Shown: in pieces, positions 1 to 43,945 of the stretch
How positions within the stretch are numbered: the first letter of the stretch is position 1
How the letters are laid out: the number at the start of each line of letters is the position of its first letter
Source of the DNA: Escherichia phage vB_EcoS_PNS1
Direction: 5' to 3' (one strand)
Length of the DNA stretch: 43,945 nt
Sequence record: NC_073063.1
The notes under the pieces: generated by a model
Told to the model about the DNA's origin: nothing
Database searches by the model: none
What the model saw: the letters and a program-made list of their open reading frames with translations, nothing else
Position numbers and translations under genes: made by a program

Positions 1-112
1 TGGAATGGTTATTTAAGATGCACGGCATCGAAAACGCGCAACGCGCATTTAAAGATATCAAGCTAATGGAACGCGTTGCGCTGGATGAAATGGCGCGGCA
101 GAACCCCGCATA
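1..112 (+). CDS. C-terminal fragment of tail assembly chaperone G-T frameshift product (wrap-around duplicate of 43819-43931)
   Basis: Bases 1-127 identical to 43819-43945; continues ORF 43701..43931, ending at TAA 110-112. Confidence 0.55.
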
Positions 113-432
113 ACGAAGCGGGACAGGGGTGCTGTCCCGCTTTGTCCCGCCACCATTAAACCGCATATATACTCACTTTTATTGCATAAACTAAAAGCGG
201 GACAGGGGTGCTGTCCCGATCTGTCCCGCCCCTTAAAAGTGAATAGCTATGCGGTTTTTCTGCATAAAACAAACGGGACAAAAAGCGGGACAGAATGAGG
301 CGGGACAAAGCGGGACAGCACCCCTGTCCCCGTCAGTGCTGCCGCGTGTTTTAGCCGGTCGGGACAGGCGGGACAAACCCCAGTCTTTCAGACTAGACGG
401 GGGTCAATGGCCCCCCTCGTCTGAGACTGAAT
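113..432. repeat. GCGGGACA repeat array with three 19-bp palindromes (GGGACAG-N5-CTGTCCC) and a GC-rich terminal hairpin; copy A
   Basis: Palindromes at 120-138, 200-218 and 312-330; at least 8 direct GCGGGACA(R) half-sites; hairpin agacggggg/cccctcgtct at 400-428; 3-prime ~190 bp about 85 percent identical by eye to 27545-27740. Confidence 0.8.
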
Positions 433-497
433 AAGGTTTGTTTTAAATTCGCTGATACAATGACCGACGGCAACTGCATAAAAAGGGGGACTGCATA

Positions 498-3137
498 ATG
501 GCAGATCAGGCAGCGGGCATCACGCTCAAGGCGGACGTCGCGCAAATTAAAACGGCTAATACTGTGCTGGACACATTTGCGCAGAAATCCGAGAACACAG
601 AACAGAAAGTAAAGAAATTAAACGACACACTTGGCAAGTCGAAAAAGGTTACTGGCGACGCTGCTGGCGGAATGGAAAAGTTAGCGACTGAATCGCAGCG
701 CGCCGCCGACGGCATGACGAAACAGGAGCGACTCGCCAGCCGATTAGGCATGTCGACCAAAAACCTGGGATTCGCATCGCGGAACGCCGCATTCCAGTTA
801 CAGGATATCGCGGTAACGCTTGAGATGGGTATGCCGGTGCATCGAGTCATGCTTCAGCAGCTACCGCAGCTTACTGGGGCGTTTGGCGGGTTGGGGAATA
901 CGCTGCGTTATGTCGTCGGCACACTCGGCCCGTTAGGGATCGGCATCGCTGCATTAACGGCAACGATGGGCGTAGGCGTGGCGATTATGTCCCGCGCGGA
1001 AAACCAAGTGGCGGCGCTTAACAAGACGCTGGCGCTGTCCGGTAATATTTCTGGCCTAACAGCTAACCAGATACTGGTGCTATCCGAGAACGCCGAGCGG
1101 ATGGGCGGATCATTCCGCAAGACGCGTGACACAATTCAGTCACTGGCGGCGGCTGGTGTGAAAGCTGGTGCGGACTTCGGCGCACTGGCGAAGGTAGTGA
1201 ATGACTTCTCGAAGGTATCCAGCCAGCCGATCGAAGATGTGGTCGCGGCGGTGGCGAAGCTGTCAACCGACCCGGTAGGAGGCTTGCGCGCACTGGCGGA
1301 TAAGTATCACGTCGTAAACGAAGCGCAGATCCAGCAGGTGCAGTCGTTGGTGGATATGGGCCGCGAGACAGACGCAGTTGCGTTGGCTAACAAAACTGCC
1401 GCCGCGTCGTTCACCACTATGACCAACGATATTAAGGCCAACATGGGCACGCTTGAGCGGTCGATGAACGTCGTCACATCGGCAGCTAAATCCATGTGGG
1501 ATGCCATCCTGGATGTGGGCCGCGCGCAGTCCTCCAATGAGTCCGAGATGAAAGCGCGCGAATCACTACAGCGCATGACCACTGCTTACTATGCCGAGAT
1601 GAAAGCGGTAAACGCTGCCGGTGGGGTAATGACTGAAGCGCAGAAAGCACGTATTAACATGCTTTACAGCGAACTGGTCGCCCAGGAAAAAGTGGTGGCG
1701 TCGCTCACCCTGCGTAACCGTGCCGAGCGAGACAACGCCCGCGCCGCAGACGAATCCGCAAAGGCGAACGAGGAGGCCAACCGCACCGCCCGTGACCGAG
1801 CCGCGTTTGAAAAGGAGTACGCAACTAACGCTAAAAAACGCGCCGACGAGATCGCCCGCCTCAATTTGCTGAATAAGCGCGGCGTTATTGATGAGAAAGA
1901 GCTTGCCGAGGCGGTGAAGCAGGTAAACGAGCGCTACAAAGACCCCGCCCCGAAGAAGGCCGCGGCTGTTCGCGTGGATGCCGGTATGAAAATGCTGGAA
2001 GTCGCGCGGAGCGAACTGGCCCAGCTTCGAGAATCCGGCAAGCAGATCGAAGCCAACGCGTCTACGCAGACCCGCACGCAACGCGCTCAAGCGGCCTTAA
2101 ACAAGCTGATCGCCGACAATGAGCAGTTAATTGCTGCGAGCAAAGAAAGAGCGCTAACGGCAGCCGAAAAGCAGCAGATGGCCGAATTCGGACGCGTGAA
2201 GGAAGTGCGCGAGCAGATCGTCGAAGAAGCTAAATTGCTGGACGCGAAAGAGAAGCAGGTTAAGGCGCACGCGCAGATCGATGCCTTCGTTAAGAACCAG
2301 AACGCTGAACTAAAAGCCACCGCCGCGGGCTATGCGCTTTCCACTCGAGAAGCGGCAAACCTGCGTGAAGAATTGCAGCTAATCGACCGCCTGAAGCGTG
2401 TTGGCGCTAACGATACCGATATTGACAAGGCGGTGTCTAAGTTGCGGGAAGTGCAGGAGGCGCAGACCGGTGCTAACGCCTCGCTATGGGATGGCTTCAG
2501 CCGCGGGCTTAAGGATAGCGTGGATGAAATGGGTAACGGATATACGCAGATGGCGTCGCTCACGAAATTTACATTCAGCGCTATGCAAGACTCGATGAAC
2601 GAGTTTTTCGAGACGGGCAAGATTAACGCGAAGGATATGGTCAAATCCATCCTGAGCGAGTTAATCAAGCTGGCTACCTCGCAGGCGTTCAAGTCCATCG
2701 TTGGCGCTTTCGGTGGTGGCGGCAAAAACGGATTGTTCGGCGCTATCTTCTCTGGCCTCACTAAGAATGCGGACGGAGGAGCGTACGCAGGAGGAAATCT
2801 AGCGGCCTATTCGGGTCAGGTGGTAAGCCAGCCTACCTTTTTCAGTTATGGCGTCCAGGCGTTCGCTAAGGGCGCAGGATTGATGGGTGAGGCTGGACCC
2901 GAGGCCATCATGCCACTGAAGCGCGGGCCGGACGGGAAACTGGGCGTTGCCGCGTCTGGCGCAGGCGGTGGTATGGTCGTGACGACTAACGTTTACACGG
3001 GGGCCGGTAAAACGGATACCAGTGTCAGCGGGCCAGACCCCCGTACCGCGCAGGCGTTCGGCAAGCAAATCACCGAAGCGGTGAAGGCTGAGATCGTGAA
3101 AGCGACGAAACCGGGTGGAGTACTGTACAAACGATGA
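498..3137 (+). CDS. tail tape measure protein
   Basis: 879 aa, Ala/Gln/Lys-rich helical protein with Gly-rich C-terminus; sits between chaperone G/G-T and distal tail genes; RBS aaggggg before ATG. Confidence 0.9.
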   Translation: MADQAAGITLKADVAQIKTANTVLDTFAQKSENTEQKVKKLNDTLGKSKKVTGDAAGGMEKLATESQRAADGMTKQERLASRLGMSTKNLGFASRNAAFQLQDIAVTLEMGMPVHRVMLQQLPQLTGAFGGLGNTLRYVVGTLGPLGIGIAALTATMGVGVAIMSRAENQVAALNKTLALSGNISGLTANQILVLSENAERMGGSFRKTRDTIQSLAAAGVKAGADFGALAKVVNDFSKVSSQPIEDVVAAVAKLSTDPVGGLRALADKYHVVNEAQIQQVQSLVDMGRETDAVALANKTAAASFTTMTNDIKANMGTLERSMNVVTSAAKSMWDAILDVGRAQSSNESEMKARESLQRMTTAYYAEMKAVNAAGGVMTEAQKARINMLYSELVAQEKVVASLTLRNRAERDNARAADESAKANEEANRTARDRAAFEKEYATNAKKRADEIARLNLLNKRGVIDEKELAEAVKQVNERYKDPAPKKAAAVRVDAGMKMLEVARSELAQLRESGKQIEANASTQTRTQRAQAALNKLIADNEQLIAASKERALTAAEKQQMAEFGRVKEVREQIVEEAKLLDAKEKQVKAHAQIDAFVKNQNAELKATAAGYALSTREAANLREELQLIDRLKRVGANDTDIDKAVSKLREVQEAQTGANASLWDGFSRGLKDSVDEMGNGYTQMASLTKFTFSAMQDSMNEFFETGKINAKDMVKSILSELIKLATSQAFKSIVGAFGGGGKNGLFGAIFSGLTKNADGGAYAGGNLAAYSGQVVSQPTFFSYGVQAFAKGAGLMGEAGPEAIMPLKRGPDGKLGVAASGAGGGMVVTTNVYTGAGKTDTSVSGPDPRTAQAFGKQITEAVKAEIVKATKPGGVLYKR

Positions 3138-3144
3138 TAAAATG

Positions 3145-3173
3145 GCCCCCACAACCATCGTGGGGGCTTTTCT
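3145..3173 (+). terminator. hairpin plus T-run after tape measure gene (probable attenuator)
   Basis: Stem gcccccac/gtgggggc with 7-nt loop followed by ttttct, immediately before ATG at 3174. Confidence 0.45.
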
Positions 3174-3773
3174 ATGTCACAAGGTACAATCACACTAACG
3201 AACGGAAGTAAGACCGTAACGGGCGCTGGAACGGCGTTCCTTAGCGAGATCGGGAAGGTCCGCGTATTCGCCCGCATCGACGGCAACGACTACACCGGCA
3301 AAATAGCCGCATTCAACTCTGACACTGAAATCACCCTGGCGGATAACTGGGCCGGTCCAACTAAATCAGGTGCGGCATATGAGCTAATCGAAGCACACGA
3401 CCCGCGATCAAACGAATGGCCCTATTACTGGCACATGCAATTGCAGGGCGGCGGCGACGTGCAGTTGGCTTTCCGGTCGGAGGAATTGCAATTCGGTAAC
3501 GGTTACGGTCAGAACATCGCGGACGGCCCGAACGCCGAAACGAAACAGTTCCCCGTGCAATTCATAGGGCTTACTACTGACAAGTGGTGCAATCCCAAAC
3601 TGGTTTACAACTTCCTTCGCGGGCACTTCGTAAAGCCGTTTGTCGTCACCGCGCCGGATGGCGAAACCGGTTTATTCGTGGTCGAGCGTTCGAGCTTGTC
3701 GTACACAGACAACGGGCACTACACGGCAACGGTATCCGCAACCCTTAAAACTGCTATTGGATTCGTAAGATGA
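3174..3773 (+). CDS. minor/distal tail protein (lambda gpM position)
   Basis: First gene after tape measure; N-terminus shares a motif with the tail fiber at 10079. Confidence 0.6.
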   Translation: MSQGTITLTNGSKTVTGAGTAFLSEIGKVRVFARIDGNDYTGKIAAFNSDTEITLADNWAGPTKSGAAYELIEAHDPRSNEWPYYWHMQLQGGGDVQLAFRSEELQFGNGYGQNIADGPNAETKQFPVQFIGLTTDKWCNPKLVYNFLRGHFVKPFVVTAPDGETGLFVVERSSLSYTDNGHYTATVSATLKTAIGFVR

Positions 3774-4558
3774 ATAAACTATATCGTGAGGCGACGCGCT
3801 TTGACCCATCGGGCCGAGTTCGCCTGATTCATATTGACGCGCAGGACGTGGAGCCAGGCGACGGCGCGATCGGAGCGGGCCATCACTATTTTCATTACTG
3901 CTTTATCCCGCACACTGCCGAGGATATTGCTGCCGCTGGGGGTGACGAGGATAAGCTGAAGCCAAAATCCATCTTCTTCGGCGGGCAGGAGTTCGAATTT
4001 TGGCCCTTCGATCTGTCAGGCCTCAACTTCTCCACATCGACGGCAGCGGAACCGCAACTAACAATCGTCGATATTGGAGGCATAATCACCCGGCTGTCGC
4101 TGAATCACGACCAGCTACTGGGCGCGAAGGTTGAGATCATTGATACGTTCGCGAAGTTCCTGGACAACGGGACAGACCCAGACCCGACGCAGAAACGAGT
4201 TCAGGAGTATTACATCGACTCGCAGGTCGGGCGCAATCCAGGCAAGCAGATCACCTTCGCCCTATCCTCACCTGCGGATATGGAAGGGCAGGTCGTTCCC
4301 CGTCGCCAAATCATGAATATGTGCGAATGGGCGCTCAACGGGAAGTATGCCAGCGGTGACGGGTGTACGTGGAACCTTGCGCAGCCAGGCATCAAGTATT
4401 ACGACGAGCGTGGTAATGAAGTCATCGCGATGAATATGGACCGATGCGGCGGCTGTTTGTCCGACTGCTATCTTCGTTTTGGCCAGGGGCTTGCCGACCC
4501 GAAAGCTGCGGTGCTGGACTTCGGTGGTTTTCCAGGGTCCAAATTGATTAAGGGGTAG
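3770..4558 (+). CDS. minor tail protein, lambda gpL-like
   Basis: Synteny, plus C-terminal cysteine cluster (DRCGGCLSDC) as in the Fe-S-binding gpL family. Confidence 0.8.
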   Translation: MNKLYREATRFDPSGRVRLIHIDAQDVEPGDGAIGAGHHYFHYCFIPHTAEDIAAAGGDEDKLKPKSIFFGGQEFEFWPFDLSGLNFSTSTAAEPQLTIVDIGGIITRLSLNHDQLLGAKVEIIDTFAKFLDNGTDPDPTQKRVQEYYIDSQVGRNPGKQITFALSSPADMEGQVVPRRQIMNMCEWALNGKYASGDGCTWNLAQPGIKYYDERGNEVIAMNMDRCGGCLSDCYLRFGQGLADPKAAVLDFGGFPGSKLIKG

Positions 4559-4560
4559 CC

Positions 4561-5301
4561 ATGTTAACGAAAAAGGTTAAAAGCGATATCGCCGCGCACG
4601 TTGCGGCATGTCTTCCGGAAGAAGCCTGTGGGCTGGTAGTCATGGTGGGCCGCAAACAAGTATTCGTCCCATGTATGAACGTATTCGAAGACCCGACCGG
4701 CGTGCGCTCACGCAAGGACGCGTTTACTATTAGTGATATGGCCTGGATGGATGCCGAGGATATGGGCGACGTCGTGCGCGTAGTCCACTCCCATCCGGGG
4801 CAGCGGGAGCTTACCCCATCGCTTGGCGACGTTAACGGATGCAACGGCAGCGGCGTAGTCTGGACCATCACTAACGAATATGGCGACTTTATCGAGATCG
4901 ACCCTGAAGACCCGCCGCTGGTAGGGCGTCGATTTGTTCTCGGAATTACGGATTGTTACGGCCTCGTCATGGACTGGCACAAAAAGCAGGGAGTAAACCT
5001 GCCAGACTTCCGCGTGCCGTATAACTGGTGGGAGACAGGCGAAAACCTGTATATGGACAATTGGTACGGTGCGGGATTCAGGGAATGCGAGGAGAATACG
5101 CCGGGGGCAATGGTCATCATGCAGATTAGCGCGCCTGTGCCTAACCACGCTGGGATATTCCTTCCGGGCAACCAACTACTACACCATATCTACGGCAGTC
5201 TGTCGAGTGTGATACCCTTCCGGTCAGGATTTTTCCGCGACAATGTGGTTAAATGGGTACGTCATAAAGACCTACCGGGGGATATCACAGAATGGCAATG
5301 A
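4561..5301 (+). CDS. tail tip protein, lambda gpK-like (JAB/MPN plus NlpC/P60-like)
   Basis: VVHSHPG JAMM-like motif; synteny between L-like and I-like genes. Confidence 0.8.
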   Translation: MLTKKVKSDIAAHVAACLPEEACGLVVMVGRKQVFVPCMNVFEDPTGVRSRKDAFTISDMAWMDAEDMGDVVRVVHSHPGQRELTPSLGDVNGCNGSGVVWTITNEYGDFIEIDPEDPPLVGRRFVLGITDCYGLVMDWHKKQGVNLPDFRVPYNWWETGENLYMDNWYGAGFRECEENTPGAMVIMQISAPVPNHAGIFLPGNQLLHHIYGSLSSVIPFRSGFFRDNVVKWVRHKDLPGDITEWQ

Positions 5302-5909
5302 CCACGTTTAAATTATACGGCGTTTTAGGACGTCGATTCGGTAAAGTGCATAAGCTGGATTGCTTCACTCCTGGCGAGGGTATCACCGGCCTGTGCGTGA
5401 AGTTACCCGGCTTACAGGACTTTCTAATGTCGGCCCACCTGGACAATATGATGTTCAAGGTGCGCAAAGGCGACCACACGATGACCGGCTATGATGAGTT
5501 GGGCGAGTTCCACGGCAACCGCGTAGTTACCATCGCGCCGGTTATGACGGGCGCAAAAAGAGGTCTGGGCCAATTGCTGGCGGGTGTGGTAATAGTGGTG
5601 GCGTCGTTCTATACCGGCGGACTTGCTACCGCCGCTTTCGGGGCTTCGGCTGCAACCGCTGCCGCTATTGGGACAGCGACGTTTTCGTTCGGCATGTCGC
5701 TTGCGCTGGGCGGTGCTATGCAATTGCTGTCCCCACAGCCGAAAGGATTGCAGACACGGCAGGACGTGGATAACAAAGCGTCGTATGCGTTCGGCGGACC
5801 GGTAAACACGACCGCACAAGGTACGGCACTTGGTGTATTATGGGGCGAGCGTGAGATCGGCGGCGCTATTATTTCAGCCGGAATCGTAACCGAGGACTTA
5901 AACGAATGA
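5292..5909 (+). CDS. tail assembly protein, lambda gpI-like
   Basis: Synteny directly upstream of J-like gene; Gly/Ala-rich hydrophobic C-terminal half. Confidence 0.7.
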   Translation: MAMTTFKLYGVLGRRFGKVHKLDCFTPGEGITGLCVKLPGLQDFLMSAHLDNMMFKVRKGDHTMTGYDELGEFHGNRVVTIAPVMTGAKRGLGQLLAGVVIVVASFYTGGLATAAFGASAATAAAIGTATFSFGMSLALGGAMQLLSPQPKGLQTRQDVDNKASYAFGGPVNTTAQGTALGVLWGEREIGGAIISAGIVTEDLNE

Positions 5910-8900
5910 CGATTGTATACGACGTCACAGGCCATAAAGGCGGCGGAGGCAAACAGCACACCCCACAGGAGACGCCAGATAGCCTGCATTCGCTGGCTAA
6001 AATCCGCATCTTGCTTGCGCTGGGGGAAGGGGAATTCGAAGGCATTACGAGCGCCAGCGAATTACGGCAGCGCGTATATCTGGACGGAACACCGATCCAG
6101 AATGCAGATCTGTCTGAAAACTTCCCCGGAGCGCGCGTGGAGTTCCGCCCCGGCACACAGCACCAGGATGTGATCCACGGATTTTCAGCGGTGGAAAGTG
6201 AGCAATCCGTCGGTGTAAAACTGGAAAACGGTACGCCGTGGGTGCGCCAGATTAACGACACCAGTCTTGACGCCGTGCGCGTTCGCATCGGCATTCCTGC
6301 CCTGTACACTAGCGAAGATAATGGCGACCTGGTGGGTGGGCGCATCGACTATAAGATCGTTGTGTATACGGATAACGCCGACCCGCGTGAGTTTACCTTC
6401 GCTGCCGTTGGTAAAACAATGTCTCTATACGAGCGCGATCACCGCATCGAGCTACCGCCGAACGTTAACACGGGCTGGCGCGTGGAGGTGCACCGCATAA
6501 CGGCAGACTCCACATCGGCAAAAGTGGTTAACAATATCCGGGTGCAATCTATTACTGAGATTATCGACGCCCGTCTTCGATACCCGCTAACCGCGCTGTT
6601 GTTCGTGGAGTTCGACGCTAAAGCGTTCCAGAACATCCCGCGCGTGTCCATCAAGTGCAAAGGCCGCAAAGTTCTAATACCTAACAACTACGACCCTATT
6701 AATCATACCTATTCGGGGGACTGGGACGGCACGTTCAAACGTGCATGGACGGATAACCCTGCGTGGCACTGGTACGATATTTGTATTACTGAGCGCTTCG
6801 GCCTCGGTCGTCGGATCAAACCGCAAATGCTGAACCGGTACGCGCTCTACCAGATCGCGCAGCGCTGCGATCAGTTGGTCAGCGACGGCAACGGCGGACG
6901 GGAAATCCGATTTAAGAATGATATGTACATCCAGTCGCAGACAGACGCCTGGACCGTGCTTAAGGATTTAGCTGCCATCTTCGCCGGGATGACCTGGTGG
7001 GGAAACCAAATGTTGAATATCGTCAGTGACCAACCGGTCGCAGCAGTGTCGCACACTATCACCAACGCCTCGGTAATTGATGGGCGATTCGACTACGCAT
7101 CCGGCAGCCAGAAAACTCGGTATTCAACTTTCGCGGTCGCATACGGCAACCCGAAAAACCACTATGATGACGCTATCGCAACGGGCCAGCGCGTCGAACT
7201 GGTACGCCGCCATAAGATAAACCGTCTTGATATCACAGCGATCGGCTGTACGCGCGAGTCAGAAGCGCAACGCCGAGGGCACTGGGCGCTAATCTCAAAC
7301 CAGCTTGATCAGCAAGTTAGTTTTAAGGTTGGCATGGAGGGGTTATTCTTTATCCCCGGTAGCGTAGTCGCGATCGCAGATACTAATATATCCGGCGGAT
7401 TCGAGACTCGCGGCGGTCGCCTGTTGTCAGACCCTGGAACGCGTACCGTGCTTAACACAGACAGCGAAATCACATTCCGCCCTGGTGATAAGTTCTTGGT
7501 GCGCACCGATAGCGGAAATGTGGAGACTCGCGAGATCGCCAGCGTCAACGGCAACAAGGTCACGCTAAAAACCGCACTGGATGCCGACCCGATTCCAGAC
7601 CAACCGTTTTGCGTTGATGGCGACGATATCCAGTTGCAAAAATTCCGCATCACCGACCTGGAATATGACGACTCTACGAGCACTTTCTCAGTGCGCGGGA
7701 TTGAATACAACGATAGTAAGTATGATGCCGTTGATAATGGCGCTCGCCTTGACCCAGGCATCTTTACGCAAGTGCCGGACGGTGTAATGAAGGGGCCGGA
7801 ATCCGTGACCATCACCCCGTCGCAGATCTCATCGCAAGGCCAGCTAATCACCAACGTGGATATTGTTTTCCCGCCGGTGAAAGATGCCGTGGTGTATGAA
7901 ATCCAGTGGAGGCGTACTAGCCTGCAGAATATGGAGATCCAGTGGGGTAACGACTGGGTGAATATCCCGCGCACGGCGTCGAATGGGGCGCACATTCCTA
8001 ACGTGTTCTCCGGTAACTATCAGGCACGAGTCCGCGCAATTGGCATGGGCGAAATCTCGTCCCCGTGGGTGTCTTCCGCGGTCACGCCGGTGGAAGGTCG
8101 CCTCGGTGGGCTTAACGCCCCAATCATCACCAACGCGATTTCGGGTCTGCATCAAATTCTATGGAAGTGGAATCACAACAACGCTGCGACTGATATCTCA
8201 TACACCGAGCTTGAAGTGCGCAAGACGGGTGAAACGGAATGGAAATTCTTAACAAACGTCCCATATCCTGGCGCGGAGTACGCGCAAACGTCGCTGGAGT
8301 TCGGCATATACCAGCAGTTGCGCGCCCGTGTAGCGGATAAAATCGGCAACCTGTCTGACTGGTCCGCCCCGTTCGAAGGCCAGGTGAGTGACAAAGTTGA
8401 CGAGTACATGAAGGGGCTTGATGACGAGTTCTTGACTTCCGAGGACGGTAAACGCTTCCAGGAAGCGATCGAAACCATGCCGCAAGGCATTTATGAAGCC
8501 ATGCTCACCGACGCGCAGCAATTGTTCAACGCCCGCGCCGAGTACAAGGGTATCTATGCGGAAATCTCGGTCGCGTATAACGTGGCGTCGGACGCCCACA
8601 AGGCGGTCGCTCAACTGGAGACGTTGATCGGCACGCGACTTGACGATGCGGAAGCGGCGATCCACACGTTGCAGACAGCGCAAAGCACGCACGAACAAGC
8701 GTTCGCCCAGTACCAGCAAACTGTTGCCGCTAAGTTCGGGGAGCAGGAAGCCGCCATCCAGCAGGTGCAAACGGCAACGGCAGACGTAGCGGGCGCGCTG
8801 GCGGAGTACAAGACCCAGGTCGCGGCACAGTTCGGTCAGCAGTCCGCCGCTATCGAGCAGAAGATGACGTCCACGTTTAACCATGCCGGTGGCAACGCCA

Positions 8901-9721
8901 CATACAGCCTTAAGGCGGGCGTGACGTATAACGGGACTTACTACGATGCCGGTATGCAGCTTTCAGTTGTTGCGGAAGGTGGCGCGGTTAAATCCCGCAT
9001 CGCGTTCAAGGCGGACCAGTTCTACATTATGCACCCGTCGAATGGGTCGCTTTCGTCCGCGTTTATCGTCGACGGCGGGCAGGTGTATATCGACACGGCA
9101 CGAATCAAGGACGCCTCCATCAACTTTGCACAGATCACGGACACGCTACAATCCAACAACTGGATTCCAGGGAGCAGGGGTTGGCGTATCGCGAAAGACG
9201 GAGGAGCGGAGTTTAACGCAGTAACGGTACGCGGCAACGTGTATGCGAATGATGGCGTGTTTAATGGTACGGTTTATGCAAGGGATGGTGTATTTACCGG
9301 AACGGTCGAAGCTACCAGCTTTGTCGGGGATATCGCCAATATGTATGTTATTGGCGAGAAAGCGATACCCAACACAGATAGGAATGGGTCGAGATCGTGG
9401 TCGGTGACTTTCAACGACTCGTCCAGGTCATCTAAACTCAAAGACTTTGTGTTGCTGTTAAGTTACTCACTGGTCGGGTATACCGCAAACCGGTCAAGTC
9501 GCATAGTGGTTACTGCCAATATTGGCGGGCATGTAGTCTCGAGGTCCATTGAGCGAGCGGCAAGCGGAAACTCAATCCATACGACGATTCCATTAGCTGT
9601 GAAGGGCGTGGCACAGGGAAGTGTACGAATTACAGTTACGGAAAAGTATACAAACGTCTACAGCAGTACATTGCACCCGTCTGTAATATTGATGACCAGA
9701 GGTACTGGTAGCTGGTCGTAA
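5906..9721 (+). CDS. central tail fiber / host specificity protein, lambda gpJ-like
   Basis: 1271 aa; N-terminal and central regions recall lambda J; conserved position after I-like gene. Confidence 0.9.
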   Translation: MTIVYDVTGHKGGGGKQHTPQETPDSLHSLAKIRILLALGEGEFEGITSASELRQRVYLDGTPIQNADLSENFPGARVEFRPGTQHQDVIHGFSAVESEQSVGVKLENGTPWVRQINDTSLDAVRVRIGIPALYTSEDNGDLVGGRIDYKIVVYTDNADPREFTFAAVGKTMSLYERDHRIELPPNVNTGWRVEVHRITADSTSAKVVNNIRVQSITEIIDARLRYPLTALLFVEFDAKAFQNIPRVSIKCKGRKVLIPNNYDPINHTYSGDWDGTFKRAWTDNPAWHWYDICITERFGLGRRIKPQMLNRYALYQIAQRCDQLVSDGNGGREIRFKNDMYIQSQTDAWTVLKDLAAIFAGMTWWGNQMLNIVSDQPVAAVSHTITNASVIDGRFDYASGSQKTRYSTFAVAYGNPKNHYDDAIATGQRVELVRRHKINRLDITAIGCTRESEAQRRGHWALISNQLDQQVSFKVGMEGLFFIPGSVVAIADTNISGGFETRGGRLLSDPGTRTVLNTDSEITFRPGDKFLVRTDSGNVETREIASVNGNKVTLKTALDADPIPDQPFCVDGDDIQLQKFRITDLEYDDSTSTFSVRGIEYNDSKYDAVDNGARLDPGIFTQVPDGVMKGPESVTITPSQISSQGQLITNVDIVFPPVKDAVVYEIQWRRTSLQNMEIQWGNDWVNIPRTASNGAHIPNVFSGNYQARVRAIGMGEISSPWVSSAVTPVEGRLGGLNAPIITNAISGLHQILWKWNHNNAATDISYTELEVRKTGETEWKFLTNVPYPGAEYAQTSLEFGIYQQLRARVADKIGNLSDWSAPFEGQVSDKVDEYMKGLDDEFLTSEDGKRFQEAIETMPQGIYEAMLTDAQQLFNARAEYKGIYAEISVAYNVASDAHKAVAQLETLIGTRLDDAEAAIHTLQTAQSTHEQAFAQYQQTVAAKFGEQEAAIQQVQTATADVAGALAEYKTQVAAQFGQQSAAIEQKMTSTFNHAGGNATYSLKAGVTYNGTYYDAGMQLSVVAEGGAVKSRIAFKADQFYIMHPSNGSLSSAFIVDGGQVYIDTARIKDASINFAQITDTLQSNNWIPGSRGWRIAKDGGAEFNAVTVRGNVYANDGVFNGTVYARDGVFTGTVEATSFVGDIANMYVIGEKAIPNTDRNGSRSWSVTFNDSSRSSKLKDFVLLLSYSLVGYTANRSSRIVVTANIGGHVVSRSIERAASGNSIHTTIPLAVKGVAQGSVRITVTEKYTNVYSSTLHPSVILMTRGTGSWS

Positions 9722-9726
9722 TAAAC

Positions 9727-9752
9727 AAAAAACCCCTCACGCGAGGGGTTAA
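9727..9752. terminator. bidirectional rho-independent terminator between J gene and convergent lipoprotein gene
   Basis: Stem aacccctc/gaggggtt with A-run upstream and T-run downstream. Confidence 0.5.
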
Positions 9753-9755
9753 CTT

Positions 9756-9998
9756 TTAATAATCAATGACGCAGTTTGAAGGCGAACCAATCCTTCGGTG
9801 TTCGTGGCTAATCTCCTGGCACCACTGACCCGTATAAGGTAGCTTTTCGGTATCGTAAACCAAAGACCCGTCTTCATGTCGCTCAATAGGCTGAGGTATT
9901 ACACCCGAATTTGGAACGCCTGTGTTTACGCCATTGCCACATGCTGTCATCAGAAGGCACGCCGCGGGTATTATCAGATTTTTGATTAAAGTTTTCAT
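9756..9998 (-). CDS. small lipoprotein, candidate Cor/Llp-like superinfection exclusion protein
   Basis: Internal ATG at 9998 with GGAG RBS gives 80 aa starting MKTLIKNLIIPAACLLMTAC (signal peptide plus lipobox-like Cys); sits between J and tail fiber genes. Confidence 0.55.
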   Translation of the reverse strand: MKTLIKNLIIPAACLLMTACGNGVNTGVPNSGVIPQPIERHEDGSLVYDTEKLPYTGQWCQEISHEHRRIGSPSNCVIDY

Positions 9999-10078
9999 GG
10001 TATAATCTCCGGTATTGGGTTGAGTTTTAGTATTACACCGCTCAATCAAGAATGCAACCAATTTAAGAGGATTTAGCT

Positions 10079-11581
10079 ATGGCAGCGGGTACGCTCTCTG
10101 TAACGAATAACAGCAAGGCGGTTGTCGGGGTAGGCACGGCGTTTACCTCGTTTACAGCTGGCGACTTCTTAACGCTGGTGGTGGGGCAAGTGCCCTACAC
10201 TGTTGCGATCGCGTCCGTCGAAAGCGACACCGCGCTTACGCTTGTGCTGCCGTTCGACGGCCCAACGGCAACGGGACTCGCCTGGGACGGCATCAAACGT
10301 GACACCATGTCACTTGCAACGATGGGCGTGACCGTCCAGGCGCAGAAAGCGCTACGCTTGATGATGGCGGATGAAAACAACTGGCGTGCAATCTTCGGCG
10401 ACGCTGAAGAAATCACCGTTACGCTGCCCAGCGGGCAAGTTATGCAGGGTATGTCATGGGGCTACCTGTCATCCTTGCTGAAGGACGTTGACCCCGTTGA
10501 GATGCGCAACCTGCAACAACAAGCCACCGCATCTGAAGCCGCAGCGCAGGGATTTCGCGATCAGGCCGAGGAGTGGGCGAAAAGCGTAAATGCGGATAAT
10601 CTGCTAACAAAATCCGGCAACCTGGCGGGCCTGGCTGACCAATCGGCGGCACGCGTCAATCTCGGTCTTGACCGCCTCGAGCAGTCTACATATGACACTA
10701 GACTTTTTGACGCTTCAGGCGGCTATTACTTCTTTATTGCAGATTCTGATTGGGGGTGTGTCCATAATACTGCCCCGGATTATCCACGCATTGCGTTACC
10801 AGTAGCCAGTGGTGGAACTGGGGGAACAACAGAGTATTCAGCGTGTCAAAATCTACGTGCGCTCAACTGTGCCTATGATATCAACACAAATTACGGTTCT
10901 GAACAATTGTATACAGGTATCGGATTTTACGGCCGAGATGTGTCACCGCAGCCTGGGGGTGACGGCGGGCCTTTCGGCTGGGCCGAGATTATGACAATTG
11001 CGGAGGGGGGTGGTGGCCCTGGATCGGTGGGTAACTGGTCACAGATCGGTTTTTCCACTGCCGCCTCACAGGCCCCGCGCTACCGTCAACGCATAGCCAA
11101 CCCGGGGCAGGTTACTAACTGGCGGGATTTCTTAATTCGTGACCTAAACACCACTGTTGACAGCAACGGTTTTATTAAAATCGCATCCCCTATTGTGAAA
11201 ATCAAAGGTGACGGGACCGCAGAGTTTAACGACGAGTCCGAAGGTTGCTCTGTAACACGGGTGTCCAAAGGTGTTTATGTAATATCGGGTTGTCTGGGCC
11301 TCAATTCCGACGCGTCATGGGGCGGGGTCAATGGCGGCTTTGAGATACCGGTAGATGTAAACAAGCAACCTTTGTTGTGGCTGGATTATGAAGTATTGGA
11401 TGAGGGAAGTATTGAGATTCGCACCTACCACCGCACGCATACTAACGCGCCTAAGTTCGCGAGAAATATTATTGACGGTATCGAAGACGGCGATCCGATA
11501 GATATCCCACCAAGCACCTACATCTCTGTTAGGGTGCAAATGCCCACAACAGGATTGGAAACAGCCACGAGTAGTGCGTAG
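10079..11581 (+). CDS. tail fiber protein
   Basis: 500 aa Gly/Ser/Thr-rich protein downstream of J module; RBS agagga. Confidence 0.7.
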   Translation: MAAGTLSVTNNSKAVVGVGTAFTSFTAGDFLTLVVGQVPYTVAIASVESDTALTLVLPFDGPTATGLAWDGIKRDTMSLATMGVTVQAQKALRLMMADENNWRAIFGDAEEITVTLPSGQVMQGMSWGYLSSLLKDVDPVEMRNLQQQATASEAAAQGFRDQAEEWAKSVNADNLLTKSGNLAGLADQSAARVNLGLDRLEQSTYDTRLFDASGGYYFFIADSDWGCVHNTAPDYPRIALPVASGGTGGTTEYSACQNLRALNCAYDINTNYGSEQLYTGIGFYGRDVSPQPGGDGGPFGWAEIMTIAEGGGGPGSVGNWSQIGFSTAASQAPRYRQRIANPGQVTNWRDFLIRDLNTTVDSNGFIKIASPIVKIKGDGTAEFNDESEGCSVTRVSKGVYVISGCLGLNSDASWGGVNGGFEIPVDVNKQPLLWLDYEVLDEGSIEIRTYHRTHTNAPKFARNIIDGIEDGDPIDIPPSTYISVRVQMPTTGLETATSSA

Positions 11582-11587
11582 CGCTGG

Positions 11588-11618
11588 AAAAAGGGCCATA
11601 AGGCCCTTTTTTTTTTTT
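11588..11618. terminator. bidirectional rho-independent terminator between convergent operons
   Basis: Stem aaagggcc/ggcccttt flanked by A-run and an 11-nt T-run. Confidence 0.6.
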
Positions 11619-12192
11619 AGTTTGAGTTTTCCCAGTCCATTTTTCGCCGCACCAGTGGGCTTTCGTAATATTCCTTACCTTCAACTTCCACTAAAGGCCA
11701 ATCGTTCACGATCACGTATGGCTCTGCTATATCCTCAATAACACCGTGCGCGCTATGCTGCCCGAACGACACACCGACCAGAATAACACCGGCAACTCGA
11801 CGAGCAAGATACTCGCGAGCGCAACGTGCCTCGACCAGTCCTCGACGGATGCCGCTGGTGGCCTTAACCTCGTAGGCCCATACGGCATCGACCACATGCT
11901 CGCGGAAGTCGGGACCGGACTTCACCTTGCGCTTTCCAACCATGATAATATCGCCGCGGTCAATGGTGTTGGCACTAAACAGGCCGGTACGCATCAGTAA
12001 GCCTTGCGGGATACAACTACGCCCGCCAGCCTGACCCTCAAGGTACATTCCTGCAAACATCTCGCCCAGCACACCGACAAGACGGCTTTGCTTGCACGCG
12101 TCAGACTTTAGGCGCCACTGGTCAAACTCGATGCTTGCTATCATTGCCGCCAGATGGAATTGTTTACCTGATATTTCATATTCGCCGTACAT
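11617..12192 (-). CDS. hypothetical protein, possible PD-(D/E)XK-type nuclease
   Basis: 191 aa; GPD...x13...EVK arrangement resembles PD-(D/E)XK core; GAGGA RBS; last gene of minus-strand operon. Confidence 0.35.
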   Translation of the reverse strand: MYGEYEISGKQFHLAAMIASIEFDQWRLKSDACKQSRLVGVLGEMFAGMYLEGQAGGRSCIPQGLLMRTGLFSANTIDRGDIIMVGKRKVKSGPDFREHVVDAVWAYEVKATSGIRRGLVEARCAREYLARRVAGVILVGVSFGQHSAHGVIEDIAEPYVIVNDWPLVEVEGKEYYESPLVRRKMDWENSN

Positions 12193-12234
12193 CGTGTGGT
12201 CCTCATTGATGCGGGCCGAAGCCCGCGATTAGAA

Positions 12235-12726
12235 TTATTTCAGTGCGCCAGTCACCAGTGTTTTTTCCATGTTACGGAAGTCTTCCGGCGTAATAAGTAT
12301 TTTGGACCCATCTTCGCCGGTGAGCACGACCATAGGCTGGACGTCCTGGTCTACGACGCCGAAATTGGCGGCTTTGACAGTCTTGCCCGCGGAAGAATGC
12401 AAGCCTTTTAGGCTACCGTATTGCGCTGCCGTTGTATCGATCTGAATATCGTCATGCACTGTCATGTAAGACTCGCCCAGCAAGGCCGCATACGCTACCA
12501 GGTCGACGATGTTATCTTCCTGGTGCTTACGGTGCTGGCGCACCAGCTTCAGGCAGATCAGGAATGTCCAGGCTTCTTGCTCGGTAAGATCGCGCCCGGT
12601 AAGCGCGTTAAACACGGCGGCGATCTGTTTAGCGCTGCGTTCTTCTTTCGCGTTGTCATAGCCGTTTTCTTTCCCGCGCTGTTCCATAGTGGTGGCGGCG
12701 TTTTTGCAGTATTCGTATGCTTTCAT
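12235..12726 (-). CDS. hypothetical protein
   Basis: ATG at 12726 with AAGGA RBS; 163 aa; the ORF-track start at 12885 has no RBS and overlaps the upstream gene. Confidence 0.5.
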   Translation of the reverse strand: MKAYEYCKNAATTMEQRGKENGYDNAKEERSAKQIAAVFNALTGRDLTEQEAWTFLICLKLVRQHRKHQEDNIVDLVAYAALLGESYMTVHDDIQIDTTAAQYGSLKGLHSSAGKTVKAANFGVVDQDVQPMVVLTGEDGSKILITPEDFRNMEKTLVTGALK

Positions 12727-12778
12727 TATGTTTTCCTTTTTAGTGGGGGCGGTATTGCCCCCGACGTGATTAAGATAC

Positions 12779-12800
12779 TGCAACCAACCTATTGGTTGCA
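12779..12800. promoter_or_regulatory. palindromic operator-like site TGCAACCAA-N4-TTGGTTGCA
   Basis: Inverted repeat with 9-bp arms, upstream of the minus-strand gene starting at 12726. Confidence 0.4.
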
Positions 12801-13259
12801 AGTATATTTTGCAACGTTTATTGCGTAAATTTTCGGGACCAGATCGCCGCACGCCAGACGAATTGCCGCGATGTTCTTCTCGCAATCTTCAATGATGACC
12901 AGTTCCGACACGTCAGCATAGCAGACCATTTTGAACACGGCGCACGCTTTAAACTCTGGCGGCGGGGTGTCGTCCAGCATGTGGCGCATAAACAACCGCC
13001 CTGTCGGGAATACTTCCAGTTGCTCGGCGGTGGTGTCCCAACATTCTAGCTGCCGGTTTGTCAGATACGCGATCTCGAAGCCTTGCTCTTTGTACATGCG
13101 CAACAGCGGCAGCATATCCATGTTCAGGTCTTCGCGGACGTGCGCCTTGTGCCACTTCGCCCAAAAGGTGGATTTAGTTTTTATCCCCGGCACCAGGTCG
13201 GCGCGCGCATCGCTTGATCCATTAATAACGCCATCCAGGTCACAAATCAGTAATTTCAT
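12789..13259 (-). CDS. HAD-superfamily phosphatase / 5-prime nucleotidase-like
   Basis: N-terminal ICDLDGVI matches HAD motif I (DxDG); GAGGA RBS; translationally coupled to upstream gene. Confidence 0.7.
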   Translation of the reverse strand: MKLLICDLDGVINGSSDARADLVPGIKTKSTFWAKWHKAHVREDLNMDMLPLLRMYKEQGFEIAYLTNRQLECWDTTAEQLEVFPTGRLFMRHMLDDTPPPEFKACAVFKMVCYADVSELVIIEDCEKNIAAIRLACGDLVPKIYAINVAKYTCNQ

Positions 13260-13480
13260 TTCAATTCCTCAATCAAATTTGCACGAACAATACGGGCGGA
13301 AGACGTGTAACACACTAGATGCCAACGGGCGGTCATTACGAGCCAGCCGGTAAGATCCATCCCAAGCAATTGCTCGGGGCGGATAACGCGACGTACTTTA
13401 TTCTCCCTCAGGTTGATTTGGTAACGTTTAACAATTTCGTCCACGACGCGCAGACTGCGGTCAACGATTAAGATATTCAT
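13256..13480 (-). CDS. hypothetical protein
   Basis: Small ORF coupled (ATGA overlap) to the HAD gene; start taken at first ATG. Confidence 0.4.
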   Translation of the reverse strand: MNILIVDRSLRVVDEIVKRYQINLRENKVRRVIRPEQLLGMDLTGWLVMTARWHLVCYTSSARIVRANLIEELK

Positions 13481-13946
13481 GTAGCTCACTCTCGCTCATT
13501 ATTTCAATTTGTGCGCTGCCGATTGGTGGCGCTTCGTCAAAGATTATCAATTGCTGGCACTTGTTATTGCTCGGCCCGACTTCACCGGTGACCGCATGGA
13601 TGAATCGTACACGCCAGTCCAGAAGAATTATCAGGTTTGCAGTCTTCCGGGCCAACTTCGCCCACTTCGTCGACGTGTCCTGATTCAGTAGCATGACAGT
13701 CCGGCGTCCGTGCGCTGCACACTCGACCCACGGCAGCGGATCGGAATACGGCGGATTGCACCACTTCCACCCTTTCAACTCTGACCAGTCCACTTCAAGC
13801 GCGCTGTGATCTGCCGTGAAATAACGCGGTAGCAGATGGTTGGCGTCGCTTGCCGCCATGTCATAACGGAATCGGTACTTCCGGCGCAGCGGTTTAAATA
13901 AAGCTGGCGGCGTGCGCCAGCTATCTTTTTGCTCACTCTTCTGCAT
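13461..13946 (-). CDS. dam: DNA N6-adenine methyltransferase (phage Dam family)
   Basis: 161 aa with WRTPP...CNPPYSD (NPPY catalytic motif), typical of small phage Dam methylases. Confidence 0.85.
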   Translation of the reverse strand: MQKSEQKDSWRTPPALFKPLRRKYRFRYDMAASDANHLLPRYFTADHSALEVDWSELKGWKWCNPPYSDPLPWVECAAHGRRTVMLLNQDTSTKWAKLARKTANLIILLDWRVRFIHAVTGEVGPSNNKCQQLIIFDEAPPIGSAQIEIMSESELHEYLNR

Positions 13947-14397
13947 GACCTGGATCTATCGCGTATAAAGGGACTTTATTGCCGGTTTTCATAACGCGTT
14001 GGACGCGCTTCGACTCCTCGGCGCTCATTGGGCGCATATCAGTGCTGTAACCACCGTTTGATGTATGCCGCCACGCCATAAGCACCAGGTCTTTCCGGTC
14101 AATCTTAGACTGGCGGCCCTTCGGACGGACGTACTCCTCGGCCAGTTTGCAATGCTCGCGCAGACCTTCGGCAGTGATGCGGTTTAGCGCGACGGTGGTT
14201 GTGTACCCGGTGCGCTGCATAATACCCATCAACTCATACAGCAGTTCGAAGCGCTCCTCTAACTCCTTGCGCATCTTTTCCTCGCCTTCATAGCTCGCCA
14301 TGTAGGTATCCGCCAGCGCGTTCGCCCGTTCGACCTGTTCGCGGGCTTCGAGGCATTGCGCGGCCCAGTAATTTTTCTCTTCTTGTAAAATTTTCAT
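13933..14397 (-). CDS. hypothetical protein
   Basis: 154 aa, GGAGA RBS; hairpin plus T-run lies in its 5-prime leader (14412-14437). Confidence 0.5.
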   Translation of the reverse strand: MKILQEEKNYWAAQCLEAREQVERANALADTYMASYEGEEKMRKELEERFELLYELMGIMQRTGYTTTVALNRITAEGLREHCKLAEEYVRPKGRQSKIDRKDLVLMAWRHTSNGGYSTDMRPMSAEESKRVQRVMKTGNKVPLYAIDPGHAEE

Positions 14398-14478
14398 CGT
14401 GTTGTCTCCAGGTATTAAAAAAGGCGTCCAAACCGGACACCCTTAAGATAATGCAACCAATATTATTATGCAACCAAT

Positions 14479-14802
14479 TTACGCATAAAAATTTGGGTCG
14501 CGTGCAACGTCTACCAGGTAAAGGTTGCTTATGCGGTTGCCGTAGTGGCCTGGTGTGCGCTGACGGCACACAACGGCGAAGCCTGGAGGGATTGTATTGC
14601 CCGTCTCTATAATCCACGCCACGCGTGCGCCGGATAGCGTCTTGCCGTTGTACTCGATACGTGTTCCGCCGTCGGCAGTGTTAAGGTTGCCAATCTTGCT
14701 ACCGGTAGACTTCAGGCGTATAACGCCCGTTTTGCTGTCATAGGTGAATAGCTGATTGGTCATTGCCACTGAAAAGTCGATGGCGTCGAATGCAGTATTC
14801 AT
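14479..14802 (-). CDS. HNH_3/NUMOD4-like homing endonuclease homolog, degenerate active site
   Basis: Pattern F-YD..TG.L..KS.G...IEYNGK...ARVAW...TG..P.GF...GNRISNLYL matches HNH_3 layout but His positions are replaced (ARVAW, VCRQR). Confidence 0.5.
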   Translation of the reverse strand: MNTAFDAIDFSVAMTNQLFTYDSKTGVIRLKSTGSKIGNLNTADGGTRIEYNGKTLSGARVAWIIETGNTIPPGFAVVCRQRTPGHYGNRISNLYLVDVARDPNFYA

Positions 14803-15494
14803 TTTAAATTTTCCTCGTTAACCGCTATCGCGAAGCCGCGCGGAGTGAGTGAGCGGATTAATTTTGTACGAGCGGATTTACCACCGAGGCGACTATACTG
14901 TTTCGAGTACCCTTTTTCAACGAAAACAGGTTTCTTCTCTGGCATACGGAAGCCGTTGCCGGTCCATAAGCAAGTCAGCTTCGGATATGAATCGCGGGCG
15001 TTGATGTATTCCGGGAAGAGCGGGTGTACGTCATCCTCCGGCAGATACCCCCCATACTCCCACGGGTCGAACGAGTGATCCGGCTTGCGCCACTGGGTGG
15101 AAAGCACACTGCGCGGATTCTCAATCATATATGGCACTTCGAAGAAGTCACCCAGGTAAGCGGCGATCTTCGCGGTGCGCACCGCCTTAAGCTGAAAGGC
15201 GGGGTCTTTTGCACGTTTGCGAGGGAAAGCTGGCGCGCCGCTCACTGCCAGATCCGTACACGGAGGGAACGCATAGATTATATCCGGCGTACCGAAATCG
15301 CCATTCATCGCGCGGTCCACAAAGTCCATATCGATAAACTCATTGCGATATCGGATTCCACGACCATAAATCCGGTAGTCAAGGTATGATCCGTGATCGG
15401 CTTCGGAGTAGTTGAAGCAATAACACTTATGCCCCATCTCGGCAGCACGCTCAATCATCAAGCCGCTGCCGTCAAATAATGACCAGATAATCAT
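14799..15494 (-). CDS. DNA (cytosine-5)-methyltransferase-like protein
   Basis: LFDGSG (motif I-like), FPPCTDLAVSG (PC motif IV-like), ENP (motif VI-like); short at 231 aa. Confidence 0.55.
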   Translation of the reverse strand: MIIWSLFDGSGLMIERAAEMGHKCYCFNYSEADHGSYLDYRIYGRGIRYRNEFIDMDFVDRAMNGDFGTPDIIYAFPPCTDLAVSGAPAFPRKRAKDPAFQLKAVRTAKIAAYLGDFFEVPYMIENPRSVLSTQWRKPDHSFDPWEYGGYLPEDDVHPLFPEYINARDSYPKLTCLWTGNGFRMPEKKPVFVEKGYSKQYSRLGGKSARTKLIRSLTPRGFAIAVNEENLK

Positions 15495-16915
15495 TTGCGC
15501 GCCTTTTTAGCTTTCATGTATTCCATTAAATCGTCCTGAATGTCTCGCTTACTGTCGCGTCGCTCCGCGACCAGCTCGTCCAGTGTGCCGCGCGCCTGGA
15601 TAATGTAGACGAATACGGGACGAGGGTGTCCGGCTTGCATCTGGCGAACTGGCCCGATACGCTCCACGATCTGCGCAAAGTGCTCATAGTTCCAGGTGTC
15701 TGAGAAGATAGCAAGGTGGTGTCCCCCATCCTGCAAGTTAAGGCCGTGACCCGCCGATGCCGGGTGCGCAAACATGATGGGGATCTCGCCCCTGTTCCAC
15801 GCTTCCATATCCTTATTTCCTTGCTTTCCCTTACCCATCGCGACGCCGTGCGGGAATTTCTTCTTAAGACGTGCCAAGTCATGCTTGTACTGGTACGCGA
15901 CGAGCAACGGTGCGCCGTTCAACTCCTCCACGATACTTTCCAGCGCGTCCAGTTTAGCGTCGTGGATTTTCACCCATTCGTCGGTGCGCTCGCCGTCTTC
16001 GTCGACTTTATACACGGCCCCGGAAGCAAGCTGAAGGCACTTAATAGTCTTCGACGCAGCGTTCGCCGCCTCCACAGTTCCGCTTTCCAGTTCGGCAAAT
16101 AGCTCCGCTTCGAACTGGTCATAAATCTTGCGGGCTTTCTTCGGCAGGTCCACAACAACCGGCGTATAGATCGGCTTGTCACATCCGAAGTATTCAGCCG
16201 CATCAACGGTTAGCGACACGTCGGACAGGCGTTGTTGGATTTCTTTCTCGGAGTTCTTAAGCGGGGCGTGCTGCGTAATGAAGCTGCCAGGCTTAACAGG
16301 CTTGCTAATAAACCAGCGGTCCGTGAATGCCTTATAGCTACTGCCGAGGCGTTCTCCGCCGTCGACAAACCACGTCTGCCCCCACAGGTCTTTCAATCCG
16401 TTTGGCGCGGGTGTGCCGGTAAGGTTAATCCAGCGCTTGACGTGCTTATGTGCGATCGCTGCCAGCGCACGGGCGCGCTTACTTCCCTGCTTGCTTCGAT
16501 AGCCTTTCAGCTTAGTCGATTCATCGGCAACCACGACCGTAAAGGGCCATTCGTCGCCGCAATACTCGACGAGCCACTCAACCACATCATAGTTAACACA
16601 AACCACGTTAGCGACGCTCTCAAGCGCAGCGATGCGGTCCTTCTCCGACCCGGTGCCGTCTACTACCAGCAGGGCGGGGAAGCGCCATTTTTCCTGTTCC
16701 GGGGGCCATGTGCCAGATGCAACGCGCAGCGGGGCCAGCACCAGTACGCGGTCCTCCTGGTTGGACAGGATGCCGGTCTGGAACATTTTATTCAGCGCCC
16801 ACAGGGTCGCGCCAGTTTTACCCGACCCCATTGTCGCCCATATATTGCATCGCTTATGCTTGAGGATGAACGCGGTTATCAACTTCTGATATTCGCGACG
16901 TCGGAAACGTGCCAT
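15491..16915 (-). CDS. superfamily II DNA helicase
   Basis: Walker A MGSGKTG and DExx box VVADES; start at internal ATG 16915 (474 aa), coupled to upstream small gene. Confidence 0.85.
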   Translation of the reverse strand: MARFRRREYQKLITAFILKHKRCNIWATMGSGKTGATLWALNKMFQTGILSNQEDRVLVLAPLRVASGTWPPEQEKWRFPALLVVDGTGSEKDRIAALESVANVVCVNYDVVEWLVEYCGDEWPFTVVVADESTKLKGYRSKQGSKRARALAAIAHKHVKRWINLTGTPAPNGLKDLWGQTWFVDGGERLGSSYKAFTDRWFISKPVKPGSFITQHAPLKNSEKEIQQRLSDVSLTVDAAEYFGCDKPIYTPVVVDLPKKARKIYDQFEAELFAELESGTVEAANAASKTIKCLQLASGAVYKVDEDGERTDEWVKIHDAKLDALESIVEELNGAPLLVAYQYKHDLARLKKKFPHGVAMGKGKQGNKDMEAWNRGEIPIMFAHPASAGHGLNLQDGGHHLAIFSDTWNYEHFAQIVERIGPVRQMQAGHPRPVFVYIIQARGTLDELVAERRDSKRDIQDDLMEYMKAKKARK

Positions 16916-16919
16916 ATCT

Positions 16920-17138
16920 TTATTCCGCCTTTTTCCAGACTTCGGTTTCACTGTTCCAGTTCCTTTTTGTGGCGTCGTAGTTGGTGCTGTACCCGATGTG
17001 TACACCCGTCGCCCGGAAGCTCTTAAATTTTTGCCAGCACACCGTCAACGGCAGCGGGTAATTCATGCCCGCGATAAACCATACGCGATCGCCAGGTTTG
17101 CATTCGCCCAGTGTGGTGAGTCGGTAGTGTTCTTTCAT
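16920..17138 (-). CDS. hypothetical protein
   Basis: 73 aa from ATG 17138 with GGAGA RBS; preceded by hairpin ggcgggc/gcccgcc containing a GCGGGACA half-site. Confidence 0.4.
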   Translation of the reverse strand: MKEHYRLTTLGECKPGDRVWFIAGMNYPLPLTVCWQKFKSFRATGVHIGYSTNYDATKRNWNSETEVWKKAE

Positions 17139-17181
17139 CGTCATGTCTCCCAAAAATGGCGGGACAAGCCCGCCGTATTAA

Positions 17182-17355
17182 TTATTCTTGCGCTGCGCGG
17201 TAGCGGCGCTGCCGTTCGCGCTCTTTCTTATTGCGGCATGATTTGCACTCGGCTCGATACCCGTCTGGACTGCGCGCAGTCTTACCGGTGTATTTGTGGA
17301 ACTGGGATAGCGGCTTGACGCAGCCGCAATTACTGCAGCGTTTTTCTTCAATCAT
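17182..17355 (-). CDS. small zinc-ribbon protein
   Basis: 57 aa from ATG 17355 with GAGGA RBS; CxxC...CxxC; similar to N-terminal repeats of the HNH endonuclease at 17671..18273. Confidence 0.45.
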   Translation of the reverse strand: MIEEKRCSNCGCVKPLSQFHKYTGKTARSPDGYRAECKSCRNKKERERQRRYRAAQE

Positions 17356-17395
17356 CTCTAAAATCCTCGATATGGCTAACCGGCACACTATACCG

Positions 17396-17674
17396 CTACG
17401 CGACCAATTCAGCAACCAATAAATCACAGTCGGCTATGTTGTCGATAACGCGAACGTCAGCACCGCGGCGGGCCATTCTCTCATGCTCACGTACCTGGTG
17501 CGGCTTCGGTTTTCCTCCTTGGCGCTTCACTTCGACGAACACTATTTTGCCGTTGATGATAATAATCAGGTCGGGCGCACCCGCGCGCCCCTCCCATGCC
17601 AGTTTTCGGCAGAATCCGCCGACCTCTTTCACCCGTTTCATCAGGTGACTTTGAATCTTGCCTTCTGGTGTCAT
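17396..17674 (-). CDS. VRR-NUC domain nuclease
   Basis: 92 aa from ATG 17674; D...EVK PD-(D/E)XK core in a VRR-NUC-sized protein; AAGGA RBS. Confidence 0.75.
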   Translation of the reverse strand: MTPEGKIQSHLMKRVKEVGGFCRKLAWEGRAGAPDLIIIINGKIVFVEVKRQGGKPKPHQVREHERMARRGADVRVIDNIADCDLLVAELVA

Positions 17675-18273
17675 TGTCGGCTTTTCCTTACGGCGGCGAT
17701 GGCAGGTCCGATAAACTTCTTCATTTCGTCCGGGGTAAACCGATCCCCGCGGGCTATGTTGCACTCTACGCAGCACGGCACGCAGTTATCTTTCGTATGG
17801 CCTACTGCGTTGTCGAGTCGGTCCGCGCCATTGTCGCCGGTGAATCCGCAGTATGCGCACGGCTGAGAAGTAAGGCGCAGCACGTCCTCTGTAGTAAGGT
17901 CGGTGTTTAGCCCCTTCCTTTCGTCTGCCTTACGGTACTGAAAGAGTTTATAGTAAGCGCGGATCTCTGGTGTCCGGTGGTTGTACTCACGGCGTGACTT
18001 ATTAGCGCACGATCGGCATTCTTTACGAATATGCGACCCGTTTGCTTGGCTTCCGGGCCGGAAGTTTTCCGGCGTGAGCGGCTTGCGCTCACCGCACGTA
18101 CGACATGTTACGACCTCCCCGGTGTACTCTCGCCATACTTCTCTCGGCGGCGCGCCTCTTTCCTTATCCCGTCTCTCTTTCTTATATGCCGCCATGCATT
18201 TGGCGCACCACGACTGGCCCTTGTTGAAAGCGGACTCATCTTTACCCGTATTACAACGCCCACAATGTTTCAT
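17671..18273 (-). CDS. HNH homing endonuclease with N-terminal zinc-ribbon repeats
   Basis: C-terminal CAYCG...DRLDN...GH...N...CVPCCVECN HNH-type motif; several CxxC pairs N-terminally; start at ATG 18273 with GAGGTG RBS. Confidence 0.75.
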   Translation of the reverse strand: MKHCGRCNTGKDESAFNKGQSWCAKCMAAYKKERRDKERGAPPREVWREYTGEVVTCRTCGERKPLTPENFRPGSQANGSHIRKECRSCANKSRREYNHRTPEIRAYYKLFQYRKADERKGLNTDLTTEDVLRLTSQPCAYCGFTGDNGADRLDNAVGHTKDNCVPCCVECNIARGDRFTPDEMKKFIGPAIAAVRKSRQ

Positions 18274-18338
18274 ATACACCTCGAAAAAGAAAACGTCAGA
18301 CAATATGCCTGACGTTTCCGCTAAAAGCAACATTTCCG

Positions 18339-20630
18339 CTACTTGCGGTAACGATACATACAATCGCCTTCTGCGGCAAGCGGGAAGCCTTTCGCCCAAA
18401 TCGGCAGGTCACACATCAGCGCGCACAACTCCTCGGTTGTGTAGTCGTCAGTATCCGGCACTTCGGTGATCAATTCATCGTGCACTGACAGTACGATCTC
18501 ATAGCCCGCAGCCTCAACGCCGGGCATGGACCACGCGAGGATATCGCGACACAGCGCCTGTACGATGTTTTCCGTCAGTTTGCCGCCGTAGGTATACTGG
18601 AATCCCCACTGGCGCGTCGTCTGATTCTCGCCCTGGTATTTGATGCGGGTGCTGGTGCGCTTCTTGCCGGTATCTTCGTCGATCTCGGTTGTCACTGACA
18701 GCGCAATGCCTGGGTAACTCATAATACGCCCCGACGGCAACTCAATTTTCAACCACCACCCAGCGGCGTTCGGGTCGTCGCGCTCCTCGTCGAAGGTTGG
18801 GTCGTGCTTCGCCTTCGTTCGAACAATCTTGAGCGCTTTCCTGCCATCCGGGCGAACGTTCGCGCCAGCCCAGTACGCTTTACCAGGATTTCGGATTGCA
18901 CATAACACCGCATCCTCAAGCTCGGCCCAAAATGCTACGGTCTTCGGGTGGGCCTCACGCCACATGCGTTTGATCGCGTCGCATGTCAGCCATACGTTTT
19001 TAGGCAGTATGTAGGTTGGGCGCTCGTCTTTCTTGCCAGGCTTCGGCGGGCGCTTCGCTTCGTTAATGCGAGCGTACTCATAACCACGCTTCGCCGCCGC
19101 CCAAATGTGATCCGGGAATGTGCCCTTCATGACGTCCGCCATCGCGTACAGGTCCAGTCCCAGGTTTTTAGCGAATTGCAAGAACGCCGCGACGCCGCCA
19201 CCATAGCCCAGTCCCAATTCGCAAGCCTTACCGATCTGGCGTAAATCCTTACGGTTAGCTTTGATGTAGTCCGGGTCGAGGCCGAACATCTTACCGGCAG
19301 TCTCACAATAAATATCGCGACCGGCCTTAAACACCATTAGCGCGGTTTTCTCGCCAGCGATCCAGGCAAGCCCGCGCCCTTCAACGTTGGAGTAGTCCGC
19401 TACGACAAACTTCTTGCCCTTTGCGGGGATAATGCACCCGCGAACGGTCGAGGCGGTTAGCTTCGATATGTCATACGCCCAGTGCGCGGTCCCGCGTAAC
19501 AGGGAGTTGATGCCGTTGGTGAGCATGTGCGACCGGACCCAAAAAGCGACGTCGCTCTCGCCTTCGCGGCGCTTAATCTTCCCTTCGTGGTCGTCGCTAT
19601 ACTCGCCGCGTGCCAGGTTTTGCGGCTGAAAGCTTTTACCGGCCCAGCGCAGCGTGCGCTTTGCGCCGCCATACTGAAGACATCCACGGCGGCGACCATC
19701 TGCGGATAAGCCGTTAACTAGCGGATTGTATTTAGTCGATGCCGTTGATGACGCGCCGAGGCGCATTTCTATAAGCGCTTTGCCTTCGTCGGGGAAGTCC
19801 GGGTCTTCAAGCAGGTCGTTAAGTGTGGATTTCTGCGCGTTGTGGATTGTGAACGCCGGGGCGATATCACGCAGGATTGGCAGGAATTCATTGCCGGTAA
19901 GCTTACCGCCGAAGCGCTCCCAGGCTTCTTCCTTCAATTCTTCTTTATGCGCCTGTACCGCTTTGATCGCGGCGTTCGCCAGATCAACGTCCACGTAGAA
20001 GCCGCGGTCGTTGACCAACTGGTCAATAAGCAGGATTTCATCTTCCTTCGGCGTGTTGCCCCAGTCCGGTATGCGCCAATAGACTTCCCTCATAGCGATG
20101 ATATCCAACGCGGCATAGCGCAGGAATTTAGCCCACTCCTCTGGGTGCGTCTCGCGCGTGTAGCGGCGGATTTTGTAGGTCTTAGGGGTAGGCTTACAGA
20201 ATCGTTTGATCAGCGCCTTGCCCGCCTTATCCTTCGCGTGCTCTGCGTCAACGCCCAGCACCTGGCACTGCATATCGAGGCTACCGGGCAGCGCGTGGCG
20301 AAAAGCCATAATCATGGTGTCTTCGATCTGGCTTACCGGCAGGTCAATACCCCACTTCTCACGGATAACCAGGCGGTCAAACAGGAGGCCGTTAGCCATC
20401 ACTATTTTTGCTTTCTTGCGGGATACCCGGCGGAGCGCCTTGCGCAGTTCACGCGGCATTGTGGGGAATTCAGTGCAATCCCATGTCTGCACGCGGCCCT
20501 CGTCGATGGCGTAGGTGCAAATCATAATCTCGGTGGTTGGGTGCTCTGCGTAGGCGTACGCCCCAACTTTCTTCAGGTCCACCCCGCTAAATGTCTCGGT
20601 ATCGAGAAACAGGCGTTCGAAGTCTTTCAT
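18339..20630 (-). CDS. family A DNA polymerase with 3-prime to 5-prime exonuclease domain
   Basis: 763 aa; exo motif LFLDTETFSG, O-helix/motif B region ...GKACELGLGYGGG, motif C SVHDEL. Confidence 0.95.
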   Translation of the reverse strand: MKDFERLFLDTETFSGVDLKKVGAYAYAEHPTTEIMICTYAIDEGRVQTWDCTEFPTMPRELRKALRRVSRKKAKIVMANGLLFDRLVIREKWGIDLPVSQIEDTMIMAFRHALPGSLDMQCQVLGVDAEHAKDKAGKALIKRFCKPTPKTYKIRRYTRETHPEEWAKFLRYAALDIIAMREVYWRIPDWGNTPKEDEILLIDQLVNDRGFYVDVDLANAAIKAVQAHKEELKEEAWERFGGKLTGNEFLPILRDIAPAFTIHNAQKSTLNDLLEDPDFPDEGKALIEMRLGASSTASTKYNPLVNGLSADGRRRGCLQYGGAKRTLRWAGKSFQPQNLARGEYSDDHEGKIKRREGESDVAFWVRSHMLTNGINSLLRGTAHWAYDISKLTASTVRGCIIPAKGKKFVVADYSNVEGRGLAWIAGEKTALMVFKAGRDIYCETAGKMFGLDPDYIKANRKDLRQIGKACELGLGYGGGVAAFLQFAKNLGLDLYAMADVMKGTFPDHIWAAAKRGYEYARINEAKRPPKPGKKDERPTYILPKNVWLTCDAIKRMWREAHPKTVAFWAELEDAVLCAIRNPGKAYWAGANVRPDGRKALKIVRTKAKHDPTFDEERDDPNAAGWWLKIELPSGRIMSYPGIALSVTTEIDEDTGKKRTSTRIKYQGENQTTRQWGFQYTYGGKLTENIVQALCRDILAWSMPGVEAAGYEIVLSVHDELITEVPDTDDYTTEELCALMCDLPIWAKGFPLAAEGDCMYRYRK

Positions 20631-20797
20631 TGCTTTATCCTCACTACGGCGTCAGCGCTGCCGATCATGGAGAAGATACCGTCGGAAAGGGTTATCTCCT
20701 CGCCGTTGTTGCGAATCTCGGCGACTGTGAAATATTCCCCCAGTAGCTTAGACCATACCTGCATTCCGACTTTCACTTCGCTGGCTTTAATACGCAT
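20627..20797 (-). CDS. small hypothetical protein (56 aa), translationally coupled to DNA polymerase
   Basis: ATG at 20797, stop TGA overlaps polymerase ATG (ATGA); not in the ORF track (below size cutoff). Confidence 0.35.
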   Translation of the reverse strand: MRIKASEVKVGMQVWSKLLGEYFTVAEIRNNGEEITLSDGIFSMIGSADAVVRIKQ

Positions 20798-20814
20798 TTT
20801 TCATTGTCCTATTA

Positions 20815-20845
20815 AAAAGCCCGCATTAAGCGGGCTTGAATAGTG
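20815..20845 (-). terminator. rho-independent terminator (minus strand)
   Basis: Stem gcccgc/gcgggc with loop ttaat followed by T-run on the minus strand, after gene 20856..21632. Confidence 0.5.
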
Positions 20846-20855
20846 GGCTTTGCCC

Positions 20856-21632
20856 TTAACGGCGGCGACGTTTACGTGGTGCTTCGTCTTCGTCCTCATC
20901 TTCGTCATCGCGTGGCTTACGACGTTTGCGAGGTTTTTCATCTTCCTCATCGTCGTCGTCATCGCGGCGCTTGGATTTTTTGGACTTGCGCGGTTTGTCG
21001 TCTTCGTCATCGTCATCACGACGTTTTGACTTTTTGGACTTGCGCGGGCTTTCGTCTTCGTCATCGTTGTCCAGGTCTTCGTCGGAACATGAAGACCCGC
21101 CACCTCCGAAGGCTTCGCCGTCTTCACGGAATCGCAGACCCAGCAAGCCAGCCCCGAGTCCCTTGCCGTTGGTATTGTTCCACGCCCAAATATCCAGGGA
21201 CACATTGCAATAACAACCGGAGTAGATCTCCTGGCCTTCGATCTCGTCGCCTTCTACGGTCAGACCTTGTTCCGTCTGCTTCTCGCCGAGTGACGTTTGA
21301 ATGATCGGCTGTTTGAACGATTTGGCGTTGATGTACAACATGCCTTCAAATTCTTCGGTTACTTCGTCGCGCTCGTCACCGTCGCGAACTGCGCATTCCT
21401 TAGAATCTTGGGCGTAGTGGCGGTCCATCCACTTATCGGCATTCTTCTCGGATTTCAGCTTGTCGGTGAGCACTGCGCGCGCTGCCGCTTCCACTTTGTC
21501 CACCTGCGGATCTTCTTTATCCAGAAGAATCACTGCACGGTATGCCGGTTTTTGTCCATCCTGTTTAGGGGTATCGCGCTCCCAAATTTTAAGGAAACAT
21601 ACGCGCACATTTTTCAGGTTGACTTTAGCCAT
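20856..21632 (-). CDS. putative ssDNA-binding protein (DUF2815-like) with repetitive charged C-terminal tail
   Basis: 258 aa from ATG 21632 (GAGGA RBS); N-terminus MAKVNLKNVRV...; C-terminal tandem repeats PRKSKKSKRRDDDD encoded by ~54-bp DNA repeats around 20975-21075. Confidence 0.6.
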   Translation of the reverse strand: MAKVNLKNVRVCFLKIWERDTPKQDGQKPAYRAVILLDKEDPQVDKVEAAARAVLTDKLKSEKNADKWMDRHYAQDSKECAVRDGDERDEVTEEFEGMLYINAKSFKQPIIQTSLGEKQTEQGLTVEGDEIEGQEIYSGCYCNVSLDIWAWNNTNGKGLGAGLLGLRFREDGEAFGGGGSSCSDEDLDNDDEDESPRKSKKSKRRDDDDEDDKPRKSKKSKRRDDDDDEEDEKPRKRRKPRDDEDEDEDEAPRKRRRR

Positions 21633-21722
21633 TTTCCAATTCCTCATTTTCACATGTATCGGGGTTATTGGAAGCCACCCCGTTCGGCTTGGTTGCTAAT
21701 CTACTTGGTTGCGCCTAAGCGG

Positions 21723-21965
21723 TCAAGCATTTTCATTAAAAAGATTCCGGGTCACGTAGTTGGTGGCGTTCTCGATCCAGCTTAACGGCGGGCGTTCGAT
21801 GTTCTTTTCCACCCAATCGACGGCAACTTCGCTATAGCCGTCATCCAGCCAGCGGGTCGGATGGCGAATCATCCACGCCACCATTAACACGCCTTGCACG
21901 CAATGCAGGATAAAGCCCAGCGCGCCGATCAAAAACATCAATAAGATTGCGAATACTTTATTCAT
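21723..21965 (-). CDS. small membrane protein
   Basis: 80 aa with hydrophobic N-terminal helix (FAILLMFLIGALGFIL); GAGGA RBS. Confidence 0.4.
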   Translation of the reverse strand: MNKVFAILLMFLIGALGFILHCVQGVLMVAWMIRHPTRWLDDGYSEVAVDWVEKNIERPPLSWIENATNYVTRNLFNENA

Positions 21966-23388
21966 TACTTAAGTCCTCGTCGGTAGCTTCGGACCACGCG
22001 GGGCGTGGGTCGTCTATAGGGGCTAATACCGGTTTAGCCGGTGCGCGCGTGATTTTATCACACAATTTCGCCCACACTTTCGGCTTCTCTTCCTTCAATA
22101 CCTTCTCGGCATCAGTAGGGCTGAGTAATGTTTCTTTGTACATAACATCGCGCTTGATCCGGGCCTTCGTGAAGATTTCAATCACTTCGCTTTCGTCCGC
22201 CCACTTGCGGATCCCTTCCTTACCGGCGACCATCTTGAGGCCCAGCGATTCGCCGTCGCCCGCCATTACCGCCTTGAATACCGCGTACTCGATAGCCTTG
22301 ATGTGCTGGCGCATTGCGTCCAGACCCTCATATGCCTTGCGCAGTTCCGCCGCGCTCATAGCGCCTGGTGCCGCTTCTTTCTTACCACGCTTCGCACGTC
22401 GTGCCGCTTTCCTGGCTTCGCGGGCCGTATTGCGGTCGTGATTGGCGCATTCTTCCTCTGTCGCGATACTCACGTCGTCTCCCAGGTCTTCGTCTGTTGC
22501 CGTTGGTGGGGTCATCGTGTCGATTGCGGCCTTAGCGCGGGCGCTACACTGATCCGCAAATCTGCACCACTGACACGCATCAACGCTCGGTCGGAAGTCG
22601 GCACGGGTGAGTCCCTTCTTGCCGCGGGCGTACGCTTCCAGGGCGGCGATAGCACGCTTGGACGCAAACTTCGCGAATATCTCCAGCGCTTCCACTGTAA
22701 TATCCCACTCCGATGCCCCGCCGCAATACGGCTGGAAGATGACCAGTCGCACGGTCGTAATGTCGTACATGGTTTGCAGCTTGCGCAGCAGGCCGAGCGC
22801 GTACAACATAAGCTGTTTGTTTTTTTTCGCCTCTACCTTATGTCGCCCGGTCTTCAGGTCGCCAACAATCAGCATGTACGTGCCGTCGGTCTTCTTCATG
22901 ACCATGACCATATCGGCAGTGCCGAACGTCTTAACCCGGTTGCCGTCGATCTCGAAGCCAGAGTGTAGGACGCGGGTAAGATCGGCGCGCATCTCAAGCT
23001 GGACAAACTCCGCCACTTCGAGAAGCGGTCGCCAGTGGTCAATGTACGCGTCGCACTGTTTCACCATATCGTCGTTGACCAGTACGCCGCCTTTCGGTGC
23101 TTTCGGGTGCGCCTTTACTGGCCCCTTGCCTTCATTCTCGACGTAACATCCTTTACACGTCTTTGCTGTTATCAGCTTTTCACCGGCGATAATGCGGTTT
23201 AGCACCACTTCAGATACGGTGTGCATACTCGTACCGTTAATCGCGGCTTGCCCGGATTCGTTCGGGATATCTTTTTCTACCACCAGGGCGGCGGGACACC
23301 CCATCCATTTTTTAGCACCTGATGGGCCAAGTAATGAGTGTTCCGTATTACTACCGGATTGCGTTTTACGTTTTGGTTTAATCGCCAT
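21958..23388 (-). CDS. PD-(D/E)XK nuclease, DUF2800/Cas4-like, with C-terminal cysteine cluster
   Basis: 476 aa; N-terminal SGSNTEHSLLGPSGAKKWMGCPA and CQWCRFADQC cluster; typical neighbour of DUF2815 and PolA in phage replication modules. Confidence 0.75.
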   Translation of the reverse strand: MAIKPKRKTQSGSNTEHSLLGPSGAKKWMGCPAALVVEKDIPNESGQAAINGTSMHTVSEVVLNRIIAGEKLITAKTCKGCYVENEGKGPVKAHPKAPKGGVLVNDDMVKQCDAYIDHWRPLLEVAEFVQLEMRADLTRVLHSGFEIDGNRVKTFGTADMVMVMKKTDGTYMLIVGDLKTGRHKVEAKKNKQLMLYALGLLRKLQTMYDITTVRLVIFQPYCGGASEWDITVEALEIFAKFASKRAIAALEAYARGKKGLTRADFRPSVDACQWCRFADQCSARAKAAIDTMTPPTATDEDLGDDVSIATEEECANHDRNTAREARKAARRAKRGKKEAAPGAMSAAELRKAYEGLDAMRQHIKAIEYAVFKAVMAGDGESLGLKMVAGKEGIRKWADESEVIEIFTKARIKRDVMYKETLLSPTDAEKVLKEEKPKVWAKLCDKITRAPAKPVLAPIDDPRPAWSEATDEDLSNE

Positions 23389-23545
23389 TATTCCACCCTT
23401 GAAAATTGAGCAATGTAATAATCGTGTTCAACATTGTCCCGCTTCGCGTCTTCGTTCATTGTCAAAGCCAGTTCTCATGCCTGATTATTTCTGGTAGCTC
23501 GTCGCCAGTGATACGGCAGCGAAATAAAACGAAAAATATAGCCAT

Positions 23546-23797
23546 TTATTTTGTCTCCCAGCGGTCAATTGTTTTTGCTTCGGATGCAACGGCGAAGCGA
23601 ACATATTCCAGATTGGAGTCAGCCCAAATATAAAAGTCGGGATTAGTAAAGGTGGTGCGCTTAATTTGCGCGGGGGTGTTGCGGCGTTTATCAATTACGG
23701 CAACGCGCGACTGAAAGCTGCCGATGCGTTCGAATAGCCAATAATATGGGCGCTGGTCGCGGGAATCCACCGCCTCGATTAGCGTGAAGCGTGCCAT
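23546..23797 (-). CDS. hypothetical protein
   Basis: 83 aa, ATG 23797 with GAGGA RBS. Confidence 0.5.
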   Translation of the reverse strand: MARFTLIEAVDSRDQRPYYWLFERIGSFQSRVAVIDKRRNTPAQIKRTTFTNPDFYIWADSNLEYVRFAVASEAKTIDRWETK

Positions 23798-23810
23798 TGT
23801 CTCGTCCTCT

Positions 23811-23837
23811 AAAAATAAGCCCGCAGATTAGCGGGCC
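23811..23837 (-). terminator. rho-independent terminator after first early gene (minus strand)
   Basis: Stem ggcccgc/gcgggc followed by T-run on the minus strand. Confidence 0.45.
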
Positions 23838-23844
23838 GGATATA

Positions 23845-24357
23845 TTAGTCTTCCAGTTCGAAATATGTTTCGACGATTTCTTTCAGATCTTTGTGGAAGT
23901 CTTCTACGTCGTCATCTTCCAGTTTTGCGATCGATTTGATCTCGAACGCTTCCAGCAGGTCGTCAAATTCGTCGTTGGCATCGTCGTCATCACCACCGGC
24001 GATAATCGCGGCATACTGTTTGATTTCGTCGCGCATCTCTGCCAGCGGGTCGGCATCTTTCTTACCTTTGCCTTTCGCCGGTGCTTTTTTACCCTTCGCC
24101 GGTTTTTCGTCTTCGGCTTCTTCATCGTCGTCATCTTCTACGACTTCTTTTTTGGCCTTACCTTTAGCCGGTGCTTTTTTGGTTTTCGCCGGTTTTTCGT
24201 CTTCATCGTCGTCATCTTCTACGACTTCTTTTTTGGCCTTAGACGGCTTCTTGTCTTCCTGCTTACCAACGGCAGCGCCAACGGTTTCATAATGCTTAGC
24301 GATGGTTTCCAGTGCTACTACGCCGCGAGTGATCAGGTTTACGATTTGCTCAAACAT
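23845..24357 (-). CDS. acidic tandem-repeat protein, first gene of the early operon
   Basis: 170 aa from ATG 24357 (GGAGA RBS); two copies of KKEVVEDDDDE(D/E)EKPAK.KKAPAKGK plus acidic C-terminus; an upstream in-frame ATG at 24537 has no RBS. Confidence 0.6.
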   Translation of the reverse strand: MFEQIVNLITRGVVALETIAKHYETVGAAVGKQEDKKPSKAKKEVVEDDDDEDEKPAKTKKAPAKGKAKKEVVEDDDDEEAEDEKPAKGKKAPAKGKGKKDADPLAEMRDEIKQYAAIIAGGDDDDANDEFDDLLEAFEIKSIAKLEDDDVEDFHKDLKEIVETYFELED

Positions 24358-24553
24358 GGTATATCTCCGATTGGTTAAGTTTATGTGTCGGCAGTAAACT
24401 TCGTCGGTGGCCTTAACATAGTGCCAGGTTACGCGTTCTCCCTTTCGGGTAGTGGACCTGGTTATATAATCACGGTTGGGAATCCTGACACTTCGATCCG
24501 GCCCCTGCGTTGCCCCTCTCCAGTTTGCGTCCTGCATCCTGTCGACGAGGTGA

Positions 24554-24582
24554 ATATTAGATTGGTTGCAGAAGGGAGTCAA
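24554..24582 (-). promoter_or_regulatory. sigma70-like early promoter (minus strand)
   Basis: Minus strand reads TTGACT, 17-bp spacer containing CTGCAACCAAT, then TAATAT. Confidence 0.5.
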
Positions 24583-24590
24583 CAACTAAT

Positions 24591-24627
24591 TTAAAAAAAA
24601 AAGCGCCGAAGCAAAATGCGACGGCGC
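24591..24627 (-). terminator. hairpin plus T10 run (minus strand) upstream of the early promoter
   Basis: Inverted repeat gcgccg/cggcgc followed on the minus strand by ten T. Confidence 0.4.
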
Positions 24628-24758
24628 TAACCAATAAGAGACAATGAGACGGGAGTATTATTACACGCGTTCGCGCCCGTTTCAATATTCCAAAGGAGTT
24701 GACACCCCGCGGTTTTAGGTGTAGTTTCGTTGGTCATTAACCAACCGGAGACAGAATA

Positions 24759-25088
24759 ATGAATATCAACGACGCAATCGAAATGTTAACTAAAACTGTT
24801 TGCAGTGAGACTAGCCGGTCCTGGGCGTATACCGATGCCGTGGGTGCGGTGCTATTTGAAATCGAACGTCTGCGACTTACCGAAAAAGCATTGCGCGCGA
24901 AGCTGGAATTACTCAACGGTACGGCAGCCAGCAAGCTGCAAAAACACAATGAAGAAATGGAAGAATACAAAAAACAGGTTATCCGTCTACGTGAGGAAGG
25001 TAAATCCTGGGCCATGATCGCCGAGCTAACCGGAATTAATCAGAGCACAGTGCGCTCATGGGTACGCAATAATAAAACTTCTAAGTAA
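24759..25088 (+). CDS. HTH DNA-binding protein, candidate transcriptional regulator
   Basis: 109 aa; C-terminal SWAMIAELTGINQSTVRSWVRN helix-turn-helix; first plus-strand gene after the divergent region. Confidence 0.6.
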   Translation: MNINDAIEMLTKTVCSETSRSWAYTDAVGAVLFEIERLRLTEKALRAKLELLNGTAASKLQKHNEEMEEYKKQVIRLREEGKSWAMIAELTGINQSTVRSWVRNNKTSK

Positions 25089-25098
25089 GGCCACGGCA

Positions 25099-27363
25099 AT
25101 GAGCTTAATTAAATTCGCTGTAACACGACCCGCTAAAAAAGGCGAAAAAGCCAGGGCGGAAAACTTCCAGATGACCACCGATGAATTTTTCGAATTTATC
25201 AATGACGCGAAAGAAATCTCCTCGGTGCATATCAACAAGACGGAAGATAAAGCCGAGTATGCGCGCCGCAAGCGTAAGGCCGATGGCATCGTGGCGTATA
25301 CCAGTGACGGCTTACGCCGCAAGACCAGTGCGGTGGACCGCTCGATCCTGTTCTTCGATATTGACCGCACCGACACCCGCACCTTACGCCGCTGCCGTAA
25401 GGCTTTCATCGACGCGGGGCTGGAGCACGTATTCCACACCACTACGGGCGACCGCCACCCGCTGAAGGGCGGAACGCGTTGCGCCCGTTTCCTGGTGCTC
25501 ACTGACAAGCCTGTCCCGGCGGAAGACCTGGGCCGTGTCCAGTATGCGCTATTACACCAACTGGGTCTGTCAGATGTGGACTTCGACGATTGCACGAAAG
25601 ACACAAACCGCCTGATGTACCTGCCGCACCAGCAATCGGTTATTAAGTGCCACTATGGCAAACGTGCCAGTGTCCGTCGTCTGCTTCGCCTGGCGGATAA
25701 GCTGGGGGTGGAGAAGGAGGAAGTCCGCCGCGAACTGACCAAGGGCGACGACGCCGTGGCAGACGGCATTCTGGACTGGTGCTTCCAGGCGGGATTCGAG
25801 GAGTTATCTTCCGGGCGGGGCTATGAAGTGCCGTGCCCTAACGAACACCTGCACAGCGGCGAAGGGTCCACCGCCATAATGGTCAAGGATGGCGAGATCC
25901 GTTTCAAGTGTATGCACACCGGCAACGAGTGCTGCTCGGAGCTGAACAGACACCAGCACCTGGCGCTCCGTCTTATCGGTATCCCGGACCACCTGAACGT
26001 CGAGCCGCACAACATGTCACGTAAGCAAATCGCCGCCATCCTGCCAGGTCTGGACGACGAGGAAGTCGAATCATTATATGATCATATTGTTGATGCGGTA
26101 GGCGACGGCGAAGAATACGGCGTGTGCACCGATTCGGATCTGGATAACGAGCCGGTCGCACTGTTCAGCAAGCACGACCCGATCATCGAAGGTCTGATTA
26201 ACTTTAAATCGACCTGGTATCTCGCCGGTGAGTCGAACATTGGTAAGTCTTTCTATGTGCTGGGGCAAATGGCTTCAGTATCTGCCGGTATTCCGTTTGG
26301 TGGGGCGAAGGTCGTCCAGTGCCACAACTTCTATTTCGATGCGGAAGGTGGTGAAGCCTCTAACCAGCGTAAAGAAGCATTGCAGATTAAATACGAGCAC
26401 GACCTGGATAAGCTGCACATTATCGATCTGCAATCACGCGGCTGGGATATCACCAGCAAATCAGGCTTGCGCGAAGTTATCAGCTTTATCAACCGCACCG
26501 CTAACGGCGAACCGGTTGGCCTGGTGGCGTTCGACTCACTCAACCAGACTGTTGCGTTGCGGTCCGCGGATGCTAAACCGTTCGACGAGAACAACGCCAG
26601 CGATATGGGTGAAGTGGTCAAAGCGCTGAAGGCCATCGCGGAAAATACAGGTGGCAGTGCGGGCGTCATCCACCACCCGGCGAAGGGTGCAAACGGCAGC
26701 AGAACCCCACGCGGGTCCGGCGCGCTGCATGGTGCTGTCGATTCTGCGTTCTTCCTGGAACAGCCGGACGACAACCAGCCAGGCCAATTGAACCTGTATC
26801 ACGAAAAGGCACGTAACGGCATCAAGCAAGCGCCGCGAGGCTTCGTCCTGCTCAAGTGCAAGGTGAAGGTGGATCTCCGCAAGTCAGAAGCGTTCGCGTC
26901 GCACCAGTCCACCAGCACCGGGCCAGACTTCGGTGACGTGGTTGCCGGTTGGGACGTCAAGCCAATTGCATCCACGCCACGCGACGAGACTCTGTATCTC
27001 GTACCGGTCGCCCTGGCACCGTTCGCCATCGAACAGGCAAAGTCCGCTGGCAAGGCCGCAGTTAAGGAAGAGAACGCCGCAGGACCGCGCAATGAAAAAG
27101 AGAAAGTGCTCTATGCGGCGCTGGAAAAACTGATGGAAGATAACCCGGACAATACCGGATTCAGCAAATCGGCAATTGTCCGCCAGGCTGGACTGGCAAA
27201 AGGTGGAACATCGACGAAGGCAATCGACGATATGGTCGAGCGCGGCGTACTCGGTTTTTATACAGACCCACACACCGGAGCCATCTATGGGTCGTCGAAT
27301 ATCGTCATCAAAACGAATATACCCATCACGCTTTCGGCGACCGATGACGACCTGAAAGATTAA
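25099..27363 (+). CDS. primase/helicase-type replication initiator (RecA-fold ATPase domain)
   Basis: 754 aa; Walker A GESNIGKS, Walker B-like LVAFDSLNQ; central Cys/His cluster; iterons begin at its stop codon. Confidence 0.85.
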   Translation: MSLIKFAVTRPAKKGEKARAENFQMTTDEFFEFINDAKEISSVHINKTEDKAEYARRKRKADGIVAYTSDGLRRKTSAVDRSILFFDIDRTDTRTLRRCRKAFIDAGLEHVFHTTTGDRHPLKGGTRCARFLVLTDKPVPAEDLGRVQYALLHQLGLSDVDFDDCTKDTNRLMYLPHQQSVIKCHYGKRASVRRLLRLADKLGVEKEEVRRELTKGDDAVADGILDWCFQAGFEELSSGRGYEVPCPNEHLHSGEGSTAIMVKDGEIRFKCMHTGNECCSELNRHQHLALRLIGIPDHLNVEPHNMSRKQIAAILPGLDDEEVESLYDHIVDAVGDGEEYGVCTDSDLDNEPVALFSKHDPIIEGLINFKSTWYLAGESNIGKSFYVLGQMASVSAGIPFGGAKVVQCHNFYFDAEGGEASNQRKEALQIKYEHDLDKLHIIDLQSRGWDITSKSGLREVISFINRTANGEPVGLVAFDSLNQTVALRSADAKPFDENNASDMGEVVKALKAIAENTGGSAGVIHHPAKGANGSRTPRGSGALHGAVDSAFFLEQPDDNQPGQLNLYHEKARNGIKQAPRGFVLLKCKVKVDLRKSEAFASHQSTSTGPDFGDVVAGWDVKPIASTPRDETLYLVPVALAPFAIEQAKSAGKAAVKEENAAGPRNEKEKVLYAALEKLMEDNPDNTGFSKSAIVRQAGLAKGGTSTKAIDDMVERGVLGFYTDPHTGAIYGSSNIVIKTNIPITLSATDDDLKD

Positions 27364-27500
27364 TTTGTGCGCGCATTGGTTGCCGATATGGGAATTCCCA
27401 TATCGCTAAAAGATTAATTTGTGCGCGCATTGGTTGCCGATATGGGAATTCCCATATCGCTAAAAGATTAAATTCTGCGCGCATTGGTTGCCATTTAGGG
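27361..27500. repeat. tandem 54-bp iterons each with a 20-bp perfect palindrome; candidate replication origin
   Basis: Units at 27361-27414 and 27415-27468 are identical, third partial; palindrome GATATGGGAATTCCCATATC at 27385-27404 and 27439-27458; each unit carries ATTGGTTGCC. Confidence 0.8.
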
Positions 27501-27544
27501 TGTTTTTATCCGGTCGTATTGGTTGCCGTGTAGTGTAAATATAA

Positions 27545-27740
27545 TGAATAGTTATGCAGTTTTATTGCATAAAGTAAGCGGGACAGAAAGCGGGACAAAC
27601 AAGGGGCGGGACAAAGCGGGACAGCACCCCTGTCCCGCCCCGGATGACGCGGCCTGGCGAGGAGCGGGACAGGCGGGACAAACCCCAGTCTTTCAGACTA
27701 GACGGGGGGTCTGTCACCCCCCTCGTCTGAGACTGCATAA
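27545..27740. repeat. GCGGGACA repeat array with palindrome GGGACAGCACCCCTGTCCC and terminal hairpin; copy B
   Basis: About 190 bp, about 85 percent identical by eye to the 3-prime part of 113-432; palindrome at 27618-27636. Confidence 0.8.
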
Positions 27741-27894
27741 AATCCGGTATTGCAAAATACACGGCAGCATGTTGCGGATCGCGGTCGTCGCTGAACTAGG
27801 CAACCAATGCGAGATGCAGAACGGGGTGTGAAAAATGCAGTTTGCAGATTCAGCAGATAGCGATCAACTTTTTCATACGCGTGATTAATATTGG

Positions 27895-27923
27895 TTGCAT
27901 CCGCCCTGACACACTGCTATATT
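27895..27923 (+). promoter_or_regulatory. candidate promoter for the small-gene block
   Basis: TTGCAT, 17-bp spacer, TATATT; overlaps two ATTGGTTGCA motifs. Confidence 0.4.
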
Positions 27924-27950
27924 GGTTGCACACCAACAGGAGGGCGGAAC

Positions 27951-28130
27951 ATGAAAACCGAAATGGCTGATAAGCACGAAATCAAGATCGGCGATACGGT
28001 AGTCCACAACGGGGAGCTTCGCACTGTGTGCAAGCGAGCGTTTAGCATCGATGAATTTATGGGCCTGCTACTTTGGGGCGACAGCTATCGTTTAGGGTAT
28101 AAACTGGTTGAGAGGGTTACGGAACTATGA
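27951..28130 (+). CDS. hypothetical protein
   Basis: 59 aa from ATG 27951 with AGGAGG RBS. Confidence 0.5.
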   Translation: MKTEMADKHEIKIGDTVVHNGELRTVCKRAFSIDEFMGLLLWGDSYRLGYKLVERVTEL

Positions 28131-28453
28131 AAGCGATTATCTGGAATTACGCAATGGCTATGGCGGCGGCACAAGAGGCGGCGGAGTTCGCCGGTGAAGG
28201 AGCGGAAGCGGTCGAAAGACTAGCGGCAGCGTGGTCCGTTGTTCGCGTCACGCAGCAGGCCATCGCTTGTATGCTTGAGCGCCGCTTCGATACGACGGCA
28301 GAGATCCTGCCCCTGGCGAACGCAATCCAGGACTACGCGATGGCGTTTGCCCGTGAGCGCCTGGCGTATCGCTTCGGGATCGGCGAGACGGCAGCAACAA
28401 ACGTTGCCCGGATTAAAGCCCAGCGCGAACTTTTCGCCCAGCTTGCGAAATAA
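28127..28453 (+). CDS. hypothetical protein
   Basis: 108 aa, Ala-rich helical; ATGA overlap with upstream gene. Confidence 0.5.
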   Translation: MKAIIWNYAMAMAAAQEAAEFAGEGAEAVERLAAAWSVVRVTQQAIACMLERRFDTTAEILPLANAIQDYAMAFARERLAYRFGIGETAATNVARIKAQRELFAQLAK

Positions 28454-28462
28454 GGGGCCAAA

Positions 28463-28732
28463 ATGAGCCGTAGGCGCGCTAAACAGCTTTCCTGGCATAT
28501 TCCACTGCATTGCCTACGCATATGGGCTAAGAATGCGGCTGAGGGCGATTCTGTGTTCTGGAGCTATCGCGACGATGTGAAGCCGTTGACGCAGACACGC
28601 TACTTGCACCAGTTCGCAGCAAAACACGATTTCAGGGTGCGGACTTCCTTGCAACCAATGGGAATCCGTATTACATTACGCCGGAAGCCCGCCGTTGAGC
28701 GGGTAGGCAAACACTGGAGACTGAGCAAATGA
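28463..28732 (+). CDS. hypothetical basic protein
   Basis: 89 aa, Arg/Lys-rich; AAGGGG RBS. Confidence 0.5.
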   Translation: MSRRRAKQLSWHIPLHCLRIWAKNAAEGDSVFWSYRDDVKPLTQTRYLHQFAAKHDFRVRTSLQPMGIRITLRRKPAVERVGKHWRLSK

Positions 28733-28881
28733 CACCAATGCAAAAAACAATAATGGCGGGATTCTCGCAGGAGTTTATAGACCTGGAATCCTGCCATGAC
28801 GCCTACAAACATTACGGCATCGCTACTGTGTGCGATGGCGACACGAAAACTGCCGATGAGATTGAGGAGACAGAACAATGA
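28729..28881 (+). CDS. small hypothetical protein (50 aa)
   Basis: ATGA overlaps on both sides (28729 and 28878); not in the ORF track. Confidence 0.35.
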   Translation: MTPMQKTIMAGFSQEFIDLESCHDAYKHYGIATVCDGDTKTADEIEETEQ

Positions 28882-29087
28882 AATTACTATTCCGCCGCAA
28901 ATCGGACGGGCGCATTCTTAAGCCGATACAGACCCTTGACGCATACGTGCGCCTACAACAACCGGCAAGCAAAAAAGTATTCCGCGCGCCAACAAGCACG
29001 CTGCCACAGTTCTTCACAGTACACTCCCACGATATCGAGCGTGGCGATGTGCTGCGTGATATTCGCGACGGCAGTATGTGGGGGTAG
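28878..29087 (+). CDS. hypothetical protein
   Basis: 69 aa, coupled to upstream ORF. Confidence 0.45.
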   Translation: MKLLFRRKSDGRILKPIQTLDAYVRLQQPASKKVFRAPTSTLPQFFTVHSHDIERGDVLRDIRDGSMWG

Positions 29088-29138
29088 CCTGGCGGCACTG
29101 GTGCTGTTGGCGTCGGTTATTAGTCTGGTTAAATACCT

Positions 29139-29438
29139 ATGGGGCAGATTATGATTCATGATGTGATTTATTGGTTTGGTATGGCTAGCATGTTATGCCT
29201 GGTTACGGGAGTGCTGGGCGCAATATGGGTATTCCTGGTATGGCCCGCGGTAGAAGCCGCCAGCATTACCCGCATGACGTTCCAGATATACAAGCGCCGT
29301 GGAATCACGGAGCACCCGACCAGGTTGCGCATGTGGTGGCTGTGGTATCGGGATATGATAGGCGGTCGAACATTCGAAGCCGTCCGTTCATCCGGGTGGG
29401 AGTGGAAAGGCGTCGGCAAGTGGTCCGTTTTCGATTAA
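29139..29438 (+). CDS. membrane protein
   Basis: 99 aa with hydrophobic N-terminal segment and Trp-rich region. Confidence 0.45.
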   Translation: MGQIMIHDVIYWFGMASMLCLVTGVLGAIWVFLVWPAVEAASITRMTFQIYKRRGITEHPTRLRMWWLWYRDMIGGRTFEAVRSSGWEWKGVGKWSVFD

Positions 29439-29455
29439 TTATGCAAGCGTGATAT

Positions 29456-29490
29456 AGTCCCAGTGAGCTAAAACTTACTGGGACTTTTTT
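29456..29490 (+). terminator. hairpin plus T6 immediately upstream of holin-like gene (attenuator)
   Basis: Stem agtcccagt/actgggact then tttttt, ending one base before ATG 29491. Confidence 0.5.
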
Positions 29491-29781
29491 ATGGATAAGC
29501 TAAACGAGTGGCTATTCGCCCTGGCATGTCTGGCGGGTGGCTTCGTAGGCGCACGCATTCATGGCGATGCTACGAAAGGGCCGCTAAACTTCGTTTTGTA
29601 TGTTGTAGTTGGCTTCCTGTGTGCCATATTTGGCGCACCGGCTATCGCTGAGTGGGCTGGTTTGTCGGGTGAGCGCACTGTCGCCGGTTTGGGCTTCGTA
29701 ACCGCGATCTTCTGGATGCCAATCGCCGACCGGATCAGGGAGACTATTGCGTCGTTCCGACTTCCGGGGGGTGCAAAATGA
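29491..29781 (+). CDS. holin-like membrane protein
   Basis: 96 aa with predicted transmembrane segments; directly upstream of endolysin. Confidence 0.5.
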   Translation: MDKLNEWLFALACLAGGFVGARIHGDATKGPLNFVLYVVVGFLCAIFGAPAIAEWAGLSGERTVAGLGFVTAIFWMPIADRIRETIASFRLPGGAK

Positions 29782-30023
29782 TTATCTCCGTCCTGTTGTT
29801 TGTTATCATCGGGGCTTCGTCCCTGTTTAACGTGTATGCGCCGTCCGTCCAGGATGGCATTTTCGGTCGGGTGCTGTATCTGTTAACGGCAATGGTCTGT
29901 ATTATCGGATTGTTGCAAACAGGAGACGTATCTGATACCACCTGGACCGCGTTAATATGGCTGTTTGCATTGCGCACACTGCGTAATGCTGTTTTGAATG
30001 GGGTAAAACATGCGATTCAGTGA
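29778..30023 (+). CDS. membrane protein (holin/antiholin candidate)
   Basis: 81 aa, two hydrophobic helices; overlaps neighbours on both sides. Confidence 0.45.
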   Translation: MIISVLLFVIIGASSLFNVYAPSVQDGIFGRVLYLLTAMVCIIGLLQTGDVSDTTWTALIWLFALRTLRNAVLNGVKHAIQ

Positions 30024-30501
30024 TAACGGTCTCCGATTTACGGCAGCATGGGAGGCGTTCAGCCCGGTGCCGTATTTCGCGACCAAGAAAGAGCAGGCCC
30101 GCGGCCTGTACACCTGGGGTTATGGGCACACCGGCACTAATCCGCCTCGAAGCATTACCCGTGCGGAAGCGCTGGAACTGCTCAAGCGCGATGTGGCGTA
30201 TGCCGAGGACTGGGTGAACAAATACGCACATCCGAGCATTAACCAGGCGCAATTCGACGCGCTGGTGGACCTGGTAATCAACGCCGGTCCTGGTCCGATC
30301 GTACCGGATGACGTCGCTAACGATTTCGATGATGCGGTGCGACTGGGCGACTGGGCGAAGGTCCGTGCTACGCTGCCGCAGTTCCGCAAGCAAGGCGGGG
30401 AAGTGCTTAAAGGTTTGGTCCGCCGAGCAATCGGCAGACAGGCGTTGTTTGATGGTAAGCAGTGGGACGTTGCCGAGCGAATCGGGCGTAACGCCGCATA
30501 A
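30010..30501 (+). CDS. endolysin, phage lysozyme (GH24-like)
   Basis: 163 aa; E...D...T catalytic spacing with TWGYGHTG motif. Confidence 0.85.
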   Translation: MRFSDNGLRFTAAWEAFSPVPYFATKKEQARGLYTWGYGHTGTNPPRSITRAEALELLKRDVAYAEDWVNKYAHPSINQAQFDALVDLVINAGPGPIVPDDVANDFDDAVRLGDWAKVRATLPQFRKQGGEVLKGLVRRAIGRQALFDGKQWDVAERIGRNAA

Positions 30502-30516
30502 TACGAGGGGCACGAT

Positions 30517-30684
30517 ATGTTGAAAAGTATTCTTGATCATAATGCGGAAGCGCTTGCCGCACTGGCTAAAACCGAAGATCCTGGCGCACGCGCTATCATC
30601 GCGGACACTATCAGCCACGCGGGGGTCTTCGATGCGAAGCTGCCAAGCCCACCACCGCAGGAAGAATCTGGTCCTGCAGCGTAA
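30517..30684 (+). CDS. small hypothetical protein (55 aa)
   Basis: ATG 30517 with GAGGGG RBS, followed by terminator; preferred over the overlapping track ORF 30533..30724. Confidence 0.35.
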   Translation: MLKSILDHNAEALAALAKTEDPGARAIIADTISHAGVFDAKLPSPPPQEESGPAA

Positions 30685-30690
30685 ACAATC

Positions 30691-30717
30691 AAGCCCGGTT
30701 AATTCCGGGCTTTTTAT
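30691..30717 (+). terminator. rho-independent terminator after lysis genes
   Basis: Stem aagcccgg/ccgggctt with loop ttaatt followed by tttttatt. Confidence 0.6.
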
Positions 30718-30779
30718 TGCTTGACTTGCAACCAACATAGACGCCATACTGCGACAAATCAACGAGAGGAGTAATCAAG

Positions 30780-30860
30780 ATGGCACGTAAAGATATTTGG
30801 GTATTAGCGATCTGGACCACCGCGGCTTTTATCGGCATGGTTATTTGCGAATTGAGATAG
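30780..30860 (+). CDS. candidate 26-aa hydrophobic peptide
   Basis: ATG 30780 with GAGAGGA RBS; MARKDIWVLAIWTTAAFIGMVICELR; TTGACT -35-like element at 30721. Confidence 0.25.
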   Translation: MARKDIWVLAIWTTAAFIGMVICELR

Positions 30861-30921
30861 CCCGCCGCCATACGGACCGTGGTATATTGTCCCCGGTCCA
30901 CTAATCAGGAATTAATTAAAT

Positions 30922-32064
30922 ATGCACCCGCAAACTAAAATTACCGATGAGCAATTGATCGCAGAAATTCAGGCAGGGACTACGGTTAAAGAGATTGCGA
31001 AGAAGTACGGCATTGCACTTCGAAATGTCTACATGCGCAAAGCCCGCCTATCAAAAAAGGGGATTGGTCATGGCAATGACGCCGTGATCCGTAAGCGCGT
31101 TGCCGATGGCTTTGGGGTTAAGCGCGTATCGGCCCTGGTGCGCGGCAATGGCGAAGAGGTCATGTCGTGGGTCATCACTGAGCAGGACAAGGAGCGCCAA
31201 CTCGAAGCAATGCGCGCTGTTGTCGAGGGTATGAACAGCGAAATCACACCGGCAGCGCCAGTAAAAGCCCCGCCAGTACCGATCCAGGCGCTCGACTTGC
31301 TCAACCTGTACACCGTGTCAGACTTCCACCTGGGCATGTTGGCATGGGGCGAGGAGACTGGCGAAGACTGGGATATGGCGATTGCCGAAGACCTGTTCTA
31401 CCGCTGGTTTGTCGAAGCCTTCGCACGCGCCCCGGACGCAGGCACTGCCGTAATTAATATCCTCGGTGATATGGCCCACTTTGATAGCCTCGATGCTGTC
31501 ACTCCGGCAAGTGGTCACATACTGGACGCCGACACCCGCTACCAGAAACTGGTCCGATACATGATTCGCATGGTGCGCAACGTCGTCGAACTGGCGCTGC
31601 AAAAACACCACAAAGTCAAACTGCTAATCGTCCAGGGAAATCATGACGAGTCGGGTATGATTTGGCTGGCTGAGATGTTCAATACTCTGTACGAGAACGA
31701 GCCGCGCGTCGATGTAGATACGTCCCCGGACGTCTACAAAATGGTGCAGCACGGTAAGACCACGCTATTCTTCCACCACGGGCACAAAGCGCGATTCGAT
31801 GCTATCGAGCAGGTTATGATCGCTAAATTCAGACAGGAGTTCGGGTCGAGCGAATACAGCTACGCGCACGTAGGCCATTTGCACCACCAGAAGATTGTCG
31901 AGTCTCGCAACATGATTGTTGAGCAGCACCGGACGCTCGCAGCGAAAGACGCCTACGCCAGTCGTGGCGGTTGGATGTCCGGTCGCAGCGCAAACGTCAT
32001 CACCTATAGCGCCAACTACGGCGAAGTAGCGCGCTTAACCATTAGCCCGGAAATGTTGAAGTAA
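30922..32064 (+). CDS. HTH-domain protein fused to calcineurin-like metallophosphoesterase
   Basis: 380 aa; N-terminal HTH (TVKEIAKKYGIALRNVYMRKAR); motifs DFH, GDMAHFD, GNHDE, HHGH. Confidence 0.7.
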   Translation: MHPQTKITDEQLIAEIQAGTTVKEIAKKYGIALRNVYMRKARLSKKGIGHGNDAVIRKRVADGFGVKRVSALVRGNGEEVMSWVITEQDKERQLEAMRAVVEGMNSEITPAAPVKAPPVPIQALDLLNLYTVSDFHLGMLAWGEETGEDWDMAIAEDLFYRWFVEAFARAPDAGTAVINILGDMAHFDSLDAVTPASGHILDADTRYQKLVRYMIRMVRNVVELALQKHHKVKLLIVQGNHDESGMIWLAEMFNTLYENEPRVDVDTSPDVYKMVQHGKTTLFFHHGHKARFDAIEQVMIAKFRQEFGSSEYSYAHVGHLHHQKIVESRNMIVEQHRTLAAKDAYASRGGWMSGRSANVITYSANYGEVARLTISPEMLK

Positions 32065-32194
32065 CGGCAACCCGTAAGCCTCCCAGCCTGCCGATTTGGT
32101 GGGCTTTTTTGTGCCTGTTATAATCCCCATTAGATGGCAGGGCCGTCTCCTATGTTGCCGATGGTCGGCGCATATGAACAAAAGGGCTTATATC

Positions 32195-32746
32195 ATGGCA
32201 GAAATCAAAGTTAAAGGCCGTCGCGCCAAACTGGACGGACGAGTGGCAGTAACCCCGCGCCGTAAACCAGGCGAGCAAACAGAACATACCAATCTCGGAC
32301 CGGAAATCGAGTACGGAAAGCGCCGTAAAGGCGGCAAATGTGGACGCCCTACTGACTACCGATCCGTTTACTGCGACCAGCTTCGCCGCTATTTTGCCGA
32401 CGCCGACGCCTGGCAGGTAAACTACTCCGATAAAGGCGCTGCGCAAGTAATCCCCCGCAACAAAATGCCAACCTTCGGTCGATTTGCCGCGGAAATCGGC
32501 GTGGGCGTAGCTTGCCTGTATCGCTGGGCGCGTGCGCATGAGGAGTTCGCCGAGGCGATGGCGGACGCTATGGAGTTGCAGAAAACTTTCCTGATGGAAG
32601 CTGGCGGCGTGACCATCGCGGCGGGATTCGCTACCTTCCTGCTTAAAGCTAACCACGGCATCCGGGACGATGTACCGCTGGATGACGACGAAGATGATAA
32701 CGGCGACGTCGTTGTCGAACCTACAGGCAAAGGCCAGGGTGAGTAA
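32195..32746 (+). CDS. terminase small subunit
   Basis: 183 aa from ATG 32195 (AAAGGG RBS); HTH-like PTFGRFAAEIGVGVACLYRWAR; acidic C-terminus; directly upstream of large terminase. Confidence 0.75.
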   Translation: MAEIKVKGRRAKLDGRVAVTPRRKPGEQTEHTNLGPEIEYGKRRKGGKCGRPTDYRSVYCDQLRRYFADADAWQVNYSDKGAAQVIPRNKMPTFGRFAAEIGVGVACLYRWARAHEEFAEAMADAMELQKTFLMEAGGVTIAAGFATFLLKANHGIRDDVPLDDDEDDNGDVVVEPTGKGQGE

Positions 32747-34131
32747 TGCGTAATTATGCGGCAGAACACCGCGCCCTGGAACGCGCGATCGCAAAGCGCA
32801 ACCGACCGCCGCGCCCTACGCGTGTTGCGCAGGCCGTCCGCCTGTATCAGCCTGATTGCCTTCCTCACCAGGTGGAGCTACTGCGCGACACTAAGACTAA
32901 AATCCTCGGTCTGTGTTCCGGCTTCGGTGGCGGAAAGTCATGGGTCGCGGCACGTAAGGTCATCCAGCTTCTGACACTGAACCCAGGTCATGACGGCATC
33001 GTGACCGAGCCGACTATCCCACTCCTGGTTAAGATCATGTACCCGGAACTGGAGAAGGCTTTCGACGAGGCAGGCTTCCGGTGGAAGTTCAACAAGCAGG
33101 ACAAGATTTATAGCGTGCTGGTGAAAGGCAAATGGACGCGCGTAATCTGTGAGTCAATGGAGAACTATACCCGCCTGATCGGGGTTAACGCCGCGTGGAT
33201 TGTTGCCGATGAGTTTGACACCACTAAGCAGGACGTCGCAATTGCGGCGTATCACAAATTGCTCGGTCGTCTGCGTGCGGGCCTTGTGCGCCAGTTTGTC
33301 ATCGTGTCTACGCCTGAAGGCTACCGGGCGATGTACCAGATTTTCGAAGTGGAGAAGGATAGCCAAAAACGTTTGATCCGGGCGAAGACTACCGATAACC
33401 ACCATTTACCGGCTGACTTTATCGACACGCTGCGCAGCCAGTATCCGGCAAACCTGATTGATGCGTATCTGAACGGCCTGTTTGTCAACCTTACGTCGGG
33501 CGCGGTGTACAAGATGTTCAACCGGGAGGAGAACGCCAGCACCGAAGAAGTGCAGCCGGAAGACACGCTGATTATCGGCATGGACTTTAACGTCACGAAG
33601 ATGGCGGCGGTCGTGTATGTCAGACGGCAGCGAATCACCGAAAACAAGGAGTTTCGCGACGAGATACACGCAGTGGATGAATTTGTGGACCTGTTTGACA
33701 CCCCGGCTATGATTGAGGCGATCGAGGAGCGCTACCCCGATCATTGTGCTGCCGGTCGGGTCGTCGTTTACCCTGATAGCAGCGGCAAGTCTCGCAAGAC
33801 TGTCAACGCATCGTCGTCAGATATCGCGCAACTGGAAGACGCGGGCTTCGAGGTGGAATACGACAGCGTTAACCCGCCTGTGAAAGACCGATTGATCGCG
33901 ATGAATACGATGATGTGCAACTCGAAGGGCGTGCGCCAGTATTTTGTCAACCTGGATAAATGCCCTACACTAGCGAAATGTCTGGAACAGCAGGTTTACG
34001 ACCTGAAGAAAGGCGAGCCGGATAAAACCGCCGGTGTGGACCACATGAACGATGCCGCGGGTTATCCAATTGCGCACCTGTTCCCTGTGATTCGTCCAAT
34101 CGCCGTTGTTCCTACCGTAGATTTCTACTAA
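32746..34131 (+). CDS. terminase large subunit
   Basis: 461 aa; Walker A-like GLCSGFGGGKS; ATPase plus nuclease-sized architecture; start overlaps TerS stop. Confidence 0.9.
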   Translation: MRNYAAEHRALERAIAKRNRPPRPTRVAQAVRLYQPDCLPHQVELLRDTKTKILGLCSGFGGGKSWVAARKVIQLLTLNPGHDGIVTEPTIPLLVKIMYPELEKAFDEAGFRWKFNKQDKIYSVLVKGKWTRVICESMENYTRLIGVNAAWIVADEFDTTKQDVAIAAYHKLLGRLRAGLVRQFVIVSTPEGYRAMYQIFEVEKDSQKRLIRAKTTDNHHLPADFIDTLRSQYPANLIDAYLNGLFVNLTSGAVYKMFNREENASTEEVQPEDTLIIGMDFNVTKMAAVVYVRRQRITENKEFRDEIHAVDEFVDLFDTPAMIEAIEERYPDHCAAGRVVVYPDSSGKSRKTVNASSSDIAQLEDAGFEVEYDSVNPPVKDRLIAMNTMMCNSKGVRQYFVNLDKCPTLAKCLEQQVYDLKKGEPDKTAGVDHMNDAAGYPIAHLFPVIRPIAVVPTVDFY

Positions 34132-34142
34132 GGAAACCGACC

Positions 34143-35663
34143 ATGACCGTTAACGTTGACAACCAGCACCCGCTCTATGCGCGCATCGCGCCAGAGTGGA
34201 AAATGATCCGTGATTGTGTAGCAGGGGAGCGCGCCGTGAAGGCGTGCGGCCCCTTGTACCTGCCACACCCCGCAAGCGGCGACACCACCGACCCGAAATC
34301 ACGGGCACGGTATAAGGCGTATAAGCAACGTGCTGTCTTCCTGAACGCCACCGCCCGCACACTGAATGCGCTGTTAGGTGTAGCCTTCGCCAAACCGGTG
34401 AGTATGGACCTTTCCGGGGCAATGGCTGACCTGATTGATGACGTAGACGGCAGCGGGATGCCACTGGCGCAACTCCTGCGCGGCGCTATGTCGGAAGTGC
34501 TGCAATCGGGCCGCGCTGGCTTTATGGTGGACTACGACCGCCAGGCTAACTTTGATGAACTGGGTAACGTAGTGCCGCAGACAGCCGCTGAAATGGCGAC
34601 ACACCGCCCGCTTATCCGCCTGTATACGGCTGAGCAGATCATTAACTGGCGGCAGACCCACGGGGTCGACACGCTAATCGTGCTGAAGGAGACGGACGAA
34701 ATCAGCACCGAAGATCCGGACGACTTCGCAAACCACGAGGTAACGATCTGGACTGAGCTTCGCATGATTAACGGTGTGGCGCATGGTCGCCGCTGGTATT
34801 ACAACGCGGACACGTCCGAAGTGCAAATGGACTTGCCGCGCGGCTTCACCCGCACCGACCTTGTACCACTGGTGGATGCTGCCGGTAACGCGCTTACGCA
34901 ACTGCCTTTCTGTTGGTGTGGCGCGGTGGACAACAACGCGACGCCGGACGCCGCACCGCTGGCAGATATTGCATCCATCAACATTAAGCACTACAACGCC
35001 GAAGCTGACGTCGCAGAGATTGCGCACATCGTAGGTCAACCTACCCTAGTTGCGACGGGGCTAACCCAATCATGGGCTGATAAAAACCTGAAGGGCGGCA
35101 TCGCGCTCGGGGCGACTAAAGGCGTCATCTTGGGTCAGAACATGGACGCTAAACTGCTTCAGGCGGAGGAGAGAAACCTGTCAGTTGCTCTGTGTGAGCG
35201 ACGCGAATTGCAAATGGCTAAACTGGGCGCGGCCCTGGTCGAGAAGGGGACCGCACCTAAGACGGCAACTGAAGCGGCCTACGATGCGCAGACTGATAAC
35301 AGTATCCTGTCACTGATTGCCGGTAACGTTGAGAAGGCTTTCAACCGCGCGCTGCAAATCGTCAAGCTGTTCACTGGCGACACCGCAGATCAACGCGTAA
35401 CGCTGAATAAGTTCTACACCGAGATCACGGTTGATGCACAGCTTATGACCGCGATGATGGCGGGTGTGCAGACCGGTACGGTCCGTCTGGCGGACTTTAT
35501 CAAGTGGATGATGGCCCAGGGCGTTATTGATGACTCGCAAACCGTTGAGCAGGTGGAAGACGAATTGCGAAATCAGAATCCATTGCCTCAAATGTCACCG
35601 GATGCGGTAGAATCTACCGAAGAAGACCCGGACAAGGTAGCGGACAATGGCGAAGACAATTAA
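34143..35663 (+). CDS. portal protein
   Basis: 506 aa, follows terminase; acidic C-terminus. Confidence 0.8.
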   Translation: MTVNVDNQHPLYARIAPEWKMIRDCVAGERAVKACGPLYLPHPASGDTTDPKSRARYKAYKQRAVFLNATARTLNALLGVAFAKPVSMDLSGAMADLIDDVDGSGMPLAQLLRGAMSEVLQSGRAGFMVDYDRQANFDELGNVVPQTAAEMATHRPLIRLYTAEQIINWRQTHGVDTLIVLKETDEISTEDPDDFANHEVTIWTELRMINGVAHGRRWYYNADTSEVQMDLPRGFTRTDLVPLVDAAGNALTQLPFCWCGAVDNNATPDAAPLADIASINIKHYNAEADVAEIAHIVGQPTLVATGLTQSWADKNLKGGIALGATKGVILGQNMDAKLLQAEERNLSVALCERRELQMAKLGAALVEKGTAPKTATEAAYDAQTDNSILSLIAGNVEKAFNRALQIVKLFTGDTADQRVTLNKFYTEITVDAQLMTAMMAGVQTGTVRLADFIKWMMAQGVIDDSQTVEQVEDELRNQNPLPQMSPDAVESTEEDPDKVADNGEDN

Positions 35664-36750
35664 TCAATATATGGCGGATCGAATGATTCGCCGACACATC
35701 TTCACCCAGCGCCTGAGTAATGACCAGGCGCGGCGGGTGCTGGCTATGTGGGAGAAGTTCCGGCCCACGTTACTGGGTAAGCTGACCGAGTTACTTGATG
35801 GCAAAAAGTCCATGAACAACAAGGCACTTACCACTCTGTTAACGCAACTCGACAAGACCGTTAAAACAGAACTGCGCACCGAGTTTAAGGCGCTGGCTGA
35901 AAGCCTTCAGGAGTTTGCCGACACCGAGGCCGATTATCTCGCCGACACATTAACGGCAGCGATCCAGCCGGTGGTCGCCGTACCTGCGGTCGAGGTGGTG
36001 GGGGTAGTAACAGGCGCGCAGATCGCAGCGACGGCTATGAAAAACCCGTTCCAGGGTAACACCATGATGCAGTGGCCCGATTCACTTTCCGAGTGGACCA
36101 GGACGCAGATCGGCAATCAGGTGCGCGCCGGATTCATCCAGGGCAAGCCGACGATGGAAATTATCGCGGATGTGAGGCGCGCGCTAGGCGGTCGTAGTGC
36201 GCAAGCAATCTCAAGCGTTGTTAAGTCCGCGGTCAACCACTATGCGGCGACCGCCCGCGAATTAATGGTAAAAGCTAATGACGATATTCTCGAAGGTCGC
36301 CAATGGTTGGCTACATTGGACACACACACGTCACCCATGTGCCAGCTACGCGATCGCCTGTTTTATCCGGTTGATGTTACTTCCGACACCAAAGGCAAGC
36401 GCGGCGGGAAAGTGGTGGCGGGATCACAATACGGCGCTGGTCCGGGCAAGCTGCATTATTGCTGCCGTTCGACGGAGACGTGGAAAGTCAAAGGTATGGA
36501 AGATTGGCCCAGTGGTAAGCGTCCGGCACTGAAGGATGACGCAGGCAGATTGCTGAGTGAGCAGGTAGACGCGCAGACTGATTTCTTCTCATGGGTGCAG
36601 CGCCAGCCGCGCCATATCCTGGAGGAGTTATATGGAGTGCAACGCGCCGACCAGATTATGCGCGGCGTGAAAGTGCCGAAGATGTTTACCGATTCTGGCG
36701 AACTGATGACTATTGCGCAGCTTAAAAACCGGGGGTTATGGCGTGATTAA
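35647..36750 (+). CDS. head morphogenesis / minor head protein (SPP1 gp7, Mu F-like)
   Basis: 367 aa directly after portal, start overlapping portal end. Confidence 0.75.
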   Translation: MAKTINQYMADRMIRRHIFTQRLSNDQARRVLAMWEKFRPTLLGKLTELLDGKKSMNNKALTTLLTQLDKTVKTELRTEFKALAESLQEFADTEADYLADTLTAAIQPVVAVPAVEVVGVVTGAQIAATAMKNPFQGNTMMQWPDSLSEWTRTQIGNQVRAGFIQGKPTMEIIADVRRALGGRSAQAISSVVKSAVNHYAATARELMVKANDDILEGRQWLATLDTHTSPMCQLRDRLFYPVDVTSDTKGKRGGKVVAGSQYGAGPGKLHYCCRSTETWKVKGMEDWPSGKRPALKDDAGRLLSEQVDAQTDFFSWVQRQPRHILEELYGVQRADQIMRGVKVPKMFTDSGELMTIAQLKNRGLWRD

Positions 36751-37072
36751 ATATGCAGCAATCGGACTGGTTATCGGTCTGGTGGTAGGATTCTGGCTAG
36801 GTGACTCCTATCGTGCTGGCGTAGTGGCGGAGGCGGCGCAAGAAGCGCAAGCCGAAGCCCAACGGCAGCAAACTAAAGTTATTGAGCGCTCCGTGCAGGC
36901 CGAACAAGCCCGCGACGTAGAATACCGGACTATAACGAAAGAGGTTGTTAAATATGTTACGCGCCCTAACCGCCCTGATTGTAGTTTTGATGCTGAGCGC
37001 GTGCGGATCAAGCAACGTGCCGTTGATGCCGCTAACGGAGTCGGCACTGCGTCCGCCGTGCAAGTTCGATAG
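36743..37072 (+). CDS. i-spanin (Rz-like)
   Basis: N-terminal transmembrane helix (AAIGLVIGLVVGFWLG) then charged helical region (AQEAQAEAQRQQ...); start GTG 36743 or TTG 36713. Confidence 0.65.
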   Translation: MIKYAAIGLVIGLVVGFWLGDSYRAGVVAEAAQEAQAEAQRQQTKVIERSVQAEQARDVEYRTITKEVVKYVTRPNRPDCSFDAERVRIKQRAVDAANGVGTASAVQVR

Positions 37073-37184
37073 CCCGTCCGCAGACCCCGACGAGGATTTG
37101 ATGATTGACGTGAAAAATATGGAATGCGGGGCGAAGCTAAGGGCGCAGGTGCTGGAGTTGCAGCAAATAATTAAGGGGCCGTAA
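36954..37184 (+). CDS. o-spanin (Rz1-like lipoprotein), overlapped with i-spanin gene
   Basis: MLRALTALIVVLMLSAC signal peptide with lipobox LSAC, Pro-rich mature part; starts inside the i-spanin gene in another frame. Confidence 0.7.
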   Translation: MLRALTALIVVLMLSACGSSNVPLMPLTESALRPPCKFDSPSADPDEDLMIDVKNMECGAKLRAQVLELQQIIKGP

Positions 37185-37196
37185 TGGCCCCTTTTC
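37173..37196. terminator. bidirectional hairpin terminator between spanin genes and convergent minus-strand gene
   Basis: Stem aaggggcc/ggcccctt with loop gtaat, T-run downstream. Confidence 0.6.
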
Positions 37197-37197
37197 G

Positions 37198-37962
37198 TTA
37201 GCGCGGAATGCCGCAAATCTCGTTAAGTGTTTTCACGTCCAGCGCCACTGCCGTGGATTTTGGCTTGTCCGGGTACGGGATGAATTGCTCGACTTCAGGC
37301 CATGCCTTAATAAGCTTCTTGTCAGTATTGTGCATGTCCAGTACACCGGTAACGGTGAGTTTGAACGCATCATACTTCGCGCGCAACTCGCGACGTGCCT
37401 TGTCGTTGCGGTCCAGTCGCTTACAGAAGTCATGGTCCGCCGGGTAGTCTACGCGACCGCGTGGGAGATATATCGGCAGCGCTTTCCCTTCCTCGTCCAC
37501 TTCGCACACTGACGCGAGCATAACTGTCTCGAACCCCGGAACGATATCGCCGAGATCAGGCGCGAGCTTATTCATATATTTCTCTTCCCAGTATCCGCGA
37601 TGCACGCGGAATTGGCGACCGTCACCGCTCAAGGACAAGGTGCGAACATTGCCGCCTGCGTTGATTTCAAAGGTGGCGTCGTAAACGCTGCCGATACCCT
37701 TCGGGCGGTCGGTGTTATAACTATACGTCGCCTTGTTGGTGTATACGCTGACGCCGTACATCTGCGACTGGTCATCGCGGATTGCCTTGATATGCTCGCG
37801 GAGCGCTGCGAACGTGCGAATGCCTTCCGGCATACAGTCAAGCGTGATTGCGTACGCCAGATCGCGTGAGTCCATCATGATTTGTTTGGCTTCGGTTGCG
37901 ATTTCGTGGTCGCGCAGGATGTTAGCCAGAATCTGATTTTTAATGTCTTTCGTCAGTCTCAT
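37198..37962 (-). CDS. hypothetical protein (opposite-strand island in head module)
   Basis: 254 aa, no motif recognised; flanked by hairpins. Confidence 0.55.
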   Translation of the reverse strand: MRLTKDIKNQILANILRDHEIATEAKQIMMDSRDLAYAITLDCMPEGIRTFAALREHIKAIRDDQSQMYGVSVYTNKATYSYNTDRPKGIGSVYDATFEINAGGNVRTLSLSGDGRQFRVHRGYWEEKYMNKLAPDLGDIVPGFETVMLASVCEVDEEGKALPIYLPRGRVDYPADHDFCKRLDRNDKARRELRAKYDAFKLTVTGVLDMHNTDKKLIKAWPEVEQFIPYPDKPKSTAVALDVKTLNEICGIPR

Positions 37963-38001
37963 TTTTATGTCCTCATTTTAGGGGCTTTCGCCCCGATTGG
38001 T

Positions 38002-38316
38002 TTAGTTGAATTTGATGTTGCCACCGGTGGAAGTTAAGCGGGCACATACTGCTTCAACGGCATCGACGCACATGAAATCGTTAAAGGCTTCGACCAGGGC
38101 GTTTATGAAAGATGCCGGAACCAGGCCGCAAGCCGGATTATCGAATGTTGCGGAGTTGATCGCCGCTTTTGCCGCTTCGGAAGCATTCATGCTCTGGCAC
38201 AGATTCAGCGCTTCCGCGTTACGCATTGCGTGAAAGGTAAAGGTATTCGCTACGGTAGCTTTATTGAAACGGGCCATTGCGGCGTCTACTGGAGTTGCTA
38301 CGGTCATGTTAGTCAT
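38002..38316 (-). CDS. hypothetical protein (opposite-strand island)
   Basis: 104 aa from ATG 38316 with AAGGA RBS; upstream region carries the TATATTGGTTGCACACCAACAG element. Confidence 0.45.
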   Translation of the reverse strand: MTNMTVATPVDAAMARFNKATVANTFTFHAMRNAEALNLCQSMNASEAAKAAINSATFDNPACGLVPASFINALVEAFNDFMCVDAVEAVCARLTSTGGNIKFN

Positions 38317-38388
38317 TTTGTTTTCCTTCATATCTCTGTTGGTGTGCAACCAATATAAAGCAACCAACATCCGCAACGCAAGCGAATT

Positions 38389-38416
38389 TTGCGATTATTT
38401 TTATCGCTGATAATAT
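38389..38416 (+). promoter_or_regulatory. candidate promoter for scaffold/capsid genes
   Basis: TTGCGA, 16-bp spacer, TAATAT. Confidence 0.3.
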
Positions 38417-38470
38417 TAAGGCGTGAAGTCAAGCGGGTGGCCCGCTTTGCCACAATCCCAGGGGGATAGC

Positions 38471-39172
38471 ATGAAACTTACTAAAGCAGAATATGACGCG
38501 TTGCCGGAAGGTATGAAGGCGCTTTTTGTTGCCGATGGTGACGGGTACAAATCAACGTTCATGACCGCCGAAGAAGTACAGGCGGAGATCAAGGGTCTGA
38601 AAGACAACAACGCGAAGCTGGTTAGCGAGAAGAAAGCAGAAGCCGAACGTCGCGCCGAAGCCGAGCGCCTTGCGAAAGAGAAAGAGGAAGCCGCCGCGCG
38701 CAAAAATGGCGACCTCGAAGCGATCGATAAGTCCTGGAAAGATAAGTTCGCAAAACATGAAGCGGACACGTCGGGGAAAATCGAAGCCTACCGCAAGCAG
38801 ATCCACGACTTAACCATCGGCAGCGCTGCCAAAGATCTGGCGTCGAAGCTGTTCGGTAAGAACGCGGGCATCATGCAACGTCACGTTATGGACCGCCTCA
38901 CTCTGGAGGACGGCGAAGACGGCAGCTTGAAAGTGCGTGTCTTGCAGGATGGCAAACCGTCCGCGCTGACTATGGAAGAGCTGGAAAAAGAGTTCCGTAA
39001 TAACGCCGATTTTGCATCCGTCCTGGCTGGCACGCCAGCAGGCGGCGCTCCTAGCAAACCGACGCAGGTTGTCGAAGATGTGAAGTCTAAAATTACGATG
39101 GGCCATAGCTTCGGTATCACCGATCTCACCAAACAGGCCGAGGATATCATCGCTAAAATGGGCTACGAGTAA
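38471..39172 (+). CDS. scaffolding protein
   Basis: 233 aa from ATG 38471 (GGGGGA RBS); Lys/Glu/Ala-rich coiled-coil; immediately upstream of major capsid gene. Confidence 0.65.
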   Translation: MKLTKAEYDALPEGMKALFVADGDGYKSTFMTAEEVQAEIKGLKDNNAKLVSEKKAEAERRAEAERLAKEKEEAAARKNGDLEAIDKSWKDKFAKHEADTSGKIEAYRKQIHDLTIGSAAKDLASKLFGKNAGIMQRHVMDRLTLEDGEDGSLKVRVLQDGKPSALTMEELEKEFRNNADFASVLAGTPAGGAPSKPTQVVEDVKSKITMGHSFGITDLTKQAEDIIAKMGYE

Positions 39173-39175
39173 GCA

Positions 39176-39201
39176 GATTGCCCGCGAAAGCGGGCAATTT
39201 T
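39176..39201 (+). terminator. hairpin terminator after scaffold gene
   Basis: Stem ttgcccgc/gcgggcaa with loop gaaa followed by tttt. Confidence 0.5.
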
Positions 39202-39269
39202 GCGAGCGCGTAAAACTAAGGTAACATTAATGCCACTGGGCGAATGCTCACAACTCAAAGGATTTCGAT

Positions 39270-40364
39270 ATGTCTTTAACAGTGTTCCAGCGTAAACTCG
39301 TTACCGCGGTTACGCAAATGATCCCCGACAACCTGAACGTTTTCAACGCTGCCGCCAATGGTGCTGTTGTTCTCGGTACTGGTGAAGTGCTGAAGGATGT
39401 TGTAGAAAAAATGTCCGTAGGCTTGATCGCCAACCTTGTTACCGACCGTAACGCCTACGCCACTGTCGGCACTCCGGCAACCGCTAAAGTGCTGGCGCGT
39501 ATGCTGACCAACTCCGTTAACCTATCCGCGAAAGTGGGTCCGGTAGCAATCACGAAGGCCATGATGGCTAAAATCGAAACCAACGTTAACAGCGTTGCGG
39601 CTGAGATTGCGGCACAGGCTACCCAAGCGATTATGCTGCACTACCTGAAAGCTGGTATCGGCGCAAGTAAAGCGGCGATCGAAAGCAACGCAGCGGCAAA
39701 ATACACCCAACCGGCGCGCGTTGACGGCGTTGGCGGTCGTACCTTCCCAACCCTGGCGGACTTCCCGCTGGCGGCTTCTAAGTTCGGCGATCAGGCGTCT
39801 TTAATTAAATCCTGGTTTATGGACGGCGTTACCTGGGCCAACTTCATTGCATACCAGGCGCTCCCGTCTGCCGAGCAGGTATTCGCGATCGGCGATCTGC
39901 AGGTAATGGGTGATGGCCTGGGCCGTCGTTTCATTATCTCCGATGCCGCCGCCGATGCTATGGGCACGGGTAACATGCTGGGTCTGGTCCCTGGCGCTGT
40001 TGCGGTTACCACCGACGGCCTCGATATGCTGGCGCAGGAAAAAGGCGGTAACGAGAACATCGAACGCTGGTGGCAGGGCGAGTTCGACTTCAACGTGGCT
40101 GTTAAAGGCTACCGTCTGAAGGCGTCCGCTCGTACCCCGATCGAAGGCGTTCGCTCGTTCAAGCTGTCCGATATCACCGCTAAGGACAACTGGGAACTGG
40201 ATCAGGGCCAGGTAGACAACGCACCGGCAACCGTGCAGGACGTTGGTGGCGATAGCGATACTAAAGGCCGCCGCCGTACGCAGACCGCGCAGGCAGTGCC
40301 TACCCGTAACATCAAGGAAACCGCTGGCGTACTGGTTACGCTTACTGCGACCACAGCGTCCTAA
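39270..40364 (+). CDS. major capsid protein
   Basis: 364 aa, AAGGA RBS, after scaffold and followed by a strong terminator. Confidence 0.8.
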   Translation: MSLTVFQRKLVTAVTQMIPDNLNVFNAAANGAVVLGTGEVLKDVVEKMSVGLIANLVTDRNAYATVGTPATAKVLARMLTNSVNLSAKVGPVAITKAMMAKIETNVNSVAAEIAAQATQAIMLHYLKAGIGASKAAIESNAAAKYTQPARVDGVGGRTFPTLADFPLAASKFGDQASLIKSWFMDGVTWANFIAYQALPSAEQVFAIGDLQVMGDGLGRRFIISDAAADAMGTGNMLGLVPGAVAVTTDGLDMLAQEKGGNENIERWWQGEFDFNVAVKGYRLKASARTPIEGVRSFKLSDITAKDNWELDQGQVDNAPATVQDVGGDSDTKGRRRTQTAQAVPTRNIKETAGVLVTLTATTAS

Positions 40365-40381
40365 CAGGCGCACATCCCAAA

Positions 40382-40407
40382 GGGGCGGGCTTATGCCCGC
40401 CTTTTTT
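40382..40407 (+). terminator. rho-independent terminator after major capsid gene
   Basis: Stem ggggcgggc/gcccgcc with loop ttat followed by tttttt. Confidence 0.65.
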
Positions 40408-40422
40408 ATAGGAGTGAATACA

Positions 40423-40923
40423 ATGTATGGCGACCCGCAAACCTTTGTCGATTATGCCGCTGCGCGAGGCGTTGAAATTACGCTAGGCGATGCAACGCGA
40501 CACCTGACCATCGTTAACGACTTCCTTAACGGCATCAACTGGATCGGCGAACAAGCAGACCAGACAGGAGTCGACGCATGGCCCCGCATTAATTACCCAT
40601 CGGACGGTAAGCCGGTGCGCGACACGCGCACTGAAGTTGTGGTAGTAGTGCCAGCAGGGCAAATCGTAGACTTCGCATCAATCCCTGTTGCCGTTGCGCA
40701 AGCCGTTTACCGGCTGGCGTTGTTGGTGGCGGACGAGATCGATATTTCTCCTGTCGGCGATGGTAAAGAGACTATCCGCGAAACGGTCGGCCCGATCACG
40801 ATGGAATATGACCCGGCGTCGATTGGTAGCGGGGTATCGTTCCCGTGGTGGGATGGCTTGTTAGGCCACTGGGTTGATTCAGGCGGCAACGCCGCGAGCA
40901 ATTTCGACGTATACAGGGGGTAA
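40423..40923 (+). CDS. head-tail connector / head completion protein
   Basis: 166 aa from ATG 40423 (AGGAG RBS); position between capsid and tail genes. Confidence 0.5.
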   Translation: MYGDPQTFVDYAAARGVEITLGDATRHLTIVNDFLNGINWIGEQADQTGVDAWPRINYPSDGKPVRDTRTEVVVVVPAGQIVDFASIPVAVAQAVYRLALLVADEIDISPVGDGKETIRETVGPITMEYDPASIGSGVSFPWWDGLLGHWVDSGGNAASNFDVYRG

Positions 40924-41027
40924 TATGAATCCTGCATTACTCGCGGCGATAATCGCCGCCAACGCTAAACAGCAACCAGAACAACCGGAGCCAGAACCAG
41001 CACCTCCGGCACAGGAGAGTGAATAAG

Positions 41028-41381
41028 ATGGCGGGCTTTAATTACGCAGGATTAAAGCGGAAAGTGAATCCGCTGATTAAAAAATTCGGCATGACCGTTA
41101 CTGTTACGCGTCCGGGATCGGTTGACCGCGTAGACGGCGAAGAAGTGGTCATCCCGCCGACCTCGTTTGACGTCATCGGTCTTCGAGAGGAGTACAGGCC
41201 GGGCGAGATCGACGGGACGCGTATCGTTGCCGGTGATGTGAAGTTTTTGTGTCAGGCCGTCAAGCAGGTAAAGGTCGGGGATTTGGTTAGCCTGAACAAT
41301 ACAGACTACCGTGTTATCAATCCCAACCCCCTGCAACCGGCGGGCCAGACCATGCTGTTTCAACTACAGCTAAGGGGCTAA
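41028..41381 (+). CDS. head-tail joining protein
   Basis: 117 aa from ATG 41028 with AGGAGA RBS. Confidence 0.5.
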   Translation: MAGFNYAGLKRKVNPLIKKFGMTVTVTRPGSVDRVDGEEVVIPPTSFDVIGLREEYRPGEIDGTRIVAGDVKFLCQAVKQVKVGDLVSLNNTDYRVINPNPLQPAGQTMLFQLQLRG

Positions 41382-41382
41382 C

Positions 41383-41979
41383 GTGGCTGAAGTCTACTCA
41401 TTCGCCGCCACTATTGCTACATGGGTGGATAAGACGAAGGAGAACAACGATAAGGCGGTGCGGGCGTACGGGATGCAAATACTAGGACGCCTGATCGAGA
41501 TCTCCCCGGTTGGCGACCCCCGCCGGTGGAAGATTAACAGGGCATACGCGATGGCCCGCCAGCACGCGAACAAGGTGAACGCCGCACAGCGCCGCAAGAA
41601 TGGCGGCAAACTGAAGCGCGGGCAGAAGAAGCACGCCAGTGTGCTAATCTCATTCAAAACTAAAAACGGCAACGTCACGTTCCGCCAGCGTGGCTGGGCT
41701 GCGAAGAATTACACCGGCGGACGCTTCCGGGGAAACTGGCAGGTTACGTTCGACCGTCCGGCTGTAGGCGCTATTGACCGAGTGGACAAGGCAGGAACGG
41801 CAACATTAGCCGCTGGGCGTGAAGTGCTGGCGCATTACGATTCCGGTGAATACGGGTCGATCTGGTTTACTAACAATGTGCCGTATGCGCAGCGACTTGA
41901 GTATGGCTGGAGTAAACAAGCGCCCGCGGGGATTGTTCGCGTCGTAGCGGCAGAAATTAATTCTAAGGTGAAAAAATGA
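41383..41979 (+). CDS. tail-component / neck protein (HK97 gp10-like)
   Basis: 198 aa, GTG start with AAGGGG RBS; C-terminal SIWFTNNVPYAQRLEYGWS resembles HK97 gp10 family. Confidence 0.55.
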   Translation: MAEVYSFAATIATWVDKTKENNDKAVRAYGMQILGRLIEISPVGDPRRWKINRAYAMARQHANKVNAAQRRKNGGKLKRGQKKHASVLISFKTKNGNVTFRQRGWAAKNYTGGRFRGNWQVTFDRPAVGAIDRVDKAGTATLAAGREVLAHYDSGEYGSIWFTNNVPYAQRLEYGWSKQAPAGIVRVVAAEINSKVKK

Positions 41980-42398
41980 GCAATACTCTAATCCGCAAGG
42001 CGCTTAACAGCGTGGTTGAAGAATTATCGGTAAGCCTCAGCACCAGCCAGCGTCCGATCCAGGTTAACTGGGAGAACGTTAGCGGCGACCACGCAAACGG
42101 CAGCGGTGTCTACCTGGAGCCGTACCTGCTACCGGCCCCGACCCAGTTTGTGGGCTTCCAGCAGAAGGGCCGGATCTATGCTGGCGTATATCAGGTTGCC
42201 GTGGTGTTTCCAGCGGGCACGGGCACACAGTACGCGAGCGAACTGGCGGACGCCATCGCGACGTCGGATAAGTGGCTGGCGGTGAAGATTTCGGGAGCGG
42301 CCTTCCAGCTTCAGGACTCGCCTTATACCAGTTCGGTGGTCGAGGACGTTGATCGCGCCCGCATCGTGGTTACAGTCCCCTACACCTGTTGCGCCTGA
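41976..42398 (+). CDS. tail completion / terminator protein
   Basis: 140 aa, coupled to upstream gene, directly upstream of major tail gene. Confidence 0.5.
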   Translation: MSNTLIRKALNSVVEELSVSLSTSQRPIQVNWENVSGDHANGSGVYLEPYLLPAPTQFVGFQQKGRIYAGVYQVAVVFPAGTGTQYASELADAIATSDKWLAVKISGAAFQLQDSPYTSSVVEDVDRARIVVTVPYTCCA

Positions 42399-42459
42399 TT
42401 TGGCGCAATTCTGCGCGTGCTGTATCATTAAACCGTATATCTAAACAGGAGCGTTCATT

Positions 42460-43185
42460 ATGGGTTATCAACTTCCTAACGGGTCCAGCGTCCAGATCGG
42501 GTCCGTACTAGGCAATGGTATCGCGGTTACGGCAGCTACCAACGCCGCTGCGTCGATCTCCGACCTTACGCAAGGTTGCGTAATTACCTGCGCGGAGTCT
42601 CACGGTCTGGTTGTTGGCGACGTTGTTATGTTCACTAAAACCCCGTGGGTCCGTGCGCTGAACCGCGCGTTCATCGTGGGTAAAGTGTCAGGGAACGACG
42701 TGACGCTGGCGCGCTTCGATACTCAAGACGCCACCAAATACCCGACCGGTGCTTTCGGCGTAGGCACACCGGGTGAGGTCGTGAAGGTGTCGAGCTTTAT
42801 CGACTTCCCGTTTATCACTAACGTTGCCGTGTCGGGTGGCGACCAGCAGACCACCACCTTCCAGCCGTTGCAGGTGAATACCGCGATCAGTCTGAACACC
42901 ACGAAAAACCCGTTGGTCCAGACCTACACTTTCACCCACGACGAAGAAGACCCGATCCGCCCGATTCTGGAAGACCTGGACGACACACAGAAAACCACTG
43001 TGATTAAGTTCACTAACCCGGCAGCGGCAAGCGGCAAAGGTGAAATCCGCATTTACCCGGCTAAGGTGTCTTTCCGCAAGATTCCGTCGGCTGAAGTAAA
43101 CAACGTGGAGACGGTGGAGTCCACCCTCACTATGCAGTCCGATATGGTTATTTACCGTAAGGACTTGGTCGAGGCGCTGTCGTAA
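42460..43185 (+). CDS. major tail protein
   Basis: 241 aa, AGGAG RBS, followed by a terminator and then the G/G-T chaperone genes. Confidence 0.75.
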   Translation: MGYQLPNGSSVQIGSVLGNGIAVTAATNAAASISDLTQGCVITCAESHGLVVGDVVMFTKTPWVRALNRAFIVGKVSGNDVTLARFDTQDATKYPTGAFGVGTPGEVVKVSSFIDFPFITNVAVSGGDQQTTTFQPLQVNTAISLNTTKNPLVQTYTFTHDEEDPIRPILEDLDDTQKTTVIKFTNPAAASGKGEIRIYPAKVSFRKIPSAEVNNVETVESTLTMQSDMVIYRKDLVEALS

Positions 43186-43215
43186 TTTGGTCGCTTAAAT
43201 AGCGGGTGTTAATAT

Positions 43216-43239
43216 GGGGCCAGTACGGCCCCTTTTTTA
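43216..43239 (+). terminator. rho-independent terminator after major tail gene
   Basis: Stem ggggcc/ggcccc with loop gtac followed by tttttt. Confidence 0.6.
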
Positions 43240-43254
43240 TTGGAGAATTATATA

Positions 43255-43617
43255 ATGGCTAAATCACCACTCTTCACACTTGACCCTAAACCGACCTTTA
43301 AGCTGCCGATTGAGATCCCGCGCCCTGGTGAGAACGAACCGGGCAAAATGACGTTTACCGTGCGCCACCGCCCTATCGACGAATTTTCGCAGACCATGCA
43401 GGACACTGAGCGCAAATTGTCGGAGTATGACGACAATGACCCGGAAGGATTTAACGTTATGGTCGAGGCCATCATGCACGTCGCTGAAGGCTGGAATTTG
43501 CCGGACGAATTTAATGCTGCCAACGTCCGCCGCCTGGTAGTCAACTACCCGCGCGCGTTCGGCGTGTTCCATACGTCGTACTACCTCGAATTGATGGGGT
43601 TGCGTGAAAAAAACTAA
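43255..43617 (+). CDS. tail assembly chaperone (gpG-like)
   Basis: 120 aa from ATG 43255 (GGAGA RBS); ends just after slippery heptamer A AAA AAC. Confidence 0.7.
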   Translation: MAKSPLFTLDPKPTFKLPIEIPRPGENEPGKMTFTVRHRPIDEFSQTMQDTERKLSEYDDNDPEGFNVMVEAIMHVAEGWNLPDEFNAANVRRLVVNYPRAFGVFHTSYYLELMGLREKN

Positions 43618-43931
43618 TTGAGGCGGCGCGGCGATTTTATGGCCCGCCGCCACCCTCCGAAGATTTAGCCGCGAGTTTATGGGGTGCGACACCGGAAGAC
43701 GTGTGTCCACCCGTTGCGCTGTGGCCAGACAATGCGAAGGTAGTCGCAGTCTTCACCGATTGCTCCACGCAATGGCGTACCGGATTTGGCGGGGCATACG
43801 GCATAGACTACGGCGTACTGGAATGGTTATTTAAGATGCACGGCATCGAAAACGCGCAACGCGCATTTAAAGATATCAAGCTAATGGAACGCGTTGCGCT
43901 GGATGAAATGGCGCGGCAGAACCCCGCATAA
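43255..43931 (+). CDS. tail assembly chaperone G-T fusion (by -1 frameshift at 43608-43614)
   Basis: Frame 43611..43931 has no stop and joins ORF 43701..43931; conserved G/GT arrangement upstream of tape measure. Confidence 0.55.
43608..43614 (+). other. programmed -1 ribosomal frameshift site (slippery heptamer AAAAAAC)
   Basis: Heptamer 7 nt before the G stop codon; the -1 frame stays open from 43611 to the TAA at 43929-43931. Confidence 0.6.
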
Positions 43932-43945
43932 CGAAGCGGGACAGG

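Follow-up and report, generated by a model that had tools for sequence, protein, structure and literature searches.

The ori of SaPI lies immediately 3' of rep and is built from 6-12 penta- or hexanucleotide iterons that are opposed around an AT-rich centre; the iterons, whose sequence is lineage-specific, are read by the C-terminal winged helix of a self-loading helicase, which in SaPI5 is fused to a primase (PMC9371898). In the plasmid pRN1, a stem-loop that serves as the origin comes after an operon encoding a repressor and a primase-helicase, and the same arrangement has been noted in phages (PMC4234260). Here we describe a module that occurs twice, as regions A and B, in a stretch of 43,945 nt (hereafter the window), which is the complete genome of a Dhillonvirus (HK578/SO-1-like), a lytic siphovirus of E. 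coli. As in SaPI, iterons follow a helicase gene, an AT-rich centre is present and the repeats are lineage-specific, a likeness of layout with no sequence homology shown. Unlike the SaPI Rep ATPase, which is AAA+/MCM-like or of SF3 type, the phage helicase has a RecA fold and resembles RepA of RSF1010; furthermore, SaPI have one ori, whereas the phage carries a second copy 16 kb away in the tail operon, and the phage module adds an invariant 49-nt hairpin. The locus is also similar to the orf56/orf904 region of pRN1, where the genes of a small DNA-binding protein and of a winged-helix primase-helicase have directly 3' of them a non-coding origin whose stem-loop is essential, but the ORF904 helicase of this archaeal plasmid belongs to SF3 and its origin is a stem-loop of ~100 nt without an iteron array.

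RepA of the IncQ plasmid RSF1010 is the best structural match to the phage helicase (cf. below). In the oriV of this plasmid, iterons are combined with an AT-rich stretch and with conserved ssi hairpins, which the plasmid primase recognises, and the phage module is likewise three-part; in RSF1010, however, iteron binding (RepC), priming (RepB') and helicase activity (RepA) are divided among three proteins and each iteron measures 20 bp, whereas the phage has one fused protein and 8-bp sites. The alpha protein of satellite phage P4 is a primase-helicase whose C-terminal, sequence-specific DNA-binding domain recognises octamer repeats at ori and at the distant crr, a region required in cis several kb off; alpha combines Toprim with SF3, though, the repeat is TGTTCACC, and crr serves as an enhancer instead of duplicating the origin as a whole. 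Bacillus phage SPP1 has two similar origins, oriL and oriR, served by one initiator, one of them in the replication region and one among late genes, but this initiator, G38P, is a separate replisome organiser and not a primase-helicase, and the SPP1 repeats are unrelated to those described here.

Organization of regions A and B

Positions 1-600 of the window matched 157 phage records with 80-97% identity, and the gene order agrees with that of annotated relatives. Since the first 127 nt of the window are identical to its last 127 nt (an assembler overlap), the true circular length is 43,818 bp and the start of the window is arbitrary. Late genes, on the plus strand, begin near 27951 and continue through the window junction as far as 11581, replication genes occupy the minus strand from 11617 to 23388, and a short plus-strand operon is formed by the genes of a 109-aa HTH protein and a 754-aa primase-helicase. 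The stop codon at 27363, which ends the primase-helicase gene, marks the start of region B, region A is located 16.2 kb downstream of that gene, in the late operon, and both share one orientation, on the sense strand of the late genes. GC skew was uninformative as an origin locator, as it tracks gene orientation. Cohesive or physical ends at region A were ruled out, the window start being an artefact of the 127-nt assembler overlap and packaging being described as headful in the literature. The features referred to below are as follows.

24759..25088, plus strand: 109-aa HTH protein (HTH_23 / Sigma70_r4_2-like), first gene of the replication operon
25099..27363, plus strand: primase-helicase, 754 aa, proposed iteron-binding initiator (Pfam AAA_25 8e-20, phrog_3228)
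114..497, plus strand: region A, non-coding spacer from the stop of the T frame (taa 111-113) to the ATG of the tape-measure gene (498), with 1-nt indels among 16 relatives
118..150, no strand assigned: iteron cluster A1, orientation + - -, palindrome 120-138
151..196, no strand assigned: AT-rich spacer 1 with TGCATAAA (183-190), variable except for TGCAT motifs
197..229, no strand assigned: iteron cluster A2, orientation + - -, palindrome 199-217
230..273, plus strand: AT-rich spacer 2 with TGAATAGCTATGCGG (240-254) and TGCATAAA (261-268), in which the homology with B begins
274..332, plus strand: iteron cluster A3, orientation + + + + -, palindrome 312-330
360..377, plus strand: iteron pair (361, 370) adjoining the hairpin
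381..429, plus strand: hairpin copy A, CAGTCTTTCAGACT-AGACGGGGG-loop-CCCCCCTCGTCT-GAGACTG, stems invariant and loop variable
453..461, plus strand: extended -10 promoter-like TGATACAAT, 5' of the tape-measure gene, read from the sequence
27364..27539, plus strand: ATTGGTTGC repeats and a 54-bp tandem repeat, promoter-type motif
27540..27577, plus strand: TATAAT, then the AT-rich TGAATAGTTATGCAG...TGCATAAAG segment of B
27578..27638, plus strand: iteron cluster B, orientation + + + + -, palindrome 27618-27636
27664..27682, plus strand: iteron pair B (27666, 27675), after a B-specific spacer
27686..27735, plus strand: hairpin copy B, stems as in A, loop different

Regions A (114-497) and B (27364-27950) have in common a module of ~195 nt, composed of GCGGGACA half-sites, an AT-rich TGAATAG..TGCATAAA segment and the hairpin. 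An alignment of the two copies matched 240-434 with 27545-27740 at 83% over 199 nt, as the initial annotation had claimed for the last ~190 bp of its block. The palindrome GGGACAG-N5-CTGTCCC has exactly four matches in the genome (120-138, 199-217, 312-330 and 27618-27636) and none in 100 dinucleotide shuffles; of the three palindromes previously placed in region A, the first and third are where they had been put, and the second lies at 199-217, not at 200-218. GCGGGACA occurs 21 times in the window, compared with an expected 2.1 +/- 1.5, with nine occurrences clustered within 118-375 (at least eight half-sites of this type had been proposed) and seven within 27578-27680. The site at 43936 duplicates that at 118 because the two 127-nt ends of the window are identical. 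The four isolated sites (988, 17159, 23291 and 23435) correspond to the chance level; that at 23291 is intragenic and that at 17159 sits in a terminator-like GGCGGG-ACAA-GCCCGCC hairpin, and the single half-sites near 17158 and 23436, to which a position before early genes had been ascribed, are thus chance matches. The shorter GGGAC core is found 13 times in the arrays of A and seven times in B, on both strands (63 times genome-wide), and one extra core of region A lies inside the ribosome-binding site of the tape-measure gene. In both regions, at least six short (5-8 bp) repeats in both orientations thus form an array.

The two copies differ in the way in which the sites are placed around AT-rich DNA. 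The AT-rich segments of A carry TGCATA(A) motifs and TGAATAGCTATGCGG, and the segment at 230-273 has minus-strand sites (213, 223) on one side and plus-strand sites (275-312) on the other, while a conserved spacer specific to A separates cluster A3 from the last two direct sites. In B, the GGGAC sites lie solely 3' of the AT-rich segment, so that opposed iterons are present there in part. The repeats at 27364..27539 that had earlier been called iterons beside copy B are of another kind: ATTGGTTGC occurs 15 times genome-wide, usually provides a TTGCxx -35 to a -10 and is sometimes a palindrome beside start codons. This promoter-associated motif and the 54-bp tandem repeat probably stand outside the GGGAC module. 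Small ORFs at 249..434 (A) and 27523..27831 (B) were ruled out as genes by frame-breaking indels in relatives, and region A is regarded as non-coding, in agreement with the initial annotation, because of the 1-nt indels that relatives show.

Conservation and evolution of the two copies

Virtually all of the ~155 Dhillonvirus records contain both regions, at fixed positions and as two loci per genome. The assumption that the G-T and tape-measure genes are normally contiguous holds for sister genera (Cornellvirus PhiSTP1 and Hrm2), in which the chaperone and tape-measure genes adjoin without region A. The element is already flagged, though not explained, in a database record: the GenBank record of Sodalis phage SO-1 from 2009 (NC_013600 / GQ502199) marks as repeat_region a 'region A' at 11214-11597 and a 'region B' at 40178-40657, with the text 'direct, inverted and palindromic repeat sequences; sequence similarity with region B; possible ...'. 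No published functional analysis of A or B was found in the literature on Dhillonvirus, HK578, SO-1, SSL-2009a, EP23 and YD-2008.s, and a text search of the literature with the motif gave unrelated matches only.

Among 18 distinct region A sequences, the proportion of invariant columns was 67% for GGGAC, 40% for the rest of the array and 8% for the end of the T ORF; in the hairpin, 77% of columns were invariant and the loop was variable. The arrangement of half-sites differs among phages, with GGGACAG-N5-CTGTCCC in some and GCGGGACAGGCGGGAC joined to GTCCCG in others, in addition to the 1-nt indels. In most relatives, cluster A1 reads GCGGGACAGGCGGGAC/GTCCCG-TTTT-GTCCCGC (+ + - -), the half-site being kept and its arrangement changed; in cluster A3, GCGGGACAGCACCCC is invariant and the right palindrome arm is missing in several relatives. 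The conserved unit is the half-site GCGGGACA, and neither the palindrome nor any ORF. Across genomes, copies of A are 91% and copies of B 93% identical, compared with ~82% for A against B both within and between genomes. Since orthologous copies are closer to each other than A is to B, the duplication is older than the radiation of the genus and the copies have been maintained separately.

These data bear on the idea that the element is a selfish or relict repeat, i.e., a MITE-like insertion bounded by the inverted repeats 118-151 / 299-330 and functionless for the phage. Perfect 32-nt inverted repeats at these positions (32-34 nt) do bracket ~150 nt of AT-rich DNA, the sister genera are without region A, and in L170-L172 inserted genes are found at the same G-T/tape-measure junction. 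However, searches of E. coli chromosomes and plasmids gave no copy of the module, each of the ~155 genomes holds the element at only two, fixed loci, the purifying selection is specific to the motif and A and B have diverged as two distinct sets of orthologues. We therefore regard this explanation as extremely improbable.

Packaging and partition, the functions named in the initial annotation, fare little better. Short repeats in both orientations are reminiscent of pac and centromere sites, and several GenBank records start or end within A or B, as might be expected if the array were a pac site for the small terminase or a partition site. These record ends coincide, though, with the boundaries of the repeat shared by A and B or follow depositor convention, and the records of 16.5 kb and 28.7 kb are as long as the two A-B loops, in keeping with breaks during assembly. 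Furthermore, work with PhageTerm has reported that Dhillonvirus genomes are packaged by a headful mechanism with circularly permuted ends, and the genus is described as lytic (PMC9022532, PMC8407724). The terminase genes are not adjacent to either copy (terS is at 32096), a terminase is absent from the gene set common to other array loci (see below), and no ParA or ParB gene was annotated in three relatives or found among the window proteins scanned. A role in packaging or partition is thus very improbable.

Arrays of the same half-site beside primase-helicase genes in other phages

IMG/VR was scanned with the pattern GCGGGACA-N1-8-GCGGGACA alone, i.e., two half-sites 1-8 nt apart. Beyond Dhillonviruses, the scan retrieved numerous unrelated contigs (GC 52-66%) in which sites of both orientations are densely packed between genes, commonly in the form of two direct sites, a short GC-rich palindrome and two inverted sites. 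A locus was considered dense when it held at least 8 CGGGAC sites per 450 nt, which was the case for 31 non-Dhillonvirus loci. The array lay between -224 and +46 nt from the stop codon of an AAA_25 helicase gene in 18 of these 31 loci, and in none of the 58 sparse loci (at most 4 sites; Fisher p = 7e-11). In a control scan with a different 8-mer, GTGTGGCA, two of 120 loci contained an AAA_25-type gene, which adjoined the repeats in only one of them. The array-linked helicases are fused to Prim-Pol or Toprim primase modules, and the 18 to 20 array-adjacent helicase genes fall into 12 clusters below 50% identity. The arrays are real, conserved and associated with primase-helicase genes across lineages.

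The primase-helicase was also the sole ORF of the window with consistent homologues in the array loci (15 of 18); three other window ORFs gave single matches each near the E = 1e-3 cut-off. No homologue of the 109-aa HTH protein was found in the other GGGAC-array loci, and no terminase was common to them. The HTH protein was rejected as the cognate binder since it lacks a homologue there. Of the two proteins that the initial annotation had suggested purifying as HTH candidates, that encoded by 24759..25088 is indeed an HTH protein, while 30922..32064 encodes an SbcD-like metallophosphoesterase. In a further locus (L012), an array of GGGACAGAT is found 5' of a DUF5906 helicase gene; the protein is unrelated, so this is an anecdote only.

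Lineage-specific iterons

In more closely related phages, the position of the array is shared and its sequence may differ. An array directly 3' of the candidate initiator gene is also found in Cornellvirus and in L167, L168 and L169, the last three of which have the same order of HTH gene and primase-helicase gene. L167 (68% identical) retains GGGAC and the same hairpin, whereas TCGCAA repeats follow the homologous gene in L168 (48% identical) and CTGCCAAC repeats do so in L169 (46% identical). In Cornellvirus, GGGGAGA repeats, including an inverted pair, come right after the primase-helicase gene, and the array also contains GAATAGTTATGCAG, an AT-rich motif common to A and B. In the C-terminal HTH, the turn and the start of helix 3 are common to two GGGAC users and different in the other lineages.

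L170-L172 are distant relatives by their chaperone G (57-62% identical) and still have the module 5' of the tape-measure gene, at a junction that also holds inserted minus-strand genes. The iterons of L170 and L171 are GGGAC. In L172, the layout, the hairpin and TGATACAAT are retained, but every iteron is GTGTGGCA/TGCCACAC. Such a coordinated swap of all sites would be the expected outcome of a changed protein specificity. The primase-helicase region of L172 was not found in IMG/VR, and the sole metagenome match was due to chance. Since the half-sites are kept and their spacers and arrangement change, and the 8-mer has been replaced wholesale in one relative, we infer that the block is, as first suggested, a protein-binding array in an unexpected place.

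The primase-helicase as candidate initiator

The primase-helicase comprises an N-terminal primase-like region, an RSF1010 RepA-like helicase and a predicted C-terminal winged-helix-like domain. An AF2 model based on 30 homologues (mean pLDDT 76) has at its N-terminus an alpha/beta domain with an invariant Cys/His cluster, and in a Foldseek search its best PDB matches were the hexameric helicase RepA of RSF1010 (1nlf/1g8y, TM 0.67-0.70, rmsd 2.9 A). Residues 666-737 of the model form an H-b-H-H-b-b unit with winged-helix topology (pLDDT 66-82); a single-sequence AF2 model of the C-terminal domain was too poor and was discarded. A PDB sequence search with the full primase-helicase gave no match, and almost no homologues were found for the Dhillonvirus C-terminal domain alone. 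The other GGGAC-array lineages share a C-terminal domain with the signature WRxxFY..RKxFQR, to which the Dhillonvirus domain has no detectable homology (hhalign not significant). As a curiosity, the profile of the C-terminal domain matches BurrH TALE-like repeats, solely via GFSxADIVKIAGxGG.

Hairpin, RNA structure and transcription signals

The GC-rich hairpin first noted at 400-428 is real but larger, extending over 381-429 with its G/C core at 395-422. In the hairpin, 94.8% of cells pair, compared with 36-57% in slid controls, and no formal covariation was found in it. A single A.T to G.C change is visible by eye in the L170/L171 hairpin and involves a register shift. Since the hairpin was retained through the iteron switch in L172, it is a separately conserved sub-element.

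One explanation of these features is a structured RNA, namely a cis-acting leader, an HK022 put-like processive antitermination element or a small RNA with repeated GGGACA; in B, its transcription would be driven by the TATAAT at 27540, and in A it would belong to the late transcript. The common orientation of A and B, the invariant stems and variable loops and the TATAAT directly 5' of the module in B are in line with this explanation, as is the fact that A and B fold more stably than shuffles (z = -3.2 and -4.1). Rfam 15, however, gave no match at the gathering threshold and, at a permissive threshold, only generic miRNA-precursor-like hairpin matches 40-70 bits under the cut-off; a known RNA family was rejected on this ground. 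Besides the lack of covariation, the half-sites are found in both orientations, and several phages have lost the right palindrome arm and kept the left half-site. The iteron switch in L172 and the link with helicase genes point to recognition as DNA, which makes an RNA element quite improbable.

Transcriptional control, by contrast, would treat the arrays as operators for a phage regulator (e.g., the 109-aa HTH protein) and the hairpin as a regulated terminator or insulator, acting where the replication operon ends (B) and at the junction between the tail-shaft and tape-measure/tail-tip genes (A). Both are plausible operon boundaries, and the two copies have the sense orientation. Moreover, the A hairpin is followed by the extended -10 TGATACAAT (453-461), which is kept in every copy of region A, that of L172 included, and was not picked up by a consensus promoter scan because it has no -35; promoters also follow B. 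The A hairpin can be extended and is then followed by GGTTTGTTTT, and one annotator has marked a terminator within region A. On the other side, a scan for intrinsic terminators returned nothing at either hairpin and that of B has no T-run (U-tract in the transcript) after its stem. The promoter scan found no -35/-10 elements overlapping the arrays, which also weighs against the operator function suggested in the initial annotation. Other GGGAC-array loci lack a homologue of the HTH protein and have one of the primase-helicase, and regulation of a late operon leaves unexplained why arrays of 7-13 sites, in both orientations, stand at primase-helicase stop codons in 12 other lineages. We consider this explanation unlikely, though less so than an RNA element.

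Regions A and B as candidate replication origins

The linkage of iteron arrays to the 3' ends of primase-helicase genes points to a replication origin. These findings led us to hypothesize that A and B are iteron-type origins of a self-loading primase-helicase, comparable to SaPI Rep/ori, a reading of the sequences that we consider probable; the identity of the binding protein and the firing of either copy are inferred. In this hypothesis, the primase-helicase (25099..27363) would bind GCGGGACA half-sites, probably via its C-terminal winged-helix-like domain, would assemble on the opposed arrays flanking the AT-rich TGAATAG/TGCATAAA segments, and would then melt the DNA at the AT-rich segment and prime synthesis. 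The invariant hairpin is a separate conserved part of the module, perhaps a signal for single-strand loading or priming. Copy B, directly after the initiator gene, would be the canonical origin, and copy A, between the G-T and tape-measure genes, would be an ancient duplicate that works either as another origin or as an enhancer of origin activity. Judged by the two-sided placement of iterons in SaPI, A is by analogy the more complete of the two.

Several observations argue against the proposed origins: (i) the GGGAC sites of B are one-sided relative to its AT-rich segment; (ii) A is 16 kb from the initiator gene, inside a late operon where an origin is unexpected; (iii) the same sense-strand orientation of A and B also fits an RNA or transcriptional role; (iv) the 8-mer GCGGGACA is shared by lineages whose C-terminal domains have no detectable homology; and (v) the hairpin is without statistical covariation. 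A further reading, to which we assign a low probability, takes A to be a complete origin and a transcription switch and, separately, GCGGGACA to be read by a determinant shared across lineages. Copy A may then be a complete, bidirectional origin that is also a switch, and binding of the primase-helicase to its 13 sites may gate transcription of the tape-measure and tail-tip genes, coupling late tail expression to replication. The use of one iteron, GCGGGACA, by 13 primase-helicase lineages whose C-terminal domains have no detectable homology might reflect a shared, unrecognised determinant, of which the BurrH/TALE-repeat-like motif is a hint. An additional origin within a tail operon would be uncommon, though not without precedent.

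Origins of Dhillonviruses, like those of most phages with RepA-like primase-helicases, are unmapped, and two candidate sites together with a candidate initiator are now offered for phages that are common coliphages in therapy and in BASEL-type collections. The layout, in which iterons at the primase-helicase stop codon are combined with an AT-rich segment and a hairpin, is found in 13 lineages or more and might help to annotate origins in viral contigs. The module may also serve as a target for origin-based interference. The ~195-nt direct repeat is a likely site of deletion during phage engineering, and it accounts for broken or partial Dhillonvirus assemblies.

Assembly breaks at the direct repeat and length of the genome

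The direct repeat shared by region A, the block between the T-frame stop and the tape-measure ATG, and region B, the block 3' of the primase-helicase gene, breaks assemblies. Four records (MW862804, NC_073059, LR990702 and OX460974) end inside it, and the sizes of two partial records, OK272475 (JLBYU27; 16,547 bp) and OR992647 (ST-T-K; 28,657 bp), roughly match the two loops, of 16.2 and 27.6 kb, that A-B recombination or assembly collapse would give. Breakage at this repeat may occur in vivo too. At the ends of the window, nucleotides 1-127 are identical to 43819-43945, an overlap left by the assembler (k=127) on a contig that is circular. The true genome length is therefore 43,818 bp, and the GCGGGACA present at 43936 is a duplicate of the site at 118. 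Among the records that were compared over region A, MG065648 ('Campylobacter phage A144') and OQ221563 ('Acinetobacter phage NJ01') are Dhillonviruses by sequence, with 85-94% identity over this region, and their host labels are probably mistaken or due to contamination.

Other sequence motifs in and around regions A and B

Features in and around regions A and B
183, 261, 475, 492, 27566 and 27734: TGCATAA sites
10054, 12791, 14453, 14470, 17412, 24561, 27375, 27429, 27483, 27518, 27800, 27890, 27921, 28651 and 38346: ATTGGTTGC sites
27352-27492: 54-bp tandem repeat, about 2.6 copies
27835-27888: 18-codon ORF MQFADSADSDQLFHTRD in region B, with the hairpin on one side and the gp49 promoters on the other

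The ATTGGTTGC motif occurs 15 times in the window (0.46 expected) and appears to be a promoter/operator motif of the phage, not a replication iteron. At least five copies supply, through their TTGCxx, a -35 element whose distance to a -10 is 16-17 nt. A palindromic form, TTGGT-N5-ACCAA, closely precedes start codons at about 24726, 27922 and 38340 (the last on the minus strand). Every copy of the 54-bp tandem repeat carries a perfect 22-bp palindrome, CGATATGGGAATTCCCATATCG; the copy number varies among Dhillonviruses, and the repeat is absent from SO-1 and EC115.

All six TGCATAA sites listed for the window fall within region A or B. Two of them flank the ribosome-binding site and start codon of the tape-measure gene (CTGCATAAAAAGGGGGACTGCATAATG, a stretch that also includes one GGGAC), and in relatives the TGCATA pairs are spaced by 21 bp. 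The position of the 18-codon ORF in region B is conserved, with non-synonymous differences among relatives.

Iteron arrays and gene insertions in other viral contigs

Loci from searches of viral contigs
L012, 5560-5950: GGGACAGAT array in an unrelated 35-kb viral contig (IMGVR_UViG_2693429871_000002)
L253, 5940-6223: GTGTGGCA array, from a control scan with a repeat pattern other than the GGGAC half-site
L170, 3174-3554; L171, 3174-3922; L172, 3177-3350: insertions of minus-strand genes that separate the T (DUF1799) ORF from the iteron module

In L012, inverted sets of GGGACAGAT surround an AT-rich core, and a DUF5906/VapE-like helicase gene lies immediately downstream of the array. In L253, the GTGTGGCA array and the 3' end of another AAA_25 helicase gene lie 5 nt apart, so that this locus is an additional case in which iterons sit at the stop codon of a gene of this type. 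The distant relatives L170, L171 and L172 each carry one or two inserted minus-strand genes, which indicates that the G-T/tape-measure junction is an insertion hot spot in the lineage.

Other proteins encoded in the window

Protein features
23845-24357, minus strand: 170-aa protein, phrog_3127, function unknown
27019-27360: C-terminal domain of the primase-helicase, with the motif GF(S/T)xxxIVxxxGxxGG

The motif of the primase-helicase C-terminal domain is similar to part of the BurrH/TALE-like DNA-binding repeats, namely their first helix and RVD loop. The domain profile matched PDB 4cja with a summed E of 1e-24, but with 3-14 bits only per repeat. The initial annotation had taken 30922-32064 for an HTH protein gene, yet its product is an SbcD-like, calcineurin-like metallophosphoesterase (phrog_704, 'DNA repair exonuclease'). 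The phrog_3127 protein is highly acidic, with repeated KKAPAKGK-like lysine-rich segments, and its gene heads the leftward early region.

Follow-up and report, generated by a model that had tools for sequence, protein, structure and literature searches.

The window analyzed here, a 43,945-nt stretch of the genome of Escherichia phage vB_EcoS_PNS1 (NC_073063.1), represents a Dhillonvirus-type coliphage, sharing 91–93% nucleotide identity over positions 3000–12000 with phages such as JL1, SECphi4 and Maverick, and contains a lambda-like tail module. On the plus strand, the tape-measure gene (498–3137), the first of the tail genes listed, is followed by the gene for a 199-aa protein at the gpM position (3174–3773) and then by gpL (3770–4558; PF05100; 262 aa, the short form), gpK (4561–5301), gpI (5292–5909) and gpJ (5906–9721; 1271 aa), an order that bears out the gpM position originally assigned. 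Among the window ORFs, no second gpM gene was found between the tape-measure gene and gpL; gpL matches PDB chain 23gd_C (Hub protein gp21) and is the partner of gpM in a swappable M-L cassette (see below). A small lipoprotein gene on the minus strand lies between gpJ and the long plus-strand ORF of the lateral tail fiber (10079–11581; 500 aa). The 199-aa protein begins with MSQGTITLTNGSKTVTGAGTAFLSEIGKV (3174–3260) and the fiber with MAAGTLSVTNNSKAVVGVGTAFTSFTAGD (10079–10165).

Within the 36 nt that separate the gpM start (3174) from the tape-measure stop (3137) lies a strong terminator-like hairpin (3144–3168, plus strand; GGCCCCCAC...GTGGGGGCT, then TTTTCT; -18.5 kcal/mol, z = -3.7), and the G-run in its 3' arm is the sole Shine-Dalgarno-like sequence upstream of the gpM ATG. 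A putative terminator is annotated at the equivalent site in WFI and WF5505. In some Dhillonviruses, the gpM start is annotated at an upstream GTG (L001, 11944–12600; L016, 9962–10600), giving versions of 212–218 aa that translate through the hairpin and overlap the end of the tape-measure gene; the 199-aa form, starting with MSQGT or MAQGT, is used by the solved chain (see below) and most records. The WF5505 gpM (L013, 10001–10600) reads GRRSWS at residues 20–24 versus the conserved GTAFLS, which looks like the product of two frameshifts that compensate each other, or like a sequencing error in that record. Two records, OQ221563.1 (Acinetobacter phage NJ01) and MG065648.1 (Campylobacter phage A144), show about 91% nucleotide identity to the window's tail region, which suggests a misattributed host or coliphage contamination.

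The original prediction was that the N-termini of the 199-aa protein and the fiber share about 14 of 27 residues, and this count is exact (14/27 identical). The pairwise alignment runs well past these residues, since BLASTP with compositional adjustment aligned residues 1–73 of the two proteins with no gaps, 29 identities and 42 positives (E = 1e-10). The BLOSUM62 scores were 70 for the 27-mer (z = 7.2) and 119 for the 73-mer (z = 9.9), and in neither case did any of 1,000,000 composition-preserving shuffles of the fiber segment equal the score or the identity. When the whole window was scanned in six frames, no site other than the fiber N-terminus resembled the gpM N-terminus, the next-best 27-mer scoring 36. 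Although G, T, S, A and V are abundant in both segments, a chance or compositional likeness of two Gly/Thr-rich N-termini is refuted to near certainty by the shuffles, the scan and the composition-adjusted BLASTP, as well as by a profile tying both segments to one family (E = 3.8e-22) and by the identical predicted strand patterns of the two domains. As judged from sequence, the resemblance is confirmed as real homology.

For both N-termini, AF2 predicted a small beta-barrel with strands in matching register, in line with the common domain originally proposed. The barrel of gpM (aa 1–73; 3174–3392, plus strand; delimited by BLASTP, AF2 and the fiber-anchor profile) was modeled at pLDDT 85–97, with strands at residues 5–8, 14–18, 28–35, 38–49, 52–55, 64–67 and 69–73; that of the fiber (aa 1–73; 10079–10297, plus strand; BLASTP and AF2 register) has strands at 5–8, 14–18, 30–35, 38–49, 52–55, 64–67 and 69–72. 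Past aa 73, the AF2 confidence of gpM falls, being low over aa 75–121 of the monomer. Here a linker of about seven residues (EAHDPRS, aa 74–80; 3393–3413, plus strand; located by AF2 and by alignment with gpMs having no barrel, hereafter plain gpMs) leads to the gpM core (aa 81–199 and the stop codon; 3414–3773, plus strand; PF05939, phmmer and Foldseek). The core opens with a WPYYW motif where plain gpMs begin, their start MDIWPYWW aligning with aa 80–87 of the window protein (NEWPYYWH).

In the fiber, the barrel is followed by a stem (10298–10483, plus strand; AF2 and phmmer) made up of a long helix of about 30 residues (aa 74–105) and a beta-hairpin (aa 112–124), which is absent from gpM. 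A phmmer search with fiber aa 73–150 returned 34 fiber representatives with this stem right behind the barrel. A barrel followed by a stem helix, the arrangement expected of an anchor, is therefore found in the fiber (helix 74–105) and not in gpM, and since gpM has no stem helix, it is a carrier of the barrel and not a fiber. The boundary at aa 73/74 is where engineers could part the fiber anchor from the stem. The C-terminal domain of the fiber (aa 357–489; 11147–11545, plus strand) is a swappable tip matching PF25670 (E = 4.3e-59) and the SU10 fiber 7z47_D (E = 5e-58). A check of whether relatives carry the shared fiber N-terminus on exchanged C-terminal domains showed that they do: JLBYU60, bov11C2 and N15 gp25 have Peptidase_S74-type tips on the common N-terminal ~145 residues.

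By domain content and homology, the 199-aa protein is a genuine gpM (distal tail protein, or Dit) with about 80 extra N-terminal residues. Its assignment is based on i) the match of aa 86–187 to PF05939 (Phage_min_tail; 44.3 bits, the cut-off being 39; E = 2.7e-11), ii) its gene position, and iii) homology to solved tail tips: from end to end it shares about 95% identity with PDB 23gd_B (Distal tail protein gp20; E = 5.9e-131), the T1 tail-tip chain 9l9p_H is matched by its core (phmmer E = 6.5e-12; Foldseek E = 3.5e-4), and it also matches the F2-pyocin distal tail protein weakly. The nearest barrel-less proteins are gpMs of 122–125 aa, to which its core is 56–66% identical. The presence of two gp20 chains in 23gd is consistent with 6 copies under C3 symmetry, and we propose that the protein forms a hexameric ring between the tail tube and the tail tip. 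PHROG 9922 is a family of full-length 199-aa proteins, so the gene that fuses the barrel to gpM is stable, not an artifact of annotation. An internal start giving a plain gpM was rejected, since the sole internal Met (aa 88) would delete the conserved WPYYW motif.

The original prediction had also suggested that the protein might not be a canonical M protein but a fiber-like receptor-binding accessory. Its N-terminus does match several PHROG tail-fiber families; however, a PF05939 gpM domain that passes the gathering score and is homologous to solved distal tail proteins makes up its C-terminal 115 residues, it has no fiber stem helix, shaft or receptor-binding domain, and no other gpM gene is available between the tape-measure gene and gpL. 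This suggestion is consequently very improbable. The unnamed barrel nevertheless draws gpM into "tail fiber" families, which is an annotation problem.

The 23gd entry, a Dhillonvirus tail tip with chain names following the BASEL annotation of Dhillonviruses, was compared by sequence and chain names. Its chain B has 199 aa and includes the N-terminal barrel, and its gp21 (gpL) and J-like tail tip protein gp24 match the gpL and gpJ of the window; it differs in that the deposited chains include no homologue of the window's fiber. Our literature search found no paper describing 23gd or any Dhillonvirus structure. A paper on Avs-1 (PMC13612043) that mentions a "distal tail protein gp20" was considered as the source and rejected, since the way its genes are numbered (insertion protein gp21, hub gp23 and spike gp43) does not fit and its phage must thus differ from that of 23gd.

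Searching PDB sequences with a profile of the fiber N-terminus gave only two matches, 23gd_B (aa 1–74, E = 3.8e-22) and the F2-pyocin side fiber 25ve_A (aa 5–75, E = 4.6e-10); gpM by itself matched the latter at E = 0.0044. Both barrels of the window are thus homologous in sequence to the side-fiber anchor barrel of the PyoF13 and N15 gp25 type. No Pfam model covers the barrel. Foldseek of the predicted gpM returned neither the 23gd nor the F2-pyocin entries from a PDB library dated to 2026-04-08, these being presumably later releases. A HMMER search with the window region 3174–3410 (E ≤ 1e-3) placed the barrel in about 1445 representative protein clusters. Copy numbers were counted by local hmmsearch over the best 150 of these ~1445 representatives: 70 have one N-terminal copy (fibers), 45 have two copies, 36 have 3–14 tandem copies and 8 have a single internal copy. 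The two-copy proteins are about 330–380 aa long, and one of them (P0031) has, in addition, a match to the SU10-adaptor (head-tail adaptor) domain of Pfam; the tandem-barrel proteins are of 1–3 kaa, and at least two (P0015 and P0017) also have PKD domains. Within the best 150, fusion of the barrel to a gpM domain was seen in the Dhillonvirus cluster only. Judged by these matches, the barrel is a large mobile family, best known as the first domain of side fibers and tailspikes.

The gpM barrels form a clade of their own, being about 26–46% identical to every fiber barrel, whereas the fiber barrels (from other Dhillonviruses, N15 gp25 and metagenomic relatives) are 51–96% identical to one another. 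This separation indicates that the fusion is old and not a recent copy of the resident fiber. A recent intragenomic duplication of the fiber N-terminus was likewise rejected, as the gpM barrel is 39% identical to the barrel of its own fiber, 41% to that of N15 gp25 and 48% to that of the Erwinia phage Midgardsormr38 fiber. In nine Dhillonviruses, the pooled dN/dS was 0.24 for the gpM barrel and 0.05 for the gpM core, and 0.14 for the fiber barrel and 0.07 for the fiber stem; variable sites numbered 41 of 75 in the gpM barrel versus 19 of 124 in the core. An apparent tenfold faster evolution of the gpM barrel than of the fiber barrel, seen with three genomes, shrank to 0.24 versus 0.14 with nine, and only the contrast between the gpM barrel and the gpM core, in which the barrel evolves faster, is robust. 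As the gpM barrel and core have similar dS, import from a distant lineage was rejected as the cause of the barrel's divergence. Pairwise divergences of the gpM and fiber barrels were uncorrelated among the nine genomes (Mantel r = 0.007, p = 0.43). Segments 22–40 and 66–80 of the gpM barrel are nearly invariant while the remaining segments vary, a pattern suggesting that one face is buried and one exposed.

Several relatives have a plain gpM. L002 is a true Dhillonvirus, its tape-measure protein, gpK, gpI and gpJ being 98%, 99%, 98% and 97% identical to those of the window and residues 1–145 of its fiber 94% identical; it encodes a plain gpM (123 aa) and a gpL with an insertion of about 150 residues. 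L006 resembles it in having a plain gpM and a long gpL, while L005 has both a plain gpM and a plain gpL, yet has a fiber with this anchor. Outside this group, the N15 gp25 fiber co-occurs with a plain gpM of 115 aa and the F2 pyocin fibers with a distal tail protein of 113 aa. The long gpL is of 415 aa (L002, 10362–11609; also L003, L004, L006 and L007), with its insertion after residue ~57; neither Pfam nor PHROG gave a match for this insertion, whose sole resemblance is to part of the R4C "Megatron protein" (8gtc_M, aa 502–617, E = 1.6e-4). As the flanking genes are 97–99% identical to those of the window, the M-L region behaves like an exchanged cassette. As far as gene content tells, the natural variants show the gpM barrel to be dispensable. 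However, it is present in 156/156 cultured Dhillonvirus records, none of which has a plain gpM; it is therefore strongly retained, and growth in the laboratory could require it.

The side fibers of F2 and F7 pyocins, which have a homologous N-domain, attach to the shaft of the central fiber, and by cryo-EM this N-domain belongs to the region of attachment (PMC13455828, PMC12874032). In the F2-pyocin work, the barrel region is named the OB domain, likened to the decorating domain of T5 pb9, and described as helping to hold three fiber trimers on the central fiber, at its coiled-coil shaft. Each trimer contributes two barrels to a pseudo-sixfold ring, while its third barrel lies at the periphery. 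In the window, gpJ aa 7–860 are homologous to the F2-pyocin central fiber (25vf_A, E = 1.7e-224), and a coiled-coil stretch further on (aa 892–987; 8579–8866, plus strand), the candidate shaft for the fiber anchor, aligns weakly with shaft region 977–1072 of 25vf_A (E = 0.01). From this homology and the coiled coil at the corresponding position, the lateral fiber most likely docks on the gpJ coiled coil through its barrel and stem helix. The gpJ of the window has 1271 aa versus 1148 aa in JLBYU60, L002 and 23gd_D, identity ending near residue 1119, and the window has none of the downstream accessory genes of other Dhillonviruses (the two small plus-strand genes of JLBYU60, or DUF6453 elsewhere); the end of identity (C-terminal part from ~9263) and the missing genes suggest that the central-fiber tip module has been exchanged.

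The original prediction interpreted the shared motif as a common docking domain. As to origin, this held, given the homology to the F-pyocin anchor (E = 4.6e-10). A shared docking function is doubtful, because phages with a plain gpM keep the fiber anchor and because the two barrels do not co-vary. The fullest form of such a function would be a built-in dock, in which gpM, having captured a copy of the fiber anchor, supplies half of the fiber attachment ring by homotypic contacts, its barrels co-assembling with those of the fiber trimers into a mixed collar at the tube/tip junction; six gpM barrels and six fiber barrels (two per trimer from three trimers) would, for example, give a 12-membered ring. 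Such an arrangement would agree with the homology of the two barrels, with the lateral, pseudo-sixfold rings formed by the F2-pyocin barrel, with the 12-membered collars of Ur-lambda and T5 that sit exactly at the location of the gpM N-terminus, with the extensions of the JBD30 distal tail protein that help to hold fibers, and with the barrel in all 156 cultured Dhillonviruses. However, phages of the L002 type have a plain gpM, yet their fiber anchor and gpJ are 94% and 97% identical to those of the window; L005 (also plain in gpL), N15 and the F-pyocins all pair the anchor with a plain gpM; the divergences of the barrels are unrelated (r = 0.007); the gpM barrels stand apart at about 26–46% identity to fiber barrels that share 51–96%; and 23gd was deposited with no fiber chain. 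A homotypic docking partner is thus an unlikely role for the gpM barrel, although, if true, it would add a third mode of side-fiber attachment in lambda-like tails to the Stf/p132 collars and the F-pyocin shaft.

Somewhat better placed, but still improbable, is a structural brace, by which the barrels would touch the last tube ring or the neighboring gpM or gpL and be needed for joining the tip to the tube, with no part in host contact or fiber binding. The short linker keeps the barrel against the ring, the near invariance of residues 22–40 and 66–80 is consistent with one buried face, and all cultured isolates have kept the barrel. Against this, the tails of close relatives assemble with a plain gpM, as do those of lambda, T1, N15 and the F-pyocins, and more than half of the barrel sites vary within the genus.

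The reading we prefer, at a probability of roughly 0.55, is that the gpM barrel is an accessory peripheral decoration and that the fiber docks on the gpJ shaft. In the lambda tail, K2 and W6 of gpM are found on the outside of the gpV/gpM junction, where they touch the Stf collar. We suggest that gpM acquired the 73-residue barrel alone, with no stem helix, and that the linker of about seven residues would join it to a gpM N-terminus exposed, as in lambda, at the tube/gpM junction. With so short a linker, the six barrels would have to form a peripheral crown at this junction and could not reach the gpJ shaft, which makes contact of the gpM copy with the coiled coil of the central fiber implausible. 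With the crown as an exposed accessory, gpM would be a decorated Dit, as is T5 pb9. The crown would probably provide auxiliary surface contact or stabilize the junction; it would not be the obligatory dock of the lateral fiber, which would attach to the gpJ shaft instead.

Several points count against a decoration. The barrel is strongly retained (156/156 cultured records), the extra ~150-aa gpL domain in most plain-gpM variants might substitute for it, the fiber barrel also evolves fairly fast (dN/dS 0.14), and the co-variation test is limited to 9 genomes. Moreover, the extensions of distal tail proteins can form fiber attachment sites, as in JBD30, and there is no known case of this barrel binding host surface molecules.

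Whatever its role, the fusion is ordinary re-use of a phage module, and the protein is not of a new kind: gpM, decorated Dit and fiber anchor barrel are all known, and the PDB already contains a near-identical chain. It is a clean case of domain shuffling within one tail module, a fiber-anchor barrel having moved onto the distal tail protein, and it leaves the current understanding of siphophage tails unchanged. Our analysis further suggests that Dhillonvirus fibers may dock on the gpJ shaft in the manner of F-pyocins. The useful new lead is the natural polymorphism of the M-L cassette, whose two forms (barrel-gpM with short gpL, and plain gpM with long gpL) are a ready natural experiment on tail-tip decorations.

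Among known systems, the gpM of lambda and the distal tail protein of T1 (PF05939) occupy the equivalent gene position and have the equivalent core domain, but are of 109–117 aa and have no N-terminal domain, whereas 80 extra residues precede the core in the window. The decorated Dits (T5 pb9 with its OB-fold, and those of Chi and JBD30) are closer in plan, since gpM likewise combines a Dit core with a small extra beta-barrel or OB-like domain, presumably at the ring periphery; they differ in that pb9 has no detectable sequence similarity to gpM and that the extra domain of gpM is N-terminal and clearly homologous to fiber anchors. To our knowledge, the role of the pb9 OB domain is unsettled. 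The collars of Ur-lambda Stf and T5 p132 resemble the proposed crown in placing small beta domains around the tube/gpM junction, at the gpM N-terminus. However, they are built of Ig-like domains on separate proteins, as 12-mers, whereas the barrel is covalently part of gpM, six per tail, and no match to these Ig-like domains (Stf aa 1–94 and p132) was obtained in sequence searches (E ≤ 10) or among the fold-search matches listed (the best 50 of 886 and 60 of 3467). N15 gp25 and related siphophage lateral fibers have the barrel and the conserved stem, their barrels being 51–60% identical to that of the window fiber, but the gpM of N15 (gene 17, 115 aa) is plain. In the F-type pyocins (PyoF13; PA0643/PA0646), the side fibers carry the "OB" barrel, the window fiber shares their barrel-then-helix arrangement, and gpJ resembles the pyocin central fiber; the pyocins, however, have the barrel on the fiber only, together with a plain 113-aa distal tail protein, whereas the window phage has a second, stem-less copy on gpM.

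What the first reader, a model, noticed from the sequence alone, without database searches (positions are those of the whole stretch)
9756..9998. Small lipoprotein on the opposite strand between the J-like and tail-fiber genes
An 80-aa product with a signal peptide and lipobox-like Cys is encoded convergently between two receptor-binding genes and has its own terminator. This placement matches the Cor/Llp-type lipoproteins that inactivate the phage receptor to block superinfection.
Basis: inference. Interest (0 to 1): 0.5.

Follow-up and report, generated by a model that had tools for sequence, protein, structure and literature searches.

The report
LamB-linked phage superinfection-exclusion lipoprotein
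This small gene next to the tail-tip gene of a T1-like coliphage really does encode a lipoprotein. It is a clear relative of a phage lipoprotein recently shown to make E. coli resistant to phages that enter through the maltoporin LamB, so it is a real but largely already-explained feature.

Summary
Window 9756-9998 (- strand) is a real, conserved 80-aa gene. It has a signal peptide and a lipobox Cys20, and it shares a bidirectional terminator with the convergent J gene.

The functional idea, a receptor-blocking superinfection-exclusion lipoprotein, is well supported. The named families are wrong:
- It does not match Cor/Llp (phrog_1119, NCBIfam NF047972).
- It does not match the Rtp45 type (Pfam PF24052).
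- It belongs to phrog_12984.

It is 53% identical over its full length to Lpp010 of phage mEp010. When Lpp010 is expressed from a plasmid, it excludes the LamB-dependent phages mEp010, mEp044, mEp554 and lambda (PMC11893012). Homologues at 65-75% identity occur in the four LamB-dependent BASEL Seuratviruses.

In this Dhillonvirus, the J C-terminal receptor-binding domain plus the lipoprotein (9243-9984) replace the usual "separate RBP + Rtp45-type lipoprotein" cassette. The leader, ribosome-binding site and first codons of the lipoprotein slot are kept.

The likely mechanism is an outer-membrane-anchored, periplasm-facing lipoprotein that disables LamB as a phage receptor. This is inferred. 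Binding to LamB has not been shown for any family member, and this phage's own receptor is untested.

Verdict: new member of a known kind, with modest interest.

The parts
9756..9998 (-). Prolipoprotein CDS of 80 aa, stop codon included. Member of phrog_12984 and orthologue of the mEpimmI 'type-C' Lpp (Lpp010).
   Evidence: ORF and translation. phrog_12984 at E=8e-41. 53% identity to mEp010_116. Purifying selection.
9942..9998 (-). Signal peptide, residues 1-19 (MKTLIKNLIIPAACLLMTA). The lipobox is LMTA|C, and the lipid-modified Cys20 codon is at 9939-9941.
   Evidence: PS51257-type pattern match and hydropathy. Cys invariant in 18/18 homologues.
9759..9941 (-). Mature lipoprotein, 61 aa, about 6.75 kDa, pI about 5.0. 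Conserved motifs are PNSGVIP and DTEKLPxTGQWCxE..H..RRIGSPSNC. The Cys60/Cys76 pair is a probable disulfide.
   Evidence: Alignments A1 and A3. C76 is invariant and C60 is present in 17/18. The disulfide is inferred by analogy with Llp (Cys11-Cys58) and Rtp45 (Cys30-Cys38), read.
9731..9750 (.). Bidirectional intrinsic terminator hairpin lying between the convergent stop codons of J and the lipoprotein gene.
   Evidence: Found on both strands. Stem -13.4 kcal/mol, z -2.8. Analogous terminators are annotated in mEp010 and mEp044.
9999..10078 (-). Leader and control region of the lipoprotein gene. It contains SD GGAG at 10007-10010, a possible extended -10 TGTAATACT at 10029-10037, and a weak -35 TTGCAT at 10052-10057. 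It is a conserved Dhillonvirus backbone element shared with phages that carry a different lipoprotein allele.
   Evidence: Coordinates. Near-identity to HK1 upstream of its Rtp45-type lipoprotein. The consensus scan found no canonical sigma-70 promoter here, so the promoter is only tentative.
9243..9721 (+). C-terminal receptor-binding extension of the J-like tail-tip protein, residues about 1114-1271. It is the partner half of the exchanged cassette and replaces the separate RBP gene of other Dhillonviruses.
   Evidence: DNA homology to HK1 stops at 9242 and resumes at 9985. Other Dhillonvirus J proteins match only up to about residue 1119. End-to-end alignment with the J C-terminus of LamB-dependent mEp010.
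5906..9242 (+). Conserved trunk of the J-like central tail fibre protein. This is context: the gene with which the lipoprotein gene converges.
   Evidence: Pfam FNIII-A_GpJ, Phage-tail_3 and Phage_Tail_Tip. phrog_31.

Best explanation
The gene encodes a 61-residue mature lipoprotein. It is exported, cleaved by signal peptidase II and lipidated at Cys20. With Gly at +2 it is sorted to the inner leaflet of the outer membrane, facing the periplasm.

It is the superinfection-exclusion / 'lytic conversion' factor of this Dhillonvirus. Made in the infected cell, it inactivates the phage's terminal receptor, most probably the maltoporin LamB. As a result, progeny and competing LamB-dependent phages do not adsorb productively to infected cells or to their debris.

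It forms one exchangeable host-recognition cassette (about 9243-9984) together with the C-terminal receptor-binding domain of J.

Shown here:
- The gene is real.
- It has lipoprotein signals.
- It belongs to the Lpp010 family.
- The cassette architecture and its boundaries.

Shown by others for homologues:
- Lpp010 excludes LamB-dependent phages, including the unrelated lambda.
- Seuratviruses that carry the gene depend on LamB.

Inferred:
- That this copy does the same.
- That it binds LamB directly from the periplasmic side, by analogy with Llp-FhuA and Rtp45-LptDE.
- That this phage itself uses LamB.
For: 1. Family: phrog_12984 at E=8e-41. The same PHROG is hit by mEp010 Lpp010 and by KurtStettler bas22_0021.

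2. Characterised homologue: 53% identity and no large gaps against mEp010_116. Residues K2, A11, Q38 and V40 of that sequence match the paper's description of Lpp010. Plasmid-expressed Lpp010 excluded mEp010, mEp044, mEp554 and lambda. The unrelated type-A lipoprotein excluded only the OmpA-dependent phages (PMC11893012). Exclusion therefore follows the receptor. Lambda's J tip is not homologous to these J tips (1-17% identity), which points to action on the receptor rather than on a particular phage protein.

3. Receptor correlation: homologues at 65-75% identity occur in BASEL Bas21-24, all LamB-dependent. None of the three LptD-dependent Queuovirinae (Bas19, 20, 25) appears among the rows listed (2 of the 42 matching records were not displayed).

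4. Synteny: the gene lies immediately downstream of J and convergent with it in Dhillonvirus, Seuratvirus, mEpimmI phages, MagusPhagus and a Salmonella prophage contig.

5. Slot equivalence: compared with Dhillonvirus HK1, homology breaks at 9242 and resumes at 9985, inside the signal-peptide codons. The leader, RBS and first five codons (MKTLI) are shared with HK1's lipoprotein. HK1's lipoprotein is 36% identical to Rtp45, which is the structurally proven LptDE exclusion lipoprotein (PMC12685063).

6. Conservation pattern: the mature lipoprotein is 62-77% conserved across lineages, while the J tip is only 22-37% conserved. This is expected if the lipoprotein contacts a conserved part of a host protein.

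7. Strong purifying selection on the gene.
Against: - No member of this family has been shown to bind LamB, to block adsorption rather than a later step, or even to be lipidated.
- The window's J tip is only about 25% identical to the J tips of proven LamB users, so this phage's receptor is inferred, not known. No Dhillonvirus with this allele was found with a tested receptor.
- mEp013, which is LamB-dependent, escapes Lpp010, so exclusion is not absolute for all LamB users.
- LamB has no plug domain, so the Llp-type 'reverse allostery' cannot simply be carried over.
- This copy has Met at lipobox position -3, which fails the strict lipobox pattern.
- No canonical promoter was detected.
- The AlphaFold models are of low confidence (pLDDT 62-63). 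They gave no structural match, so structure adds nothing.
- Klebsiella Weberviruses with a distantly related J tip lack the lipoprotein.
Confidence: 0.75

Rival explanations
1. It is a member of the Cor/Llp family that jams the TonB-dependent transporter FhuA.
For: It has the same size, the same lipoprotein nature and the same position next to the receptor-binding determinant. T1 cor is likewise convergent with the tail genes, and T5 llp lies next to oad.
Against: - No hit to phrog_1119 or to NCBIfam NF047972 'phage exclusion lipoprotein Cor', whereas T1 Cor scores 55.8 bits and T5 Llp hits phrog_1119.
- BLASTP of the mature part against Llp and Cor finds nothing at E<=100.
- A profile search of 1.84 billion representative proteins recovered only this narrow family.
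- Characterised relatives track with LamB, not FhuA.
Confidence: 0.03
2. It excludes superinfecting phages at a step after adsorption. For example, it could block tail-tip or tape-measure insertion, or DNA passage across the periplasm, as the Ltp lipoprotein of Streptococcus phage TP-J34 does. It would not disable LamB itself.
For: The mEp study measured only plaque or spot formation, not adsorption. mEp013, a LamB user with a similar J tip (69-80% identity), escapes exclusion. A simple 'LamB is shut' model does not easily explain this.
Against: - The exclusion spectrum follows the receptor across phages with unrelated tail tips and tape measures. Lambda is excluded, while OmpA-using siblings are excluded by a different lipoprotein.
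- The gene travels as a cassette with the receptor-binding domain, not with the tape measure.
- The two structurally solved lipoproteins in this genomic slot or class both act on the receptor.
Confidence: 0.1
3. It is an exclusion lipoprotein, but in this Dhillonvirus the cognate receptor is an outer-membrane protein other than LamB. Alternatively, the lipoprotein targets LamB only to exclude competitors while the phage itself uses another receptor.
For: The window and HH3 J tip is a distinct subtype, only 22-26% identical to the J tips of proven LamB users. No receptor data were found for any phage with this subtype.
Against: - The mature lipoprotein is 75% identical to that of LamB-dependent KurtStettler, and all conserved motifs are intact.
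- In every tested small siphovirus, the locus allele has matched the receptor 'without exception' (BASEL).
- The J tips still align end to end and share the terminal (S/T)RG(S/T)GS(W/F) motif.
Confidence: 0.08
4. It is a lysis protein (an o-spanin, Rz1-like) or some other structural or assembly lipoprotein, not an exclusion factor.
For: o-Spanins are also outer-membrane lipoproteins of about 60 aa with conserved Cys residues.
Against: - A canonical overlapped Rz/Rz1 pair is present elsewhere, at 36713-37072 and 36954-37184. It hits Rz-like spanin PHROGs at E=4e-36 and 4e-26.
- No i-spanin partner lies next to 9756-9998.
- The gene is allelic with receptor type among Dhillonviruses.
- A homologue has exclusion activity.
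Confidence: 0.02

Closest known systems
Lpp010 (gp116, 'type-C' Lpp) of temperate coliphage mEp010 and the other mEpimmI phages (Negrete-Mendez et al. 2025, PMC11893012)
   Same: - Same sequence family (phrog_12984).
- 53% identity over the full length, with all conserved motifs and both downstream Cys residues.
- Same lipobox Cys.
- Same position, convergent with and immediately after J, with a shared terminator.
- Lpp010 is the only experimentally tested member. It excludes LamB-dependent phages, including lambda.
   Different: - The window copy sits in a virulent Dhillonvirus, so it would act as a lytic-conversion factor rather than a prophage-expressed one.
- It has a shorter linker after the Cys (GNGVNTG versus AVDKEAALHNL).
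- It has Met at lipobox position -3.
- The small ORF found between the lipoprotein and the tail fibre in mEp010, mEp044 and MagusPhagus is absent.
- The associated J tip is a different subtype, about 25% identical.
Unnamed lipoproteins of LamB-dependent Seuratvirus/Nonagvirus phages (BASEL Bas21-24, CAjan, Seurat, 9g)
   Same: - 65-75% identity.
- Same family.
- Same J-convergent position with no separate RBP gene.
- Virulent small siphoviruses, as here.
   Different: None has been tested functionally. Their J tips belong to the mEp010-like subtype (62-68% identical to mEp010) rather than the window subtype.
Rtp45 of phage Rtp and the Oekolampad/HK1-type Dhillonvirus lipoproteins (Pfam PF24052). 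These are exclusion lipoproteins that bind LptDE (PMC12685063).
   Same: - They occupy the identical genomic slot in Dhillonvirus.
- Leader, RBS and first five codons are shared with HK1.
- Same size and lipoprotein nature.
- Presumably the same logic of a periplasmic lipoprotein disabling an outer-membrane receptor.
   Different: - No sequence homology in the mature part. PF24052 scores 12.6 bits against a cut-off of 27, and BLASTP gives E>5.
- Paired with a separate RBP gene rather than a J extension.
- The target is LptDE, not LamB.
Llp of T5 and Cor of T1/phi80/N15 (phrog_1119, NCBIfam NF047972). These are exclusion lipoproteins that act on FhuA.
   Same: - Works in the same way: a mature outer-membrane lipoprotein of about 60 aa.
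- An intramolecular Cys pair.
- Encoded beside the receptor-binding determinant, often on the opposite strand.
   Different: - Not a family member by any sequence test.
- Llp works through the plug domain of a TonB-dependent transporter. LamB has no plug domain, so the molecular mechanism must differ.

Membership tests
Type-C Lpp / phrog_12984 (Lpp010 family) | Significant full-length sequence similarity to Lpp010 and to the PHROG profile | tested here: met
   phrog_12984 at E=8e-41 over residues 7-80. BLASTP against mEp010_116 gives 53% identity, E=2e-30. Lpp010 itself hits the same PHROG at E=1e-26.
Type-C Lpp / phrog_12984 (Lpp010 family) | Lipoprotein signal peptide with an invariant lipobox Cys | tested here: met
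   PS51257-type pattern matched, with Cys20. The Cys is invariant in 18/18 sequences. The strict [LVI][ASTVI][GAS]C pattern fails in this copy only, because of Met at -3.
Type-C Lpp / phrog_12984 (Lpp010 family) | Located immediately downstream of, and convergent with, a J gene whose C-terminus carries the receptor-binding domain | tested here: met
   Window, HH3, KurtStettler, mEp010, mEp044, mEp013, MagusPhagus and Salmonella contig L011.
Type-C Lpp / phrog_12984 (Lpp010 family) | Expression excludes LamB-dependent phages | not testable with these tools
   Shown only for Lpp010 (PMC11893012). It needs a plating and adsorption assay with this ORF.
Cor (T1/phi80/N15) exclusion lipoproteins | Match to NCBIfam NF047972 or phrog_1119 | tested here: not met
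   No hit at E<=0.1 in either library, while T1 Cor scores 55.8 bits and E=3e-30. BLASTP finds no alignment.
Cor (T1/phi80/N15) exclusion lipoproteins | Inactivates FhuA | not testable with these tools
   Homologues correlate with LamB rather than FhuA.
Llp (T5) lytic-conversion lipoprotein | Sequence similarity to Llp | tested here: not met
   BLASTP of the mature regions gives no alignment at E<=100. Llp falls in phrog_1119 and the query does not. The PDB sequence search returned no Llp chain.
Rtp45-type phage lipoprotein (Pfam PF24052, phrog_4281) | Score above the Pfam gathering threshold | tested here: not met
   12.6 bits against a cut-off of 27, E=0.14. Rtp45 scores 128 bits. Lpp010 and the KurtStettler homologue give no hit.
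Rtp45-type phage lipoprotein (Pfam PF24052, phrog_4281) | Occupies the exclusion-lipoprotein slot of the small-siphovirus RBP locus downstream of gpJ | tested here: met
   Same slot, leader, RBS and first codons as the HK1 lipoprotein. This is positional equivalence only, not homology.
Bacterial lipoproteins (SPase II substrates) | n-region with positive charge, hydrophobic h-region, and a lipobox ending in Cys within residues 15-35 | tested here: met
   SignalP and LipoP were not available. Lipidation itself cannot be tested here.
o-Spanin (Rz1-like) | Encoded within, overlapping or next to an i-spanin gene in the lysis module | tested here: not met
   There is no i-spanin nearby. The genuine Rz/Rz1 pair is at 36713-37184.

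The most novel reading that the evidence does not exclude
LamB is a plug-less trimeric porin. This lipoprotein family may therefore disable a receptor by a mechanism different from the two solved cases, which are Llp jamming the FhuA plug and Rtp45 sterically deforming LptD. For example, it could enter or cap the LamB channel from the periplasm, perturb trimer assembly, or reach the cell surface. The much stronger conservation of the lipoprotein (62-77%) than of the co-transferred J tips (22-37%) would then mark a conserved, druggable periplasmic site on LamB. The mEp013 escape would define how a receptor-binding domain can evade exclusion.
Probability: 0.35. Interest if true: 0.55.

Novelty: new member of a known kind. 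Interest (0 to 1): 0.3.

Why it matters
It fixes the annotation of a gene that is 'hypothetical' or not called at all in its closest relatives (HH3, Maverick, CS16, EP23). It also links a virulent Dhillonvirus cassette to an experimentally characterised exclusion protein.

It further shows that the J receptor-binding tip and the exclusion lipoprotein are exchanged as one unit, with the recombination junction inside the signal-peptide codons.

Practical uses:
- It supports predicting LamB as this phage's receptor from sequence.
- It warns that cells infected by such phages, or engineered to express the gene, may become resistant to lambda-like and other LamB-dependent phages.
- It offers a compact 61-aa tool for probing LamB.

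The biology of lipoprotein-mediated exclusion is already established, so this extends existing knowledge rather than adding a surprise.

Tried and rejected
1. Structure route. AlphaFold2 was run on the full-length alignment (18 sequences) and on the mature-only alignment (15 sequences). Both gave low confidence (mean pLDDT 63.2 and 62.4, pTM 0.37). Foldseek against the PDB gave no match below E=6. I ran no further fold searches, because a low-confidence model gives meaningless hits.

2. PDB sequence search. It returned only chance hits (E>=0.27), with no Llp or Rtp45 chain.

3. Profile HMM of the mature region against 1.84 billion representatives. Only three genuine clusters came back. The three long repetitive proteins (P0020-P0022) match a KLPxTGxW-like repeat by chance.

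4. The weak Pfam PF24052 hit (E=0.14). I rejected it as membership. It is below threshold and is absent for the closest homologues.

5. Promoter. The consensus scan found nothing in the 80-bp leader. Only a weak -35 plus an extended -10 can be proposed by eye.

6. Klebsiella Weberviruses with a related J tip. I looked for a diverged copy of the lipoprotein and found none. The 49-aa ORF there has no signal peptide.

7. A published receptor for any Dhillonvirus with this allele. None was found.

8. Whether mEp013's escape from Lpp010 reflects the window-type J tip. It does not. The mEp013 tip is 69-80% identical to those of mEp010 and mEp044.

9. PADLOC and NCBIfam. They gave no hits other than noise from the signal peptide.

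Full report
**Observation**

The window is an essentially complete genome of a Dhillonvirus-type small siphophage. It is about 93% identical to phages such as vb_EcoS_bov22_1 and HK1 over 20 kb.

- At 9756-9998 on the - strand there is an ATG-initiated ORF of 80 codons, MKTLIKNLIIPAACLLMTACGNG....
- A GGAG Shine-Dalgarno sequence lies 8 nt upstream of the ATG.
- The ORF fills the 357-bp gap between the J-like tail-tip gene (5906-9721, +, 1271 aa; Pfam FNIII-A_GpJ, Phage-tail_3, Phage_Tail_Tip) and the lateral tail fibre gene (10079-11581, +, 500 aa).
- It converges with J and diverges from the fibre gene.
- A GC-rich 8-bp hairpin at 9731-9750 sits between the two convergent stop codons and reads as an intrinsic terminator on both strands. 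The better U-tract is on the - strand.
- The N-terminus has two lysines, a hydrophobic core and Cys20 preceded by LMTA. This fits the PROSITE-type lipoprotein pattern. The Met at -3 fails the strictest lipobox.
- Gly at +2 predicts outer-membrane sorting (established Lol rule).

The gene is not a chance ORF. Between lineages, synonymous sites are saturated (pS 0.77-0.87) while pN is 0.23-0.34. dN/dS is 0.09 against the closest relative. The only correction is that the terminator is shared with J.

**What it is**

The protein hits one PHROG, phrog_12984 'lipoprotein', at E=8e-41. The large protein collection holds only 17 clusters of homologues. A profile of the mature region searched against 1.84 billion representatives finds only three genuine clusters. 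The family is therefore narrow.

In the alignment, several features are invariant or nearly so:
- the lipobox Cys;
- the PNSGVIP motif;
- the block DTEKLPxTGQWCxE..H..RRIGSPSNC...Y;
- two further Cys residues, C60 and C76, which are a probable disulfide.

tblastn against phage genomes finds three groups of homologues:
- 95-97% identical copies in four Dhillonviruses: HH3, EP23 (where the gene is not even annotated), Maverick and CS16;
- 65-75% identical copies in Seuratvirus/Nonagvirus phages: CAjan, Seurat, 9g and BASEL Bas21-24;
- 53-55% identical copies in the temperate mEpimmI phages mEp010, mEp044 and mEp554, and in MagusPhagus.

In every lineage examined, including a Salmonella prophage contig, the gene lies directly after J and convergent with it.

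**Link to function**

Three published data sets bear on the family.

1. The BASEL S5 table lists all four Seuratviruses that carry a homologue (Bas21-24) as LamB-dependent. None of the LptD-dependent Queuovirinae (Bas19, 20, 25) appears among the listed tblastn rows; 2 of the 42 matching records were not displayed.

2. Negrete-Mendez et al. 2025 (PMC11893012) showed that mEp010, mEp013, mEp044 and mEp554 require LamB. They also showed that plasmid expression of the mEp010 'type-C' lipoprotein Lpp010 (gp116) excludes mEp010, mEp044, mEp554 and, unexpectedly, lambda. A different lipoprotein type excludes the OmpA-dependent siblings.
   - I confirmed that mEp010_116 is that protein. Residues K2, A11, Q38 and V40 are as the paper describes.
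   - The window protein is 53% identical to it over the whole length.

3. A 2026 preprint reports that distal GpJ domains, not separate RBPs, specify LamB in these phages. It also reports that lambda's own tip is not homologous to them. I reproduced both points. The window J aligns end to end with the mEp010 J C-terminus. It aligns with lambda J only up to the 'VGDI' motif that precedes the tip.

**Cassette structure**

Most Dhillonviruses, for example HK1, carry the following after a shorter J: a separate RBP gene and then a 74-aa lipoprotein, both on the - strand. That lipoprotein is 36% identical to Rtp45. Cryo-EM shows Rtp45 bound to the periplasmic side of LptDE, where it blocks RBP binding (PMC12685063).

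Against HK1, DNA homology stops at window 9242 (J residue 1113) and resumes at 9985, inside the signal-peptide codons. The 5' leader, RBS and first five codons (MKTLI) are shared by the two otherwise unrelated lipoprotein genes.

The window therefore carries a 742-bp 'J tip + lipoprotein' module in place of the 1.3-kb 'RBP + lipoprotein' module. Its lipoprotein sits in exactly the exclusion-factor slot and uses the same expression signals.

Across lineages, the mature lipoprotein is 62-77% conserved while the last 125 residues of J are only 22-37% identical. This fits a lipoprotein that contacts a conserved host surface, paired with fast-evolving receptor-binding tips.

**Mechanism (best explanation, confidence about 0.75)**

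The protein is exported, lipidated at Cys20 and anchored in the inner leaflet of the outer membrane. There it most probably disables LamB as a phage receptor. This protects infected cells from superinfection and protects progeny from being lost on cell debris.

Lpp010 blocks lambda, whose tip is unrelated. That argues the target is the receptor rather than a phage protein.

Still inferred:
- direct binding to LamB;
- the periplasmic side as the site of action;
- an adsorption block rather than a later block;
- LamB as this phage's own receptor, because its J-tip subtype is only about 25% identical to the proven LamB binders and I found no receptor data for a phage with this subtype.

LamB has no plug, so the Llp/FhuA 'reverse allostery' cannot simply be copied. 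mEp013 escapes Lpp010 even though its J tip is of the same subtype.

**Rivals**

- Membership of Cor/Llp is rejected. There is no hit to phrog_1119 or NCBIfam NF047972, although T1 Cor and T5 Llp hit them, and BLASTP finds no alignment.
- Membership of the Rtp45 family is rejected, at 12.6 bits against a cut-off of 27.
- A spanin role is rejected. A canonical overlapped Rz/Rz1 pair lies at 36713-37184.
- A post-adsorption block, or a cognate receptor other than LamB, remain minor possibilities.

**What led nowhere**

The structure predictions were of low confidence and gave no fold match. No canonical promoter was detected in the leader.

**Novelty and verdict**

The gene is a new, virulent-phage member of an already characterised kind, the Lpp010-type, LamB-linked exclusion lipoproteins. 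It sits in a locus that the BASEL papers already describe as encoding RBPs together with their cognate exclusion factors.

Interest is modest. What remains open is how a periplasmic lipoprotein shuts a plug-less porin.

Noticed in passing
window 36713-37072 (+) and 36954-37184 (+): An overlapped, out-of-frame Rz/Rz1 spanin pair. The i-spanin is 119 aa with an N-terminal TM segment. The o-spanin is 76 aa with lipobox LSAC. The pair lies just after the head-morphogenesis gene, about 6.5 kb from the holin/endolysin cassette (29491-30501) rather than inside it.
   Followed up: partly
window 9985-10078 versus L013 (HK1) 42376-42470: The recombination junction of the receptor cassette falls inside the signal-peptide codons. 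Two unrelated lipoproteins therefore share the same leader, RBS and first five residues (MKTLI).
   Followed up: yes
NC_016566 / JN984867 (Shigella phage EP23) 21711-21950: A 96%-identical copy of the lipoprotein gene is present in the EP23 reference genome but has no annotated feature. In HH3, Maverick and CS16 it is labelled hypothetical.
   Followed up: no
L009 (Klebsiella Webervirus K6PH25C3) 3080-3272: J ends in a tip domain distantly related to the window's (28-38% identity) and carries the same terminal RGSGSW motif. No lipoprotein gene follows it, only a 49-aa ORF without a signal peptide, and then a tailspike gene.
   Followed up: partly
L004 2111-2239 (mEp010_117), L002 2747-2860 (mEp044_111), L010 3390-3506 (MagusPhagus), L014 7119-7238 (mEp013_105): In the temperate relatives, a tiny ORF of 37-42 aa sits immediately upstream of the lipoprotein gene on the same strand. 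It is absent from the window and from the Seuratviruses. A 44-aa ORF with a DUF5384 hit lies just downstream of the lipoprotein gene in contig L012 (2500-2634). Function unknown.
   Followed up: no
window 10079-11581 (+): Only the first approximately 500 nt of the lateral tail fibre gene are shared with other Dhillonviruses (homology to HK1 and HH3 ends near 10570-10645). The distal part, which has a Phage_tail_C_2 domain, is a second independently exchanged host-range module.
   Followed up: partly
window 11617-12192 (-): A conserved 191-aa protein of unknown function (phrog_10558, E=4e-118). It lies directly after the tail fibre gene, convergent with it, and has no Pfam domain.
   Followed up: no

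Follow-up and report, generated by a model that had tools for sequence, protein, structure and literature searches.

A perfect inverted repeat on a predicted Dhillonvirus promoter is a pair of copies of a genus-wide asymmetric motif

Introduction

A perfect inverted repeat lies at positions 12779-12800 of the genome of Escherichia phage vB_EcoS_PNS1 (the window: the whole stretch of 43,945 nucleotides analyzed here). What is such a sequence doing at the border between two genes, and is its symmetry the feature that matters? The window is that of a Dhillonvirus, an HK578/SO-1-like E. coli siphophage. The region is 88-93% identical to ~150 GenBank Dhillonvirus records (HK578, SO-1, SSL-2009a, SECphi18, and others), and the gene order of the window agrees with that of related records. 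Dhillonviruses are among the most frequently isolated E. coli siphophages and are used in defence-system and phage-therapy work; we found no published account of their transcription programme. The searchable literature yielded no Dhillonvirus start-site, footprint, or expression data, we found no mention of promoters or motifs in Dhillonvirus papers, and searches with the motif strings returned unrelated primer matches only. The motif that we describe here is real and conserved, and it is apparently undescribed.

Results

The palindrome consists of two copies of a genus-wide motif

The plus strand of 12779-12800 reads TGCAACCAA CCTA TTGGTTGCA, so the perfect inverted repeat with 9-bp arms and a 4-nt centre reported in the initial annotation is indeed present. 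The arm centres are 13 bp apart, and this is the one locus at which the half-sites are inverted in this way. The elements of the palindrome and its surroundings are:

12779..12800, no strand assigned: palindrome TGCAACCAA-CCTA-TTGGTTGCA, two inverted copies of the genus-wide motif (from the sequence and related sequences)
12792..12800, minus strand: motif copy 1, TGCAACCAA on the coding strand, overlapping the predicted -35 hexamer and the upstream-gene codons T-C-N-Q-stop
12779..12787, plus strand: motif copy 2, reading TTGGTTGCA on the minus strand and ending 1 nt before the predicted -10 hexamer
12810..12818, plus strand: a third, degenerate copy, TGCAACGTT (7/9 match), within the upstream gene and mostly kept in relatives

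A 9-bp perfect inverted repeat is not rare by itself, with ~2 expected per window. For arms of at least 9 bp and loops of 0-10, we counted 16 nested repeats (~9 distinct) in the window against a mean of 2.35 in shuffled sequence. The exact 9-mer of the arms, by comparison, occurs 11 times in the window where 0.48 would be expected, and none of 60 shuffles had more than 2; these 11 copies rule out a chance palindrome as far as the motif is concerned (dinucleotide-preserving shuffles of the window served as the null for both counts). Allowing up to one mismatch raises the number to 22 against 11.7, and the 8-mer core has 21 copies. For GCAACCAAT, an order-3 Markov model predicts 0.42 occurrences and the window has 15; this word and the TGTCCCGC family together head the list of over-represented 8- to 10-mers. 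The arms had been read as half-sites of a recurrent motif, and this holds: they are two copies of a motif that runs through the genus.

Motif positions are kept in seven other Dhillonvirus-type genomes, including SECphi18, SO-1, slur06, McMelon, rolling, and HK578; the flanks of the sites drift between genomes, but the motif stays put. In a more distant contig (L041, ~72% identical DNA), the most enriched 9-mer is again GCAACCAAT, at 10 copies against 0.16. We also asked where the copies lie relative to genes. Twelve of the 19 core copies in HK578 are intergenic, in a genome with 6.5% non-coding DNA (P = 2e-10). Most of the "coding" copies lie either at most ~80 nt from the 3' end of a gene, just before the next gene, or beneath one short gene annotated within the repeat region. 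In the T1 (Drexlerviridae) outgroup, GCAACCAA occurs without promoter association, and T1 has a recurrent intergenic word of its own.

The conserved flank of the motif is one-sided, TGCAACCAA-T-a-T-a. Relative to the local coding strand, about half of the copies point each way, and paired copies are spaced by 9, 12, 13, 14, 16, 17, 23, or 31 bp. This free orientation and variable spacing point to an element that acts at the level of DNA rather than RNA, and speak against a rigid dimer bound to a dyad. What looks like a single palindromic unit is an asymmetric 9-13 bp element present twice in inverted orientation.

Two further ideas were considered and set aside. A scan of IMG/VR for the palindrome returned 13 contigs of 42-45 kb, the genome size of Dhillonviruses, and one 211-kb contig; the copy on the latter is an ordinary hairpin-plus-T-run terminator, at about the chance-expected number of matches, so we rejected an occurrence of the palindrome beyond the genus. 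A cos site or physical genome end, prompted by a note in the SECphi4 record, was dropped as well, since the note says merely that the ends are unknown.

The motif copies lie on a predicted internal promoter

All genes near the palindrome are on the minus strand, in a long leftward operon of replication and nucleotide-metabolism genes that begins at a divergent control region near 24586-24758. The genes and predicted signals at the locus are:

12789..13259, minus strand: upstream gene, a HAD-type phosphatase (polynucleotide kinase/phosphatase in relatives)
12796..12801, minus strand: predicted -35 hexamer TTGCAA, itself palindromic, with an 18-bp spacer to the -10 (read from the sequence)
12772..12777, minus strand: predicted -10 hexamer TATCTT, with T1, A2, T3, and T6 invariant in relatives
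12743..12766, minus strand: GC-rich stem-loop GUCGGGGGCAAUACCGCCCCCAC, beginning at ~+1 of the predicted DUF6378 transcript (from folding and relatives)
12235..12726, minus strand: downstream gene, a DUF6378 protein of 163 aa, with its ATG at 12726..12724 and RBS AAGGAAAA at 12731-12739
12801..12829, minus strand: alternative promoter-like match TTTACG-17-TATACT, abutting the palindrome (from a consensus scan)

The phosphatase gene ends ...ACT TGC AAC CAA TAG, and its final four codons and stop are shared with the right arm and centre of the palindrome; one arm is thus coding, and the TAG stop (12791..12789) falls inside the 4-nt centre. The palindrome spans 53-74 nt upstream of the DUF6378 ATG at 12726. 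Read along the minus strand, the layout is ac-TTGCAA-ccaataggttggttgcag-TATCTT-aatcac-GUCGGGGGCAAUACCGCCCCCAC-uaaAAAGGAAaacauaAUG. This arrangement places a -35-like and a -10-like hexamer within the 16-18 bp spacing of sigma-70 promoters, and we predict that the palindrome fills the -35 and spacer of a sigma-70-type internal promoter. The initial annotation had assigned the palindrome to the leader of the DUF6378 gene; the arms are instead on the -35 and the -10-proximal spacer of this conserved predicted promoter, and only the GC hairpin falls in the predicted leader.

TTGCAA and TATCTT each match the sigma-70 consensus at 4/6 positions and, at 18 bp apart, they stay under the threshold of the consensus scan. 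The -35 is weak here (TTGCAA, 4/6, with an 18-bp spacer), and TATCTT is weaker than TATAGT (5/6), the -10 of most relatives. TTGCA(A/T) is found 16-18 bp from a -10 at five further motif sites. The alternative match TTTACG-17-TATACT is confined to the window: relatives read TTCACT or TTTACT there, without the A at position 2.

The neighbouring GC hairpin, which had also been noted initially, is real. Its stem pairs GGGGGC (12745-12750) with GCCCCC (12757-12762), and the minus-strand RNA folds at -14.6 kcal/mol (z = -3.5). The stem-loop starts ~6-7 nt past the -10 and is followed by the RBS, not by a U-tract. Its stem differs between relatives with the pairing kept (GGGGGC/GCCCCC, GGGAGGC/GCCTCCC, and GGGGC/GCCCC). 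Phage McMelon carries an additional, inserted ORF after the promoter, flanked on either side by a copy of the hairpin-plus-RBS module. Stem-loops at the 5' ends of E. coli mRNAs protect them from RNase E (5'-end-dependent decay), and by analogy the GC hairpin, as the predicted transcript's own 5' stem-loop, may have this protective role. It seems also to be a boundary for gene exchange.

Relatives keep both motif copies and the -10, but not always the symmetry

We compared the locus across 20 related sequences (5 GenBank genomes and 15 IMG/VR contigs), and neither motif copy varies in any of them. The palindrome itself is invariant in 17, two of which have the centre flipped, and the remaining three (slur06, McMelon, and L004) carry a direct repeat. 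These three read TTGCAACCAA-TAA-TGCAACCAA-C-TATATT, with copy 2 inverted but still beside the -10 and with a -35/-10 spacing of 17 bp. Relatives with the direct repeat TGCAACCAA-TAA-TGCAACCAA, its register relative to the -10 unchanged, include slur05/06, McMelon, TH11/13, and JLBYU60. Among the GenBank records at this locus, at least 109 have the palindrome, 11-14 have the direct repeat (about one-tenth of relatives), and 7 have the flipped 4-nt centre (CCTA for TAGG).

The -10 hexamer varied in its own way. Across the 20 sequences it is TATAGT in most and TATATT in the three direct-repeat forms, while TATCTT is particular to the window; T1, A2, T3, and T6 are fixed, and positions 4-5 vary. 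This is the substitution pattern of a -10 element, in which A2 and T6 are kept and the middle positions are free. Between copy 2 and the -10 lies one base, and among relatives each of the four is found there. Such variation is the footprint that would be expected of two separately constrained elements, the motif and the -10 hexamer. In one contig (L016), the phosphatase gene and the promoter have been lost together, so the predicted promoter is dispensable.

These variants bear on the possibility that the palindrome works as a nucleic-acid hairpin, whether a terminator or attenuator, an RNA processing or stability element, or a DNA cruciform. The palindrome has a folding energy of -12.4 kcal/mol as RNA (z = -3.6); when its imperfect extension and the GC hairpin are included, the value for the region is -28.6 kcal/mol. 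The terminator scan lists the palindrome on the plus strand, and the flipped centre suggests a past hairpin-mediated inversion. However, the T-rich tail belongs to the plus strand, which is antisense, whereas the coding minus strand continues GUAUCUUAAUCAC after the stem, without a U-tract. The direct-repeat relatives cannot form the pairing, yet they hold both copies and the -10 in register, and the same 9-mer occurs at other sites outside hairpins. The direct repeat in relatives makes both the hairpin and the inverted geometry unnecessary. We rejected an intrinsic terminator or RNA structure on the lack of a coding-strand U-tract and the loss of pairing, and we regard the hairpin explanation as a whole as highly improbable. 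An Rfam search of the whole window gave no match to a known RNA family.

The motif marks about ten predicted promoters in several registers

The motif marks about ten predicted sigma-70-type promoters of Dhillonvirus genomes. Besides the palindrome locus, the predicted promoters with the motif in the window are:

10029..10061, minus strand: motif 10053-10061 gives the -35 TTGCAT, with -10 AATACT (10029-10034), upstream of a cor-like gene
14445..14477, minus strand: sister promoter, TTGGTTGCA-N8-TTGGTTGCA-t-TATCTT, in which copy 1 gives the -35 TTGCAT with a 17-bp spacer
17387..17419, minus strand: TTGGTTGCT gives the -35, with a 17-bp spacer and -10 TATAGT (17387-17392)
21689..21726, minus strand: TTGACC-17-TAGATT, with a spacer copy 1 nt short of the -10 and another copy starting 1 nt past it
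24554..24582, minus strand: leftward promoter of the divergent control region, TTGACT-17-TAATAT (an annotated promoter in HK578)
27891..27930, plus strand: TTGGTTGCAT-17-TATA/TTGGTTGCA, with copy 1 as the -35 and copy 2 over the -10 and +1
28649..28677, plus strand: TTGCAACCAA gives the -35 TTGCAA, with a 17-bp spacer and -10 TACATT
30721..30750, plus strand: a terminator, then TTGACT/TGCAACCAA-N9-CATACT
38345..38367, minus strand: two copies, the first directly next to the -10 TATATT (38357..38352) and the other overlapping it

The sister promoter at 14445..14477 is followed by a hairpin plus T6 at 14417-14444. The leftward control-region promoter is presumably early; its spacer contains a motif copy (24562-24570) that lies 2 nt away from the -10. 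The promoter at 27891..27930 lies upstream of a small gene (27951-28130), and that at 38345..38367 upstream of a minus-strand gene for 104 aa. At 30721..30750, relatives have a second copy at the -10/+1, which is degenerate in the window. Two of the motif-bearing promoters are listed by the consensus scan. The HK578 record annotates consensus promoters only, in the control region, and one of these bears the motif. Across genomes, A2 and T6 are conserved in the -10-like hexamers at motif sites.

Relative to the promoter elements, the copies group into four registers that recur between sites. In register (a), the copy reads TTGGTTGCA and its TTGCA(T) is the -35, 16-17 bp from the -10 (motifs 10053, 14469, 17411, and 27891). 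In register (b), a copy of either orientation ends 1-2 nt before the -10 (motifs 12779, 14452, 21705, 24562, and 38359); this register is also found in slur06 and L041. In register (c), the copy lies over the -10 and +1 (motifs 21689, 27922, and 38345, plus 30750 in relatives), and in register (d) it reads T+TGCAACCAA, with TTGCAA as the -35 (motifs 12792 and 28650). The palindrome is one register (d) copy plus one register (b) copy, and the position of its copy 2 beside the -10 is seen again at the hexamers 14445-14450, 21698-21703, 24554-24559, and 38352-38357. In L041, the leftward control-region promoter reads TTGAC-GCAACCAA-C-GCAACCAA-TC-TAATAT, with copies filling the spacer, and in another promoter, TTGACA-17-TATCTT, a copy lies 1 nt away from the -10.

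A close inverted pair occurs only at 12779-12800; the remaining motif-bearing promoters have direct or single copies, with pairs 9-31 bp apart. The proposal that the palindrome is the site of a dimeric regulator therefore survives in part. The motif does behave like a candidate protein-binding site, being over-represented, intergenic, and conserved, but the palindromic geometry, with a dimer on the dyad, is not supported as the functional feature, given one inverted pair among ~ten promoters and a direct repeat in relatives.

Occlusion of RNA polymerase is the favoured reading of the registers

We consider it slightly on the probable side that the motif is an asymmetric operator, TGCAACCAA(TATA), at which a phage regulator, with a 109-aa protein described below as the candidate, occludes RNA polymerase at sigma-70-type promoters. 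At the palindrome locus, copy 1 would contain the -35 and copy 2 would fill the spacer towards the -10 of an internal promoter within the long minus-strand operon. Transcription would start near 12765-12767, and the mRNA for the DUF6378 protein and the next, 191-aa gene would open with the GC stem-loop. A phage-encoded, sequence-specific protein would bind the copies one by one, or do so as a dimer with a flexible link, and by blocking RNA polymerase it would repress the sigma-70 promoters of the phage or place them under feedback control. A repressor operator is the simplest reading because copies occupy the start site and the -10-proximal region as well as the spacer, in part at near-consensus promoters. 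Consensus-like promoters with a filled spacer should not need an activator, and a protein bound there would exclude polymerase. Two points pull the other way. Several copies give the -35, so that polymerase or an activator, not a repressor, could read the motif; and if a pure repressor site lay on every promoter, including the structural-gene one, late expression would need a further explanation.

The first of these points leads to positive control or sigma appropriation, in which a phage activator would bring or retarget host RNA polymerase to promoters with a poor -35, much as at T4 MotA boxes. The same protein might also repress consensus-like promoters, as phi29 p4 does. Six promoters have the motif as a -35 TTGCA(A/T), which matches TTGACA at 3-4/6 positions, 16-18 bp from a good -10, and the helix-turn-helix (HTH) of the candidate regulator scores above the threshold for Pfam Sigma70_r4_2. 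However, copies also occur in the -10-proximal spacer, on the -10/+1, and in near-consensus spacers, where an activator would clash with polymerase, and they take either orientation at one register, whereas the position and orientation of MotA boxes are fixed. Positive control, the main rival reading, is unlikely on this evidence.

The same six sites, at which TTGCAA or TTGCAT matches the -35 position, could also be explained with no dedicated regulator at all, if the motif were a lineage-specific promoter module read by host sigma-70 polymerase and spread by cassette duplication or recombination. The promoter-plus-hairpin of McMelon does behave as a cassette boundary. Yet the sites share 9-13 bp only and the surrounding promoter sequence is unrelated, so they are not duplicated cassettes. 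The strictly conserved ACCAAT lies outside known polymerase contacts in the spacer or +1 copies, and a spacer copy at a promoter that already has TTGACA cannot be the -35. We find this module quite unlikely. We also read the motif as the upstream element of an ECF-type or -35-less phage promoter and rejected this: a conserved downstream element is absent, and there is no correctly spaced -35 in the forward orientation.

A small HTH protein is the best candidate for the binder

The candidate is:

24759..25088, plus strand: candidate trans-acting factor of 109 aa, coiled-coil/HTH, encoded by the first gene of the rightward operon

The 109-aa protein scores above threshold in Pfam for HTH_23 (29.7 bits) and Sigma70_r4_2 (27.8 bits), and its structural model (pLDDT 85.7) has a long helix at residues 26-79 followed by a C-terminal helix-turn-helix. 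Across the lineage, the C-terminal 60 aa, which include the HTH, are nearly invariant, in line with the invariant motif, and the N-terminal 45 are hypervariable; the HK578 version is 48% identical with the HTH helices kept. A search of the phage collection found the protein in Dhillonvirus-type records only, and a wider protein search returned close relatives only, many on ~45 kb contigs. A Foldseek search with the structural model returned nothing beyond generic HTH matches (E above 0.5), and no useful match came from the PDB by sequence. The gene is present in every motif-bearing genome, so a presence/absence contrast is uninformative. Likewise, covariation between the HTH recognition helix and the motif was uninformative, both being invariant in everything retrievable, including the ~72% identical contigs. 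The gene's own promoter carries a motif copy at +3..+12 in the distant contigs L040/L041, and a degenerate ACCAAC dyad at that place in the window. On this circumstantial evidence, the 109-aa HTH protein is the best candidate binder of the motif. Elsewhere in the window, a second HTH was recognised, by eye only, at the N-terminus of a 380-aa metallophosphatase (30922-32064).

The gene for the 109-aa protein is directly upstream of the primase-helicase gene, which brings in a replication system as another possible home of the motif. An initiator-like protein, either the HTH protein or the adjacent primase-helicase, would bind as monomers to direct repeats at the origin and as a dimer to an inverted repeat, in the style of plasmid Rep proteins. 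In line with this, 4-5 variant copies, GGCAACCAAT, occur in a repeat-rich, origin-like region after the primase-helicase gene (27376-27527 and 27800), and these variants are retained in HK578 and L041. Against it, most copies are dispersed over ~ten promoter regions rather than clustered, the iteron-like distribution belongs to a different word (TGTCCCGC, 21 copies in two clusters), and neither candidate gene has the palindrome at its promoter. We judge a replication role to be very unlikely.

A host factor might read the motif instead, and the nearest case is CytR. CytR binds (G)TTGCA(TT) half-sites, direct or inverted, at variable spacing, and the motif contains TTGCA with free orientation and spacing. 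However, the conserved extension is on the ACCAAT side, not on the CytR side, and the position that follows TTGGTTGCA varies. There are just two occurrences of the octamer GTTGCATT in the window, and a CRP box (at least 8/10 matches) is absent within 100 bp of nine of the ten sites. A host CytR/CRP site was rejected on these last two counts, and a host reader of any kind is barely credible.

Discussion

From the sequence we infer the activity of the hexamers as promoters, the binding of a protein and its identity, the start site, and the sign of regulation. A polymerase-occluding operator of this kind would be an ordinary promoter operator, surprising only if a dual activator/repressor or a replication-coupling reading were true. 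In the boldest version, one small protein (a coiled coil plus a sigma-region-4-like HTH, with an invariant DNA-reading end and a hypervariable N-terminus) would act as a genome-wide switch, taking over the -35 at weak promoters and shutting off strong ones. One asymmetric word in three fixed registers would then serve nearly every promoter of a virulent siphophage, along with the origin-like repeats, and it would possibly couple transcription to replication too. Such a switch is unlikely; if true, its control logic would be undescribed for T1-related small siphophages. In any case, one conserved word on ~ten predicted promoters offers a promoter map, a testable regulon, and a candidate regulator, and it could be an engineering handle for tunable phage promoters and for switching expression off.

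Comparison with known systems helps to place the motif. Lambda CI/Cro operators share with it an HTH-type candidate and sites on the -35, spacer, and -10, often two per promoter. They differ in that neither dyad symmetry nor the spacing between copies is conserved here, and we rejected a lambda-type dyad operator since the dyad geometry is absent at other sites and the orthologous locus is a direct repeat in some records. CytR, a flexible repressor of the LacI family, is a precedent for one protein that reads TTGCA half-sites in either orientation at variable spacing. With ACCAAT as the conserved bases here and no flanking CRP sites, this is a resemblance and not membership.

T4 MotA boxes and phi29 p4 sites are likewise phage-specific words in host-type promoters, and the motif could, like them, sort promoters into a temporal class. 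MotA boxes, however, lie at ~-30 in one orientation and replace the -35, whereas we found at least three registers and both orientations, on which we rejected a MotA-box middle promoter. PeSLs (promoter-early stem-loops) of T4-type phages share the layout, a sigma-70 promoter with a stem-loop right behind it where two genes meet, and the ORF inserted between stem-loop copies in McMelon is as expected if such a module mediates gene shuffling. But PeSLs are longer conserved cassettes, while only the 9-13 bp word and, separately, a local hairpin are conserved here. The palindrome locus and 14417-14477 are the only clear cases of the promoter-plus-stem-loop layout, which is not a genome-wide pattern, and McMelon provides a single insertion.

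The gp71 operators and "stoperators" of the mycobacteriophages L5/Bxb1 are short, asymmetric, multi-copy sites, both intergenic and on promoters, and apparently read copy by copy. We found a multi-copy asymmetric intergenic site of this type in Dhillonviruses as well, but not a single orientation or an immunity repressor. The L5 site is 13 bp long and serves a temperate immunity repressor, whereas the element here is 9-13 bp and lies on core promoter elements; no integrase or immunity module is annotated in the SECphi18, SO-1, or HK578 records. L5 stoperators are also oriented and block elongation, whereas an orientation bias is absent here. Overall, our working model of a promoter-occluding regulator on asymmetric copies would most resemble multi-copy asymmetric operators such as those of L5 gp71.

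A second dyad type and candidate readers of the motif

Besides the palindrome at 12779-12800, in which two copies of the promoter-associated motif (a short asymmetric word with a conserved ACCAAT side) are inverted, we observed a second dyad type, TTGGT-N5-ACCAA, directly 5' of the ribosome-binding site (RBS) of three genes:

24730-24746, upstream of the RBS of the HTH gene
27922-27936, upstream of the RBS of the small gene 27951-28130
38339-38353, upstream of the RBS of a minus-strand 104-aa gene

A full motif copy is present in two of these dyads, and that of the HTH gene lies at about +1 of a TTGACA-17-TAGTTT promoter. This dyad type is absent from the relative HK578.

The HTH gene (24759-25088) encodes the candidate regulator. 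In alignment A1, its residues 1-45 were hypervariable, HK578 and several lineages even having an unrelated sequence there, whereas residues 47-106 were nearly invariant; this difference suggests diversifying selection on the N-terminal surface, exerted perhaps by a host defence or an interacting protein. The motif might also be read by the 380-aa phosphoesterase, which appears, from its sequence, to carry an N-terminal HTH-like segment (TVKEIAKKYGIALRNVYMRKARL) and whose gene is annotated in SO-1 as a putative transcriptional regulator. Directly 3' of the promoter 30721-30750 and 5' of this gene lies a small unannotated ORF.

30780-30863, plus strand, unannotated ORF of 27 codons, good RBS; product MARKDIWVLAIWTTAAFIGMVICELR, hydrophobic
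30922-32064, plus strand, 380-aa calcineurin-like phosphoesterase (HTH-metallophosphatase; PHROG name "DNA repair exonuclease")

Hairpins at promoter-like sites

Two further hairpins are associated with promoter-like sites on the minus strand:

24586-24685, minus strand, strong promoter-like site (extended -10), GC hairpin and T10 downstream
14417-14450, minus strand, terminator-typical hairpin and T6, starting immediately 3' of the -10 in the 14445-14477 promoter

The first site reads TTGAAA-17-AATAAT with TG before the -10 (10 of 12 matches), and its hairpin and T10 follow ~65 nt downstream (-16.2 kcal/mol, z = -4), with a leftward TTGACT promoter directly after them. The unit was kept in all six aligned genomes and matched no Rfam family; it could be a leader subject to attenuation, or give rise to a short non-coding RNA. 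At the second site, transcripts reading through from upstream could form the full stem and stop, and those initiated at 14445-14477 would start within the stem and escape termination. The relative L041 retains a hairpin of different sequence at the matching site.

Separately, gene content differed among relatives at the promoter/hairpin module of the 12779-12800 locus. McMelon has an additional 111-aa ORF (24438-24773) with hairpin copies on either side, and L016 (2485-3531) is without the phosphatase gene, a single 348-aa ORF covering the Dam-like and DUF6378 coding regions.

Beyond Dhillonvirus

The Dhillonvirus motif was not found at promoters of phage T1, of the sister family. T1 has a recurrent word of its own, AGCAATTCGTGCTAT (3538, 4347, 4867, 6534 and 34905), mostly preceded by TTTT; the copies listed lie mostly at or between gene boundaries. 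AACCAGTCAGG occurs there in 7-9 copies versus ~0.15 expected. Outside Dhillonvirus-sized contigs, the palindrome pattern matched only once, at 1117-1138 of a 211-kb IMG/VR contig, where GCAACCAA-TGAT-TTGGTTGC and the TTTTTTGTTTTT after it make up an ordinary terminator. This match probably arose by chance.

Repeats around the primase-helicase gene and upstream of the tape-measure gene

A tandem repeat begins 9 nt ahead of the primase-helicase stop codon (gene 25099-27363). Every copy contains the variant motif GGCAACCAAT, and two copies contain a 22-bp perfect palindrome, CGATATGGGAATTCCCATATCG, with an EcoRI site at its centre. The octamer TGTCCCGC occurs 21 times in the window, in both orientations, with 17 of the 21 copies in two clusters versus 1.9 expected.

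27355-27492, tandem repeat with a 54-bp unit, 2.6 copies, 97% matches
118-375 plus 43936-43943, both orientations, TGTCCCGC cluster 1, upstream of the tape-measure gene
27578-27680, both orientations, TGTCCCGC cluster 2, just 3' of the primase-helicase gene

The clusters match "region A" and "region B", related repeat regions in the SO-1 annotation. By analogy, their layout looks like that of P4 ori/crr, in which iterons at the origin are accompanied by a second cis site.

Follow-up and report, generated by a model that had tools for sequence, protein, structure and literature searches.

Organization of the locus

The genes described here lie within a window of 43,945 nucleotides (by window we mean the whole stretch of DNA that was analysed), and from its sequence the source genome is placed among the Dhillonvirus (HK578-like) coliphages. 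More than 150 Dhillonvirus genomes show 90–93% nucleotide identity to the region and have the same gene order. All the features are on the minus strand and, in the direction in which they are read, a SNF2-family helicase gene (15491–17005; PF00176, E 8.6e-11) is located directly upstream of the gene for a short Dcm-like C5-cytosine DNA methyltransferase of 231 aa (14799–15494). The latter is followed by a NUMOD4/HNH_3-like open reading frame (ORF) of 107 aa (14479–14802), an intergenic gap of 81 bp (14398–14478), an ORF of 154 aa that encodes a predicted protein without assigned function (13933–14397), the gene for a Dam-family N6-adenine DNA methyltransferase of 161 aa (13461–13946) and, directly downstream of it, a 74-aa homologue of Ksap1 (13256–13480). 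The Dam gene, the HNH-like ORF and the Dcm-like gene lie where the initial annotation placed them, and its main statement is borne out: one co-oriented DNA-metabolism block encodes two DNA methyltransferases of different classes, an N6-adenine enzyme of the PF05869 family and a protein with a C5-cytosine fold. The HNH-like ORF, on the other hand, is not the sole item between them, as had been described, given that the 154-aa ORF and the 81-bp gap are also found there.

Most genes of this block are joined by overlapping start and stop codons: the Dcm-like gene overlaps at its start with the stop of the helicase gene and at its stop, over 4 bp, with the start of the HNH-like ORF. The proposal that both methylases belong to the same early operon is overstated: the genes are co-oriented and have these overlaps, but the block is split by the gap, which separates the HNH-like ORF from the 154-aa ORF. 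Inspection of the sequence and motif counts revealed in the gap a hairpin that resembles a terminator and precedes a run of T, the sequence ATTGGTTGCA in two copies, and the ribosome binding site of the next ORF. At the equivalent position some relatives, among them Pubbukkers (gp35), have an additional 80-aa gene.

Values of dN/dS, computed pairwise between the genes of the window and those of other Dhillonvirus genomes, are low for the Dam gene (0.05–0.11), the HNH-like ORF (0.03–0.07) and the Dcm-like gene (0.02–0.04), and therefore both methyltransferase genes and the HNH-like ORF are genuine genes and not chance ORFs. The 154-aa ORF, which was overlooked in the initial annotation, has dN/dS values of 0.09–0.25 and matches PHROG 10530 (E 1.4e-96), while a Pfam search with it gave no match; the label “DNA ligase” that it carries in databases is probably a propagated misannotation. 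With regard to the helicase, in another group of viral contigs of ~44 kb a 65–67% identical helicase adjoins the Dcm-like gene, with the order of the two genes reversed.

The Dam-type methylase

The 161-aa protein matches PF05869 with an E-value of 7.6e-35 (120.5 bits, with a cut-off of 28.1) over positions 5–152 of the 169 that form the profile, and PHROG 111 with an E-value of 4.7e-54. Its NPPY motif occupies residues 64–67 (13746–13757), and the original description of a Dam-family N6-adenine methylase with this motif can thus be maintained. The score of 84 bits against TIGR01712 is under the equivalog cut-off of 97.05, so that the sequence assigns the protein to the PF05869 family at a level at which TIGR01712 does not license an equivalog function. 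Its probable target, taken by analogy from the family, is GATC.

Motifs and family of the short Dcm-like protein

The FxGxG, PC and ENP motifs that had been noted in the 231-aa protein are present as FDGSG (motif I, residues 7–11, 15462–15476), PPC (motif IV, residues 77–79, 15258–15266), which includes the catalytic Cys79, and ENP (motif VI, residues 125–127, 15114–15122). FDGSG is invariant among 34 aligned sequences of the subfamily, whereas across the wider Dcm-like family, evaluated in 115 representatives, motif I is looser and follows the pattern [FY]-D-x-[ST]-G. In these 115 representatives the residue of the window protein is kept at Cys79 in 107, at Glu125 in 112, at Asn126 in 108, at Pro127 in 113 and at Lys172 in 106; the context of the catalytic Cys, for which the initial annotation had proposed an alignment, is therefore intact. 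The position of motif II is occupied by Asn28, and it is Asp in 102 of the 115. The protein does not contain the QxRxR of motif VIII, for which a conserved W135-R136 pair (Arg in 101/115) may substitute. A crude count with regular expressions gave the impression that many members of the family do not have FxGxG and PC; once they were aligned, this proved to be an artefact of PEC/PVC variants and of the relaxed motif I.

The protein matches PHROG 757 (“DNA methyltransferase”) in its full length (E 1.5e-82, residues 1–229), and its family comprises 2886 homologues, with 1893 representatives at 50% identity and 1510 phage records. In the BASEL annotation a family of phage proteins of roughly 230 aa is named “Dcm-like C5 cytosine methyltransferase.” Since this is a large phage family of proteins of roughly 230 aa, a short length is normal in it, and the view that the enzyme is unusually short has to be abandoned: its 231 aa compare with a median of 234 aa among the top 149 family representatives. 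The short Dcm-like family is already known, with published functional data on homologues, and the 231-aa protein can be named as a Dcm-like C5 methyltransferase despite having been missed by curated profiles.

Predicted fold of the short Dcm-like protein

The AF2 model of the protein has a pLDDT of 88.9 and a pTM of 0.88, and the top 50 matches listed by Foldseek against the PDB are MTase domains of DNMT3A/3B/3C, the best of them with an E-value of 3.2e-7 and a probability of 1.0 (TM 0.45–0.54 to DNMT3A/3B). Searches with curated sequence profiles gave no Pfam match at E ≤ 1 (PF00145 included) and none in NCBIfam, and a precomputed PF00145 match is found in just 3 of the 120 listed homologues. 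The C5-type fold proposed in the initial annotation is thus supported by the predicted structure and the fold search but not by Pfam or NCBIfam and, because of the lack of matches to these profiles and the rarity of PF00145 among the homologues, the model places the protein among the C5 methyltransferases at the level of fold or superfamily rather than in the curated sequence family PF00145.

The profile built with the 34 sequences gave, against the PDB, a weak match to M.HaeIII over motifs I–IV (E 0.83) and nothing else; hhalign found no significant alignment between the profile of the Dcm-like family and either E. coli Dcm or gp16 of phage eiAU-183, a canonical phage C5 methylase, and BLASTP gave no match between the window protein and this gp16. 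A relation with kinases, which came from a PDB search with the single protein sequence (E 0.45), was discarded as spurious.

The order and identity of motifs I, IV and VI are the same as in the canonical C5 methyltransferases (PF00145: E. coli Dcm, M.HaeIII, M.HhaI) and in DNMT3A/3B. In contrast with the canonical enzymes, the Dcm-like protein is ~100–240 residues shorter, does not have a recognizable large target-recognition domain, and has its C-terminal motifs compressed to “IRSLTPRGFAxAV.” According to the AF2 model, ~50 residues located in loops (151–173 and 180–207) would be left for target recognition, and in this domain similarity to E. coli Dcm is not detectable.

The HNH-like ORF

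The 107-aa ORF matches PHROG 99 (“HNH endonuclease”) with an E-value of 3e-16, a match that supports common descent only, and its score against Pfam HNH_3 (PF13392) is 13 bits (cut-off 24.8, E 0.079). Its catalytic positions were mapped by means of a MAFFT alignment with I-HmuI, the NUMOD4 + HNH_3 enzyme of phage SPO1, and six relatives, in which similarity is low, together with the PHROG match. The N-terminal NUMOD4-like motif S-x-x-G-x-[IV]-R aligns, as do G-x-R-[LV]-A and N-x-x-x-N-L-x-[LW]-V, the end of the beta-beta-alpha motif, but the HNH-like protein stops just past this motif and does not have the C-terminal DNA-binding domains of I-HmuI. In this alignment His56, the metal-binding Asp74 and the general base His75 of I-HmuI correspond to Ala59, Arg80 and Gln81, while Asn89 and Asn93 are kept, and the earlier statement that the catalytic residues are missing agrees with this result. 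Arg80 and Gln81 are present in the Dhillonvirus copies examined; in the only distant homologue of the ORF, gp17 of Edwardsiella phage eiAU-183, these positions are Ile and Asp. An HMM of I-HmuI relatives did not score the ORF significantly, searches of the PDB with its sequence and profile gave chance matches only, and its AF2 model (pLDDT 46.5, obtained from 5 near-identical sequences) is too poor for a fold search.

The ORF is found in 160 phage records with 81–97% identity, in essentially every Dhillonvirus genome. For a mobile homing endonuclease a sporadic distribution would be expected, and in this respect the ORF, which is fixed in the genus, differs from the endonucleases of the I-HmuI type. 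The term “degenerate” that was first applied to it is adequate in the sense that the sequence corresponds to an inactive nuclease, but decay is at odds with strong purifying selection and with fixation across Dhillonvirus, which point to an exapted gene and not to a decaying one.

Experimentally studied homologues and the probable target

The Dcm-like protein is 54% identical, over its full length (E 1e-86), to the product of bas06_0055, a 711-bp gene of phage KarlJaspers. In its length of 711 bp and in the numbering of residues C82, E128, K175 and K176, bas06_0055 matches the Dcm of phage K42; the K42 genome was reported to be 95.4% identical to that of KarlJaspers Bas06 (Wang et al., bioRxiv 10.1101/2023.08.16.553469). 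K42 Dcm increases the 5mC present on the msDNA of retron Ec86, as measured by LC-MS, and triggers the retron; the effect on 5mC is lost in the C82A/E128A/K175A/K176A mutant, and plasmid-borne expression of the enzyme by itself is sufficient for activity (bioRxiv 10.1101/2023.08.16.553469). When the CCTGG of the msDNA was changed to AATGG, ACTGG or CATGG, the defence of Ec86 against K42 was abolished, and the msDNA of dcm+ MG1655 has little 5mC when the phage enzyme is not present (bioRxiv 10.1101/2023.08.16.553469). The CCWGG specificity of K42 Dcm was assumed from its name and is backed by these msDNA changes alone rather than by a mapped methylome (bioRxiv 10.1101/2023.08.16.553469).

The window enzyme and the K42/KarlJaspers Dcm, the trigger of Retron-Eco1, belong to one family and are similar in size (231 and 236 aa, respectively). 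Cys82, Glu128 and Lys175 of the K42 enzyme are equivalent to Cys79, Glu125 and Lys172 of the protein described here, while Lys176 is replaced by Leu173; the KarlJaspers protein also has Asn at the position of motif II. In both phages, which are small siphoviruses with a Dam-like enzyme of their own, the gene stands alone within the DNA-metabolism module, but KarlJaspers belongs to the genus Hanrivervirus (Drexlerviridae) rather than to Dhillonvirus, and no HNH-like gene is annotated immediately around its Dcm gene.

Another homologue, with 52% identity, is ORF52 of Pantoea phage vB_PagS_AAS23, for which BLASTP found no conserved domain and whose relation to C5 methylases was established via HHpred to PDB 3ME5 (PMC8004638). 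Restriction analysis with a panel that included EcoRII and MboI indicated that AAS23 DNA is Dam- and Dcm-methylated, a result in which the participation of host methylases was not excluded (PMC8004638). AAS23 likewise pairs its C5 methylase with a gene of the Dam superfamily (ORF34), although it belongs to a different genus, infects a different host, and has these two genes far apart.

The number of potential sites in the genome of the window was compared with that expected from a third-order Markov model. There are 145 CCWGG sites, which are neither depleted nor enriched, and 173 GATC sites where 172.5 are expected (abs(z) <0.6 for both). These counts fit with sites that the phage has no need to avoid but, given that neither depletion nor enrichment is observed, they say little about specificity. 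Nor can CCWGG specificity be deduced from similarity in the target-recognition domain, because curated profiles and profile comparisons find nothing significant. By analogy with the homologues, however, the target of the Dcm-like enzyme is likely to be of the Dcm type, CCWGG. The initial annotation had considered an atypical target or substrate, an idea that is disfavored by homologues of 52–54% identity tied experimentally to Dcm-type 5mC, even if their exact recognition sequence was never directly mapped.

Proposed roles and alternative explanations

The results obtained here concern the structure of the genes, their motifs and fold, their homology and the selection that acts on them, while the formation of 5mC and the resistance to EcoRII and MboI come from the literature on homologues; by analogy with these, we infer the targets, the activity and the biological function of the copies of this phage. 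The explanation that we favor, and hold with considerable though not complete confidence, is that the locus contains two orphan phage DNA methyltransferases, one of the Dam type and one Dcm-like (CCWGG), together with an inactive HNH relic. Both stand-alone enzymes would modify the DNA of the phage during infection and, incidentally, that of the host. The 161-aa PF05869 enzyme would act as a Dam-type N6-adenine methylase, and the 231-aa enzyme, with a Rossmann-type catalytic core, FDGSG, Cys79 as the nucleophile, Glu125 and a very small region for target recognition, would most likely place 5-methylcytosine at CCWGG sites of the Dcm type. The benefit would be narrow, a shield against nucleases that are blocked by these marks (for example, EcoRII-type and MboI/DpnII-type), and this protection would hold with or without the Dam and Dcm of the host; the cost would be an activity that retron Ec86/Eco1 may detect. 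As for the HNH-like ORF, it would descend from a homing endonuclease of the I-HmuI type that lost the catalytic Asp and His and the C-terminal DNA-binding domains, and purifying selection would keep it for some non-nucleolytic role.

One alternative is that the 231-aa protein is an active C5 methyltransferase with a specificity or substrate other than duplex CCWGG, such as a shorter or different motif, or hairpin or single-stranded DNA (retron msDNA, replication intermediates). We regard this as unlikely, even if several observations suggest it. About 200 residues follow motif VI in M.HhaI, whereas this tiny target-recognition region is contained in the ~100 residues that follow it here, and similarity to the corresponding domain of E. 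coli Dcm is undetectable. Furthermore, the recognition sequence was never mapped genome-wide, and the low 5mC content of msDNA from dcm+ MG1655 implies that the K42 enzyme uses a substrate left mostly untouched by host Dcm. Strong expression of the phage enzyme would, however, account equally well for this last result, and both the loss of Ec86 defence against K42 upon changes in the CCTGG of the msDNA and the report that AAS23 DNA is Dcm-methylated, with EcoRII in the restriction panel, argue for the Dcm-type target. A different possibility, to which we assign a low probability, is that the HNH-derived 107-aa protein is not an unrelated relic but a partner of the methyltransferase, for example a regulator of methylation or a subunit for DNA binding, targeting or specificity. 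Its start and the stop of the Dcm-like gene overlap, purifying selection on it is strong, it is fixed in the genus, and gp17 of eiAU-183 is directly beside a C5 methyltransferase of another sequence family (without detectable similarity to the window enzyme), which is followed by a PF05869 Dam. Synteny inherited between related phages can account for the arrangement in eiAU-183, and K42 Dcm is active alone; moreover, no HNH-like homologue is found near the Dcm-like gene in any of 70 viral loci from outside Dhillonvirus, which led us to reject an obligate partnership as a general rule.

It is very improbable, in turn, that one or both proteins are inactive on DNA, as pseudo-enzymes or as enzymes that act on RNA or nucleotides. 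The absence of curated-profile matches for the 231-aa protein, its Asn28 where most family members have Asp, and the short length of Dam, together with its score under the TIGR01712 cut-off, would be consistent with such a proposal. Nevertheless, the catalytic motifs are all intact, the dN/dS of the Dcm-like gene is among the values given above as low, the KarlJaspers counterpart of the active K42 enzyme also has Asn in motif II, and the PF05869 match spans nearly the whole profile, with NPPY in place.

Restriction resistance and possible recognition by host defences

The initial annotation took the presence of two methylases as a sign of broad anti-restriction. This does not agree with the BASEL study, in which the restriction resistance of Queuovirinae is set against that of Dhillonvirus and Drexlerviridae, described as less resistant (PMC8594841); in the Drexlerviridae, methyltransferase genes have no simple link to restriction resistance (PMC8594841).

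The value of these results is mainly one of annotation and they carry little weight as a discovery, since the pair of methyltransferase genes with the relic is found, mostly annotated already, in over 150 Dhillonvirus genomes that have been sequenced. Two aspects concern the defences of the host. From the homology of the Dcm-like protein, retron Ec86/Eco1 is predicted to be a possible sensor of this phage. In addition, the 74-aa gene adjoining Dam encodes a homologue of Ksap1, the SECphi18 protein recognised by KpAvs2: its product is 55% identical (E 4e-28) to that of a 74-aa SECphi18 gene located between Dam and a phosphatase gene, the interval in which Ksap1 has been placed (PMC11564622).

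Gene order and methylase classes

The window is essentially a whole Dhillonvirus genome, since the 3-kb region around the feature shows 90-93% nucleotide identity to more than 150 genomes (42-46 kb) of these HK578-like coliphages, among them Pubbukkers, Henu5_1, Sponge, SO-1 and SECphi18, and the gene order is the same in all. All the genes of the methylase region lie on the minus strand. In transcription order, an SNF2-family helicase (15491-17005) comes first, its stop overlapped by 4 bp by the start of the C5-like gene (231 aa, 14799-15494), which in turn shares 4 bp with the HNH-like ORF (107 aa, 14479-14802); after a gap of 81 bp (14398-14478) come a 154-aa ORF (13933-14397), the Dam gene (161 aa, 13461-13946, with a 14-bp overlap with the preceding ORF), a 74-aa ORF (13256-13480) and, last in the block, a HAD-type phosphatase (12789-13259). 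The coordinates and motifs of the initial annotation are exact (translation confirms FDGSG, PPC and ENP for the C5-like product, and NPPY for Dam), and the ORFs it listed are present; it overlooked the 154-aa ORF and the 81-bp gap between the methylase genes. A terminator-like hairpin with a T-run lies in this gap, as does, in two copies, a motif repeated elsewhere in the genome, and therefore the two methylase genes do not form part of an unbroken series of overlapping genes; the proposed early operon is putative. The observation itself is confirmed and its interpretation partly supported; the gene arrangement was already known and annotated, and functional data exist for the short methylase family.

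The two methylases do belong to different classes. Dam clearly belongs to Pfam PF05869 (E 7.6e-35, covering positions 5-152 of the 169 in the profile) and matches PHROG 111 (E 4.7e-54); it falls below the NCBIfam TIGR01712 equivalog cut-off (84 vs 97 bits), and a sequence search found no relative with a solved structure. GATC is generally the target of phage Dam enzymes and, by analogy with its family, would be the target here.

The short C5 enzyme

The 231-aa protein has no match to curated profiles (Pfam, NCBIfam) and is assigned to PHROG 757, “DNA methyltransferase” (E 1.5e-82). Its family comprises 2886 homologues in a collection of 5.8 billion proteins (1893 representatives at 50% identity) and is found in 1510 phage GenBank records that range over Dhillonvirus, Drexlerviridae, rV5-like and large (~165-kb) myoviruses, as well as phages infecting Klebsiella, Salmonella, Pantoea and Vibrio; the BASEL collection labels these genes “Dcm-like C5 cytosine methyltransferase”. 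The median length of the best 149 representatives is 234 aa, so the enzyme, once described as unusually short, is typical of its family.

In an alignment of 115 representatives (window residue numbering), the catalytic cysteine context is intact: Cys79 is kept in 107, Glu125 in 112, Asn126 in 108 and Pro127 in 113, and conservation extends to Arg136 (101/115), Lys172 (106/115) and Arg214 (109/115). Motif I reads [FY]-D-x-[ST]-G in most members, FDGSG being confined to the subfamily of the window. From 34 homologues, AlphaFold2 gave a confident model (pLDDT 88.9, pTM 0.88), whose best PDB matches in Foldseek are the methyltransferase domains of DNMT3A/3B (E 3e-7, probability 1.0, TM about 0.5), C5 methyltransferases with small target-recognition domains. 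M.HaeIII aligns weakly with the family profile over motifs I-IV (E 0.83), and E. coli Dcm shows no detectable similarity in its target-recognition region.

Specificity and protection from restriction

Published evidence on function comes from phage K42, which shares 95.4% genome identity with KarlJaspers (Bas06). Wang et al. (bioRxiv 10.1101/2023.08.16.553469) isolated K42 escape mutants on retron Ec86, and all four carried mutations that disrupt, or likely disrupt, expression of a “dcm” gene of 711 bp. Expression of K42 Dcm raised 5mC in msDNA, as measured by LC-MS, and was toxic together with the retron, a C82A/E128A/K175A/K176A mutant was inactive, mutation of the CCTGG motif in msDNA abolished defence, and such a Dcm is reported for 34 of 35 Ec86-sensitive phages (bioRxiv 10.1101/2023.08.16.553469). 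For K42 Dcm itself, CCWGG as the target was taken from the name, with only indirect support. The KarlJaspers counterpart, bas06_0055 (711 bp), shares 54% identity with the window protein along the full length (E 1e-86), with Cys82, Glu128 and Lys175 corresponding to Cys79, Glu125 and Lys172, whereas its Lys176 is replaced by Leu173. A second relative, ORF52 of Pantoea phage AAS23, is 52% identical; BLASTP found no conserved domain in it and HHpred gave 99.7% to a C5 methylase structure (PMC8004638). AAS23 also encodes a Dam-superfamily gene, and its DNA was reported to be Dam- and Dcm-methylated with a restriction panel including EcoRII and MboI, host methylases not being excluded as the source (PMC8004638). 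Taken together, the best evidence (K42 Dcm and AAS23) points to ordinary Dcm-type methylation rather than to the atypical target once suggested, with some uncertainty remaining.

The proposal of broad anti-restriction is not borne out: the BASEL study describes Dhillonviruses as less resistant to restriction than Queuovirinae, and in Drexlerviridae it saw no simple relation of methyltransferase genes to resistance (PMC8594841). Methylation of two specific motifs shields solely from enzymes blocked by those marks. The window contains 145 CCWGG and 173 GATC sites, both at the expectation of a third-order Markov model, which is compatible with, and not diagnostic of, sites that need no avoidance. 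Separately, the BamHI site GGATCC is found a single time where about 9.5 copies are expected (z about -2.9), and there is mild depletion of CCSGG and GGWCC (z about -2.2).

The HNH-derived protein

The HNH-like ORF matches PHROG 99 (E 3e-16) and falls below significance against Pfam HNH_3 (E 0.079). It was aligned with the homing endonuclease I-HmuI (a sequence 100% identical to that of phage SPO1) and six I-HmuI-like endonucleases. The alignment covers the NUMOD4-like segment and the end of the beta-beta-alpha motif, Asn89 and Asn93 corresponding to Asn83 and Asn87 of I-HmuI, whereas His56, Asp74 and His75 are replaced by Ala59, Arg80 and Gln81; the roles of these I-HmuI residues are taken from its structure. 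The alignment thus supports the proposed loss of the catalytic histidines, at low similarity, with a non-significant HMM score and an unusable AlphaFold2 model. The protein ends directly past the beta-beta-alpha motif and has no C-terminal DNA-binding domains.

To call this ORF degenerate is misleading: its dN/dS is 0.03-0.07 and it is fixed in Dhillonvirus, in contrast to the sporadic occurrence expected of a mobile homing endonuclease. It is present in 160 Dhillonvirus records (81-97% identity), and its protein-database homologues all have 107 aa save one frameshifted entry of 111 aa. This points to exaptation of the HNH-derived protein. A general partnership with the methylase is rejected, because an HNH-like homologue lies nearby in none of 70 non-Dhillonvirus viral loci with a Dcm-like gene. 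The sole homologue outside the genus, the distant gp17 of Edwardsiella phage eiAU-183 (41% identity), is flanked by a helicase and by a C5 methylase (PF00145, E 1.6e-13), with a PF05869 Dam next in line; that C5 methylase has no detectable sequence similarity to the window enzyme. Such an arrangement could be inherited synteny, while a functional link between the HNH-like protein and the methylase seems improbable.

Neighbouring genes and repeats

Within the genus the 81-bp gap is the site of an indel polymorphism: in Pubbukkers and several other Dhillonviruses it is occupied by an additional 80-aa gene (gp35; L001 2899-3141). PHROG 10530 and several RefSeq records call the adjacent 154-aa ORF “DNA ligase”, probably a propagated misannotation, since it has no Pfam match and is far shorter than a ligase; it is more variable among Dhillonviruses than its neighbours (75-98% identity, dN/dS up to 0.25). 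An SNF2 helicase 65-67% identical to that of the window directly adjoins the Dcm-like gene in another phage group (nine loci, viral contigs up to ~45 kb) in reversed order, methylase then helicase; the pairing has outlasted a rearrangement.

The 74-aa ORF that follows Dam encodes a homologue of Ksap1, a small Dhillonvirus protein whose direct binding by KpAvs2 triggers defence (PMC11564622). This homologue shares 55% identity with the SECphi18 copy, retains Leu47 and Thr50, positions mutated in escapers, and varies far more among Dhillonviruses (57-87% identity) than most neighbours (generally >90%), which fits immune-driven diversification.

The motif ATTGGTTGC[AC] has 17 occurrences (3.2 expected) when one mismatch is allowed; it clusters at 27352-27513, with scattered copies at 10053, 12779-12800, 14452-14478, 24561, 27799-27930, 28650, 30727 and 38345. 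Directly after a 754-aa ORF, three tandem 54-bp repeats each contain it, the first two also carrying the palindrome CGATATGGGAATTCCCATATCG, and from its sequence the array looks like putative iteron or operator sites (an origin or regulator-binding array).

Follow-up and report, generated by a model that had tools for sequence, protein, structure and literature searches.

A 57-aa protein encoded on the minus strand (17182..17355) of the window, by which we mean the whole 43,945-nucleotide stretch of Escherichia phage vB_EcoS_PNS1 (NC_073063.1), is probably a conserved, non-catalytic, free-standing Cys4 treble-clef finger of the phage replication module, with a putative role in nucleic acid binding. 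Its gene is under strong purifying selection, with a pooled pN/pS of 0.06. Judging by profile searches, zinc units of the same type are widely used by homing-type nucleases, and a PacI-like nuclease encoded nearby carries two of them; scored against the small protein's own family, these appear to be only distant relatives. The likeness to this neighbour would come from common ancestry of the module, possibly because a targeting unit of a nuclease was captured long ago, and not from local duplication or decay.

The small protein and its module family

The open reading frame begins MIEEKRCSNCGC and is preceded by a GAGGA ribosome-binding site. The predicted zinc ligands form two CxxC pairs, C7/C10 and C37/C40, which lie 26 residues apart (the spacing sought was ~15–30 residues), and all four cysteines are invariant in 32 family members. 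The full set of invariant positions in the stand-alone family is K5, C7, C10, K14, D31, G32, R34, C37 and C40, and the conserved loop reads FHKYTGKTARSPDGYR. Counted from the sequence, the protein contains 16 Lys/Arg against 7 Asp/Glu residues; its C-terminal helix is basic. The AF2 model (pLDDT 89.3) has a beta4-alpha topology, comprising a zinc knuckle hairpin, a second hairpin and a helix at whose start the second CxxC is placed. The sequence-only reading had described the protein as a zinc ribbon, and the model argues instead for a treble-clef/beta4-alpha finger as opposed to the classic two-knuckle ribbon.

Pfam returned no family above threshold for the 57-aa protein: the best hit, DUF6510 (PF20120; E 0.062), scored 13.6 bits where the cut-off is 26.4, and Stc1 (PF12898) gave no match, which leaves the protein outside both families at the gathering score. 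Pfam and NCBIfam searched together gave nothing above threshold for either this protein or the 200-aa nuclease. PHROG profiles match the small protein, the best being phrog_5558 (6.9e-17), followed by phrog_1035 (3e-10), phrog_2255 (3.6e-7) and phrog_2340 (7.2e-7), and homology to nuclease-fused repeats is present at the profile level. Existing labels for the gene are "Lar-like restriction alleviation", "kilA anti-repressor", "meiotic chromosome segregation protein" and "HNH endonuclease"; the second and third found no support in these searches. Literature searches (Stc1 with HNH and phage; Dhillonvirus with HNH; homing-endonuclease zinc-finger modules) yielded no description of the protein, and the retron papers mentioning Dhillonvirus were irrelevant or did not name the small gene.

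The module occurs in 2502 representative proteins (E ≤ 1e-3), mostly as 2–6 units, with the family consensus K.C..CG..KPL.EF......DG....CK.C. Pfam domains assigned to the 149 top homologues (E ≤ 0.001) include Stc1 (87), DUF6510 (52), HNH (28), HNH_5 (23) and Endonuclease_7 (18), while T5orf172 and MUG113 occur once each; BFVD matches are largely annotated as HNH, EndoVII or beta-beta-alpha-Me. The family is very large, phage and giant-virus nucleases (HNH, EndoVII and some GIY-YIG-like) carrying one to nine tandem N-terminal repeats. Stand-alone members form a clade within it, as all 12 short proteins score above all 140 long ones on their best single unit (minimum 55.9 versus maximum 54.6 bits), and ~26 clusters of 56–110 aa have no Pfam domain. 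When 185,579 bacterial and archaeal genomes were searched for the stand-alone signature, one weak actinobacterial match was the only result, by which measure the stand-alone family seems restricted to phages and metagenomes.

The replication locus and its PacI-like nuclease

The window is a nearly complete genome of a Dhillonvirus, a siphophage of E. coli, and all features at the locus, including every one listed below, lie on the minus strand. The upstream anchor is a family-A DNA polymerase gene (polA, 18339..20630; identified by its ORF and by the annotation of relatives), and DNA_pol_A also adjoins the small-protein homologues in the divergent loci L023–L026. The endonuclease gene follows at 17671..18273. 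The small gene had been described as adjacent to it, which is not strictly so: a 92-aa VRR-NUC nuclease gene (17396..17674; Pfam VRR_NUC 3.2e-5, phrog_93 1.4e-30, with coordinates from tblastn and DNA alignment) lies between them, its ATG overlapping the stop codon of the HNH gene (ATGA). Downstream of the finger are a gene for a 72-aa protein (16920..17138; phrog_9291, 5.1e-45) and a SNF2-family helicase gene (15491..16915; ORF and "DNA helicase" annotation), and SNF2-rel_dom likewise adjoins homologues. The 72-aa protein has a PGD(R/M)(V/I)(W/F) segment in common with the product of the gene after the finger in Smarc3 and after VRR-NUC in Bas72; L025 and L026 have unaligned 68-aa genes at this position.

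A terminator scan found an intrinsic-terminator-like hairpin at 17158..17174 (GGCGGGCTTGTCCCGCC then ATTTTT), and a terminator is annotated at the matching place in phage PTXU06. The hairpin is predicted to close a polA-(HNH)-VRR-NUC-finger transcription unit; the finger gene is co-oriented with polA and VRR-NUC and ends at it, and we infer that the three are co-transcribed. The stem begins 7 bases past the stop of the small gene and the next ORF 28 bases from that stop, therefore no room is left for remnants of a nuclease.

The small gene is intact in 156 Dhillonvirus records (at least 90% identity), and 17 of the 18 Dhillonvirus copies read have the same 57 codons, the remaining one (L019) reading through the usual stop. 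The order polA, optional VRR-NUC, finger, optional ~70-aa gene, SNF2 helicase is kept; this synteny holds in L004, L005 and L023–L026, which are divergent phages and include those with no nuclease at the site, and orthologues are retained in phages 50–60% diverged that have no nuclease downstream. The finger gene overlaps the SNF2 helicase gene in L023 and L024. In L026 VRR-NUC is absent and SNF2 is not adjacent to the finger. The related phage Bas72 lacks the small gene in its syntenic region, and the gene is therefore not indispensable to the replication module.

[quoted passage not shown] Its catalytic domain (residues 136–200; 17674..17868), delimited by family alignment invariants, AF2 and the match to PacI, carries the motif CxYC...G.DRLDN..G(H/Y)...N.V.CC..CN..RG and is modelled with pLDDT >90, its elements E149–152, E164–167 and H169–175 giving the beta-beta-alpha-Me fold. 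The protein lacks both the canonical H-N-H residues and a Pfam HNH or Endonuclease_7 match, no Pfam family being found at E ≤ 1. In particular, strand 1 does not end in the canonical general-base His, and at position 159 members of the family carry H or Y. The invariant motif DRLDN..G(H/Y)...N....C..CN corresponds to a PacI-like variant, and in PacI a Tyr replaces the catalytic His (PMC5714182). Of the N-terminal zinc units, the first (residues 1–38, with C4, C7, C23 and C26; 18160..18273; hhalign, repeat HMM and AF2) is a short-loop variant without the second hairpin. The second (residues 54–103, with C57, C60, C86 and C89; 17965..18114; BLASTP, hhalign and AF2) is full length and follows the strand and helix pattern of the small protein (AF2: E54–56, E63–65, E71–73, E82–86, H87–90).

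Whether relatives have an intact endonuclease at this locus had been proposed as a check. The nuclease is present in 26 records, compared with 156 for the small gene, and is absent from EP23 and PTXU06, where DNA alignment reveals a clean gap of ~640 bp running from the polA stop to the VRR-NUC ATG. It is thus polymorphic for presence and absence at a precise intergenic site. A second terminator-like hairpin (14-pair stem and T-run; 18289..18319; terminator scan and EP23/PTXU06 DNA alignment) separates the polA stop from the HNH start, in the segment missing from nuclease-free genomes. Bas72 has a 49%-identical version of the nuclease at the corresponding site. Distribution and DNA alignment show the nuclease as an independently acquired, sporadic mobile insertion between polA and VRR-NUC. 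Recognition of this PacI-like variant, missed by every Pfam HNH model, as a mobile insertion is useful for comparing and engineering Dhillonvirus genomes.

The observation that the small protein matches a repeated unit in the nuclease N-terminus was borne out. When it was aligned to each repeat, both Cys4 units matched by profile: hhalign of the small-protein family gave 96% probability (E 2.5e-9) with unit 2 and 95% (E 2e-8) with unit 1, and the two units matched each other at 86%. By BLASTP, the protein is 40% identical to nuclease residues 57–100 over 45 residues (E 3e-5). The local score of 75 compares with 34.4 ± 7.2 in 5000 shuffles of the small protein with every Cys fixed (z = 5.7; 0/5000 reach 75), therefore the match exceeds the CxxC spacing to which it might have been limited. 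An HMM of 376 repeat units from unrelated proteins matched only the 57-aa and 200-aa ORFs in the six-frame translation of the window, scoring 70.6 bits for the small protein and 15.8 bits for nuclease unit 1.

Proposed role and alternative readings

We hypothesize that the 57-aa protein would bind zinc and contact nucleic acid via the highly conserved FHKYTGKTARSPDGYR hairpin/loop together with the R/K-rich C-terminal helix, and that it would serve, by targeting DNA or as an accessory factor, phage DNA replication or recombination or the regulation of these processes. Eukaryotic Stc1 is a protein–protein adaptor, therefore the fold alone is no proof of DNA binding. The small protein could be an Stc1-like adaptor that bridges the polymerase, VRR-NUC or the SNF2 helicase and does not bind nucleic acid at all, a reading which we consider unlikely. 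Homologues do match the Pfam Stc1 domain, the profile weakly matches the Stc1 structure 2luy, and the tight synteny, with overlap onto the helicase gene in two loci, would suit a bridging protein. However, the charge of the protein (about +9 net) and its basic helix point to nucleic acid, the usual partners of the module are DNA nucleases, the closest solved structure reads DNA bases, and no neighbour is constant, as the L026 arrangement demonstrates.

Slightly less probable still is a role in trans for the finger, as a subunit taken over from homing endonucleases for targeting or shielding. As a decoy, it would occupy the sites of zinc-unit homing nucleases and shield the replication module from invasion, a form of anti-homing immunity; as a subunit with specificity for sequence or structure, it would bring either the SNF2 helicase or the minimal 92-aa VRR-NUC nuclease to particular DNA.

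The PHROG-derived RefSeq annotation implies a Lar-like restriction alleviation protein, and phrog_5558, the best PHROG match of the conserved finger, indeed bears this label; both proteins are also small and possess CxxC motifs. We regard this identity as very improbable and reject it. The true Lar of the Rac prophage (b1348, now called RalR) falls in phrog_599 and not in phrog_5558, hhalign of the small-protein family against Lar reaches 25.6% probability and covers only 12 columns, those around the first CxxC, and Pfam Lar_restr_allev (PF14354) matches neither the 57-aa protein nor more than 1 of the 149 homologues.

An equally poor prospect is a minimal active His-Me (HNH-type) nuclease, in which H20, at a strand end, would be the general base and N42, in the helix, would hold the metal. 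The distance from H20 to C37 is 17 residues, equal to that between H41 and C58 of T4 endonuclease VII, which speaks for this reading, and the RalR annotation illustrates that very small DNases exist. The treble-clef fold is, moreover, the scaffold of zinc-containing HNH nucleases (PMC5714182). However, H20 is replaced by S or G in six homologues (P0071, P0155, P0156, P0159, P0165 and P0166) and N42 by C, R or S in four (P0003, P0158, P0067 and P0165), so neither belongs to the family invariants, and catalytic activity of the small protein is rejected on this variation. The Hpy99I repeat to which its profile aligns is non-catalytic, and comparison with the catalytic domain of the neighbour by hhalign yields 0.8% probability. 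The same value led us to reject the zinc unit as a degenerate, duplicated HNH catalytic finger, the resemblance being structural only.

The sequence-only reading had proposed a domesticated or decayed DNA-binding module of a homing endonuclease. A free-standing version of the nuclease zinc unit is what we find, but the "decayed" part fails: a remnant drifting to loss after shedding its nuclease domain at this locus is hard to believe. Such a history could be read into the predominant fusion of the module to nucleases and into Edwardsiella phage eiAU, where an HNH gene lies directly downstream of the orthologue, overlaps it in another frame and also matches the catalytic part of phrog_1035. Against it stand the intact frames, the low pN/pS, the lack of space before the terminator stem and the syntenic retention in divergent nuclease-free phages; none of the signs of a pseudogene (sporadic spread, broken frames, relaxed selection, nuclease remnants nearby) was found for the small gene. 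The eiAU HNH, which had looked colinear with phrog_1035 and thus like an intact or split ancestor, belongs to phrog_2118, which has matches at unrelated loci in 174 phage records; in 163 of these the match covers at least 80% of the 160-aa query. The listed phrog_2118 matches (~340–480 bases) look compact, with no sign of a zinc unit within the matched span. We rejected the ancestor on these short genes at unrelated loci, and the eiAU HNH is read as an independent insertion. Domestication in a deep sense, from the pool of nuclease-associated repeats, is plausible on the basis of distribution.

Least credible of all is a recent duplication between the small gene and repeat 2 of the neighbouring nuclease, in either direction: the two lie ~600 bp apart at the 40% identity given above, but at 11.8 bits the nuclease repeat comes 154th of the 154 proteins scored with the small-protein profile (150 others exceed 53 bits), codon-aligned nucleotide identity is 48% with third positions matching at 7 of 18 identical residues, most genomes with the small gene lack the nuclease, and the small protein does not co-vary with it, being identical in Envy, which has the nuclease, and EP23, which lacks it. 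We reject local duplication or decay from the neighbour on the score ranking, the nucleotide identity, the distribution and the selection taken together.

Current understanding is not overturned by the conserved stand-alone finger proposed here. It corrects the annotation, the protein being a conserved stand-alone copy of the zinc unit with which homing-type nucleases would grip DNA, and it gives a core gene of the replication module, found in more than 150 sequenced coliphage genomes, a specific function that can be tested. As a natural minimal version of a widespread uncharacterised DNA-recognition repeat, the protein would also be handy for biochemistry.

Comparison with known systems

By profile alignment, the closest solved structure to the zinc unit appears to be the first repeat of Hpy99I. 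The small-protein profile aligns to chain residues 73–126 (PDB 3fc3) with a marginal E of 0.16, and we read this stretch as the first repeat (residues 65–126 of the paper) on the assumption that chain and paper numbering coincide. That repeat is a non-catalytic beta4-alpha2 unit holding one structural zinc with two CxxC pairs, and it inserts its second hairpin into the DNA major groove, where it reads bases (PMC2699513). Both it and the 57-aa protein have CxxC pairs on a hairpin and at a helix start around one structural zinc (predicted in the latter), and four strands followed by a helix, without catalytic residues. However, the Hpy99I repeat has two helices and is one domain within a dimeric enzyme of 190 aa, whereas the 57-aa protein is a separate polypeptide with one long basic helix; DNA reading is documented for the Hpy99I repeat, and DNA binding by the small protein is putative.

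Lar/RalR is likewise small, cysteine-containing and phage-borne, and lends its name to the RefSeq label, but it belongs to a different PHROG and has no homology to the 57-aa protein past the first CxxC. PacI (PDB 3m7k) and the nearby phage nuclease both lack the canonical catalytic His. Unlike PacI, the phage nuclease carries two extra N-terminal zinc units and stands by itself as an insertion within a phage replication operon, and no methyltransferase that might partner it is evident in the vicinity.

The N-terminal units of phage HNH/EndoVII-type endonucleases (phrog_1035, phrog_2255, phrog_2340 and phrog_2633, with Stc1/DUF6510 matches) are the same module by profile and follow the same consensus. 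In contrast to them, the 57-aa protein is fused to no nuclease, its family forms a tight clade of its own with a longer, highly conserved FHKYTGKTARSPDGYR loop, and its gene belongs to the core of the replication module, being neither sporadic nor mobile.

Layout of the locus and the inserted nuclease

The window represents an almost complete genome of a Dhillonvirus (E. coli siphophage, same group as EP23), and a nucleotide search matched a 1.6-kb region to 152 phage records at 90–96% identity. Records labelled Acinetobacter and Sodalis, as well as MG065648.1 ("Campylobacter phage A144"), are 93–94% identical to E. coli Dhillonviruses in this region, pointing to wrong host labels or contamination in some entries. 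At 88,607 bp, the Dhillonvirus-like PQ843332.1 (Escherichia phage P-GXEC-L2P5) has roughly double the usual genome length and may reflect concatemerisation or faulty assembly.

On the minus strand, the family-A DNA polymerase gene polA (18339–20630) is followed by a gene encoding a 200-aa nuclease (17671–18273), a gene encoding a 92-aa VRR-NUC nuclease (17396–17674) and a gene for a 57-aa cysteine-rich protein (17182–17355). The last of these is co-oriented with polA and VRR-NUC and is the final gene before a predicted hairpin terminator (17174–17158), the stem of which begins 7 bases past its stop codon; genes for a 72-aa phrog_9291 protein and an SNF2 helicase come next. The sequence-only reading gave the gene boundaries exactly, but the two genes it called adjacent are separated by VRR-NUC. 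The 57-aa product starts at a conserved ATG preceded by a GAGGA ribosome-binding site; some annotations start upstream at an alternative GTG/TTG (window 17182–17427), giving 81–102 aa and overlapping the VRR-NUC end, as in P0153 of Escherichia phage Opt212 (102 aa).

No Pfam model detects the 200-aa nuclease, while PHROG assigns it to endonuclease VII (3.6e-42). Its family shares the invariant motif CxYC...G.DRLDN..G(H/Y)...N.V.CC..CN..RG and lacks the canonical general-base histidine; PacI is an HNH enzyme with tyrosine in place of the catalytic histidine (PMC5714182). A 49% identical phrog_1035 nuclease occupies the same post-polA site in the related Escherichia phage Bas72 (3001–3696). The nuclease is present in only 26 records; in EP23 and PTXU06 it is cleanly missing and polA abuts VRR-NUC. 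Where the nuclease is present, a strong terminator-like hairpin (18319–18289 in the window, minus strand) separates its gene from polA, and the VRR-NUC start codon shares bases with the nuclease stop (ATGA). EP23 has no spacer at all, its polA stop and VRR-NUC ATG overlapping as TAATG, and PTXU06 has a 31-base spacer, the first ~20 bases of which are common to nuclease-bearing genomes. Because the junctions differ in this way, the insertion alters the coupling of VRR-NUC and the finger gene to polA.

A shared zinc-finger module

The small protein is homologous to the N-terminal zinc units of the nuclease. Its residues 7–51 align with nuclease residues 57–100 at 40% identity (BLASTP, E 3e-5), and hhalign comparison of family profiles yields 96% probability (E 2.5e-9) for unit 2 and 95% (E 2e-8) for unit 1, a variant with a loop 11 residues shorter; unit 1 against unit 2 gives 86%. 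When the small protein was permuted 5000 times with every cysteine held in position, none of the shuffles attained the observed score of 75, which lies 5.7 SD over the shuffle mean, so the likeness extends beyond CxxC spacing. The resemblance noticed earlier is correct and non-trivial. An HMM trained on 376 units from unrelated proteins, run against all six reading frames of the window, picked up only the small-protein and 200-aa nuclease ORFs.

AlphaFold2 gives a confident model of the 57-aa protein (pLDDT 89.3), in which four short strands precede a single long helix and the second CxxC lies at the helix start. The predicted fold is a treble-clef finger and not a two-knuckle zinc ribbon, as it had been labelled; unit 2 has the same strand/helix pattern in the nuclease model. 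Matches to the fold in a viral structure library include proteins annotated as HNH, endonuclease VII, beta-beta-alpha-Me or group I intron endonuclease.

A search of 1.84 billion proteins with the small-protein profile retrieved 2502 representatives at E ≤ 1e-3. Within the best 150, 132 of the 140 long proteins carry 2–6 units (at least 15 bits per unit). Pfam hits on 149 homologues include Stc1 (87), DUF6510 (52), HNH (28), HNH_5 (23), Endonuclease_7 (18) and HNH_4 (11), besides T5orf172, MUG113, Bro-N and other singletons. The module is of an already known kind, and what is new is the stand-alone member. In a distant phage (IMGVR_UViG_3300033074_000168, 2974–3717), one zinc unit is joined by a long basic linker to a canonical HNH domain, and the gene for this fusion directly precedes a helicase gene, showing the fused architecture at a comparable genomic position.

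Conservation and origin of the small gene

The sequence-only reading placed the protein in the right module family and proposed a domesticated or decayed part of a homing endonuclease. Decay is contradicted by 156 phage records carrying the gene at ≥90% identity, by the same 57 codons in 17 of the 18 copies read (one Dhillonvirus copy runs through the usual stop), by strong purifying selection (pooled pN/pS 0.06, 66 pairs) and by the closely placed terminator stem. The synteny is fixed: Edwardsiella phage eiAU, Serratia phage Smarc3 and several phages known from metagenomes carry 50–65% identical orthologues at the equivalent site, the order being polA, (usually) VRR-NUC, finger gene, an optional ~70-aa gene and SNF2 helicase. 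The gene is not universally required, since the syntenic region of Bas72 (PQ850621.1) lacks it between VRR-NUC and helicase; only a 63-aa protein is encoded there (4217–4408), which shares a PGD(R/M)(V/I)(W/F) segment with the phrog_9291 protein of the window.

Derivation from the present neighbour fares no better. Ranked by their best-scoring unit, the 12 stand-alone proteins all come out above every one of the 140 multi-unit proteins, and the best unit of the neighbouring nuclease (11.8 bits) comes last of 154 against the small-protein profile. Codon-aligned, the small gene and unit 2 are 48% identical in nucleotides, the nuclease is restricted to its few records, and the small proteins of Envy, which has the nuclease, and EP23, which does not, are identical. 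The gene is neither decayed nor derived from this nuclease. Replication genes are frequent landing sites for mobile elements such as this nuclease, and this would account for the two genes lying close together. Judging by the distribution (thousands of fused copies versus ~26 stand-alone clusters), an ancient descent from a pool of nuclease-associated units is plausible, with evolution conceivable in either direction.

In eiAU (NC_042029.1), the orthologue (2935–3165; unannotated in RefSeq) overlaps at its 3′ end, in another frame, an HNH gene (3113–3637), and the pair looks colinear with phrog_1035. It was rejected as an intact or split ancestor because the compact HNH gene belongs to phrog_2118, whose matches are short and at unrelated loci: a 160-aa query is covered to at least 80% in 163 of 174 phage records, and the listed matches, spanning about 340–480 bases, show no sign of a zinc unit. 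We read the eiAU HNH gene as another nuclease insertion into this replication module, independent of the first.

Annotation and putative function

GenBank labels for the small gene are diverse. "Lar-like restriction alleviation protein" (RefSeq) originates from phrog_5558; authentic Lar/RalR belongs to phrog_599 and has only the first CxxC in common with this family, and we reject the identity. In the E. coli K-12 Rac prophage (2734–2928), the former lar gene now bears the name ralR and is described as encoding an endodeoxyribonuclease toxin paired with the sRNA antitoxin RalA, so the prototype behind the Lar-like labels propagated by PHROG has been both renamed and re-interpreted. "Meiotic chromosome segregation protein" probably echoes Stc1 similarity, because Stc1 structure 2luy bears that molecule name. 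"kilA anti-repressor" found no support in any of the searches, and "HNH endonuclease" is contradicted by missing catalytic residues.

K5, C7, C10, K14, D31, G32, R34, C37 and C40 are invariant in the family alignment; H20 and N42 vary, making catalysis unlikely. The protein is basic (16 K/R versus 7 D/E). It would bind one zinc through C7, C10, C37 and C40 and contact nucleic acid via the FHKYTGKTARSPDGYR hairpin/loop and the basic helix. Most likely it serves replication/recombination, or the control of this, without catalysis, as a DNA-targeting or accessory factor. By analogy with Stc1, a protein–protein adaptor role is a real alternative. The main value lies in a corrected annotation and an entry point to a DNA-recognition repeat that is so far uncharacterised.

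The DNA-targeting reading has a counterpart in Hpy99I. Independently of the structure model, the small-protein profile aligns to Hpy99I chain residues 73–126 (E 0.16), which would correspond to the first beta4-alpha2 repeat (residues 65–126 in the paper) if chain and paper share one numbering. This repeat is non-catalytic, holds a structural zinc by two CxxC motifs, and its second hairpin enters the major groove and reads bases (PMC2699513). The conserved FHKYTGKTARSPDGYR hairpin/loop of the small protein may be the counterpart of this base-reading hairpin.
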